Assembly: GCA_037444025.1 (NCBI GenBank)
Contig: JBBINE010000006.1
Span: 1,935 to 40,935, forward strand
Reading direction: 5' to 3'
Source of the DNA: a bacterium
GTDB taxonomy: Bacteria; Patescibacteriota; Minisyncoccia; UBA6257; HR35
DNA length: 39,001 nt
The notes under the pieces: generated by a model
What the model was told of the DNA's origin: nothing
What the model saw: only the letters and a program-made list of their open reading frames with translations
The model's database searches: none
In this document: positions 1 to 39,001 of the stretch, piece after piece
How positions within the stretch are numbered: the stretch's first letter is position 1
Layout: the number at the start of each line of letters is the position of its first letter
Program-made: the position numbers and the translations under genes

Positions 1-906
1 TGAATTAAAAATACCAGCTACATACAAAGAATTGTTATACAAAGTCATTGCATAAACGGTACCATTAATATCAAAAGAATTGAAAACAAACCAGTTATAC
101 TTAAGAGAATTATCTAAATGCCTCCATTTGTTGTTTTCGTAAATGTAAGTATTTATACTGTTAGCTCCAATAGCTAAAAACATTTTTTGGTTACTTAAAG
201 GAACGAGGGAAACATTAGCTATCATTTTCATTTTTATATCTACGGGCATAGGCGATTGCCAATTCGTTATATCATAAGGATTTACAGATCTAACAGTATA
301 AACTTGATAATTATACCTCGTACCTATTTGTCTAATAGCTCCTAACCAAATATTGTTAGCAGAGTCAAAAGTAAGAAAAGGTCTAGAATAGTAACTATAA
401 GAATCTTTCTCTAAAGCAAAATAACTATCACTCCAGGAAATTTCAAAAAGAGAAGTAGTTGTGGTAGTAGTTGTAGTAGTTGTAGTGTAGTCTAAAGAAT
501 TGATATGTACTTCTCCCTTTAAAACACAAATATTGCCTGTACAATTTGTAGCTAAGAAGATATTAAAAACTCCATCGATTTCTTTATAACTAACAAAAAA
601 ATCATCTGTATTAAATTGCACTGAACCAGCGGGAGTCCAATTTCTTCCATTAGAGGAATAGCTGTATTCAATAAAATTATTTTTTCTGTAAAAAGACCAG
701 TAGATTGAGTTGATGGAATCAAAAATAACTTTTTGTTGAAAAGGAGAACCAATATTACTTGAAGCCGAAGAAGTAGATATTAAAGAAACGGGGATATCTT
801 CTGTGGATTGATTTTGAGCACGAACTATATTATTTATCACGAAAAAAAAGAAAACAAAAAAAATTATTGATAAAAAGTATATATTTTTTTTATAATAACC
901 TTCCAT
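1..906 (-). CDS. Exported protein of unknown function; C-terminus lies beyond the window edge (signal peptide, Asp-box-like motif, poly-Thr linker)
   Basis: Absent from the ORF track because it has no stop inside the window. I checked all 302 in-frame triplets from ATG at 906 down to nt 1 and found no stop; an in-frame stop lies just upstream at 928-930. The N-terminus MEGYYKKNIYFLSIIFFVFFFFVINNIVRAQNQ looks like a signal peptide. SSNGRNWT resembles an Asp-box (SxDxGxTW). Eleven consecutive Thr codons lie at 454-486. Confidence 0.65.
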   Translation of the reverse strand, partial: MEGYYKKNIYFLSIIFFVFFFFVINNIVRAQNQSTEDIPVSLISTSSASSNIGSPFQQKVIFDSINSIYWSFYRKNNFIEYSYSSNGRNWTPAGSVQFNTDDFFVSYKEIDGVFNIFLATNCTGNICVLKGEVHINSLDYTTTTTTTTTTTSLFEISWSDSYFALEKDSYSYYSRPFLTFDSANNIWLGAIRQIGTRYNYQVYTVRSVNPYDITNWQSPMPVDIKMKMIANVSLVPLSNQKMFLAIGANSINTYIYENNKWRHLDNSLKYNWFVFNSFDINGTVYAMTLYNNSLYVAGIFNS

Positions 907-938
907 TTTTAAATTAAAATGATTTATTTATTATTAAC

Positions 939-947
939 ATTATACCA
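939..947 (-). promoter_or_regulatory. Possible extended -10 element (TGgTATAAT) for the exported-protein gene
   Basis: The minus strand reads TTTTGGTATAATG, 32 nt upstream of ATG 906, with a weak -35 (TTTTAT at 17-nt spacing). AT-rich DNA produces many chance -10-like hexamers. Confidence 0.3.
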
Positions 948-957
948 AAATATTTTT

Positions 958-1010
958 AAAAATAAAATCTGTCAACCACAGATCATCAAAAAACAGGTGA
1001 TCCTTGTGGT
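958..1010 (-). terminator. Putative intrinsic terminator after the LamG-pilin gene
   Basis: An imperfect hairpin starts 3 nt after the stop at 1013-1015. Positions 975-980 (ACCACA) pair with 1005-1010 (TGTGGT). Positions 981-985 (GATCA) pair with 998-1002 (TGATC). There is a 2-nt bulge and an 8-nt loop. On the minus strand it is followed by GACAGATTTTATTTTT. Confidence 0.4.
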
Positions 1011-1012
1011 GT

Positions 1013-2251
1013 TTAACTTTGACATGCCGTTTCTCCTTTTTCATCTTTTTTATATATATTTAAAACATCCTCGTCGGAAATAGCTTTGTTATAAAGACGA
1101 AATTCATCAATTTTACCTTGAAAATAAAAGTTTGTTCCTGTCCTTATTCCCATATAGACATCATTATTGCTAGCTAAAGGTATATCCACAAAATCATCAA
1201 AACCAATAAAATTACCATTAAGATAAAATCTGATTCTTTTATCTGAAATATTTCTGCTAATAACTATATAATTCCAATTATTTTCTTGAGCTCTCATGTT
1301 AGAAGGTTCCTGGATCTCTTCCCAACTTCCATCTCCATGATAAAAAGATATTTTTCCATCAGTTTCCATTATCACTTCGTACTCATTGTTATAGTGTTTA
1401 AATATTATCGATTGTCTACCTTTTGATAAATTAGTAGGACAAAGCCAAAAGGAAACAGTTAAATCTCTATCAATTTTTAAGGATGTAGTATTGGGAAATA
1501 AAACATAATCATCACTACCATCAAAAGCCAAAGCACTTGCTACCCTTCCTGCTACCCAACCAGAAGTTGTAGTCCAGTTGAAATTGTTAAGTGTTCCATT
1601 GTTTCTATATCCTGAAAGATCATAAGCTAAAGTTCCTGTTACTGTATCAAAAGACCAATAAGCTACTAATCCACTTTGAGGCGAAGGAAAATTAAGATAG
1701 TTACCTATCTCATAAAGAGTTGGTTCAAAACCACCATCAGTTATCATTCTAGACGATAAAGCTCGACTTTCAAGTCGAGCTGTTATTTTGTATTTATTTC
1801 CTTTTACTTGGTAGGCATAAAAATAATCTTGATTATTAGAAGGATCAAGGGGTAAAATACTTAAGCTTAAAAATTTAGCGGAAAAAAAATTTATTGGAAT
1901 CCAACCACTACCATCAATACTACTTGGAGTAGCCACACATCTATAAACAAAAGGAAAAAAAATTTTAGGTAAATTATAACTACCACAAGTTGAACTTGAA
2001 TCCGGAAGAGAAAGATAGATAGTATTTTCATTACCAAGAGCTAATTCGGGGTTGTCTAGTAGGAATGTTTTTAAAGCTGTGTCTAAAACTTGCAAATCAT
2101 TTAATCTACGGTTATCCCTAACTCTTTTATAAAGTTCAACATTGTTCCAAGTATAAAAAAATAAAGAAAAAGAAAAGCCTAAAATTATCAAAACCACTAA
2201 AATTTCTACTAATGTCAGTCCTTTTTTACAAGAATAGGTGTTTAAAATCAT
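1013..2251 (-). CDS. Type IV pilin-like protein fused to a C-terminal LamG/ConA-like (Laminin_G_3-type) domain
   Basis: The track ORF begins at TTG 2257; the first ATG is at 2251. MILNTYSCKKG|LTLVEILVVLIILG is a prepilin cleavage/methylation signal (Gly-1, Glu+5). Residues ~1-190 are colinear with the pilin at 6116..6742. Residues ~195-414 carry LamG-type blocks (LVAYWSFD, ALAFDGSDDYV, LTVSFWL, RFYLNG, GKIDEFRLYNKAIS). Confidence 0.8.
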   Translation of the reverse strand: MILNTYSCKKGLTLVEILVVLIILGFSFSLFFYTWNNVELYKRVRDNRRLNDLQVLDTALKTFLLDNPELALGNENTIYLSLPDSSSTCGSYNLPKIFFPFVYRCVATPSSIDGSGWIPINFFSAKFLSLSILPLDPSNNQDYFYAYQVKGNKYKITARLESRALSSRMITDGGFEPTLYEIGNYLNFPSPQSGLVAYWSFDTVTGTLAYDLSGYRNNGTLNNFNWTTTSGWVAGRVASALAFDGSDDYVLFPNTTSLKIDRDLTVSFWLCPTNLSKGRQSIIFKHYNNEYEVIMETDGKISFYHGDGSWEEIQEPSNMRAQENNWNYIVISRNISDKRIRFYLNGNFIGFDDFVDIPLASNNDVYMGIRTGTNFYFQGKIDEFRLYNKAISDEDVLNIYKKDEKGETACQS

Positions 2252-3347
2252 TAACAAGAGAGTAAATAATTCCTGACAAAAAAATTAAAGATAAGATAAC
2301 TACTAAAGAAGAAGGAATTTTGAAATAAGTTTTTTCCTTTAGTTTTAAATAAATAAGAGAAATAACAAGAAGATTAAAAGCTAAAAAAAATTCACTAATA
2401 AAGCCTATAAGCGCAACTAAACGAGAAGGGTTTAAAAATATTAAAAGAAAAACGGAAAGAGCAATTAAAATATTAGCAGCCCTTGGTGATAATTGGTAAT
2501 CATGAATGAGTCCTCTTTTAAGGTAAAAGCAAAAATCTACAAAAACCATATTCAAACTAGCCATGATAATAATTAAAAGAGTTAAAAATTTAGGAAGATA
2601 GGGATACAAACTTTCTATTGATTCTTCGCTTACCTCAAAACCTAAAAAACCTACTATAGCTAGAACGTAGAATAGATAAAGAAAAGTAATAGTTAAGAGG
2701 GACCAAAAGTTTATCTTAAAGTACAAACTTTTATTTTTACCTACAAGATCATAAACTAAAGCCATCGAAGAAATGCCTGAAAAAGCAAAAAGAAGAACCC
2801 CATAAGGTAAAAAAGGTTCTTGGAAATTGTTTAAAGCTAAAAAAATATTGTTTATCTCAAAATAAGGCAAAAGAAATAGAGCAATAGATAAAAAAAGAAA
2901 CAATATACCCAAACTTAAAGTACTTTCCATTCGAGTAAACAAAGAAAATTCTTTAAAGATAAAATAAATGTTAAAAAGAGCAAAAAATAACTTGAACCAA
3001 AAAGAATTTATTCCAGGAAAAACTAATGACCAAAATTTAGCAAAGGCAATAAAATAAACCAAAAAAACTCCCAGCATACCAAAATAATCAAAAAACCAAA
3101 CTAGGTGTTTAAAAGCAGGATGTAAGTATTTAGCAGTTAATCCGGGTAAATTATGTTTACTTTCTGATCTAAATAAAATCTCTCCCAAAAGAAGATGAAG
3201 GATAAGAAAAGAAAAAAACCAAAAAAATAACCAGAAAAGAAAAAAATAACCACTTTGAGAAAAAGTATAAGGTAATACAAATATCCCTAAACCTATAATA
3301 GTGCTGATAATAATAAAATAAGCTTTAAGACTATTGCTTATGATCAT
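2226..3347 (-). CDS. Polytopic membrane transporter, amino-acid permease-like (Aa_trans / Trp-Tyr permease type)
   Basis: 373 aa, almost entirely hydrophobic, with about 11 helices by eye. The N-terminal IIGLGIFVLPYTFSQSG resembles the helix-1 motif of amino-acid/auxin-type permeases. ATG at 3347. It overlaps both neighbouring genes. Confidence 0.55.
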   Translation of the reverse strand: MIISNSLKAYFIIISTIIGLGIFVLPYTFSQSGYFFLFWLFFWFFSFLILHLLLGEILFRSESKHNLPGLTAKYLHPAFKHLVWFFDYFGMLGVFLVYFIAFAKFWSLVFPGINSFWFKLFFALFNIYFIFKEFSLFTRMESTLSLGILFLFLSIALFLLPYFEINNIFLALNNFQEPFLPYGVLLFAFSGISSMALVYDLVGKNKSLYFKINFWSLLTITFLYLFYVLAIVGFLGFEVSEESIESLYPYLPKFLTLLIIIMASLNMVFVDFCFYLKRGLIHDYQLSPRAANILIALSVFLLIFLNPSRLVALIGFISEFFLAFNLLVISLIYLKLKEKTYFKIPSSLVVILSLIFLSGIIYSLVNDFKHLFL

Positions 3348-3750
3348 CTCCTCTAATTATTTTTTCTATATAAGTTAAACCCCATAAAATAAAAACCGTC
3401 AAAACAGAAACCAAAAAACCTTCGAGATAAAAACCTACGCCAATAGAAGCTCCAATCGCAGTTGTTACCCAAAGAGCTGCAGCTGTAGTAAGACCAATAA
3501 TTCTCTCTTTATCCAAAAAAATAAGTCCTGCGCCTAAAAAACCAATTCCTACTACGATATTAGCTAAAACTCTTGTAGGATTATTTGCTTCCAAAGAAAC
3601 ACCTAAATAAGAAAAAAGAGCTGCCCCTAAAGAAACTAAAGCAAAAGTTCTTAAACCTGCTTGTTTTTTAAACAAACTTCTTTCTGCTCCAATAAGCATT
3701 CCCAACACAGCGGCTAAAAATAGTCTATAGATTATTTCCGTAGAAATCAT
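3331..3750 (-). CDS. mgtC: MgtC/SapB family membrane protein (membrane domain only)
   Basis: RLFLAAVLGMLIGAERSLFKKQAGLRTFALVSLGAALF matches the MgtC family N-terminal signature. The 139-aa protein has 4-5 hydrophobic helices and no soluble C-terminal domain. Confidence 0.8.
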   Translation of the reverse strand: MISTEIIYRLFLAAVLGMLIGAERSLFKKQAGLRTFALVSLGAALFSYLGVSLEANNPTRVLANIVVGIGFLGAGLIFLDKERIIGLTTAAALWVTTAIGASIGVGFYLEGFLVSVLTVFILWGLTYIEKIIRGDDHKQ

Positions 3751-4294
3751 CTTCTTGAATTAATTTTATCATCTTATCTACTAATTTTATAGGATCTGAA
3801 TCCCAAATTATTTTGCCGTGATCTTTTCTTGCTTCTTTAACAATATCTTCCATGAATTTTTCTTCACCTCCAGAACCAACCAAAATACCCATTGGTTTTT
3901 TCTCTTCAAAAGCAATAATAAATTCATTTAAAGTACCCGTTCTACCGCAAATAAAAATAACCCCGTCTCCTGATCTAACTAAAATTAAGTTTCTACCTGA
4001 GTGACCCAAAGCAGTAAAGAATATATAATGATGATAATCGAAAGGAAGCTCAAATACTTCCTTGTGTTCTCTGGGATCTTTAGCAGGAGAAAATCCCAAA
4101 ACCATTCCTCCATTTTCATAAGCACTTTGAGCAACTAAATGAGGAATTCCCGTAGTAGCGCCAGTCAAAGTAACCACTCCTTTTTCGGCTAGTCTTTTCC
4201 CTATTTGAAAAGATAATTCTTCTATCTTGGGACAACAATTTTCTAAAACAGCTGAACCAGAAATACTTATTTTTATTTTTTTCTCAGTTGTCAT
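3725..4294 (-). CDS. LOG/TIGR00725-like Rossmann-fold protein (SLOG superfamily)
   Basis: The motifs VVTLTGATTGIPHLVAQSAYENGGMVLGFSP and ICGRTGTLNEF have the spacing of lysine-decarboxylase-like/LOG family proteins (GG..G.M ... PGG.GT..E). 189 aa. Confidence 0.6.
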   Translation of the reverse strand: MTTEKKIKISISGSAVLENCCPKIEELSFQIGKRLAEKGVVTLTGATTGIPHLVAQSAYENGGMVLGFSPAKDPREHKEVFELPFDYHHYIFFTALGHSGRNLILVRSGDGVIFICGRTGTLNEFIIAFEEKKPMGILVGSGGEEKFMEDIVKEARKDHGKIIWDSDPIKLVDKMIKLIQEDDFYGNNL

Positions 4295-4326
4295 AATTAA
4301 AACATTATTAGTAAAATTATAAAAAA

Positions 4327-4506
4327 TTATTTATAGAATAAATAATTCAAAATATAATCTCTTTCATTTTTAAATTTTTTCTTTCTTCTTAAAACAACAT
4401 TTTGTTTTTTGCTTAAGTTATGACATACCCCTGATATTCTTCTTAGAATTTTTCCTTTTTTAGTAATCTTAAATCTTTTTTTGATAGCGTCTTTTATTTT
4501 AGTCAT
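4327..4506 (-). CDS. rpmI: 50S ribosomal protein L35
   Basis: Missed by the ORF track (59 aa). The translation is MTKIKDAIKKRFKITKKGKILRRISGVCHNLSKKQNVVLRRKKKFKNERDYILNYLFYK. It shows the L35 pattern (K..A.KKRFK.T..GK..RR....H.L.KK) and sits in the canonical position directly after infC. Confidence 0.85.
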   Translation of the reverse strand: MTKIKDAIKKRFKITKKGKILRRISGVCHNLSKKQNVVLRRKKKFKNERDYILNYLFYK

Positions 4507-4524
4507 TTTAAAAAAATAATAGTG

Positions 4525-5025
4525 TTACTTTTTAGCTAACAATATTTGTAAAAAGTTAGGCATTTTTTTAATTGGACTAACTATTTTATAAGGAATATCT
4601 ATTAACTGAAGAAAATTATTAAATTTTTCTTCGGCCATATCTGTAAAAAATTTCTCTCGACCTTTCAAAACCAACTTCACAATTAGTTGATGACCTTCTT
4701 CTAAAAATTTCTTAGATATTTCTGCTTTTCTTTTTAAATCAAAAACAGCTTCGTTCAGACTAATTCTAATCTCCTTAGTTTCTTTAACTTTCTTTCGCGA
4801 TTCTCTTTTTTTCTTTTCTTGTTGATAAAGAAAAAAACTATAATTGCCGAGCTTCACAACAGGGGGCTGAGCTTTTTCATTAACCATTATCAAATCCTTT
4901 TTTTCCTCGTCGGCTAATTCTTTAGCTTTACTTAAAGTCATCACTCCGATCTGCTTACCATCAGTTCCTATAACTCTAATCTTGCTTGGATTTAATTTTG
5001 TTATTTTTGGATCTATCAGTTTCAA
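4525..5025 (-). CDS. infC: Translation initiation factor IF-3
   Basis: IRVIGTDGKQIGVMTLSKAKELADEEKKDLIMVNEKAQPPVVKLGNYSFFLYQQEKK plus a C-terminal domain (KEIRISLNEAVFDLKRKAEISKKFLEEGHQLIVKLVLKGRE) is typical of IF-3. The longest ORF starts at TTG 5025. No in-frame ATG lies upstream of the conserved core, so a non-AUG start is expected, as in other infC genes. Confidence 0.9.
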   Translation of the reverse strand: MKLIDPKITKLNPSKIRVIGTDGKQIGVMTLSKAKELADEEKKDLIMVNEKAQPPVVKLGNYSFFLYQQEKKKRESRKKVKETKEIRISLNEAVFDLKRKAEISKKFLEEGHQLIVKLVLKGREKFFTDMAEEKFNNFLQLIDIPYKIVSPIKKMPNFLQILLAKK

Positions 5026-5040
5026 GTATAATAATTATAC
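5026..5040. promoter_or_regulatory. 15-nt palindrome GTATAATAATTATAC carrying one TATAAT on each strand, in the 16-bp infC/tsaD divergent gap
   Basis: The plus-strand TATAAT at 5027-5032 lies 9 nt before the tsaD ATG at 5042. The minus-strand TATAAT at 5039-5034 lies 8 nt before the infC TTG at 5025. No convincing -35 element is present for either. Confidence 0.35.
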
Positions 5041-5041
5041 C

Positions 5042-6076
5042 ATGTTTATCTTAGGAATAGAAACAACATGCGATGAAACAGGTATAGGTTTAATAGAATT
5101 TAAAAATTCAGAGGAATTAAAAATACATAACAATGAATTGGCTTCTCAAGTAAAGATTCACCAACAGTACGGCGGAGTTGTTCCTCTCTTAGCTGCCCGA
5201 GAACATGAAAAAAACCTTCCTTACCTTTTAAAAAATATAGAAAAAAAATTTGATTTAAGAAAAATAGATTATCTTGCTTTTTCTGTAGGACCTGGACTTT
5301 TACCAGCATTAATCAGTGGTAAAAATTTTGTTAAAAGTTTAGCTCAAAAAATAAATAAAAAAATTATTCCCGTAGACCATTTAAGGGCTCATCTGTATTC
5401 AATTTTAATTAAAAATCAGATTGGGAAATGGCAAAAAATTAGAAAAATACCTTTTCCCGCCATTGGCTTAATAGTTTCTGGAGGACATACTAACCTTTAT
5501 CTCATGCATAACTTTGAAAACAAAAAACTATTAGGAAAAACTTTAGATGATGCCGTAGGCGAAATTTTAGATAAATGTGCTCGCTTTTTATCATTACCTT
5601 ATCCTGGAGGCCCTCAAATTGAAAAATATGCTAAAAGAGGAAATTATTACTTTTCCCTACCTAAACCTTTAATTAATCATAGAGGTTATGATTTTAGTTT
5701 CTCTGGATTGAAATCTGCTTTTATAGATCTTGTCACTGAAATTATAAAATATCAAAATATAACACATATTCGTGGTAAAGAGAAACTTATTTCTGATTTA
5801 GCTTATTCTTTACAAAAAACAGCTTTTGAGGTTCTGATTAGTAAAACCAAAAAAGCCATTGATGAATTCCAAATAAAAAGTATTATAGTAAGCGGTGGAG
5901 TAGCGGCCAATCAAACTCTTAAAAAAATGTTTCGTTTTTATTTCCCTTATCAAAAAATATTTTTTCCCGAAAGATCTTTAGCTACTGATAATGGTCTTAA
6001 TATTGCTCTTGCCGGTTATTTCATAAAAGCAAAAGCCGTAGATAAAACGAAATTAGAAGTCTATGACCATTTATAG
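5042..6076 (+). CDS. tsaD: tRNA N6-adenosine threonylcarbamoyltransferase TsaD (Kae1/Gcp family)
   Basis: The track ORF starts at TTG 4982, but the family N-terminus MFILGIETTCDETGIGLIE begins at ATG 5042. Supporting motifs are HLRAHLYS, VSGGHTNLY and SGGVAANQTL. Confidence 0.92.
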   Translation: MFILGIETTCDETGIGLIEFKNSEELKIHNNELASQVKIHQQYGGVVPLLAAREHEKNLPYLLKNIEKKFDLRKIDYLAFSVGPGLLPALISGKNFVKSLAQKINKKIIPVDHLRAHLYSILIKNQIGKWQKIRKIPFPAIGLIVSGGHTNLYLMHNFENKKLLGKTLDDAVGEILDKCARFLSLPYPGGPQIEKYAKRGNYYFSLPKPLINHRGYDFSFSGLKSAFIDLVTEIIKYQNITHIRGKEKLISDLAYSLQKTAFEVLISKTKKAIDEFQIKSIIVSGGVAANQTLKKMFRFYFPYQKIFFPERSLATDNGLNIALAGYFIKAKAVDKTKLEVYDHL

Positions 6077-6115
6077 ATGATGAAATTTCCTTTTTTATTT
6101 TAGAAAAAAATTTTA

Positions 6116-6742
6116 TTACCAGTTAGCATAAAATCGAGTTCCAGTCGTTGTAGGCAGGAGATTTTTATTGGGACCAACTTCATACAGAACACTAAAATCT
6201 CCTCCATCGTTAGCACCAGCATTGTTACTTTCTAATCTAGCATTTAATTCATAACTAAAGTCGGTTTTACAAGTATAAGTGTAGTAATATGAAGGATTTT
6301 CAGTGTTAGAAGGATCAAGAGGAAGAGCGGGTAAATTTATCAAAGCCACTGAAGAAAAATTAATTGGAAGCCAACCTGTACCATTAACAGCTCTTGAAGT
6401 AGTTCCTTGAGCTTCAAAAGCTCCTGATGGACCAGATGGAGCTGAACCATTACCGAGACTATAAGCAATAGAAGCAAAAATAGTATCAGTAGCTGATCCT
6501 CCTACACATTTAGTATTAGTAGCTCCGTCTAAAATAAGAGTTTTAGTAGGGTCCATACTTGTTTCAGAAATATAGGCATCAAGAGCTTGGGATAAATTTC
6601 TTAAATCTCCCATTCTTTGAGTATCTCGACCTCTTTTAAAAATTTCCGCTGGTTTTATAATTACAATTAAAACTCCAGCCAAAACACCTATAATAGCCAA
6701 TACGACTAATAGTTCAATTAAGGTAAAACCTTTTGTTTTCAT
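6116..6742 (-). CDS. Type IV pilin (probable major pilin)
   Basis: MKTKG|FTLIELLVVLAIIGVLAG is a canonical prepilin-type N-terminal cleavage/methylation signal (Gly-1, Glu+5). The gene is 208 aa, monocistronic, and has a consensus promoter upstream. Confidence 0.9.
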   Translation of the reverse strand: MKTKGFTLIELLVVLAIIGVLAGVLIVIIKPAEIFKRGRDTQRMGDLRNLSQALDAYISETSMDPTKTLILDGATNTKCVGGSATDTIFASIAYSLGNGSAPSGPSGAFEAQGTTSRAVNGTGWLPINFSSVALINLPALPLDPSNTENPSYYYTYTCKTDFSYELNARLESNNAGANDGGDFSVLYEVGPNKNLLPTTTGTRFYANW

Positions 6743-6766
6743 CTCTTTTTTTTATTTTAATTTTGA

Positions 6767-6794
6767 CCTCAAGTAAAATACCTCAAGTAAAATT
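6767..6794. repeat. Tandem 14-nt direct repeat (CCTCAAGTAAAATA / CCTCAAGTAAAATT) in the pilin 5' leader region
   Basis: Two adjacent copies at 6767-6780 and 6781-6794 are identical at 13 of 14 positions. On the pilin strand each copy reads (A/T)ATTTTACTTGAGG. They lie 25-52 nt upstream of ATG 6742. Confidence 0.85.
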
Positions 6795-6821
6795 TATACT
6801 TAAGATTAAATTATATTAAAA

Positions 6822-6850
6822 ATTTTATTTTAAAAAATAAAAAATGTCAA
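6822..6850 (-). promoter_or_regulatory. Sigma-70-type promoter for the major pilin: TTGACA-N17-TAAAAT
   Basis: On the minus strand a perfect -35 TTGACA lies at 6850-6845, followed by a 17-nt spacer and a -10 TAAAAT at 6827-6822. This predicts a 5' UTR of about 70 nt containing the tandem repeat. A perfect TTGACA is uncommon in DNA this AT-rich. Confidence 0.55.
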
Positions 6851-6871
6851 TTTTTTTAAGATAATTTCACA

Positions 6872-7801
6872 ATGGAAAGAGAAAAAATTATTTTTATTAC
6901 TGGTCCAACTTCATCGGGAAAATCAGACTTAAGTTTATTTATAGCTCAAAAAATAAAGGGAGAAATAATTAATGCTGATTCTAGACAAGTTTATCGTTTT
7001 TTAGATCATGGAAGTGGAAAAATTTCTAAAAAAGAACAAAAATTAATACCTCATCATCTTTTAAATGTTGCTCATCCCAAAAAAAATTATTCTTTAGTTA
7101 GATGGCTTAAAGATTGTGAAAAAGCAATTAAAAAAATAATAAAGAAAAACAAAAAAGTTATTATTTGCGGTGGAACTGTTTTATATTTAAAAGCATTACA
7201 AGAAGGTTGGATTTTGCCTAAAGTAAAACCTGATTATAAATTAAGAAAAAAATTAGAAAAGGAATCCTTAAAAAAATTAAAAAAACTTATAAATAAAATT
7301 GACCCTCAAAGAGCTAAAACAATTGATCTTAAAAATAAAAGAAGAATAATAAGAGCTCTAGAAATAGCTTATCAACTAAAAAAAGTTCCACCTTTGATAA
7401 AAAAACCAAAATACGAACTCTTGGTCATAACACCTTATGATGTTTTTACTCAGAACCCACGAAAACAAGCCGAATTATTTAAAAAAATAAGACAAAGATT
7501 AGAATTAAGAATAAGACCTATTTTAAGAGAAATTAAAAACCTCAGAAAAATTGGTCTTTCGTGGAAAAGAATAATAAATTTTGGCCTAGAATATAAATGG
7601 TTGGGAAGTTATTTATTAGCTAAAGAAAAGAAAGAAAGCAAAGTTTCTTTATCTTTTTATTTAGAAAAGTGCTATCTTGATACGGTTCGCTTTGCTAAAA
7701 GACAAATAAGAGAACTCAGAAAAATAAAAAACCTGATCTATGTCAAAAATTACAGCGAAGCTTTAAAAAAGATAAAATCGTTTTTAGATCAGAGTGGATA
7801 A
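6872..7801 (+). CDS. miaA: tRNA dimethylallyltransferase (isopentenyl-tRNA transferase)
   Basis: P-loop GPTSSGKSDL, then INADSRQVYRFLDHGSGKISKKEQKLIPHHLLNV, which matches the MiaA DSxQVY...G(T/S)(A/G)K...HHL pattern. 309 aa. Confidence 0.9.
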   Translation: MEREKIIFITGPTSSGKSDLSLFIAQKIKGEIINADSRQVYRFLDHGSGKISKKEQKLIPHHLLNVAHPKKNYSLVRWLKDCEKAIKKIIKKNKKVIICGGTVLYLKALQEGWILPKVKPDYKLRKKLEKESLKKLKKLINKIDPQRAKTIDLKNKRRIIRALEIAYQLKKVPPLIKKPKYELLVITPYDVFTQNPRKQAELFKKIRQRLELRIRPILREIKNLRKIGLSWKRIINFGLEYKWLGSYLLAKEKKESKVSLSFYLEKCYLDTVRFAKRQIRELRKIKNLIYVKNYSEALKKIKSFLDQSG

Positions 7802-7854
7802 GTTTAAGAAATTTTAATTTTGATTTTTTATTTTCTATAATATAATTAAAATTA

Positions 7855-9000
7855 ATGAAAATTCTAATGGTAGGGTGGGAACTACCTCCCTTTAATAGTG
7901 GAGGATTAGGAGTAGCCTGTTTTCATTTGGCGAAAGAGCTAAGTAAAAAAATTGATTTAACTTTTACCCTACCTTCAAAACTACCAATTACCTCAGTACC
8001 TTTTAAAGTAATCTTTGCTAGCAATTATTTTAAAAAAAATTTAGGCTACATAGAAGCTAAATATTTTTTTAATGACTCTACCTATGAATTGGTTTTTTCT
8101 TACGGAGAAAGAATTTTAGCAGTTTATCGAGAAAAACCAGATATAGTTCATGGTCATGATTGGCTTTCTCTTCCAGCTACCTTTTTCTTAAAAGAATATT
8201 TTAATGTTCCCGCTTTACTCCATGTTCATTCAACAGAAATTGAAAGAACGGGTAATAGTCCTAATCCGATAATTTTTGATATAGAAATAAATTATTTTCA
8301 AAAAGTTGATTATTTACTGCCTGTCAGTGATCTAACTAAAGAAATATTAATTAAAATTTATCATATTCCCGAAAATAAAATTTTTACTCTTCCTAATGGC
8401 TTCGAATGGGGAGAAAATCCATCTCGCTTACCTTCTTATTTAATCAACTTAAAAAAAGAAGGTTGGCAGATAGTTCTGTTCGTTGGTAGACTAGTTTTAC
8501 AAAAAGGACCAGACTATCTGTTACAAACGATACCTTGGGTTAAAAAAGTTATGCCTAAAACTAAATTTATCTTTGTTGGTTCTGGAGATATGTTTCCTTA
8601 TTTAATTAAACTTGCTAATGAGTTAGCTGTTCAAGAAAATGTAATATTTACCAATTTTTTAAGAAATAAGGAGTTATGGGGAATTTATCAAATCTCAGAT
8701 GTTTTGGTTGTTCCTTCGGTTGCTGATCCATTTGGTTTAGTTCCTTTAGAAGGAGTAAACCAAAATATACCAGTAATCATTTCTAAGACCACTGGAGTTG
8801 GTTGCTATTTGAATCATATCTTAAAATTTGATTTTTGGGATATTAAAGAAATGGCCAATAAGATCATAGGCATTTTGAAATATAAAAATTTAAAAAATTG
8901 TTATCTATGGAACTTAAGAAGTGAAGCTCAATTAAAATTTGATTGGTCTAAAACTGCAAATAACTTATGTGATTTTTATCAAAAAATATTTTTCTCATAA
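7855..9000 (+). CDS. GT-B glycosyltransferase, glycogen/starch-synthase-like (GT4/GT5 type)
   Basis: MKILMVGWELPPFNSGGLGVACFHLAKEL is a GGL-type donor-loop N-terminus like GlgA. The C-terminal Rossmann half contains VPSVADPFGLVPLEGVNQNIPVIISKTTGVG. It is the first gene of the alpha-glucan operon. Confidence 0.75.
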   Translation: MKILMVGWELPPFNSGGLGVACFHLAKELSKKIDLTFTLPSKLPITSVPFKVIFASNYFKKNLGYIEAKYFFNDSTYELVFSYGERILAVYREKPDIVHGHDWLSLPATFFLKEYFNVPALLHVHSTEIERTGNSPNPIIFDIEINYFQKVDYLLPVSDLTKEILIKIYHIPENKIFTLPNGFEWGENPSRLPSYLINLKKEGWQIVLFVGRLVLQKGPDYLLQTIPWVKKVMPKTKFIFVGSGDMFPYLIKLANELAVQENVIFTNFLRNKELWGIYQISDVLVVPSVADPFGLVPLEGVNQNIPVIISKTTGVGCYLNHILKFDFWDIKEMANKIIGILKYKNLKNCYLWNLRSEAQLKFDWSKTANNLCDFYQKIFFS

Positions 9001-9012
9001 AAAAGAAAAAAG

Positions 9013-10203
9013 ATGCCTTCAGTAGTTTTTTATTTCAAAATCCACCAACCATTTCGTCTTAGACATTATACTGTTTTTGATATAAATAAATCGAACGATT
9101 ATTTCGATGAGGAAAGAAATAAATTTTATCTTGACCGTGTTACCCATAAATGTTATATACCTACCTTAAAAATAATAAAAGAGTTAATCAATGAAACCCG
9201 GGGAAAGTTTAAAGTTAGTTTTGGTATTACAGGAACTCTCATTGAGCAATTAGCTAAATGGTACCCTGAAGTTTTAGATCTTTTCAAAGAGTTATCTAAA
9301 ACTGGTTCAGTTGAATTTGTAGGTGAAACATATTATCATTCTCTCGCTTCTCTTTATTCATTTAATGATTTCAAAGAACAGGTAATTAAACATCGACAAC
9401 TTATCAAAAAATTATTCAATCAAGAATCAAAAGTTTTTGCCAATACTGAATTAGTCTATTTCGATGATTTAACCAAAGTAGTAAAAGAACTGGGATTTGA
9501 AGGAATTTTAACTGAAGGTGTTCCTTGGATATTAGGATGGAGGAATGCTAATTTTATCTATAGTGATCCATATAACTATTTAAAAATATTACTTAGAAAT
9601 TTTCAATTGGCTGACGATGTTAGTTTTAGATTTTCAGCTAAATGGTGGGAAGGTTGGCCTTTAACCGCAGATAAATTTGCTCACTGGCTTGCACAAATTA
9701 ATGGTAACGGAGAAGTGATTAATTTGTTTATGGATTTTGAAACTTTTGGGGAACATCAATGGGAAGAAACAGGCATTTTTGAGTTTTTAAAATCTTTACC
9801 TTTTGAAGTTTTAAAACAAAAAGATTTAAATTTCGCTTTACCTACAGAAGCAATACAAAAATATCCTACTCGAGGAACATTTTCTTCACCAAAACCCATC
9901 ACCTGGGCTGATACTGAAAGAGATTTAACAGCGTGGTTAGGAAATGAAATGCAAAAAGAATGTCTTGATCTTCTTTTTAGCTTAGAAAAAGATGTTCCCT
10001 TTTACCTTAAAGATAATTGGAGAAAGCTACAAACTGCTGATCATTTTTATTATATGTGCACCAAGTGGTTTGCTGACGGAGATGTGCATAAATATTTTAG
10101 TCCCTATGAAAGTCCTTATGAGGCTTATTTAAATTTTCGCAATGTCTTAGAAGATTTTAAATTAAGAATCAAAAGCAATGTCAAGATATCTTTTCGAAAT
10201 TAG
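9013..10203 (+). CDS. Glycoside hydrolase family 57 protein (alpha-amylase-like)
   Basis: FYFKIHQPFRLR (the GH57 region-1 HQP motif), SFGITGTLIEQL, VEFVGETYYHS and FMDFETFGEHQW (an Asp/Glu-containing catalytic region) are typical of short GH57 enzymes. Confidence 0.85.
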   Translation: MPSVVFYFKIHQPFRLRHYTVFDINKSNDYFDEERNKFYLDRVTHKCYIPTLKIIKELINETRGKFKVSFGITGTLIEQLAKWYPEVLDLFKELSKTGSVEFVGETYYHSLASLYSFNDFKEQVIKHRQLIKKLFNQESKVFANTELVYFDDLTKVVKELGFEGILTEGVPWILGWRNANFIYSDPYNYLKILLRNFQLADDVSFRFSAKWWEGWPLTADKFAHWLAQINGNGEVINLFMDFETFGEHQWEETGIFEFLKSLPFEVLKQKDLNFALPTEAIQKYPTRGTFSSPKPITWADTERDLTAWLGNEMQKECLDLLFSLEKDVPFYLKDNWRKLQTADHFYYMCTKWFADGDVHKYFSPYESPYEAYLNFRNVLEDFKLRIKSNVKISFRN

Positions 10204-11938
10204 CTGGGAGATAGGCAATAAAGTCGGGGGAATTTATACTGTGATCTCAAGTAAAGCTAAATATATTAAAAATTTTTTAGAGAGAAATTATTTTGTTATT
10301 GGACCCTATTTAAAAAATAAAGATCAAAATGAGTTTCGTTTTATGTCTCTACCTCGTGAATTTCAAGAAATATCAGAAAATCTTAATAAAAAAGGAATTA
10401 AAATTTTTTTTGGTGAATGGCTGGTTGAAGGTTTACCTCATGGTTTTTTGATTGATTTTGAAAAATTCTTAGGGGAAATAAATTCAATTAAATATGAGTT
10501 ATGGGAAAAATTCGGTGTTGACAGCCTAAGAAGCGGGGAAGATTATAGTCAACCTATTGCTTGGTCCAAATCTGTAAGTGAATTTATTAAAGAACTTAAA
10601 AATACTGGTAATTTCTCTAATTTAATATTTCATTGCCATGAATGGTTATCTGGAGCAATTATACTCTTTCTTAAAGATTTTGATTTAAAAAATGTTTTCA
10701 CTACACATGCTACCGTTTTAGGTAGAACTTTATCTGCGGCAGAAATAAATTTTTGGAATGAAGATCTTGATCCTTTAAAAGCGGCTTACAATTTTGGTGT
10801 TGAAGCTAAACATTTAATTGAAAAAAAATCTGCCGAAACTTGTACTTACTTTACTACCATAAGCAATATAACTTCAAAAGAGGCAGAAAAATTTTTAGGC
10901 AGAAAAGCTGATTTTATTCTTCCTAATGGAATTGATCTTTCTAAGTTTGGTACTTTTGAAGAAATTTCTCGCGCTCATGGAAAAAATAAAAAAATTATTT
11001 TTGATTTCATCTTAAATTTTTTTTCCCCTTATTACAAAAATTCTTGTCCTATAACCAATTCTCTTATTTTTTTTACCAGCGGGAGAAAAGAAATAAGAAA
11101 TAAGGGTTTTGATATTTTAATTTATGCCCTGGGAAAACTAAATAAAATTTTAAAAGACACTAAAAGTAAAAGAAATATCTTTGTTTTTATTTTTGTTCCT
11201 GGTGAAATTATAGATGTTAATCATCAAGTTTTGGAAAATATAACTCTTTACCGCGGACTTAAAGAGTATCTCGAGGATTTACAAGAAGAGATTATTTCTC
11301 GAATATTTCATGCCCTAATTCATCAAAGAAAAATTGATCCAGAAAAAATACTCACTGAAAAAGAGATAGTAGAAGCCCAAAGAATAATTAAAAAAGTTAA
11401 AGCTGAAGGAGAAATTCCTTTATCTATGTATCTTCTTTCACCACAAAATGAATTTTTACAACTTTGTCAAAAAGCAAACCTTAAAAACCAAGAAGATGAT
11501 AATGTAAAAATAATTATTTATCCTATCTATTTAAGCTCGGTAGATAATTTTTTAAATCTTGACTATTATAGTGCTGCCAATGGATGCCACTTAGGTATTT
11601 TTCCTTCTCTTTATGAGCCCTGGGGCTATACTCCTCTAGAAGCATTAGCCAATGGAGTAATTTCTATCACTTCTGATTCAACGGGTTTTGCTGATTATGT
11701 TGAAAAAAATAATTTGAGAAATAAGGAATTTCCTGGTCTTTTTATTCTGAAAAGAAAAAATAAAAATGACGAAGAAACTATAGAAGAATTAACAGAGATA
11801 TTCTTAACTATAACTAATATGGAAAGAAGTGAAAGAATTCAAAATAAATACGAAGCTAGAAGGCTAGCCTCTTGTTTTGATTGGCAAGATCTTATCAAAA
11901 ATTATCTTAATTTATATGAAAAAATTTTTTCTTCATGA
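10178..11938 (+). CDS. Glycogen synthase, eukaryote/GT3 type
   Basis: The protein is colinear with fungal and animal glycogen synthases along its whole length. Shared blocks are LFEISWEIGNKVGGIYTVISSKA, HCHEWLSG, VFTTHATVLGR, FTTISNITSKEAEKFLGRKADFILPNG, FFTSGRKEIRNKG and DYYSAANGCHLGIFPSLYEPWGYTPLEALANGVISITSDSTGF. Confidence 0.9.
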   Translation: MSRYLFEISWEIGNKVGGIYTVISSKAKYIKNFLERNYFVIGPYLKNKDQNEFRFMSLPREFQEISENLNKKGIKIFFGEWLVEGLPHGFLIDFEKFLGEINSIKYELWEKFGVDSLRSGEDYSQPIAWSKSVSEFIKELKNTGNFSNLIFHCHEWLSGAIILFLKDFDLKNVFTTHATVLGRTLSAAEINFWNEDLDPLKAAYNFGVEAKHLIEKKSAETCTYFTTISNITSKEAEKFLGRKADFILPNGIDLSKFGTFEEISRAHGKNKKIIFDFILNFFSPYYKNSCPITNSLIFFTSGRKEIRNKGFDILIYALGKLNKILKDTKSKRNIFVFIFVPGEIIDVNHQVLENITLYRGLKEYLEDLQEEIISRIFHALIHQRKIDPEKILTEKEIVEAQRIIKKVKAEGEIPLSMYLLSPQNEFLQLCQKANLKNQEDDNVKIIIYPIYLSSVDNFLNLDYYSAANGCHLGIFPSLYEPWGYTPLEALANGVISITSDSTGFADYVEKNNLRNKEFPGLFILKRKNKNDEETIEELTEIFLTITNMERSERIQNKYEARRLASCFDWQDLIKNYLNLYEKIFSS

Positions 11939-13608
11939 AAATAATTTACCACGAGTTGAAAAAAAGTTTTACTACTTCTCAAAACTCACTAATTTTTTTA
12001 AAAGACAAAAATATTTGGTTTTTCTTACCCTGGAATAATAATCAAATCAACAGTCGTTATTGGGGAGGATTTTTTTTTGATGGCAAAGAGGTTTGGAAAT
12101 TTTTAGACGAAATAAGAATCAATAACGAAATTAAGGAAATCAAAATAATAAATCCTTGGGAGGTAATGATTATTTTTAAAAACAATGACAATGGTTATGT
12201 CAAAATAAATTTTCCTGATTTAAAAATAATTTTCAATAGTTTTCAAGATATTGAAATTAATTTTGATATAAAAAAAATTTTTGATAATAATCCCTGGCCT
12301 CGAAAAATAAATATAAAACAAATTGATAACGACCAATTTTTAGTAGATGAGTTTTATGAGAGAAAAAATTTAAAAATTTTGCTTCAGGGTGTTTTTAAAC
12401 TAGAAAAAAATAATTTATGGGTTGAAAAAAAACTAGAGTTTGATCAAAAAAGAAATTCGCCCCCTTTTCAATGGTGGGTTTTTCACGGAATAGCAGGCAA
12501 GGTTAAAGAAATAGAAATCAAGCTTATTGATCAAAGTATAAATTTTGATAATAACTCTGATATCTTTATTAAAAAGTTTTCTTTAAGAAAGAATTTTTTA
12601 GAAAAATTTATCCTTGAAAGAATATCTCTTTTAAGATTAAACAATTATTTGCCTGCTGGTTTTCCTTGGTTTTTTGAAAATTGGTATAGAGATGAATTAA
12701 TTTCTTTATATCTTTTAAAAACCTCTCTCAATAAAGAATATCTTTTTCAAAGACTAGATTTTTATTTAAAGAACTTGGAAATACTATGGTCTTGTAATAA
12801 AAGCAATTGTTCCCAAAAGAGTGCTGATACTTTTCTTTTTTTCTTAATCAATTTAGAGAGTTTTCCTTTTTACCTCAAAAAAAATTTTGATAAATTAATA
12901 ACTTTTTTCGGTGAATGGGAAAAAAACTTTTTAGACCACAGTAAAGAAAAATTAAATCTTCCCCCGAAATCAACCTGGAAAGATTCTCTTGCTCTAACAA
13001 ATTCTCTAGAAACAATCTCTCTTTATCTAAAATCTTTATTAATTCTTTCTAGGGTAAAAGAAAATTTTCAACCCCAGATAAATTTATGGAAAAAAATTTT
13101 TTTTCATAATATAGAAAGTTTGGATATAGATATAGTTTTTGCCTACCTTTTTCTAAAAAACCTTTTAAATAAAAAATCATGGGAAAAAATTTTTGACCAA
13201 CTAATAGAAAAATATTTCTTAGACTGGGGAGCTTTTGCTTCTTATGATAAAAATTTACCAGACTTTCAAATAAGTAATGATGGTGAAATTGGTCTAAGTT
13301 ACCATCATGGAGATTCTTGGTATTTTATTAATAATTTATTAGCTTCCTTTTTAATTGAACTAAATTACTCTAAATATAAAAACTTAGTAGAAAAAATTAT
13401 TAAAAATAGTTTAGAAGATCTATTACTTGATGGAGTTCTTGGCTACAGCAGTGAAATAAGTGATGCTCAAGAAAGAAGTAGTAAAGGATCACCAATTCAA
13501 TTATGGTCAATGTCAACTATGATTTATTTACTGAGATTTTTTAAGAATATTGATATCGTTTTGAAATCTCTGAGCAATAGCCATAACATCATCACCGTAG
13601 AATCTTAA
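11935..13608 (+). CDS. Amylo-alpha-1,6-glucosidase / glycogen debranching enzyme C-terminal-domain (GDE_C) family protein
   Basis: LPAGFPWFFENWYRDELISL and SYHHGDSWYFINNLLASF, plus IQLWSMST, match the (alpha/alpha)6-barrel GDE_C signature. It is joined by an ATGA junction to the preceding glycogen synthase gene. Confidence 0.8.
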   Translation: MKIIYHELKKSFTTSQNSLIFLKDKNIWFFLPWNNNQINSRYWGGFFFDGKEVWKFLDEIRINNEIKEIKIINPWEVMIIFKNNDNGYVKINFPDLKIIFNSFQDIEINFDIKKIFDNNPWPRKINIKQIDNDQFLVDEFYERKNLKILLQGVFKLEKNNLWVEKKLEFDQKRNSPPFQWWVFHGIAGKVKEIEIKLIDQSINFDNNSDIFIKKFSLRKNFLEKFILERISLLRLNNYLPAGFPWFFENWYRDELISLYLLKTSLNKEYLFQRLDFYLKNLEILWSCNKSNCSQKSADTFLFFLINLESFPFYLKKNFDKLITFFGEWEKNFLDHSKEKLNLPPKSTWKDSLALTNSLETISLYLKSLLILSRVKENFQPQINLWKKIFFHNIESLDIDIVFAYLFLKNLLNKKSWEKIFDQLIEKYFLDWGAFASYDKNLPDFQISNDGEIGLSYHHGDSWYFINNLLASFLIELNYSKYKNLVEKIIKNSLEDLLLDGVLGYSSEISDAQERSSKGSPIQLWSMSTMIYLLRFFKNIDIVLKSLSNSHNIITVES

Positions 13609-14946
13609 AGATGGTTTATTCCAATTCGAACCAGCAAAATAAATCATAGCAGCCTTCCATTCAGCATCGTAACTTTGTACCGAAGCTCCATTTTCTTTAA
13701 GTAAAATAGCTGCCGCAGCAAAAGCGTCAAAAATATTCCAGGGTGAAGGTGGATTGTTTTCTGTTATTTTAGAAACTTTATCTCTATAGGCCATCCAAGT
13801 AGAAGGAAGGAATTGAGCTGGACCCATAGCTCCTCCCCATCCATACCATGGTTTACAAGAAACAGGCATCCTATTAGGGTCCAAACCAAGTTCATTAACT
13901 ATCTTTTCAAAAATAGGCTGTTCTGATGGTTTCATCGCCTCTTTATAGCTACAATTCCCCACATTTTGTCCTATCTTACTTTCATAGTGCAAAATAGCTA
14001 ATAAAAAAGCTGCTCTTACTCCAGTAGTCTTTTCTATCAAATCTGCTAATCTATAAGCCTCTCCAAAACTAATTGGAGCTACTCCACCAGCAAGTTTATA
14101 AAGTTCTTCTCTTATTTGTTGAGCTGTACGTTCAGATTTAATGAGCAAAGCAGTATATTGAGTTTCTTTCTTACTAGCATCGGCTAAAAGTATCTCTTTC
14201 TCCTTTTTCAAACCCTGAAGTTCACTGTGTTTTATTCTAGCCAAATAAAGAAGATTATTCTGTTCGTTCATTTCTTCATCTAAAACAATCTTCTGTTTAT
14301 TTAAAGTTTTATTAAGCTCTTCTAAATTATTAATTTCATCACTAATACTTTCTTGAAGCTTTTGAAGATAAAAGAAATTGCTAAAATAGTCTGATAAGTT
14401 AGCTTGAGCTAAAAAAAATTCAACCACGCTTCTTTGTCTTAATTGATAGTAATATCTTAAAGCGTTAGTAAGAAACTCTTTTGATTTTTCTATTTTTTCT
14501 TCGGTAATCTTAATTGATTTTTTAGTTTCAGCAATTTTTTGATCCAACTTCTTAATAGTTAAATTAATAGCTTGAATTTCTAGTTCGGTTTTTTTTATTT
14601 GAGATTCGGTTAGACTAATTTCGTTTTGAATTGTTCTTTTTTGCTGTTTAATATCAGAAATATTTTTTTTATATCTGTTAATCTCTTCTAATACTTTTTT
14701 TAATTCACTTTCAAGAGAATCTTTCTTTTTTTGCGTTTCAGGATCAAGTTTAACTTGGCTTAATTGTTGGATATTTTTCACTGAAGAAGATAAAGGTGCT
14801 GCTGCTAAATTAATATTCAAACTCAAAATAAAAAAAATAAATAAAAAAGGTAAAAAACTAATTCTTAAACCAGAAGATAATTTTACTTTATTAAATTGAC
14901 AAAGCTTTTTGTAGTCTTTGGGTTTTATGTCTTCAATTTTATACAT
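13528..14946 (-). CDS. Membrane-anchored coiled-coil protein with a C-terminal MltB-type (SLT_2) lytic transglycosylase domain
   Basis: The track start at 14973 is TTG; the first ATG is at 14946. It has a hydrophobic anchor (ISFLPFLFIFFILSLNINLAAA) and a heptad-rich region of about 230 aa. The C-terminal motifs are LAILHYESKIGQNVG, GAMGPAQFLPSTW and FDAFAAAAILLKENG. Confidence 0.75.
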   Translation of the reverse strand: MYKIEDIKPKDYKKLCQFNKVKLSSGLRISFLPFLFIFFILSLNINLAAAPLSSSVKNIQQLSQVKLDPETQKKKDSLESELKKVLEEINRYKKNISDIKQQKRTIQNEISLTESQIKKTELEIQAINLTIKKLDQKIAETKKSIKITEEKIEKSKEFLTNALRYYYQLRQRSVVEFFLAQANLSDYFSNFFYLQKLQESISDEINNLEELNKTLNKQKIVLDEEMNEQNNLLYLARIKHSELQGLKKEKEILLADASKKETQYTALLIKSERTAQQIREELYKLAGGVAPISFGEAYRLADLIEKTTGVRAAFLLAILHYESKIGQNVGNCSYKEAMKPSEQPIFEKIVNELGLDPNRMPVSCKPWYGWGGAMGPAQFLPSTWMAYRDKVSKITENNPPSPWNIFDAFAAAAILLKENGASVQSYDAEWKAAMIYFAGSNWNKPSLRFYGDDVMAIAQRFQNDINILKKSQ

Positions 14947-15214
14947 CTGAAGCTGAAGGAATATAAAAATCAAAATGAATTATCTTGTTAGTTAAAGGAT
15001 CTGTTTGAACATCTTTAAGGAAAGCTTCTAAACTTTTACCTTCAAGCTCAAGCTTAACTTTGCTTTCACCTTTTTTATAAAAATCTAAAAATTCTTTTTC
15101 TGAAACGTAAACAGCTAGAGAATCAAAATTGGGACCATATAAAACTCCAGGAATTTTACCTTCTTTTAAATAATGTTTTGCTTTTCCTTGTTCTCTTAAA
15201 AAAACTTTAAGCAT
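14939..15214 (-). CDS. rplY: 50S ribosomal protein L25 (short form)
   Basis: REQGKAKHYLKEGKIPGVLYG ... FLKDVQTDPLTNKIIHFDF matches the L25/Ctc N-terminal domain pattern. 91 aa. Confidence 0.85.
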   Translation of the reverse strand: MLKVFLREQGKAKHYLKEGKIPGVLYGPNFDSLAVYVSEKEFLDFYKKGESKVKLELEGKSLEAFLKDVQTDPLTNKIIHFDFYIPSASDV

Positions 15215-15247
15215 TTTTATTAAAAATTAATTTTTAATTCCTTTGGG

Positions 15248-15319
15248 TGCGCGCGGTAGGTTTCGAACCTACGACCTCTGTCTTATCAGGACAGCGCTCT
15301 ACCACTGAGCTACGCGCGC
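15248..15319 (-). tRNA. tRNA-Ile (anticodon GAU), CCA not encoded
   Basis: The reverse complement folds as a cloverleaf: GCGCGCG-TA-GCTC-AGTGGTA-GAGC-G-CTGTC-CTGATAA-GACAG-AGGTC-GTAGG-TTCGAAA-CCTAC-CGCGCGC-A. It forms a GC-rich island in AT-rich DNA. Confidence 0.9.
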
Positions 15320-15353
15320 TTTGCTTTGTTGATAGCTCTTCAAATAAATTATA

Positions 15354-15926
15354 TCATATCTCTAATGTTTTTAATATTTCATATTCTGCTCCCTCTTTTT
15401 TAAGAAGAGAACGAAAAAGACAAATCTGTTTTAGATTTATTGACCAATTAAGATTAACCCGAATATCAGGTAAAGAAGATAGATTTCCGATTTTTTTAAG
15501 ACGTACCAGATTGATATGAGGTAGATAAGAACGACTTTCTTGTTTATACCTGATAAGGGAATTCTGTAATTGATCTTCAAAAAAATTTTTTAGCCAATCT
15601 AAAGATTTATTTTTATCTATATAAAGCCAAATCATATTTCTTTTTAATGGTGGTCCATAATCTAATTTGCTAATTTTTAAATTTAATCCTTGTGGTAAAA
15701 ATTTTTTTTCTTTTAACTCCCTACCGAAAACATCAAAAATATTATTTATTTTTAGATAGTCTTCGTGGTTAATATAACCTAAAAATAAAATAGTAAGATG
15801 TAAATTTTTTAAAGGAATCCAAGGTAAGTTAAATTTTAATTTTTTATTTATTTCATCTTCTAGATGAGAAATTTTAACCCGAAGTCCAGAAGTTAAAGGT
15901 AACCCTATAAAAAGTCTTAAATTCAT
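15354..15926 (-). CDS. thpR: RNA 2',3'-cyclic phosphodiesterase / 2'-5' RNA ligase family (2H phosphoesterase)
   Basis: LFIGLPL, then the first motif HLTILFLG (HxTx). The second motif region PHINLVRL reads HxNx instead of HxT/Sx. 190 aa, with an ATGA junction to dnaE. Confidence 0.75.
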   Translation of the reverse strand: MNLRLFIGLPLTSGLRVKISHLEDEINKKLKFNLPWIPLKNLHLTILFLGYINHEDYLKINNIFDVFGRELKEKKFLPQGLNLKISKLDYGPPLKRNMIWLYIDKNKSLDWLKNFFEDQLQNSLIRYKQESRSYLPHINLVRLKKIGNLSSLPDIRVNLNWSINLKQICLFRSLLKKEGAEYEILKTLEI

Positions 15927-18900
15927 CTAACTTTATCAGTAATATCAACTAAATTATCTAAAACGACGATGTTGTTTTTTTCTCTTCTTTGAACATTGCC
16001 AATAAAATAATAGATATTTCCCTTGATCAAAATCTCAAAGTATTTTTCATAAACATCAGAAAAAAGAACTACTTCAATTTTATCGGTTAAATCTTCTACT
16101 TCCATATAAGCATAAGGTTGTTTGTTTTTTGATATTTTTCTTTCAATTTCATTAATAACACCAAGAAAAGAGACTTTTTCTTCATTTAATATTTTTAAGA
16201 TATCTCTAATATTTTTAATTTTATTATTAATCTTAAAATGATTGTGAAGTTTATCATTTAAGATTTCACAAGGATGTCCAGATAAATAGAGTCCTAACAA
16301 TTCTTTTTCCCATTTTAAAATATCTAAAAATCTTATCGTTTTTACTGGCTTTAATTGTAAATCATCATTTGTTTGCGTGCCAAAAAGAGATTTTTCTATT
16401 TTAATATTCTTAATCCTTTGATGATACTCTATAAGATAATCTAAATTACCTAATAAAAGTTCTCTTTTATGAAAACAATCAAAAGCTCCTGCTTTAATTA
16501 AGCTCTCTAAAGATTTCTTATCCATATCTTTATGTTTCACTCTAAGAAAAAAATCAACTATATTTTTAAAAGGCCCTTTTTTTCTTTCAGAGAGAATAAA
16601 TTCTATTAGTGGTTTACCTACATTTTTTATAGAACTTAACCCGAATCTTAAAGTTCGATCATCGATAATAGTAAAATAAAAACCACTTTCGTTGATATCT
16701 GGAGGAAGAACTTTAAAACCATACTCCTTAGCATTTTTTAAATAAATTTTTACTCTCTCAATATCTTTATTTTCGTGAATCAAACAAGAAGTTAAAAATT
16801 CAATAGGAAAATGAGCTTTAAGATAAGCAGTGTAATAGCTTATAATAGCATAAGCAACAGCATGACTTTTATTGAAACCGTAGCGAGCAAATGGTTCAAT
16901 CAATTCTCCTATCTTATAAGCCACTTCTTTGTCAATATTTCTAGCTATCATTCTTTCTGTAAGTATTTTTATTTGTTCATCAAGTAAACTTTTTATTTTT
17001 TTTCCTACGGCCTTGCGTAAAAAATCAGCTTCAAAAGGAGTATACCCTCCTAATTCTTGGGCTATTTTCATCAATTGTTCTTGATAAATCATAATACCAT
17101 ATGTTTCTTGTAAAATAGATTCTAACTTAGGATGAAGATAATTAATAGCTTCTTTACCAAATCTTCTCTTTAAGTAAGAAGGAATCAGATTAAGAGGACC
17201 CGGACGATACATGGCTAATAAAACAGCTATGTCCTCTAATTTTTCTGGTTTAAGTTTTTTTAAATAATCAGTCATTCCTTTGCTTTCTAATTGAAAGATA
17301 CCTACAGTATTTCCTTGAGATAAAAGTTCATAAGTATCTTGATCATCAAAATTCGTAAATTGAACATCAATATTTCTTCTTTCTTTAATTAAATTTTTAG
17401 CTGATTCAATTATAGAAAGGTTTCTTAATCCCAAAAAATCAATTTTTAGTAATCCCAACTCGTTAACAGAATGCATATCGTATTGAGTAATAATAATCTT
17501 TTCTCCCTTGGGAGCAAATTGTAAAGGAGTGAAATTGGTTATATCTTGAGGAGCAATGACTACACCACAGGCATGAACAGAAACTTGACGAACTATCCCC
17601 TCTAATCCTTTAGCAAAATAGAGTATTTTTTGATAAGTGGAATTATCTTTTATTATTTTTTTAACATCCAACAAATTTTCAGCTTCTTTTAAAGGCATAT
17701 TGGCTGGAATTAATCTTGCTAGTTTATCCACAAAAGAAAAAGAATACCCTAAAGCACGGCCAGCATCTCTAATAGCTGCTCTGGAAGCCATTTTTCCAAA
17801 GGTTATTATTTGAGCTACCTTATTTTCTCCAAATTTCTTTTCTACATAAGAAAAAACTTTATCTCTTTTAGTATCAGAAAAATCTATATCTATATCAGGA
17901 AATTCTAAGCGTTCTGGGTTTAAAAATCTTTCAAATAAAAGATTATATTTTAAAGGATCAATTTCGGTTATTCCCAATAAATAAGAAACAAAACTTCCTC
18001 CTGCTGAACCTCTTCCTGGACCAACCATAATATTTTGAGATTTAGCCCAATTAACAATATCAGCTACTATTAAAAAGTAATCTGCAAAACCGGTTTTTTC
18101 TATAACCCTTAATTCATATTCCAATCTTGCCTCAGCTTTTTCTAAATCTAAATTCTTCTTGGAATTCATCTTTGTTTGACATATTTTTCGTAAATAACTA
18201 ATTGAACTTTCAGAAGAGGGCAAAGGATAAACCGGAAGTTTAGGTTTTCCTAATTCAATCTCTACATTTATTCTTTCTTTAATTTCCTGGGTACGGTCAA
18301 TAGCTTCGGGTACATCAGCATAAATTTCTTTGATCCTTTCCAAGCTAGCTAAAGAAAAGTCATCTTCTCTCATAGTTAACCTTTCTTTCTCATCAATGTC
18401 TTTACCTGTTTGAATGGCCAAAAAAATATCATGAGTTTTACTATCTTCGGGGTAGCAATAATGAACATCATAGGTGGCTACTAACGGAATTTTAGTTTTT
18501 TCAGCTAGTTTAATCATAGCAGATTTAAGTTTTTGAGAATCTTCTATTTTAGGGTGATAGTTTAGTTCAAGATAAAAATTTTCTTTACCAAAAATATCTA
18601 TATACTCAAAAACTTTCCTCTCTGCTTGAGAAAAATTGTTTTCTAAAAGATAACGAGAAATTTCACTACTTGGGCAACCAGAGAGACAGATAATACCTTT
18701 ATGGTATTCTTTTAATAATTCTTTATCTATACGTGGCTTGTAGTAAAAACCTTCTAACCAAGATTTAGTTGATAATTTAATAAGATTTTGATATCCTTGG
18801 TAATTTTCTGCCAATAAAGTTAAATGATAGCTTCTACCATATCCCTTAGATTTGTTAAATCTACTCTCAGGAGCTAGGTAAGCTTCCAAACCAATTAAGG

Positions 18901-18985
18901 GTTTAATTCCCGCTTTTTTACATTTTTTGTAAAATTCAATAGCTCCATACATATTTCCATGATCAGTTAAAGCTAGAATGAACAT
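15923..18985 (-). CDS. dnaE: DNA polymerase III alpha subunit (DnaE type), N-terminally short
   Basis: 1020 aa with ALTDHGNMYGAIEFYKKCKKAGIKPLIG (PHP domain), GPGRGSAGGSFVSYLLGITEIDP, FERFLNPER, PDIDIDF, HACGVVI, FDFLGLRNL, MYRPGP, YGFNKSHAVAYA and a C-terminal OB fold. An in-frame stop lies 6 codons upstream of the ATG, at 19001-19003. Confidence 0.93.
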   Translation of the reverse strand: MFILALTDHGNMYGAIEFYKKCKKAGIKPLIGLEAYLAPESRFNKSKGYGRSYHLTLLAENYQGYQNLIKLSTKSWLEGFYYKPRIDKELLKEYHKGIICLSGCPSSEISRYLLENNFSQAERKVFEYIDIFGKENFYLELNYHPKIEDSQKLKSAMIKLAEKTKIPLVATYDVHYCYPEDSKTHDIFLAIQTGKDIDEKERLTMREDDFSLASLERIKEIYADVPEAIDRTQEIKERINVEIELGKPKLPVYPLPSSESSISYLRKICQTKMNSKKNLDLEKAEARLEYELRVIEKTGFADYFLIVADIVNWAKSQNIMVGPGRGSAGGSFVSYLLGITEIDPLKYNLLFERFLNPERLEFPDIDIDFSDTKRDKVFSYVEKKFGENKVAQIITFGKMASRAAIRDAGRALGYSFSFVDKLARLIPANMPLKEAENLLDVKKIIKDNSTYQKILYFAKGLEGIVRQVSVHACGVVIAPQDITNFTPLQFAPKGEKIIITQYDMHSVNELGLLKIDFLGLRNLSIIESAKNLIKERRNIDVQFTNFDDQDTYELLSQGNTVGIFQLESKGMTDYLKKLKPEKLEDIAVLLAMYRPGPLNLIPSYLKRRFGKEAINYLHPKLESILQETYGIMIYQEQLMKIAQELGGYTPFEADFLRKAVGKKIKSLLDEQIKILTERMIARNIDKEVAYKIGELIEPFARYGFNKSHAVAYAIISYYTAYLKAHFPIEFLTSCLIHENKDIERVKIYLKNAKEYGFKVLPPDINESGFYFTIIDDRTLRFGLSSIKNVGKPLIEFILSERKKGPFKNIVDFFLRVKHKDMDKKSLESLIKAGAFDCFHKRELLLGNLDYLIEYHQRIKNIKIEKSLFGTQTNDDLQLKPVKTIRFLDILKWEKELLGLYLSGHPCEILNDKLHNHFKINNKIKNIRDILKILNEEKVSFLGVINEIERKISKNKQPYAYMEVEDLTDKIEVVLFSDVYEKYFEILIKGNIYYFIGNVQRREKNNIVVLDNLVDITDKVR

Positions 18986-19667
18986 GAAGATGAGTAAATT
19001 TCATTTAAGTAAAATTTTACTTAGAAAAAAATTCTTGTCAAAAATTAAAAAATATAAAAATAATTTATCTTTTTGGTCTTTAGAAAAAAAACTTTTAAAA
19101 AACAAGCAAAACATTCTCGCTCTGGATGAAGCTGGCAGAGGAGCTTTAGCTGGACCTTTAAGTGTAGGAGGATTATTTTTAGACAAGATTTCATTGAGAT
19201 TGTTAATCAAAAATAATATTTTCTTTTTTGATTCTAAAATTTTAACCCCAGGAGAACGTTTTTTCTTTAGAAAAATTATAAAAAAAATAAACTTACCTTA
19301 TAAAGTTGTCTTGATTTCAAATAAAACTATAGATAAAAAGGGAGTTGTTTACTCTTTTATTGCTGGAATCGAGAAAATTTATAAATATTTTCAACCTGAA
19401 ATTTTAATCATTGACGGACCTAAAATTAAAAACTTTCCCCTTCCTCGCTCTCATTTTTTTATCAAAGGAGATAGAAATATTTGTTCTTTAGGAGGAGCTT
19501 CAATTTTAGCTAAAACAAAAAGAGACGATTATATGAACAGAATTGATTTAAAAATTAAAGAATATAATTTTTCTCGAAACAAAGGTTACGGTACCAAAGA
19601 ACACTTAAAAGTAATAAAAATTTATGGTCCCTCTAAAATTCACAGACGAAGTTTTTTAAATTTTTAA
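18978..19667 (+). CDS. rnhB: Ribonuclease HII
   Basis: ILALDEAGRGALAGPLSVGG (the DEAGRG motif), FDSKILTPGER and GDRNICSLGGASILAKTKRD. The start is uncertain: ATGs at 18978, 18984 and 18990, or TTG at 19035. The 3' end overlaps rplS convergently by 12 nt. Confidence 0.9.
   Translation: MNMKMSKFHLSKILLRKKFLSKIKKYKNNLSFWSLEKKLLKNKQNILALDEAGRGALAGPLSVGGLFLDKISLRLLIKNNIFFFDSKILTPGERFFFRKIIKKINLPYKVVLISNKTIDKKGVVYSFIAGIEKIYKYFQPEILIIDGPKIKNFPLPRSHFFIKGDRNICSLGGASILAKTKRDDYMNRIDLKIKEYNFSRNKGYGTKEHLKVIKIYGPSKIHRRSFLNF
19014..19041 (-). promoter_or_regulatory. Candidate dnaE promoter TTGACA-N16-TAAAAT, embedded in the 5' end of the rnhB reading frame
   Basis: On the minus strand TTGACA lies at 19041-19036, followed by a 16-nt spacer and TAAAAT at 19019-19014. 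The -10 element ends 28 nt upstream of the dnaE ATG at 18985. Confidence 0.45.
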
Positions 19668-20006
19668 TTTCTTCTTAATTGTTTTGGATTTTATTTTTTT
19701 CACGAAGAAAAGTTTAGCTCGTCTTACTCTACCTTTAGCTAAAACTTCTATCTTTTCAATAAGAGGAGAATGATAGGGATAAATTTTTTCTACCATTTGT
19801 CCTGCTACTTCACCCCTCACAGTAAACATTTTTCTTAAGCTTTTTTTATTTCTAACCGAAATAACTATACCTTCAAAAGCTTGAAGAGAAGTTTTTTTCT
19901 TATCAAAAATTTTTTGCCATATTTTAACCCAATATCCAGGTCTTATCTCGGGTAAATCTGTTCTTAGATACTGTTTTTCTATAAATTGAATTAATTGATC
20001 TGTCAT
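19656..20006 (-). CDS. rplS: 50S ribosomal protein L19
   Basis: LPEIRPGYWVKIWQKI ... LQAFEGIVISVRNKKSLRKMFTVRGEVAGQMVEKIYPYHSPLIEKIEVLAKGRVRRAKLFF matches L19 throughout. Confidence 0.93.
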   Translation of the reverse strand: MTDQLIQFIEKQYLRTDLPEIRPGYWVKIWQKIFDKKKTSLQAFEGIVISVRNKKSLRKMFTVRGEVAGQMVEKIYPYHSPLIEKIEVLAKGRVRRAKLFFVKKIKSKTIKKKLKI

Positions 20007-20033
20007 TTATGAAGTATATTTTAACATAAAAAA

Positions 20034-20354
20034 TTATTTTAGCTTGATAACGTCGAATTTTTTCTTTTTTATATCATACACCCAAAGCTCGTAAGAAAGA
20101 TTTTTAGGTTTAGGAAGTTTAAGAATATTTTTAACCTTATAATTTCTTTTCCTCTCTCTTTGTACTTGTATCAATTTTAAATTTTTTTTGTTTAGAGCAA
20201 TCAAATCAAAATGCCCTAAAATATCCTGTGACTGAAATTTCACTTTAGGCGGTTTCCAGACTAAAAAATTTTTATTCTTTAAAAAATCAAAGGCTATTTT
20301 TTCAACTTTAGCTCCTCTTTTTTTACGATTAATCTTTTTTTTTCTTACCTTCAT
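20034..20354 (-). CDS. Small basic protein, possible PD-(D/E)xK nuclease fold (YraN/UPF0102- or Hjc-like)
   Basis: The track start at 20381 is TTG; the first ATG is at 20354. The pattern G.KVEKIAFDFLKNKNFLV ... GHFDLIALNKKNLKLIQVQ resembles the G..E..A...L...G ... GE(I/L)DLIA....(V/I)EVK core of YraN/Hjc-type nucleases. YraN genes are often syntenic with rnhB and rplS. The similarity is weak. Confidence 0.35.
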   Translation of the reverse strand: MKVRKKKINRKKRGAKVEKIAFDFLKNKNFLVWKPPKVKFQSQDILGHFDLIALNKKNLKLIQVQRERKRNYKVKNILKLPKPKNLSYELWVYDIKKKKFDVIKLK

Positions 20355-20688
20355 TGTTTTTCGAAAAAGATAATTTGTCAATTAATCTTAAAACCTGATC
20401 AGCTTTTTCAAACTCATCAGAAGAATAAAAAAAAATTCGAGAAGGCAGATATCTTAAATAGACATTTTCCCTAATTTCTTTTAAGATACTCCTCGATTGT
20501 GTTTTAAAAAAAGAAATCGTTTCTTTTTCAAAATTTTTAGGATAAACACTTAAATAAACTTTTATAGTTCCCCTTTTTTGAGGAAGAGTCAAATTAACAA
20601 TAGTAATTAAACTATCTTTTCTTTCTTTAAATTTATTTAAAATTTCTGAGATTCTTCTTATAATTTCAAATTTTTTTCTCTCCCTCAT
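20329..20688 (-). CDS. rbfA: Ribosome-binding factor A
   Basis: RRISEILNKF ... ITIVNLTLPQKRGTIKVYLSVY ... LKEIRENVYLRYLPSRIFFYSSDEFEKADQVLRLIDKL fits the RbfA KH-like pattern. It occupies the canonical position after infB. Confidence 0.8.
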   Translation of the reverse strand: MRERKKFEIIRRISEILNKFKERKDSLITIVNLTLPQKRGTIKVYLSVYPKNFEKETISFFKTQSRSILKEIRENVYLRYLPSRIFFYSSDEFEKADQVLRLIDKLSFSKNNEGKKKKD

Positions 20689-20723
20689 TTATTCATAGTA
20701 ATTTTTGTCAATTAATAAAAATT

Positions 20724-22169
20724 TTATTCTGTTTTTAAAATATCGCCTTCTTTAATCTCTTGTTCTGTTTCTACTATCAAACCACAGAGCCTACCTTCTT
20801 CAACTTCGCTTTTAGAAATTTTGTTTTCTTCAAGACTAATTATTTTCCCCCGACCTATTATTTCCTCCCCTCTAAAAATTAAAATTTTTTGATTCAGTTT
20901 AATTTTATATTTAATTACCCTACCACCAATAGTTTTTTTTGTCTTCGATTGATTAAAAACAGCTAAAACCTCCAATTCTCCATTAACGCTTTCTTTGATA
21001 TTTTTATTTTGAATTAAATCAAAAAATTTTTCTTCGATTTCATAAATAATATTAGAATCAAGTAAAGAAAGCTGTAAATTCTTAATTTCTTCTAAAATTA
21101 CCTTGGAATTTTTTAAATTAAAAGTAATTAAAATTGCCCTAAAATCTTTAGCTAATTTAACATCTTCATGCGTTAATGGTCCTAAATCAGCTTTGATAAT
21201 TTTGAGATTGATATTTTTTTGATGAGCTAAATTTTCAAAAATATTTTCTAAAGCTTCAAGAGAACCGAAATGATCTGCTTTAATTATTAAAAGATAATCA
21301 CCTTCGGCTGTTTCTTGAAAAATATATTTTCTAATAAAAAGTTCTTTTTTTTCTTCTAATCTCTTCTGCACTTCTTTAATTTTTTCCCAATCTCCTATCT
21401 CAAAAGATTCTCCTGCCAAAGGAAAATTATCAAAATTACCAACCAAAACAGGTTGACAAGGATAAGCCGAGTTTATTTTTTTTCCTAAATCATCTTCTAA
21501 AATTTTTATTTTAGAAAAAGAATTAGTAGTAATTAAAATATCGCCTAAAGATATTTTTCCTTCGGTAACAATAACTGAAGCTAAAATCCCACGACGATCA
21601 TCTTTAAAAGTTTCTAAAATGAACCCTTGTCCCTGTTTTTCTGTTTCTACATTTAAATCATGAATATCTCTTAAAAGAATAATTGTTTCTAAAAGATCTG
21701 TTATTCCTTGTCCATTTTTAGCAGAAATTTCTATAAAAGGCATATCTCCACCAAATTTTTCTGGTATAACTTCCAGTTCCATCAATTGAGAAATAACCTT
21801 TTGTGGTTCAGCTTCTTTTTTATCTATTTTATTAAGAGCTACAATAAAAGGAAGATTAATAGCTTTAAGATATTCTAAAGATTCTCTCGTCTGTGGTTTT
21901 ACCCCTTCGTCAGCAGCAACAACTAATACTCCTATATCAGCAACTTTTACTCCTCGTTCTCTTAATTTAGAAAAAGCAAAATGGCCAGGTGTATCAATAA
22001 AGGTTATTTTTTCTCGATTAAAAGTTATTTCGTAAGCACCTATTTTTTGAGTAATACCCCCTGCTTCTTTTGAAGCAATATTTGACCGTCGAATATTATC
22101 AAGCAAAGTAGTTTTACCATGATCCACGTGTCCTAAAATAATTACTATTGGCGGTTTCTTGATAAGCAT
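20724..22169 (-). CDS. infB: Translation initiation factor IF-2, minimal form starting at the G domain
   Basis: MLIKKPPIVIILGHVDHGKTTLLD (G1), DTPGH (G3) and NKID (G4), followed by domain II and C1/C2-like regions. It is only 481 aa and has no N-terminal extension. Its ATG overlaps the gatC stop (TAATG). Confidence 0.92.
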   Translation of the reverse strand: MLIKKPPIVIILGHVDHGKTTLLDNIRRSNIASKEAGGITQKIGAYEITFNREKITFIDTPGHFAFSKLRERGVKVADIGVLVVAADEGVKPQTRESLEYLKAINLPFIVALNKIDKKEAEPQKVISQLMELEVIPEKFGGDMPFIEISAKNGQGITDLLETIILLRDIHDLNVETEKQGQGFILETFKDDRRGILASVIVTEGKISLGDILITTNSFSKIKILEDDLGKKINSAYPCQPVLVGNFDNFPLAGESFEIGDWEKIKEVQKRLEEKKELFIRKYIFQETAEGDYLLIIKADHFGSLEALENIFENLAHQKNINLKIIKADLGPLTHEDVKLAKDFRAILITFNLKNSKVILEEIKNLQLSLLDSNIIYEIEEKFFDLIQNKNIKESVNGELEVLAVFNQSKTKKTIGGRVIKYKIKLNQKILIFRGEEIIGRGKIISLEENKISKSEVEEGRLCGLIVETEQEIKEGDILKTE

Positions 22170-22489
22170 TATTCATCTTTTTCTAATATCTTAGGAACTT
22201 TAAGGTAATTATCTTTTAATTCAGGGAAGTTTTTTTTAATTAAATTTTGACTTTCTTGATTATTTAAGAAATAATCTTCTTCCAAAATAGTTACTTCGTC
22301 TTCTCTTGGTTCTATCTTTTCTTTCAGGTTTAATATAAAATCTTCATCTGAAAAATTTAAGCTTTTAATTTTATCAACATAAGCCAGGATATTTTTCAAA
22401 TCAAGATAAAGTTTTTCTACTTCTTGTTCGCTGTCTAATTTTAACCTCGAAAGCAAAGCAAGATGTTTTATTTTTTCTCGATCTATCAT
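22169..22489 (-). CDS. gatC: Asp/Glu-tRNA amidotransferase subunit C
   Basis: IKHLALLSRLKLDSEQEVEKLYLDLKNILAYVDKIKSLNFSDE ... PREDEV matches the GatC pattern. 106 aa. No gatA or gatB is present in the window. Confidence 0.8.
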   Translation of the reverse strand: MIDREKIKHLALLSRLKLDSEQEVEKLYLDLKNILAYVDKIKSLNFSDEDFILNLKEKIEPREDEVTILEEDYFLNNQESQNLIKKNFPELKDNYLKVPKILEKDE

Positions 22490-22560
22490 TTTTAATTAAA
22501 GAAAAAAATCGATTTCTAGAAATTAATTTATGGAACAAGGAGAATTATTTTAATTTTAAC

Positions 22561-23430
22561 TTAAAATTTAAAAAAACTAAAATAAAAAGTAGCTATCTTT
22601 TCTCCAGCTAACATAGAAAATAATGTTCCTAAAAATAAAAAAGGAATAAAAGGAATGGGTTGGCTAAAAGAGTTATCTGATGATTTAATTTTGTTTTTTA
22701 TAAATAAAACTACACCCCAAAAACTTCCCAATAAAGAAGCTAGCATAATTGATAAAATAGCATCTCCTAATTTAAAAAACAAACCAATTAAAAAAGCAAC
22801 CTTAACATCTCCAAAACCCATCCCTTTACCGGCGGTAATTAAAAAAATAAAAAGAAAAAGAAAAGAAGATAAAAAAGCAGATGTCAAAAAATCGAAAATA
22901 ATTTTTTTCTCAGGAGAAACAATTGAATAATTAAATTCTACTAGAGAGTAAAAAAAGTTATTTAATAAAAAAGAAAAATCTCGAGAAGGTAAGTGAAAGC
23001 CTATTTTAAAAAAAAGAAAAGTAATACCTATGATCACACCTCCAAGAATAAAGCGATCATCAACTAAAAAAGTTTTAAAATCATAAAGAGCAAGAACAAA
23101 AAGAATGCTCAAAAATAAAAAATAAAAAGTAAATTCAGCTAAAGAAAAAAAAGTTAAATTAGTTTCTAAAGATAAAAAAAGTAAATATGTCCAGATAGCT
23201 GTTACTATCTCTATTAAGGGATAACGAATTGATATTTTAGAGCCGCAATTGATACAACGTCCTTTTTGAAGAACAAAACTTAAAATAGGTATTAGTTCTT
23301 TCCAGGTTAATATTTTTTTACAAAAAGGACACTTGGAACGAGAAAAAATAAAGCTCTCACCTTTTTCCAACCTTAGAGCAATATTATTTAAAAAAGACCC
23401 CCAGAATAAACCGAAGAAAAAAGCTATCAT
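22561..23430 (-). CDS. pilD: Prepilin peptidase (A24 family, PilD)
   Basis: GSFLNNIALRL, a zinc-ribbon-like pair CPFCKK...CINCGSKISIRYPLIEIVTA, and GMGFGDVKVAFLIGLF (the second catalytic Asp box). 289 aa and polytopic. Confidence 0.9.
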   Translation of the reverse strand: MIAFFFGLFWGSFLNNIALRLEKGESFIFSRSKCPFCKKILTWKELIPILSFVLQKGRCINCGSKISIRYPLIEIVTAIWTYLLFLSLETNLTFFSLAEFTFYFLFLSILFVLALYDFKTFLVDDRFILGGVIIGITFLFFKIGFHLPSRDFSFLLNNFFYSLVEFNYSIVSPEKKIIFDFLTSAFLSSFLFLFIFLITAGKGMGFGDVKVAFLIGLFFKLGDAILSIMLASLLGSFWGVVLFIKNKIKSSDNSFSQPIPFIPFLFLGTLFSMLAGEKIATFYFSFFKF

Positions 23431-23438
23431 TACTGTTT

Positions 23439-24644
23439 TTAGAAAGTTCTAATATATTTAGTTAAAGACATAAGAGGAACTAATAAAGAAGCTTCTAAAA
23501 GACCTAAACCTCCTCCTAAAATAAAAATCAAAATAGGTTGCAATGCTTCTCCCATATTAGTTAACTGCGTCTCTATTGTTTGATTATAAAATTGCAAAAT
23601 AGTAAAAGATGTTTCTACTAATTGCCCAGTTTTTTCTGCTATTGACAATGTTTCCACCATGATATGAGGAAAAAGATGGGGGAATTTTTGTAAACTTGAA
23701 CTTAAAGGTCTACCTCTTTTTACTTCTTCAATAACCGAGTCAATAGCTTCTTCGTATAGAGGATGATCAATACTTGTTTTAATAATAGTTAAAGCTTCAA
23801 TGATGGGAACTCCACCTTTAGATAAATAATATATTGATTCTAAAAATTGAGCTGCATAAATATTTTGAACTACTGGACCAATAATAGGCAGATTACCAAT
23901 TAAAGAAAAATAAATAACCTTGCCGTCTCTGCTTCTAAAATAGCGAGGTAAATAATAAACCAAAAATCCAATAATAATTAAAATTACAATAAAGTTTTTA
24001 GTCAAAGCGTCTGATATAGTCTGAAATGTTTTGGTAATTGTGGGTATAGGAATATCATTTTCTACAAATATTTTTGTTATCTGAGGAATTACTAAATAAA
24101 AAAGAGCAATCATAATTCCAATAAAAAGAACTAAAACAAAAACAGGATAAATTAAAGCTTGGATAAGCTTTCCTTTTAATCTAATTTGATTTTCAATATG
24201 ATCAGAAAGATATTTTAAAGTTTCATCCAGAGATCCACTAGCTTCTCCAATTCGCACCATCCCTATAAAATAACTATCAAATACATCAGAAAATTTTGAT
24301 AATGAATAGGAAAAAGGTAAACCGGCAACTAAATCATTATAAATTTGAATAAGAACTTCTTTGAAATAAGAATTTTTAGTTATTTCAGAAAGAATTTTAA
24401 CAGATTCATCAATAGGAGTTTTAGAAGAAACAAGATAAAAAAGTTGACGAGTAAACAAATAAATTTCTTTCTTGCTTGGTTTCAAAAATAAAACAGGAGT
24501 GAAATCTAAATTTTTTTCAATTAAACGAGTAACTAAAAGATTTTTGTTTTGAAGAATTTTTAATGCATCATCTTTGTTTTGTGCTTCAATAATACCTTCT
24601 ACTTTTTTACCTTCATTATCGAAAGCTTTAAATTCAAATTTCAT
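23439..24644 (-). CDS. pilC: Type IV pilus platform protein PilC (GspF family)
   Basis: 401 aa with the duplicated T2SSF architecture (cytoplasmic helical domain followed by TM helices, twice). Motifs include MVRIGEASGSLDETL and LSIAEKTGQL. ATGA junction with pilT. Confidence 0.88.
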   Translation of the reverse strand: MKFEFKAFDNEGKKVEGIIEAQNKDDALKILQNKNLLVTRLIEKNLDFTPVLFLKPSKKEIYLFTRQLFYLVSSKTPIDESVKILSEITKNSYFKEVLIQIYNDLVAGLPFSYSLSKFSDVFDSYFIGMVRIGEASGSLDETLKYLSDHIENQIRLKGKLIQALIYPVFVLVLFIGIMIALFYLVIPQITKIFVENDIPIPTITKTFQTISDALTKNFIVILIIIGFLVYYLPRYFRSRDGKVIYFSLIGNLPIIGPVVQNIYAAQFLESIYYLSKGGVPIIEALTIIKTSIDHPLYEEAIDSVIEEVKRGRPLSSSLQKFPHLFPHIMVETLSIAEKTGQLVETSFTILQFYNQTIETQLTNMGEALQPILIFILGGGLGLLEASLLVPLMSLTKYIRTF

Positions 24645-25705
24645 TCTTCAATAATGTATTTTAACTTAGATGGATTTAAACTAAATTCAATAGCTTTCTC
24701 TATGGATATTTCATTTACTTGAACCAAGTTAGCTAAAGATCTATCTAAAGATATCATTCCTTCCTGAAGACTGGTATCAATAACGCTATCAATTTGGTAA
24801 ATTTTATTTTCACGAATAAGATTTTTAACAGCACTATTAGCTATCAAGACTTCACAAGCAGGAATTCTACCGCCTTTTATTCGAGGAACTAATCTTTGAG
24901 AAAGAATGCCAATCAAAGAAGAAGCTAATTGAAATCTAGCTTGATCTTGTTGATTTTCAGGAAGTACATCTACGATTCTATCAATGGTTTGAGAAGCAGA
25001 GTTAGTATGAAGAGTTCCTAAAACTAAATGCCCTGTTTCAGCTGCTGTTAAAGCGATAGAAATGGATTCTGGATCTCTTAATTCTCCTATCATAATTACA
25101 TCAGGATCTTCTCTTAAGGCCGCTCTTAAAGCCCTATGCCAAGAAAATGAATGAGTGGGAATCTCTCTTTGGGAAATAACTGACTTATCAGGTTCAAATA
25201 AATATTCTATTGGTTCTTCAATAGTAATAATATGAGCAGACCTACGGTGATTAATAGCATCAATTAAAGAAGCTAAGGTAGTTGATTTTCCCATTCCTGC
25301 TGGACCTGTAATCAAGATAAACCCTTGACGTCTTTCAATAAATTCGTTCAATATGGGAGGCAAATTTAATTCCTCAATACTTTTAATTTCGTTGGGAATC
25401 AACCTAAAAGCACCAGCGCAACCATTAATCTGAAAATAAATATTACTTCTAAATCTATTTTTCTCGTCGAGCGAAAAAGAAAAATCTATATCTTTATATT
25501 TGTATAATCTTTTTTTATTACTTTCATTGTCTATCAAATCAAGCAAAATTCTTTCTGTTTCTTCTCGGGTAAAAATATTAAACCTTGTTAAAGGATAAAT
25601 ATCACCATCTTTTCTCATAATAGGAAAATTTCCTGGAATAATATGAAGATCTGAAGCTCCTTGTTTGGTAATAAAATAAAATAGTTCTCTTAATCTCTCG
25701 TCCAT
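24641..25705 (-). CDS. pilT: Type IV pilus retraction ATPase PilT
   Basis: GASDLHI, Walker A GPAGMGKSTT, ITIEEPIEY, ALRAALREDPDVIMIGELRD, AAETGHLVLGTLHTNSA and AVKNLIRENKIYQI (the PilT-specific AIRNLIRE-like motif). 354 aa. Confidence 0.92.
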   Translation of the reverse strand: MDERLRELFYFITKQGASDLHIIPGNFPIMRKDGDIYPLTRFNIFTREETERILLDLIDNESNKKRLYKYKDIDFSFSLDEKNRFRSNIYFQINGCAGAFRLIPNEIKSIEELNLPPILNEFIERRQGFILITGPAGMGKSTTLASLIDAINHRRSAHIITIEEPIEYLFEPDKSVISQREIPTHSFSWHRALRAALREDPDVIMIGELRDPESISIALTAAETGHLVLGTLHTNSASQTIDRIVDVLPENQQDQARFQLASSLIGILSQRLVPRIKGGRIPACEVLIANSAVKNLIRENKIYQIDSVIDTSLQEGMISLDRSLANLVQVNEISIEKAIEFSLNPSKLKYIIEE

Positions 25706-27411
25706 TATATTGATTTAAAGACTTCTTCTAATGAAACTAATCCCTGACTTGCTTTTATTATACCATCTGCTTTAAAAGAAACAAAACCTTGTTTTTTAAC
25801 TACTTCAAAAATTTCTTGTTCACTAGCATGAGAAAAAACTAATTCCGCAACTTCTTTATTCATTTCAAACATTTCAAAAATACCAATTCTGCCTGTATAA
25901 CCACGAAAATGACATTTTTCGCATCCTTTTGAGTAAAAAGATTTAATTTCTAAGTTTTGATACTCCCGAGGAGCATCTTGTAAAACTTCTTTAACTTCTT
26001 TCAACAGTTCGTCAGATATCTCTTTTTCTTCACGACAGTAAGAACAAAGTTTACGAACCAGTCTTTGGGCAATCACTAAGTTAACTGTTGAAGGAATAAA
26101 ATAAGATTTAACTCCCATGTCGATAAGTCTCGGAATAGCTCCTACAGCGCTATTAGTATGCAAAGTAGAAAAAACAATGTGACCAGTTAAAGCTGCATGT
26201 ACTGCAAGCTCAGCGGTTTCTTCATCTCTAATCTCTCCGACCAAAATAACATCAGGATCTTGTCTTAAAATTTCCCTTAAACCTTGAGAAAAAGAATAAC
26301 CTATTTCTGGTCTTATTTGAGATTGGTTAATCCCTAAAATTTTATATTCAACTGGATCTTCCAAACTAACAATATTTATTTTTTCGTTGTTTACCTCTTG
26401 AACTAAAGCATAAAGAGTAGTTGTCTTACCTGAACCCGTTGGTCCAGTAACCAAAATCATGCCATAATTTTTCCTTATATTTCTTTTTACTAATTCATAA
26501 TGATATTCACTAAAACCAAGTTCTTGAACTTTTTTTAAACCCACTAATGGATCTAAAATTCTAATAGCTACCTTTTCTCCATTTATAGTCGGAAATATTC
26601 CCACACGAAAGTCTATTTCTCTTCCTTGAATATTGCTTCTAAATCTTCCATCTTGGGTTATTCTTGTTTCATCTAGCTTTAAGTTGGTTAAAATTTTGAC
26701 TCTATTTACCAAAGGAAGATGAATATCCTTAGGAATATAGACAAAAATTTTTAAATCTCCATAAATCCTCAATCTAATCCTTGCTTTGTCGGGTAAAGGT
26801 TCTAAGTGAATATCCGAAGCTTTAAGAGAAATTGCTTTTCTTAAAAGCAACTCAAAAATTCTAATGACTGGCGCTTCTTCGGCACTAGTAACAAATCCTT
26901 CTAAAGAAGGAGTTTTTTCTGTTTCACCTTTTTTACCTGATACAGTCCTGAAATCTAAAATTAATTTTTTAATTTCTTCATCAAAATCATGGTAATCTTC
27001 TAAATGAATATAAAAATCCTTAATAGAAATTAAAAATAATTTAATCTCTATGTTGAATTTTTCTTTTAAGGGAGCAATAACTTTGTTTTCTATTTGAAAA
27101 TTTTGGGGATCAACTACACCGAGATAAAGAACATTGTTTTTAAACTCCAAAGGTAAAACCATGAAAGAACGAGCCATAGCTTCAGGAATTTTTTCTAAAG
27201 CTTCTCGAGAAATAATTTCATCTTCATCAAATTTTTTAATCGGTAGATTAAAAATTTTTTGTTTTAATTCTAAAATATCTTCAGCTGAAACCAAATCCTT
27301 TAAAAACAAATATTCCTCAGGACTTACATTATGAATCTTAGCCTCATTAAACCATTTTTCTATTTCAGGATATTTTTGCTTTAATTCTTTAATTAATATT
27401 TCTTCTTGCAT
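25705..27411 (-). CDS. pilB: Type IV pilus assembly (extension) ATPase PilB/GspE
   Basis: 568 aa with a GspE_N-like N-terminal domain. Walker A GPTGSGKTTT, SLEDPVEY, LRQDPDVILVGEIRD, LTGHIVFSTLHTN, and a tetracysteine motif (CSYC ... CEKC). Confidence 0.92.
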   Translation of the reverse strand: MQEEILIKELKQKYPEIEKWFNEAKIHNVSPEEYLFLKDLVSAEDILELKQKIFNLPIKKFDEDEIISREALEKIPEAMARSFMVLPLEFKNNVLYLGVVDPQNFQIENKVIAPLKEKFNIEIKLFLISIKDFYIHLEDYHDFDEEIKKLILDFRTVSGKKGETEKTPSLEGFVTSAEEAPVIRIFELLLRKAISLKASDIHLEPLPDKARIRLRIYGDLKIFVYIPKDIHLPLVNRVKILTNLKLDETRITQDGRFRSNIQGREIDFRVGIFPTINGEKVAIRILDPLVGLKKVQELGFSEYHYELVKRNIRKNYGMILVTGPTGSGKTTTLYALVQEVNNEKINIVSLEDPVEYKILGINQSQIRPEIGYSFSQGLREILRQDPDVILVGEIRDEETAELAVHAALTGHIVFSTLHTNSAVGAIPRLIDMGVKSYFIPSTVNLVIAQRLVRKLCSYCREEKEISDELLKEVKEVLQDAPREYQNLEIKSFYSKGCEKCHFRGYTGRIGIFEMFEMNKEVAELVFSHASEQEIFEVVKKQGFVSFKADGIIKASQGLVSLEEVFKSI

Positions 27412-27433
27412 GATTTAGATATTTTACCAAAAA

Positions 27434-27700
27434 TTAAAACAATTTTTCTTTACCTAGTTCCTCTGGAGTAATAGGAGGTATTTGCAATTCCACATCTGGT
27501 AATTTATCAATAATATTATCTTTCAAGCCTTTATAATCATAAGTTTTCATATAGGTAGCTATTTGAGAAACTTGCTGAATTTCAGTATCTTGTTCTAGAT
27601 ATTCTTTTTTGAAGATACCAAAATACCAAAATAAAACAAGAATAAAACCTGTTAATAAAATCACGTATATTAAAAAGAATAGCACTGTCCTTAAGCTCAT
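27434..27700 (-). CDS. Small bitopic membrane protein of unknown function within the pilus operon
   Basis: 88 aa with a single N-terminal TM helix (VLFFLIYVILLTGFILVLFWYFGIF) and a polar tail of about 55 aa. Its ATG overlaps the stop of the preceding PilO-like gene (ATGA). I recognise no family. Confidence 0.55.
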   Translation of the reverse strand: MSLRTVLFFLIYVILLTGFILVLFWYFGIFKKEYLEQDTEIQQVSQIATYMKTYDYKGLKDNIIDKLPDVELQIPPITPEELGKEKLF

Positions 27701-28227
27701 TTTTCAGGAAGAAAGTAAGTTTCGACCTCGAGACTAGCCTTTTGATCTCGACTAAAGGAAAATTTTCTAATCTTCATAATTCTGACATTGCTTTCGATAG
27801 CTTTGACTATTTTTAGAACCTGGTCTTCGTTCCCTTGAATATCTAAATTAAAACGGATAACTTTTAAGGGAAGCACATAGGATGAATTTTTATCTTCTTC
27901 AATATTAAAACTGAAACCCTTAAAACTCATATTAGCTGAACTAAAGATAGCAGCTAAAGAAAAATATAATTCTTCTATCTTGGGTTCAGGTGGTATCCAG
28001 TTATTTAAAGAACCTCTACGTTTAATTAAAGTTTGTAAGGTTTCAGTATTTTTTAGTTCCTCAAGGTTAGCTTCAATAGCTTTAACCTGCTCCTCTCTGC
28101 TTTTAAGTTCATTAAATTTTTGAACCAACTGATAAGTATTTTGATAATTAGGATAAATTTTATAAAAAAGGAAATAAGCAATAAACAAAAATAGAAGCGT
28201 AGGTATAAATTTTATTATGTTATTCAT
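27697..28227 (-). CDS. PilO-like pilus alignment protein (architecture-level call)
   Basis: 176 aa with an N-terminal TM helix, a coiled-coil (QLVQKFNELKSREEQVKAIEANLEELKN), then an alpha/beta domain of about 90 aa. It sits after the PilM and PilN-like genes. ATGA junctions on both sides. Confidence 0.6.
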   Translation of the reverse strand: MNNIIKFIPTLLFLFIAYFLFYKIYPNYQNTYQLVQKFNELKSREEQVKAIEANLEELKNTETLQTLIKRRGSLNNWIPPEPKIEELYFSLAAIFSSANMSFKGFSFNIEEDKNSSYVLPLKVIRFNLDIQGNEDQVLKIVKAIESNVRIMKIRKFSFSRDQKASLEVETYFLPEK

Positions 28228-28709
28228 TTGTAAAAACTATCGTTTATCCCCAAGGTTACTTTAAGATTAATTAATTTATTATCTTCGGAAATTTGTGGTT
28301 GTAAAGAAGATTTCAAAACAAAATCTGGATGATTTTTAAAGTAATTAGCTATTCTTATATAGTCACGCCAATTATTAATTTTAAAGGAAAACTCAATTTC
28401 CTTTTTATCATTATCGTAAGAAAAGGAATCAATAAAAATGAATTTAGGCATTCTGGCTTTAAAATTAGCTACTACTTGATTGACTGATTTTTTGTTTTCG
28501 CTAATTCTTCTTAGGTGATCAGCTTGAGAAAAAACATAATAAACACCCTCCTGTTTTAAATTAGTTAGAATCTGGGATTCTTTTTGTTTTAATCCAGATT
28601 CCAGAAAAGCAATTTTTTCTTCTAAAATACCATTAAATTTAGTAAGACTAAAGAAAAACAAAAACTCTAAAACAATAAGTATGATAAAAGGTAAAAAAAT
28701 TTTTACCAT
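28224..28709 (-). CDS. PilN-like pilus alignment protein (architecture-level call)
   Basis: 161 aa with an N-terminal TM helix, a short coiled-coil, then an alpha/beta domain. It sits immediately after pilM. The canonical cytoplasmic INLLP peptide is not visible (the N-terminus is MVKIFLPFII). Confidence 0.5.
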   Translation of the reverse strand: MVKIFLPFIILIVLEFLFFFSLTKFNGILEEKIAFLESGLKQKESQILTNLKQEGVYYVFSQADHLRRISENKKSVNQVVANFKARMPKFIFIDSFSYDNDKKEIEFSFKINNWRDYIRIANYFKNHPDFVLKSSLQPQISEDNKLINLKVTLGINDSFYK

Positions 28710-28761
28710 TAATTTTTTCTAATTTAAATTTATTATTGTTAATTATATCATACTTTTTAAA

Positions 28762-29799
28762 TTATTTTACTTTTCTCAACAAAACACCAACAGCTTGACT
28801 AAAAACGGTTGTTTTTTCTTTTAAAGATAAAAATTTTTCTCCCAAAACAAAATTAGTTAAAGACAAAATTTCTTGTTGGTAATTAGAAAGTTTTGGAAGT
28901 AATACTTCTTCAAAGCCAGGAAATAAGCAACCTCCTCCGGTCCAATAAATTTTTTCTATTCTCAAAAGAAAATTATTTTCAATTTTGAGGATTTCTTCTT
29001 GAATAGATCGGGTAAAATTATTAACAAAATCATCAATCAAATATTTAACCTCTTGATCTTCTGGATTTACTAAAAAACCTGTTTTTTTAAGAAAATCAAA
29101 AACATCTTCTTCTGAAAATTGAAGAATTTTTATAATTGATCCAACTAAATCATAAATTTTTATCCTTAGTTTGTTAGTATAAATAACCTTTCCTTCTTTT
29201 ACTAAGAAAACGCTTGACAAAGAGTGCCCAAAATCGATTATAAAATAAATTCCCGGTTTAGAAGCAAAATAAGGTTCAAGGTTAAATTGCTCAGGACTAT
29301 GTCCTAAATTTTTTAACTGAGATAATTTAGCTAAATTTTCAAGTTTCTTTAAGTAATTCTTGGGAATAGCTGAAAGAAAAACTAACCATTGCTTGTTGTC
29401 TTCGGTTTCAAACTGAAGATAACGATATTCTATTTCAACCTCATCTAAAGGTAAAGGTACTTGCTTTTGGGATTCAAACTTAATTACCTGGGACAAACTT
29501 TTTTCAGGAATATTAGGGATTAAAAAATTAGAATAAAAAACATAAGGACTTAAAACATTAAAAAAAGCTTTTTTGGTTTTCATTTTTGACTCTTTTAGAA
29601 AAGAATCTATTATTCCAGCAATATTTTCTTCTAAAATATAAGAAGATAAGCTAAAATCTCTATAGCTAAAAATAGGAATCAAACCAAAATTTATTATTTC
29701 TAATTTTTCTTTCTTTAAAACAGCTTCAATAATTTTTATATTCAAAGAACCTAAATCAATGCTTAAAAAGCGCTTATTACCTAACAAGGGAAAAACCAT
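28762..29799 (-). CDS. pilM: Type IV pilus assembly protein PilM (actin-like ATPase fold)
   Basis: The track start at 29814 is TTG; the first ATG is at 29799 (MVFPLLGNKRFLSIDLGSLNIKIIEA, the phosphate-1-like motif). It also has IIDFGHS and a C-terminal YWTGGGCLFPGF (the adenosine/phosphate-2 region). It is the first gene of the pilus operon. Confidence 0.8.
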   Translation of the reverse strand: MVFPLLGNKRFLSIDLGSLNIKIIEAVLKKEKLEIINFGLIPIFSYRDFSLSSYILEENIAGIIDSFLKESKMKTKKAFFNVLSPYVFYSNFLIPNIPEKSLSQVIKFESQKQVPLPLDEVEIEYRYLQFETEDNKQWLVFLSAIPKNYLKKLENLAKLSQLKNLGHSPEQFNLEPYFASKPGIYFIIDFGHSLSSVFLVKEGKVIYTNKLRIKIYDLVGSIIKILQFSEEDVFDFLKKTGFLVNPEDQEVKYLIDDFVNNFTRSIQEEILKIENNFLLRIEKIYWTGGGCLFPGFEEVLLPKLSNYQQEILSLTNFVLGEKFLSLKEKTTVFSQAVGVLLRKVK

Positions 29800-30475
29800 A
29801 ATTAAATTATACAATTACTTTAAAGAAATTATTGCTCCTAAATTTTGTTTAGAATGTTTAAAATATCAAAAATTCTATCTGTGCCCTGACTGTTTAATGA
29901 AAACAGGATTTGAAATCAATTTTTCTTGTCTTGAATGCGAACAAAGATTAGTTTTAACTCAACTAAAAAAACATCCATTTCCACATCGAAAGTTAATAAA
30001 TTTTTTAATAAGTTTTAATAATTATGAAAACAAAATTTTATCTGATTTAATTATTAAAGGAAAAACGGAAGGAATTTTTGAAATTTTTATTGATTTTGGC
30101 ATTTATATTTCTAATGAAATGAAAAATTGTAATCTAAAAAATTATTTCTTAGTACCAGTACCCATTACTTCCAAAAAACTTATCCAAAGAGGATTTAATC
30201 AGTCAGAAGTTTTGGCTCAAACTATCAGTAAAAAATTGGGCTTAAAAATTTACCACGACTTACACAAAATAAAAGAGACACCTGACCAAAATGAATTAGC
30301 ATATGAAAAAAGACTAAAAAATCTAAAAAATTCTTTTAAAACAACCTCTCAAGCACCTGCTTATGCAATTTTAATTGATGACATTAAAACCACTGGCACA
30401 ACTCTTAAAGAATGTGCTTTAGCTTTAAGATCATCAGGAACTAAAAAAATAATTGCTTTAACAATACTTAGATAG
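29759..30475 (+). CDS. comF: ComF family protein (phosphoribosyltransferase domain, ComFC-like)
   Basis: An N-terminal Cys pair (CLEC...CPDC, a second pair further on), LVPVPITSKKLIQRGFNQSEVLA, and the PRT motif ILIDDIKTTGTTL. Its ATG at 29759 lies inside the pilM coding region on the opposite strand. Confidence 0.85.
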   Translation: MLKKRLLPNKGKTIIKLYNYFKEIIAPKFCLECLKYQKFYLCPDCLMKTGFEINFSCLECEQRLVLTQLKKHPFPHRKLINFLISFNNYENKILSDLIIKGKTEGIFEIFIDFGIYISNEMKNCNLKNYFLVPVPITSKKLIQRGFNQSEVLAQTISKKLGLKIYHDLHKIKETPDQNELAYEKRLKNLKNSFKTTSQAPAYAILIDDIKTTGTTLKECALALRSSGTKKIIALTILR

Positions 30476-31196
30476 AAGCAGAAATTATTTTTTCTATCTC
30501 TTGCATATCGGTTGCCGCTTTTCCTAAAACATAACCATCAAAACACAAATCAGAATAAAAAGATTTTAAAGTTGAATTATAGGAACCACCATAAAAAATG
30601 GGAAAATTAAACCTATTTTTATACCATCTTAAAAAATCACTCAAGAATTTGACCGAGGGTATTTTGCCCCTTTCCGTACTGATAGCCCACCATGGCTCGT
30701 AAACCAAATAAATTTTTTTATAATTTTCTTTTTTTATCACCTTAATTATTTCTTTTATCTTGATATTTATTTGTTCTTCAACTCTAGCAAAATTGTTTTG
30801 AGGAAGATAGGAATTCTCGCTAAAAAATATAACCAGATTAAAATTTTTGTTTTGAAGAGTTTTTATTTTTTCTTTGATTATCTCTAAATTCTCTCCTAAG
30901 CGATATCTTTCTGAATGTCCAATTAAAACAAAATCAATTTTATTGACCAATTCAAAATCATATATAATCTCTCCTGTTTGAGGTTTAGGAGAAATAAAAC
31001 TCATATTTTGTAGTCCTATTTTTATTTGACTGTTTTTATTTTTTTTAACTAGAGGTAATATTTTTAAATAAAAATAAGGATTAATTGAAAGCCAAAATTT
31101 GTTTTCCTTAGTTTTTACTTTCTTAAGCTTATTGATAAAATTTAAATATTCTCTGCTTTTAGTAAAATAAGTTTTAAAATTTAAAACTAAAATCAT
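30468..31196 (-). CDS. tpiA: Triosephosphate isomerase (divergent)
   Basis: The catalytic landmarks are present in order: LNFKTY (Asn/Lys), LIGHSERY (His), YEPWWAIST (Glu) and FYGGSYN. 242 aa. Confidence 0.8.
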   Translation of the reverse strand: MILVLNFKTYFTKSREYLNFINKLKKVKTKENKFWLSINPYFYLKILPLVKKNKNSQIKIGLQNMSFISPKPQTGEIIYDFELVNKIDFVLIGHSERYRLGENLEIIKEKIKTLQNKNFNLVIFFSENSYLPQNNFARVEEQINIKIKEIIKVIKKENYKKIYLVYEPWWAISTERGKIPSVKFLSDFLRWYKNRFNFPIFYGGSYNSTLKSFYSDLCFDGYVLGKAATDMQEIEKIISASI

Positions 31197-31237
31197 TTAC
31201 AAATTAGACATTTAACTCGAAGGTTAAATTACCTATG

Positions 31238-31311
31238 GGTGAGGAACGGGATTCGAACCCGCGACCTCCTGCTCCACAGGCAGGCGCTCTAACCGCTGAG
31301 CTACCCTCACC
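31238..31311 (-). tRNA. tRNA-His (anticodon GUG) with genome-encoded G-1
   Basis: The reverse complement folds as G(-1)-GTGAGGG-TA-GCTC-AGCGGTTA-GAGC-G-CCTGC-CTGTGGA-GCAGG-AGGTC-GCGGG-TTCGAAT-CCCGT-TCCTCAC-C73. The extra 5' G lies opposite C73, the bacterial tRNA-His hallmark. A full CCA is not encoded. Confidence 0.9.
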
Positions 31312-31332
31312 ATCTTATCCTCAATATAAAAA

Positions 31333-32145
31333 TTATATTATTTTTTTGCTTTCTTGAAAAATTTTGTCAATTTCTGCCAAAGAAAGTCCAGATATCTTTC
31401 TTAAGTAGTTTTTATCTTTAGATATAAAATCTGATACCAAAACAATATCATTGTTAAATAAGTTTTTCAAAATTTTTAAGGAAATAAAATCAAATATTGT
31501 TAAAGGATAAATCTTTTTAAACTCAATTAAATAAGCTAAATTTTCTTTTGGAGGATAATTCCAAGAAATCAGGTTTATTCCGTAACATGTGGAAAATTTT
31601 ATTCCCTCTTGAGTAAACTTAGTATTAGTAACAATTAAAGGATATGATTCTTGACTAAGATTATTTTTGATATCTAAATATCTAGCATAAGAATACAAAA
31701 CAACATGAAGATCGTTTTTTTTATTCCAGTAATGTCGGAATTTACATTCACCAATATAGATTTTACTCTCAAGTTCGGCTAAAATATCAACTTCATATTT
31801 TAAACACTTTCCCTCTAAAAAAAGGTTGTGCTTGGTTTGATAGCCGTAAAAAGATAGCAAATGAGCTATAAATTTTTCAAAAGGATATCCAGTTGGTCCT
31901 AAAGCTAAAATAGCTTTTTTAAGATTATAACGATAACCTTTTTCTTTATTATCCTTTTTGAGATAATTATGAATAAACCTAAACAACTGATCAGTGGTAA
32001 CTACAGAAGGTAGATTTTTATCAATTAAAAAAAGAATTTCTTCAATTTTATCTCGTGGAACTTGTAATTTTTCTAAACTGTTAATTATTTTAGAAGGATA
32101 ATAAGGTTCCTTAATTTTATTTCTTTTAATAACAATTTGAGGCAT
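31333..32145 (-). CDS. ATP-cone domain protein fused to an Mrr-like (PD-(D/E)xK) restriction-endonuclease domain and a C-terminal HhH-like motif
   Basis: The N-terminus VIKRNKIKEPYYPSKIINSL ... TTDQLFRFIHNYL follows the ATP-cone pattern. The middle region GYPFEKFIAHLLSFYGYQT...YEVDILAE...IYIGECKF has Mrr_cat-like E / D / ExK spacing. The tail LRKISGLSLAEIDKI is helix-hairpin-helix-like. Confidence 0.7.
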   Translation of the reverse strand: MPQIVIKRNKIKEPYYPSKIINSLEKLQVPRDKIEEILFLIDKNLPSVVTTDQLFRFIHNYLKKDNKEKGYRYNLKKAILALGPTGYPFEKFIAHLLSFYGYQTKHNLFLEGKCLKYEVDILAELESKIYIGECKFRHYWNKKNDLHVVLYSYARYLDIKNNLSQESYPLIVTNTKFTQEGIKFSTCYGINLISWNYPPKENLAYLIEFKKIYPLTIFDFISLKILKNLFNNDIVLVSDFISKDKNYLRKISGLSLAEIDKIFQESKKII

Positions 32146-32157
32146 TTATTGTTATCC

Positions 32158-32640
32158 TTAATTTTTAGTTCGAAAACTTTTATTGATTATTTCTTCAGCC
32201 CTTGTTCTTGGTGCCCAATCTTTGATCTTAACCCATTTACCTGGTTCGAGGTTTTTATAATTTTCAAAAAAGTGTTTAATTTTATCTTTAATAAAATTGG
32301 GTAATTCTTCAATTTCTTGATAAGCACCCATTAAAGGATCTATCTTTTTTGTCGGTACAGCAACTATTTTTTCATCTTGACCTTCTTCATCTTCCATCAA
32401 AAGTACACCGATAGGTATAGCTTTTATCATGCTTCCGGGTAAAACTTCTTGTTGACTAACTACTATAACATCAACTGGATCACCGTCATCAGCTAACGTT
32501 TCGGGAATAAAACCATAATTAAAAGGATAAGACATAGAAGTATATAAAAATCTATCTACTGATAATCGTCCGGTATCATGATCAAGTTCGTATTTAACAT
32601 TGCTACCTTGAGAAATTTCTACTAAAACTTTAATCTCCAT
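32158..32640 (-). CDS. ppa: Inorganic pyrophosphatase (family I)
   Basis: VEISQGSNVKYELDHDTGRLSVDRFLYTSMSYPFNYGFIPETLADDGDPVDVIVV ... PIGVLLMEDEEGQDEKIVAVP is a near-canonical PPase signature. Confidence 0.93.
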   Translation of the reverse strand: MEIKVLVEISQGSNVKYELDHDTGRLSVDRFLYTSMSYPFNYGFIPETLADDGDPVDVIVVSQQEVLPGSMIKAIPIGVLLMEDEEGQDEKIVAVPTKKIDPLMGAYQEIEELPNFIKDKIKHFFENYKNLEPGKWVKIKDWAPRTRAEEIINKSFRTKN

Positions 32641-33742
32641 GGTTTTCTTCTGGCTCAGCTAAACCGCCTTCAACTTCCTTTTCTGGATCAGAAGCTGAAC
32701 GAACATCGATCTTCCAGCCGGTAAGCCGAGCAGCTAGTTTAATATTTTGACCATTTTTACCTATAGCTAAAGAAATTTCATCTTCTGGAACTAAAACTAA
32801 AATTGTCCTTTTGGGTAAAGCTTTAACCTCTAAAACTTTTGCTGGCATTAAAGAATTAGCTATAAACTTTAAGGGATCTTCATCCCAGAGAATAATGTCT
32901 ATTCTTTCATTGTTTAATTCATTCATTATAGAAACAATCCTAGCTCCTTTAGCTCCAATACAAGCGCCCACAGGATCAATATTGGGTAATCTAGAAAAAA
33001 CAGCCATCTTGCTTCTCACTCCTGGATCTCGAGCAATTCCTTTGATCTCGATAATCCCTTCAGTAATTTCCGGAACTTCGACAGCAAAAATAGCGGGGAC
33101 CAGAAAGGGATGAGAACGAGAAAGATAAACTTGAACACCTTGATTATTTTTTTCCACCGCATAAACATAAAACCTCATCCTTTGACCTGGTCTATAGTTT
33201 TCTCCAAAAATTGTTTCATTTTTAAACATAACTCCTAAAATTTTTCCTAGATTAACAAAAACATTACCATTAGCATCTTTTCTTTCTATGATTCCACTTA
33301 TAGCTTTTCCTTCTTTATTTTTAAACTCACTATATAAAGAATGCTTTTCTGTTTCTCTTAACTTCTGTAAAATTACCTGTTTAGCCGTTTGAGCAGCAAT
33401 ACGACTAAATTCTTCTTTAACTGGAAGAAGAATATGAATTTCTTCGCCCACTTTGATTTCAGGATTTATTTTTTGAGCTTCTTCTATTAAGATATGTCTT
33501 TGAGAATTAAATTTAATACTTTTCTCTTCAATTTCTTTAGGGTCAATGACCTGTTTTACTAAATAGAAATTAATTTTGTCTCCTTCCTTTTTAGCTTTAA
33601 TATTAGCTTCTCTAAATTCAGAATCTTTCTTATAAGCAATAGCTAATGATTCCAAAACGGCATTTTCTACTTCCTCCTCAGAAAGACCCCTGTTTTGAGA
33701 AATTTGGTTAATTAAGTTGTTAATTTTACTAAAAGGTATCAT
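32630..33742 (-). CDS. nusA: Transcription termination/antitermination factor NusA
   Basis: It has an N-terminal domain and an S1 domain (ISGIIERKDANGNVFVNLGKILGVM). Two KH domains follow (RSKMAVFSRLPNIDPVGACIGAKGARI and SLAIGKNGQNIKLAARLTGWKIDV). 370 aa, with no rimP upstream. Confidence 0.93.
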   Translation of the reverse strand: MIPFSKINNLINQISQNRGLSEEEVENAVLESLAIAYKKDSEFREANIKAKKEGDKINFYLVKQVIDPKEIEEKSIKFNSQRHILIEEAQKINPEIKVGEEIHILLPVKEEFSRIAAQTAKQVILQKLRETEKHSLYSEFKNKEGKAISGIIERKDANGNVFVNLGKILGVMFKNETIFGENYRPGQRMRFYVYAVEKNNQGVQVYLSRSHPFLVPAIFAVEVPEITEGIIEIKGIARDPGVRSKMAVFSRLPNIDPVGACIGAKGARIVSIMNELNNERIDIILWDEDPLKFIANSLMPAKVLEVKALPKRTILVLVPEDEISLAIGKNGQNIKLAARLTGWKIDVRSASDPEKEVEGGLAEPEENHGD

Positions 33743-33838
33743 TGTTCATAATTTAATTTAATTATACAGACCGGTATTCTAATTTATATGATATAATAAA
33801 TATTATAAAACAAACAATAACAGAGAAAATTGATAGCA

Positions 33839-33985
33839 ATGGAAAACTTAATAAAATTTTTATCGTTAGTTTTTTGGATTTTATTGATCACTTCTATGTT
33901 TTTATGGTATAACGATAATAAAAATTTATTTTTCCCTAAAAGAGAAACAATTGAAAAATCTTATAATCCTAATCCTTTTAAGTAA
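33839..33985 (+). CDS. Possible 48-aa membrane peptide (hypothetical)
   Basis: ATG 33839 to TAA 33983-33985 translates as MENLIKFLSLVFWILLITSMFLWYNDNKNLFFPKRETIEKSYNPNPFK, with one hydrophobic helix. It is the only open frame in the 254-bp nusA/M23 gap. I recognise no homology, and it could be chance. Confidence 0.25.
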   Translation: MENLIKFLSLVFWILLITSMFLWYNDNKNLFFPKRETIEKSYNPNPFK

Positions 33986-33996
33986 TTTTTTAATTT

Positions 33997-34743
33997 TTAC
34001 TGTAAAAGTGGATTTTCCCTCCCTCTAACTTCAAAATGAAGATGACATCCTGTTGGCCCTTCAGTATAACCAGTATTTCCTACATAACCAACCAATTCTC
34101 CTTTTTGGACCTTTTCTCCAATTTCTACTGTTCTTAAACTTAAATGCCCATAAAGGGTGTAAAAATTAGTATGTTTAATTATTATATAATTACCATAACC
34201 TGAATTCCATCCGTCTATAGATTCAATAACAATACCGTCTTGACTTGAATACACAGGTGAACCACAAGGAGCAGCTATATCAGAACCATTCTGGCTATGC
34301 TTTTTACCCCAATTAAAGCCAGAAACAGGCACAATTAAATCTCCCAATTTAGTCATGGCAGAAACATATCTACCAACTACTCGAGTGAGAGAATTTCTAC
34401 TTTCCAACCTCACATTTGGCTTTATTCCTGGAAGGACAATTTTTTCTCCCTCTTTAACTACAGATTTCTCGGTTAGATAATTAGCTTCTAAAATTTTTTC
34501 TAAAGGAAGATTAAATTTTTTACTCACTGACCAAAGTGTTTCTCCTTTTTTAAGGATATAAACTAGATTTTTCTTCTCTTCTTCTGTTCTTTTTTGAAAA
34601 ACCTTATTAATTTTATCAATATCTTCTTGATCAAAATTTTTAGGAATTAAAAAATCTTGGTAAGAAGCAGAATTATTCTTTTTTTCTACCTCAAAAACTC
34701 CTAAAAAATCTTGAGCAAAGACAAAAGAACTCCACAATAACAA
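33997..34743 (-). CDS. LysM domain + M23 family metallopeptidase (peptidoglycan hydrolase)
   Basis: LysM: YILKKGETLWSVSKKFNLPLEKILEANYL...GEKIVLPG. M23: GYGNYIIIKH...YGHL...GELVGYVGNTGYTEGPTGCHLHFEV. The track start at 34743 is TTG and cuts into a signal-peptide-like stretch. The in-frame upstream sequence ISTSKITIIFSLLLWSSFVFA|QD has only ATT/ATA/ATC codons, so a non-AUG start up to 34776 is possible. Confidence 0.85.
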   Translation of the reverse strand: MLLWSSFVFAQDFLGVFEVEKKNNSASYQDFLIPKNFDQEDIDKINKVFQKRTEEEKKNLVYILKKGETLWSVSKKFNLPLEKILEANYLTEKSVVKEGEKIVLPGIKPNVRLESRNSLTRVVGRYVSAMTKLGDLIVPVSGFNWGKKHSQNGSDIAAPCGSPVYSSQDGIVIESIDGWNSGYGNYIIIKHTNFYTLYGHLSLRTVEIGEKVQKGELVGYVGNTGYTEGPTGCHLHFEVRGRENPLLQ

Positions 34744-34786
34744 ACTAAAAATGATTGTTATTTTTGAAGTACTAATGGTTAATAAA

Positions 34787-35374
34787 TTATAACATATTTA
34801 TAGATCTAAGCAAAAAATTTTGAACTAGGTTAACAAATTGAAAAAGATATCCTCCCATAAAAAAAATAAATACAAAAATAATTAAAAATCCGTAATTTTC
34901 TAAATAGCTATAATCTTCCAGGGATAATTTATATAAAAATACTTTAGAGCCATCTAGGGGAGGAATAGGTAAAAGATTAAATATCGCTAAGGTTAAATTT
35001 ATCCTTAACCCTAGTAGCCATATTTCTTGAGAAGAAAATTTATAAAGTAACAAAAAAAACAAAGCTAAAAAAATATTAACCAAAGGACCTGCTAAAGCAA
35101 TGTAAATTGAATCCCTTTGGGGATTCTTTAAATTATAAGGATTATAAAGAACTGGTTTAGCCCAACCAAAAATTATCTTAGCTAAATAAAAAGAAACAAG
35201 AGGTAAAACTAAAGTGCCCAAAGGATCTATGTGTGGAATAGGATTTAAGGTAATTCTACCTTCATATTTAGGGGTGTAATCTCCTAATTTGTAAGCAACA
35301 TAACCATGGGCTACCTCATGAAGAATAATAGAATAAACTATAATAAGAAATAAAATAAAAAGGGTTGTTATCAT
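34787..35374 (-). CDS. Site-2 protease family (M50) zinc metalloprotease, small form
   Basis: It has the HExxH motif (ILHEVAHGY) in the first TM region and FNLLPIPPLDGSKV (the NxxPxxxLDG motif). 195 aa and polytopic. ATGA junction with rpmB. Confidence 0.85.
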   Translation of the reverse strand: MITTLFILFLIIVYSIILHEVAHGYVAYKLGDYTPKYEGRITLNPIPHIDPLGTLVLPLVSFYLAKIIFGWAKPVLYNPYNLKNPQRDSIYIALAGPLVNIFLALFFLLLYKFSSQEIWLLGLRINLTLAIFNLLPIPPLDGSKVFLYKLSLEDYSYLENYGFLIIFVFIFFMGGYLFQFVNLVQNFLLRSINML

Positions 35375-35586
35375 ATCTTAATCTCTCCCCTAAGAACTTT
35401 TTTGCGACAATCTTTGCATACCAACAAACGGAAATGAGATTTATTATTGTTTCCTTTGGGGTCAATTTTTAAATACTGAAGATTAGATTTTTGAAAATAT
35501 GTATTTACAGGATTAAACTTACCCCTTAATTTTTTTCTTTTAACTACCTTTCTATAACCCTTGTGGCAAATTTCGCATTGTCTCAT
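35371..35586 (-). CDS. rpmB: 50S ribosomal protein L28 (Cys-containing, zinc-ribbon-type)
   Basis: MRQCEICHKGYRKVVKRKKLRGKFNPVNTYFQKSNLQ ... LLVCKDCRK follows the L28 pattern, with CxxC ... CxxC pairs. Confidence 0.8.
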   Translation of the reverse strand: MRQCEICHKGYRKVVKRKKLRGKFNPVNTYFQKSNLQYLKIDPKGNNNKSHFRLLVCKDCRKKVLRGEIKI

Positions 35587-35614
35587 CTTAGGAGAATATT
35601 ATATCATAAAATTA

Positions 35615-36919
35615 TTAAAAAGAGTAGGTTATTTTTAATTCATTAGAAGAGACTGGTTCTTCTTGAATTAAACGAGCCTCGGGAAAATTTTGAGAAATAA
35701 AGTCTTTAACCGATAAAATATCTTCTGTTTTTACTTTCAAAGAAAAACTTAGATTAGAACCTGAAGATAACTTAACTTCATCTAAGGAATCAATATTTAC
35801 TAAAGAAACTAATAATTGCCATTTTTTAAGATTATTTTCATCAAGATAATTTTTAATATTTAGGAAATCATTTATTTTAGAAGATAAATCGGATATAGAA
35901 ACTTGAGATGAAATTTGCTTTTCAATATATTTCTTTTCTTTATCCAAACGAAAACTTAAGGTTAAAAAGGAAAAAGAAAAGAAAAAGGCTAGTAATGTCA
36001 GAAAAACAACTAACATAATTAATATAGAGGGTAATCGATTTAAAAAATATGCTAAAGAAGTTTTTAAAGGTAAGAAATCTAAAACTTTTTTTCCTTTGAG
36101 TATTTGATTCAAAATTAAAAAACTTCCTTCTACTATTATTGCCTCTGGACTTTTTTCTTGAATTATCTGAGAATGAGAAATATTTTCTATTGGTCTAATT
36201 TTTTCCCAGGAAAAAAGTAATACTTTTCCTTCTGGATCTAAATCAGTTTTAAAAAAACCGTAATACCTAGAAATCAAAAATTGATAGTCGGCACCAGAAG
36301 TACTTTCTTCCCAAATCATTTTTTCTATTTTTAGTTTTTTTATCAGCATTACCAAAATCGAATTTTTTTCTAATATAAAGACTAAATAATCATCTTCAAA
36401 ATTAATAATTGCATTGTCTAATAGATACCGAAAATAAACAGTATTTGAAGGAGTAATAAAGAGAGGTATGATTTGTTTAAACTGAAAAATATTTATGATT
36501 TTAGTTATTATATCTTTATTTACAAAATAAATATTTAAAATAGATAAAGAAGAACCTATTCGATATTTATCTTCTTCGTAAGAAAAAGAATATTTCTCTA
36601 AAGGAAGAGGAAAAACTGTTTTTAAATAATTAAAAATCCCGCTACTAGAAACAAGGGATCTATTAATTATCTCTTTTTGAAATAGAAAAATAGGTAAATT
36701 TAATATTACCCCAACAACTCTGGTTCTATATTTAGAAGCAATATTTTCTAAAACTCTTTCTAGGTTATCAAAGTTAAAAACTTGTTGCTCGTAAATTGAA
36801 GCTTCAAATTTTTCGCTTTGAAATATCTTGAATTCTTCACCTATTTTCTTTAGTCTTAAAAAATATACTTCTTGACAATTAACAATTATTAAGTCAAATT
36901 TTTCACTAAAATCGATCAT
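35615..36919 (-). CDS. Hypothetical bitopic membrane protein with PilM-like-plus-PilN-like architecture (tentative)
   Basis: 434 aa. A cytoplasmic region of about 295 aa is followed by one TM helix (LPSILIMLVVFLTLLAFFFSFSFLTLSF), a short coiled-coil, and an extracytoplasmic alpha/beta region of about 100 aa. No canonical ATP-binding motifs are visible. The call rests on architecture only. Confidence 0.35.
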   Translation of the reverse strand: MIDFSEKFDLIIVNCQEVYFLRLKKIGEEFKIFQSEKFEASIYEQQVFNFDNLERVLENIASKYRTRVVGVILNLPIFLFQKEIINRSLVSSSGIFNYLKTVFPLPLEKYSFSYEEDKYRIGSSLSILNIYFVNKDIITKIINIFQFKQIIPLFITPSNTVYFRYLLDNAIINFEDDYLVFILEKNSILVMLIKKLKIEKMIWEESTSGADYQFLISRYYGFFKTDLDPEGKVLLFSWEKIRPIENISHSQIIQEKSPEAIIVEGSFLILNQILKGKKVLDFLPLKTSLAYFLNRLPSILIMLVVFLTLLAFFFSFSFLTLSFRLDKEKKYIEKQISSQVSISDLSSKINDFLNIKNYLDENNLKKWQLLVSLVNIDSLDEVKLSSGSNLSFSLKVKTEDILSVKDFISQNFPEARLIQEEPVSSNELKITYSF

Positions 36920-36993
36920 TTATTATTAAAACTTAAAAAGTTGCCTTACTTTATATTATAACTTTATATTCTCTTATTTAAAAATTATGAAAA

Positions 36994-38529
36994 TTATCTT
37001 CTAAACCATAATCCTAAATTAGAAAAACGAAATTCTGGAAATAATAAATATGGATCTTCAACGATTTGAATATCTTTATTAATAAGATATAGATAATAAG
37101 GATTAAGTAAAAATACATTATTACCGTTATTTAAAATTCTCTCTTCTATTTGAAGAATTTGTTCATTAAACTTTATCTGAGGATCCAAAATCAAATTTTG
37201 GAATTTTTTTTCCAATTCAATATCATTAAAATTGTTAATATTAAGACCACCCTGAGACCAAAAATAAAAAAGAAAAGGAGGATAAGAAAAATTAAGACCA
37301 TATAAAATAGCAGAATAGTTTTTCTCCTCCAGAAGTTTATTGATATCGCTTTCTTCTACTAAAGAAATTTTTATATTAAATTTTTCTTTTAAATACCTAG
37401 CTATATCAGGATAAAAATAAGTTGCAGGTACCGTTATTTCTAAATCCTTTAATGAAATATTTTCATTTTTTTCATGTTTTCTTTCCGGTAGCTGTGGATC
37501 TTTGAGAGCTAAGAGTTTTCTTATTTTAGAAGAAAAAATATATTTACTTTCTTCGGCCCTATCTTGAAAAATTTTTTGTATAATTTCTCTACGATTAATA
37601 TTTTTATCTAAAAATAAAATTTTTTCTTGGGAAATATTTTTACTATTAAAAAATATGCCCACAATACGTGGTAAAACAAATTCTTTAACATGATAATGAT
37701 AAGCAATATTAATAGGTAATTTAAAATAGTTGATGCCAGCTAATCCATCAATATTTTTAAGAAGTAAAGCATCAAAAGCATCCTTAGCACTGGGATAAAC
37801 ATAAAAAAGCACTTGATCTAAAAATGGTTTTTTATTGAAAAATTGATTTCTTTTTAAAGTTATGATTTTTAAATTGGCTTTTTCTTCTATTTTATCTAAA
37901 ACAAAAGGTCCGCTACCTATTTGATAAACTTCATAAGGTACCTCAGGTAAATTATATTGAGATAATTTTCGATGCGGTAAAATAGAAAGACGAGAAAGAT
38001 TATAGATAAAGTAGTTATCATTATTTTTAAGTTTAAATTCTGCTTTCTTTTCATCAATTATTTTTAATTCACTATTTTCAAAAAATCTTTTATATTCTGG
38101 TAAGCCATATTTTTTTATTGATTCAAAAGAAAAAAGAATATCATCAGTAGTAATTTTTGATCCGTCGCTCCATTTTAATTCATCCTTTAACTCTATTTGT
38201 AACGTTAAAAGATCAGAAGAAAAAAAGAAGTTTTTTATATACTTAGAAGAAATTTTACCTTGATAAAATTCAATTAGGGGCGGGTAAACTATATTAGTAA
38301 TGACTTTCTCGATCTCTTTTTGAGGATACAGAGGATTAAGATTATCGAAATTTTCGAAAAATCCTTCTCGATACATTCCTCCATATTTAGGTTTGACAAA
38401 ATATTTGCTATTAATTAAAGGAAAAAATATAAAAAATATTCCTAAAAGAAAAAATAAAAATATTAAAATCAGTTCTCTTGGTCTTTCAAAAAAAAACAAT
38501 CTTCTTAATCTAAGAAAAAGTTCTCTCAT
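36994..38529 (-). CDS. Family-5 solute-binding protein (OppA/DppA-like, SBP_bac_5) with an N-terminal membrane anchor
   Basis: KYGGMYREGFFENFDNLNPLY, LKDELKWSDGSKITTDDILFSFESIK and IGSGPFVLDK are typical SBP_bac_5 blocks. An N-terminal hydrophobic anchor is present. No ABC permease or ATPase gene lies in the window. Confidence 0.8.
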   Translation of the reverse strand: MRELFLRLRRLFFFERPRELILIFLFFLLGIFFIFFPLINSKYFVKPKYGGMYREGFFENFDNLNPLYPQKEIEKVITNIVYPPLIEFYQGKISSKYIKNFFFSSDLLTLQIELKDELKWSDGSKITTDDILFSFESIKKYGLPEYKRFFENSELKIIDEKKAEFKLKNNDNYFIYNLSRLSILPHRKLSQYNLPEVPYEVYQIGSGPFVLDKIEEKANLKIITLKRNQFFNKKPFLDQVLFYVYPSAKDAFDALLLKNIDGLAGINYFKLPINIAYHYHVKEFVLPRIVGIFFNSKNISQEKILFLDKNINRREIIQKIFQDRAEESKYIFSSKIRKLLALKDPQLPERKHEKNENISLKDLEITVPATYFYPDIARYLKEKFNIKISLVEESDINKLLEEKNYSAILYGLNFSYPPFLFYFWSQGGLNINNFNDIELEKKFQNLILDPQIKFNEQILQIEERILNNGNNVFLLNPYYLYLINKDIQIVEDPYLLFPEFRFSNLGLWFRR

Positions 38530-38554
38530 TAAATAACTAAAATTTTTTGTTCTT

Positions 38555-38761
38555 TTAAATAATTTTTACGAGTGAAATTAGCACAAAACCAATAACTAAA
38601 ATCCAGGTTAAATAATAAATTTTCTCCTCAAATCCTCTTCTTTTAAAGAAAAAATCGGCTTGAGAACCAAATAAAACTCCACCTTCGGCTCCTCTTTGCT
38701 GAATCAAAATTAAAAAAATAACAGCTATTCCCAGGATTAATTGAAAAAGATCAAGAATCAT
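38555..38761 (-). CDS. secG: Preprotein translocase subunit SecG
   Basis: 68 aa with two TM helices flanking LIQQRGAEGGVLFGSQ, which corresponds to the SecG LLQ.GKG.G.G..FG loop. Confidence 0.75.
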   Translation of the reverse strand: MILDLFQLILGIAVIFLILIQQRGAEGGVLFGSQADFFFKRRGFEEKIYYLTWILVIGFVLISLVKII

Positions 38762-38891
38762 CTTTGTTTTAAATTAATATTAATTATGTTTAATTAATCT
38801 ATTTTAACATAATTTAATTATTTTAAAAGATTTATTTTAAATCAAAAGATTTAGATTTATAATTATAAATATAATATAATATAAAGAGAAA

Positions 38892-39001
38892 ATGATAAGA
38901 ATAGTTAAAATATCAATTTTTGCATTTATTTTTTTATTTTCTCAGGTTAATCTTTCTTTTGCTCAAGAATCTCAAGTTTTTCCTTCAGCAAAGTGGGCGT
39001 G
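38892..39001 (+). CDS. Exported protein, N-terminal fragment only (runs off the window)
   Basis: The frame is open from ATG 38892 to the window end. MIRIVKISIFAFIFLFSQVNLSFA|QESQVFPSAKWA is a signal peptide with an AxA-like cleavage site. Confidence 0.5.
   Translation, partial: MIRIVKISIFAFIFLFSQVNLSFAQESQVFPSAKWA

Follow-up and report, generated by a model that had tools for sequence, protein, structure and literature searches.

The gene at 1013..2251 on the reverse strand of the window (the whole stretch of DNA analysed here, 39,001 nucleotides in length) appears to encode a modular type IV pilin of the Paceibacterota (Parcubacteria, CPR), which probably displays a glycan-binding adhesin at the tip of the pilus. 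Parcubacteria, or Paceibacterota, are abundant, uncultured and ultra-small bacteria that are thought to be attached to other cells, and the gene product, referred to below as the LamG pilin, is probably an adhesin of such a tiny host-dependent bacterium. The initial annotation of this stretch had proposed a pilus subunit in which the scaffold of a short pilin carries a LamG/ConA-like module, and on this core proposal Pfam, BLASTP, AlphaFold2 and Foldseek all agree. The gene and its parts are as follows.

1013..2251, reverse strand: LamG-pilin gene (prepilin signal, pilin module and LamG module), from the open reading frame, Pfam, AlphaFold2 and dN/dS.
2219..2251, reverse strand: leader peptide, residues 1–11 (MILNTYSCKKG), with Gly-1 at its end, from the sequence, N_methyl and TIGR02532.
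2054..2218, reverse strand: α1 helix, residues 12–66, from the AlphaFold2 helix 14–66 and pilin-helix profile matches.
1682..2053, reverse strand: pilin head, residues 67–190, from alignment A1 (49 homologues), the AlphaFold2 strands 77–183 and colinearity with a 208-aa pilin.
1037..1681, reverse strand: LamG/ConA-like β-sandwich, residues 191–405, from PF13385, Foldseek, PDB profile and conservation profile.

The open reading frame encodes 412 amino acids from an ATG, and an alternative TTG start upstream, at 2257, is open; each of the motifs quoted in the initial annotation was found in the 412-aa translation. The N-terminus has all the elements of a class III signal peptide, namely a short charged leader, Gly-1, a hydrophobic stretch and Glu+5, with the predicted PilD cleavage site between Gly11 and Leu12 (MILNTYSCKKG/LTLVEILVV). 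The Pfam N_methyl profile matches residues 8–28 just above its cut-off (21.6 versus 21.2 bits), and the NCBIfam prepilin domain TIGR02532 also passes (18.4 bits against a cut-off of 16.3). Among the 49 aligned homologues the consensus at the cleavage site is KG/FTLIE, the LamG pilin having Leu at position +1 where Phe is usual, and Glu16, which corresponds to Glu+5, is invariant. The prepilin signal with Gly-1 and Glu+5, as originally proposed, is thus borne out by both profiles and by the alignment. The other invariant positions of A1 are Cys89 and Cys105, which lie in the head together with the motifs GW(I/L)PxNF and LPxDPxN, Trp117, and D136-P137-x-N139.

The AlphaFold2 model built on A1 (pLDDT 89.1, pTM 0.86) consists of a 53-residue helix (14–66), a small sheet (77–183), an all-β domain (195–387) and a terminal helix (393–403). 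Its first two elements give the "lollipop" shape of a long α1 followed by a β-sheet head, with pLDDT mostly above 90. The N-terminal half of α1 is hydrophobic and the other half amphipathic, and this helix is the predicted assembly interface in the filament core. When the A1 profile was compared with PDB sequences, the N-terminal helix matched Geopilin (E = 4.6e-8) and PilA (E = 4e-4), and also GspG and PilE1 of Streptococcus sanguinis. Assignment to the GspG family (TIGR01710) was rejected, the score being 25.6 bits against a cut-off of 88.85, with the N-terminal helix alone matched, and membership in the ComG family was likewise ruled out on score. The gene is under purifying selection: dN/dS is 0.19 relative to the 94%-identical orthologue in locus L003. 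The 27 differences from that orthologue are evenly spread along the protein, and in this comparison the LamG core gives no signal of diversifying selection (dN/dS 0.17 in the core and 0.18 in the pilin module).

Only two open reading frames in the 39-kb window have prepilin-type N-termini, the LamG-pilin gene and the following one.

6116..6742, reverse strand: 208-aa pilin without an extra module, paralogous to the LamG pilin and a candidate major pilin (N_methyl E = 3e-8, BLASTP E = 1e-27).

The paralogy of these two proteins, claimed at first from shared sequence blocks, is significant in a formal alignment: BLASTP aligns residues 10–183 of the LamG pilin with residues 4–190 of the 208-aa pilin (E = 1e-27, 34% identity over 193 columns) and recovers the same blocks. 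The initial annotation called the 208-aa protein the major pilin, a label for which the analysis gives no support. No core minor pilins are visible within the window. A fold search of the PDB with the model of the 208-aa pilin (pLDDT 75) returned nothing below E = 1, so the head fold of this family is tied to no solved pilin, and it is by signal motif, helix and profile hits that these proteins are identified as pilins. We considered whether the C-terminal tail of the short pilin could be a vestigial first LamG strand; its placement by MAFFT is suggestive, the local alignment score is trivial, and the idea was rejected. An exact look-up of the 208-aa pilin in the contig index gave no record, and an exact 32-mer of the LamG-pilin gene found no match among metagenome contigs.

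The second module is assigned with higher scores. Laminin_G_3 (PF13385) matches residues 244–396 with E = 4.2e-25 and 89.1 bits, against a cut-off of 27.6, covering positions 1–150 of the 151 in the profile. In Foldseek searches of the PDB with the model, matches are confined to this module of the LamG pilin. Among them, at E-values of 1e-12 to 1e-10, are trans-sialidases of Trypanosoma (their lectin-like domains), clostridial neurotoxins (the HCN domain) and the Geobacillus arabinanase AbnA, of which domain 4 is matched (5hon; TM-score 0.78 on the target). The A1 profile detects PDB entries 4qvs (E = 1.6e-23) and 5hon (E = 3.9e-15), as well as neurexin, pentraxin and the neurotoxin HCN domain. 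Carbohydrate-binding LamG-like domains among the structure and profile matches include AbnA domain 4 and the N-terminal lectin domain of a sialidase. The model and its Foldseek matches show the two-sheet β-sandwich (jelly roll) of these proteins. The initial annotation had read the extension as LamG/ConA-like and had suggested a profile search and a structure comparison for it; both have now been run, and they yield the LamG profile match and a predicted β-sandwich, respectively. Some LamG domains bind proteins or act structurally.

Conservation along the protein is uneven. Mean identity to the query across A1 is 40–52% in the pilin module, 56% in the first LamG strands, 18% in the LamG core (residues 256–375) and 39% in the last LamG strands, that is, the ends of the LamG module are conserved and its core is highly variable. 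The conserved LamG residues are those of the generic PF13385 signature strands, and no sugar site could be identified in A1. Judged from these sequences, the variable core is compatible with, and no proof of, a variable ligand-binding region.

Proteins with this architecture form a large family. A protein search with the LamG pilin returned 123 clusters, of which about 100 are full-length (400–410 aa) and have the same two domains; the few clusters with organism names come from Parcubacteria or Patescibacteria, in agreement with the type of organism that had been suggested from the sequence. Relatives occupy at least 428 genome loci in a scan of one genome per species, and the 80 loci listed belong nearly all to Paceibacterota, Wolfebacteria, Liptonbacteria, Colwellbacteria, Brennerbacteria or Patescibacteria, a single genome frequently having several of them. 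The survey of related genomes that the initial annotation called for thus finds the same fusion to be widespread. We also searched 1.84 billion representatives with the pilin module alone (residues 1–190) and obtained 2927 matches at E ≤ 1e-3. Among the best 150 of these, as judged with a local LamG HMM and ten Pfam spot checks, 107 carry a LamG module, a count that is biased by the use of a LamG pilin as the query; nine are pilin-only (≤250 aa), and the rest are mostly longer proteins without detectable LamG. The ten spot checks revealed other cargo on the same scaffold, namely DUF2341, RCC1, Kelch, LVIVD, DUF5122 and FGE-sulfatase domains, and of these DUF2341, RCC1, Kelch, LVIVD and FGE-sulfatase, as modules of a binding type, speak in favour of the adhesin reading. 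On these sequences the scaffold is apparently a general carrier pilin, with LamG as its commonest cargo, subject to the same query bias.

In one relative, the metagenome-assembled genome KatS3mg096, four LamG-pilin loci (L010, L011, L022 and L029) have in common a block of about 750 nt with 97–99.5% DNA identity. The block starts a short way before the ATG, reaches about codon 246 and thus comprises, besides the pilin module, the first strands of LamG. The LamG cores that follow are unrelated (16–25% amino-acid identity); over the final ~25 codons, identity at the protein level rises again to 82–86%. The sole difference within the block between L010 and both L011 and L029 is the codon of a conserved Arg, AGA in L010, which is replaced by TGA; L022, which differs at a few more positions, also has this TGA, so that three of the four copies contain a premature TGA, which in KatS3mg096 is an ordinary stop codon. 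Identity of the 5' block is likewise seen between two loci (L023 and L052) of a second genome. The pattern in KatS3mg096 could result from cassette variation by gene conversion or could be an assembly artefact of the repeats, and it is not present in the window. A wider reading, that the LamG core is in Parcubacteria a swappable specificity cassette, exchanged by recombination between expressed and silent copies, appears rather doubtful. If it were true, the logic would resemble that of pilE and pilS in Neisseria, except that the lectin module, and hence partner recognition, would be varied, and the LamG pilin of the window would be the single-copy, locus-anchored member of the cassette repertoire.

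The window also contains a complete type IV pilus machinery, with peptidase, assembly ATPase and platform genes, about 20 kb away from the LamG-pilin gene, which lies outside the pilus operon, as had been noted initially.

22561..29814, reverse strand: type IV pilus machinery operon (Pfam).
28762..29814, reverse strand: PilM (Pfam).
28224..28709, reverse strand: open reading frame in the position of PilN, assigned by position, with no family hit.
27697..28227, reverse strand: PilO (Pfam).
25705..27411, reverse strand: PilB (Pfam T2SSE).
24641..25705, reverse strand: PilT (Pfam T2SSE).
23439..24644, reverse strand: PilC (Pfam T2SSF).
22561..23430, reverse strand: PilD, prepilin peptidase (Pfam A24_N_bact and Peptidase_A24).

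With these components the following mechanism can be proposed, in which cleavage, entry into the filament, placement there, binding of glycans and the role in host contact are modelled on the precedents of S. sanguinis PilC, PilB and the lectin-like minor pilins of TM7x, described below. The LamG prepilin would be anchored in the membrane via its hydrophobic N-terminal helix and cut after Gly11 by PilD, and the machine formed by PilB, PilC and PilM-O would insert it through α1 into a filament that may consist mainly of short pilins, such as the 208-aa paralogue. The LamG β-sandwich would be displayed outside the filament, most likely at its tip, where its ligand could be a glycan, or with lower probability a protein, on the surface of a partner cell or substrate, and retraction driven by PilT would then draw the cell to its target. 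The variable LamG core is predicted to set ligand specificity, and the pilin module with the first and last LamG strands would form a constant carrier. Against the mechanism speak the Leu at +1 with the barely sufficient N_methyl score, the protein-binding or structural roles of some LamG domains, the generic nature of the conserved LamG residues and the lack of core minor pilins within the window. As a partner recognition device, a lineage-wide family with several copies per genome, in which a constant carrier is joined to a lectin-type module of high variability, is a reasonable candidate, and its members are proteins that could be produced for glycan arrays or host pull-downs. To our knowledge, no PF13385 pilin from the CPR has been characterised.

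Display at the tip is not the only arrangement to be considered. The pilin module of the LamG pilin is complete, keeps Glu+5 and is conserved like the head of the short pilin, and such a full-sized module, conserved as in a structural pilin, does not imply a tip-only location. The LamG pilin could accordingly be a structural (major or co-major) subunit of a thick pilus bearing lectin domains along its whole length. The several LamG-pilin copies per genome and the predominance of LamG over pilin-only proteins among the 150 closest scaffold representatives (107 against nine) would fit this arrangement, and Raynaud et al. allow a location in the filament body given a flexible enough linker (PMC8179133). 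However, the bias of the 107/150 count toward the query weakens the argument from numbers, an additional domain of 24 kDa on every subunit is without precedent in bacterial type IV pili, and placing the precedent PilB in the filament body in the model of Raynaud et al. led to steric clashes (PMC8179133). The pTM of the LamG-pilin model, moreover, suggests a rigid rather than flexible junction between the modules. We therefore regard a structural subunit as unlikely and prefer display at the tip.

It is quite improbable that the LamG module caps or primes the filament in the manner of GspK or PilX-type proteins, or binds an envelope or pilus protein of its own cell, which would make the LamG pilin an assembly factor and not an adhesin. 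Since no HIJK-type minor pilins were seen in the window, some other primer would be needed; LamG folds often mediate protein-protein contacts, and the matches of this one include neurexin, pentraxins and the neurotoxin HCN domain. Haloarchaeal TafC, which combines a module similar to a major subunit with a LamG domain, has been modelled as an assembly activator at the end of the filament (PMC11821415). Priming, however, predicts a conserved surface, yet conservation is lowest in the LamG core (mean identity 18%, compared with 43–56% in other parts), and the occurrence within one genome of paralogues with identical pilin modules and unrelated cores fits variable external ligands better. The adhesin reading is the one that we retain.

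The neighbourhood of the LamG-pilin gene is a co-directional chain, infC-rpmI-SLOG-MgtC-permease-pilin, in which the pilin gene stands at the end.

4525..5025, reverse strand: infC, which with rpmI heads the chain (IF3 and L35 Pfam annotations in syntenic loci).
4327..4506, reverse strand: rpmI (IF3 and L35 Pfam annotations in syntenic loci).
3725..4294, reverse strand: SLOG cluster-4 or TIGR00725-like (LOG-like) protein (Pfam LDcluster4, E = 2.4e-30).
3331..3750, reverse strand: MgtC-family membrane protein (Pfam MgtC, E = 5.5e-36).
2226..3347, reverse strand: multi-pass permease with weak similarity to Aa_trans and Spore_permease; there is a 26-nt overlap between its stop and the start of the pilin gene.
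971..1017, reverse strand: imperfect hairpin over the pilin stop codon, a weak terminator candidate (minimum free energy −13.8 kcal/mol, z = −0.81).

The TIGR00725 score of the SLOG protein, 77 bits, is under the family cut-off. By their coordinates the last four genes of the chain overlap by 26, 17 and 26 nt, as expected from the original description of overlapping LOG-like, MgtC and permease genes with the pilin gene last. That description also gave the pilin gene its own terminator, a claim that we do not uphold: the hairpin was not called by the terminator scan, and its folding energy is no better than that of shuffled sequences. Downstream of the LamG pilin, a distinct protein, secreted and containing a poly-Thr stretch, runs off the window; it had no family match.

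The order SLOG-MgtC-permease-pilin, together with the permease/pilin overlap, recurs in each of the six loci with a pilin identity of 41% or more (L001, L003, L004, L005, L007 and L008; 41–94%) and is absent from every examined locus with a pilin identity of 35% or less; in the orthologous loci examined the permease and pilin genes overlap by 26, 20, 14 and 20 nt. TsaD, infC and rpmI are likewise retained in the six loci; DksA-like and PNPase genes further upstream are kept in three (L001, L004 and L005). Because unrelated housekeeping genes are kept in the same block, the synteny looks like general collinearity within one clade and not like a dedicated module. In a further reading, the LamG pilin is coupled to the SLOG protein (a nucleotide-processing enzyme), MgtC and the permease and helps the cell to capture or take up nutrients where contact is made ("attach-and-feed"), in place of general adhesion. 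The conserved permease/pilin stop/start overlap and the gene order of the six loci would speak for it, but this reading is very improbable, given that these loci keep TsaD, infC, rpmI, DksA-like and PNPase genes as well and that the LamG pilins of 35% identity or less are all found in other contexts.

Several known systems combine filament subunits with domains of this kind. One is TafC of the haloarchaeal tat-fimbriae, in which an N-terminal module similar to the major subunit is followed by a C-terminal laminin-G-like domain and which has been modelled at the filament end (PMC11821415). The LamG part of our protein matches the TafC family NF052521 with E = 1e-13 and 51 bits against a family cut-off of 410, and membership was rejected, as the LamG part alone is matched. 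The filaments themselves are unrelated: tat-fimbriae depend on Tat export and donor-strand exchange and contain no type IV pilin, so that the LamG domain alone is common to the two proteins.

A further case is that of the lectin-like minor pilins of the saccharibacterium TM7x, where PilX2 contributes to host binding that is inhibited by sugar (PMC11623550). PilX1 and PilX2 belong to a different CPR class from the LamG pilin, and no Pfam-detectable LamG domain is reported for PilX1. Their genes lie in pilin loci beside those of other minor pilins, whereas the LamG-pilin gene ends the infC-rpmI-SLOG-MgtC-permease chain.

PilC of S. sanguinis (PDB 7OA8) is a minor pilin whose lectin module has been shown to bind heparin probes and sialylated glycans and has been modelled at the pilus tip; PilC has an unusually short pilin moiety and an intervening Ig-like module, and its stability needs PilA (PMC9934059). 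A class III signal peptide, a pilin moiety and, at the C-terminus, a lectin module of the ConA-like type are common to PilC and the LamG pilin, but in the latter a full pilin head is joined directly to LamG, with no Ig-like module. The A1 profile gives a weak match to the lectin module of PilC (7oa8, E = 0.0033; profile positions 256–400 versus PilC 308–451), and PilC was neither found by a single-sequence search nor present among the top 50 Foldseek hits. We therefore rejected orthology with PilC, on the grounds of the missing Ig-like module, the full head and the marginal match of the lectin module; the two proteins are probably independent fusions within one superfamily.

The closest counterpart in architecture comes from the InterPro survey of modular pilins by Raynaud et al. 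(2021), in which IPR012902-PF13385 is the commonest combination, with 229 proteins (PMC8179133, Dataset S1), and in which PilB was modelled as a tip-only component of the pilus (PMC8179133). Several of the representatives in the legend of their Fig. 8 are CPR organisms, for example Ca. Magasanikbacteria and Ca. Wolfebacteria (PMC8179133), which may stand for this or for another architecture. Modular pilins are defined there by an IPR012902 motif together with a domain from outside type IV pilus biology (PMC8179133); the LamG pilin falls within this definition, and its architecture, N_methyl plus Laminin_G_3, is identical to the catalogued one. Since that catalogue covers the architecture and one pilin with a lectin module is already characterised, the LamG-pilin gene is a useful annotation and a lead and no surprise. 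What is new is descriptive: a carrier that is a paralogue of the short pilin nearby, a locus conserved within a clade, a variable core and multiple copies. The earlier catalogue is a count of domains only, to which the present analysis adds the paralogy, the conserved locus, the variable core and the size of the family.

The scaffold of the LamG pilin also occurs with cargo other than LamG. Six Parcubacteria proteins found with the pilin module (P0135, P0150, P0177, P0220, P0254 and P0265) carry, at their C-termini, DUF2341, RCC1 repeats, Kelch, LVIVD, a DUF5122 beta-propeller or an FGE-sulfatase (C-type-lectin-like) module, and the Parcubacteria scaffold thus behaves as a general carrier pilin. 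In many members of the family (alignment A3, consensus ..SFTLIE), for example at loci L005 (7465-8646) and L010 (6899-8083), the residue just ahead of FTLIE is Ser and not Gly; Ser in this position is atypical of prepilin peptidase cleavage sites. When the structure of the short pilin (window 6116-6742, minus strand) was predicted with AlphaFold (pLDDT 75) and compared with PDB folds, nothing matched below E=1. Either the head domain in this pilin family differs in structure from solved pilins, or the prediction is just too weak.

Four LamG-pilin paralogues are encoded in the metagenome-assembled genome KatS3mg096 (BPJI01):

L010, 6890-8083, LamG-pilin paralogue
L011, 6883-8107, LamG-pilin paralogue
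L022, 5795-6940, LamG-pilin paralogue
L029, 6887-8413, LamG-pilin paralogue

Over roughly 750 nt at the 5' end, spanning the pilin module and the first LamG strands, the four are 97-99.5% identical, and their 3' ends are also conserved, while the LamG cores between are unrelated. The same in-frame TGA replaces a conserved Arg in three of the four, and L029 has many stops throughout its LamG core. These paralogues may represent cassette-like variation with silent copies, or else an assembly artefact. A second metagenome-assembled genome, CAZHOF01, has a 5' block of 484 nt with 97.5% identity between the pilin paralogues at L023 (462-945) and L052 (3223-3706).

Downstream of the LamG pilin lies one further protein gene:

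window 1-906, minus strand, protein gene continuing past the window edge

Its product has a Sec-type signal peptide and eleven consecutive Thr residues, with no Pfam match. A counterpart is found in L003, the locus of the 94%-identical orthologue; the gene is not kept downstream at other orthologous LamG-pilin loci. Elsewhere in the window, no significant family match was obtained for a 434-aa ORF (35615-36919, minus strand) or for the 161-aa ORF (28224-28709, minus strand) that occupies the PilN position of the pilus machinery operon. Noteworthy for so reduced a genome is a glucan-metabolism cluster (7855-13608, plus strand) that encodes a GT4/GT5 glycosyltransferase, GH57, a glycogen-synthase-like protein and a GDE_C-like protein.

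The infC-rpmI-rplT operon is widely conserved among bacteria. In KatS3mg096 it is interrupted at locus L001 (5249-12115), where SLOG, MgtC, permease, LamG pilin, groES and groEL genes stand, in that order, between rpmI and rplT.
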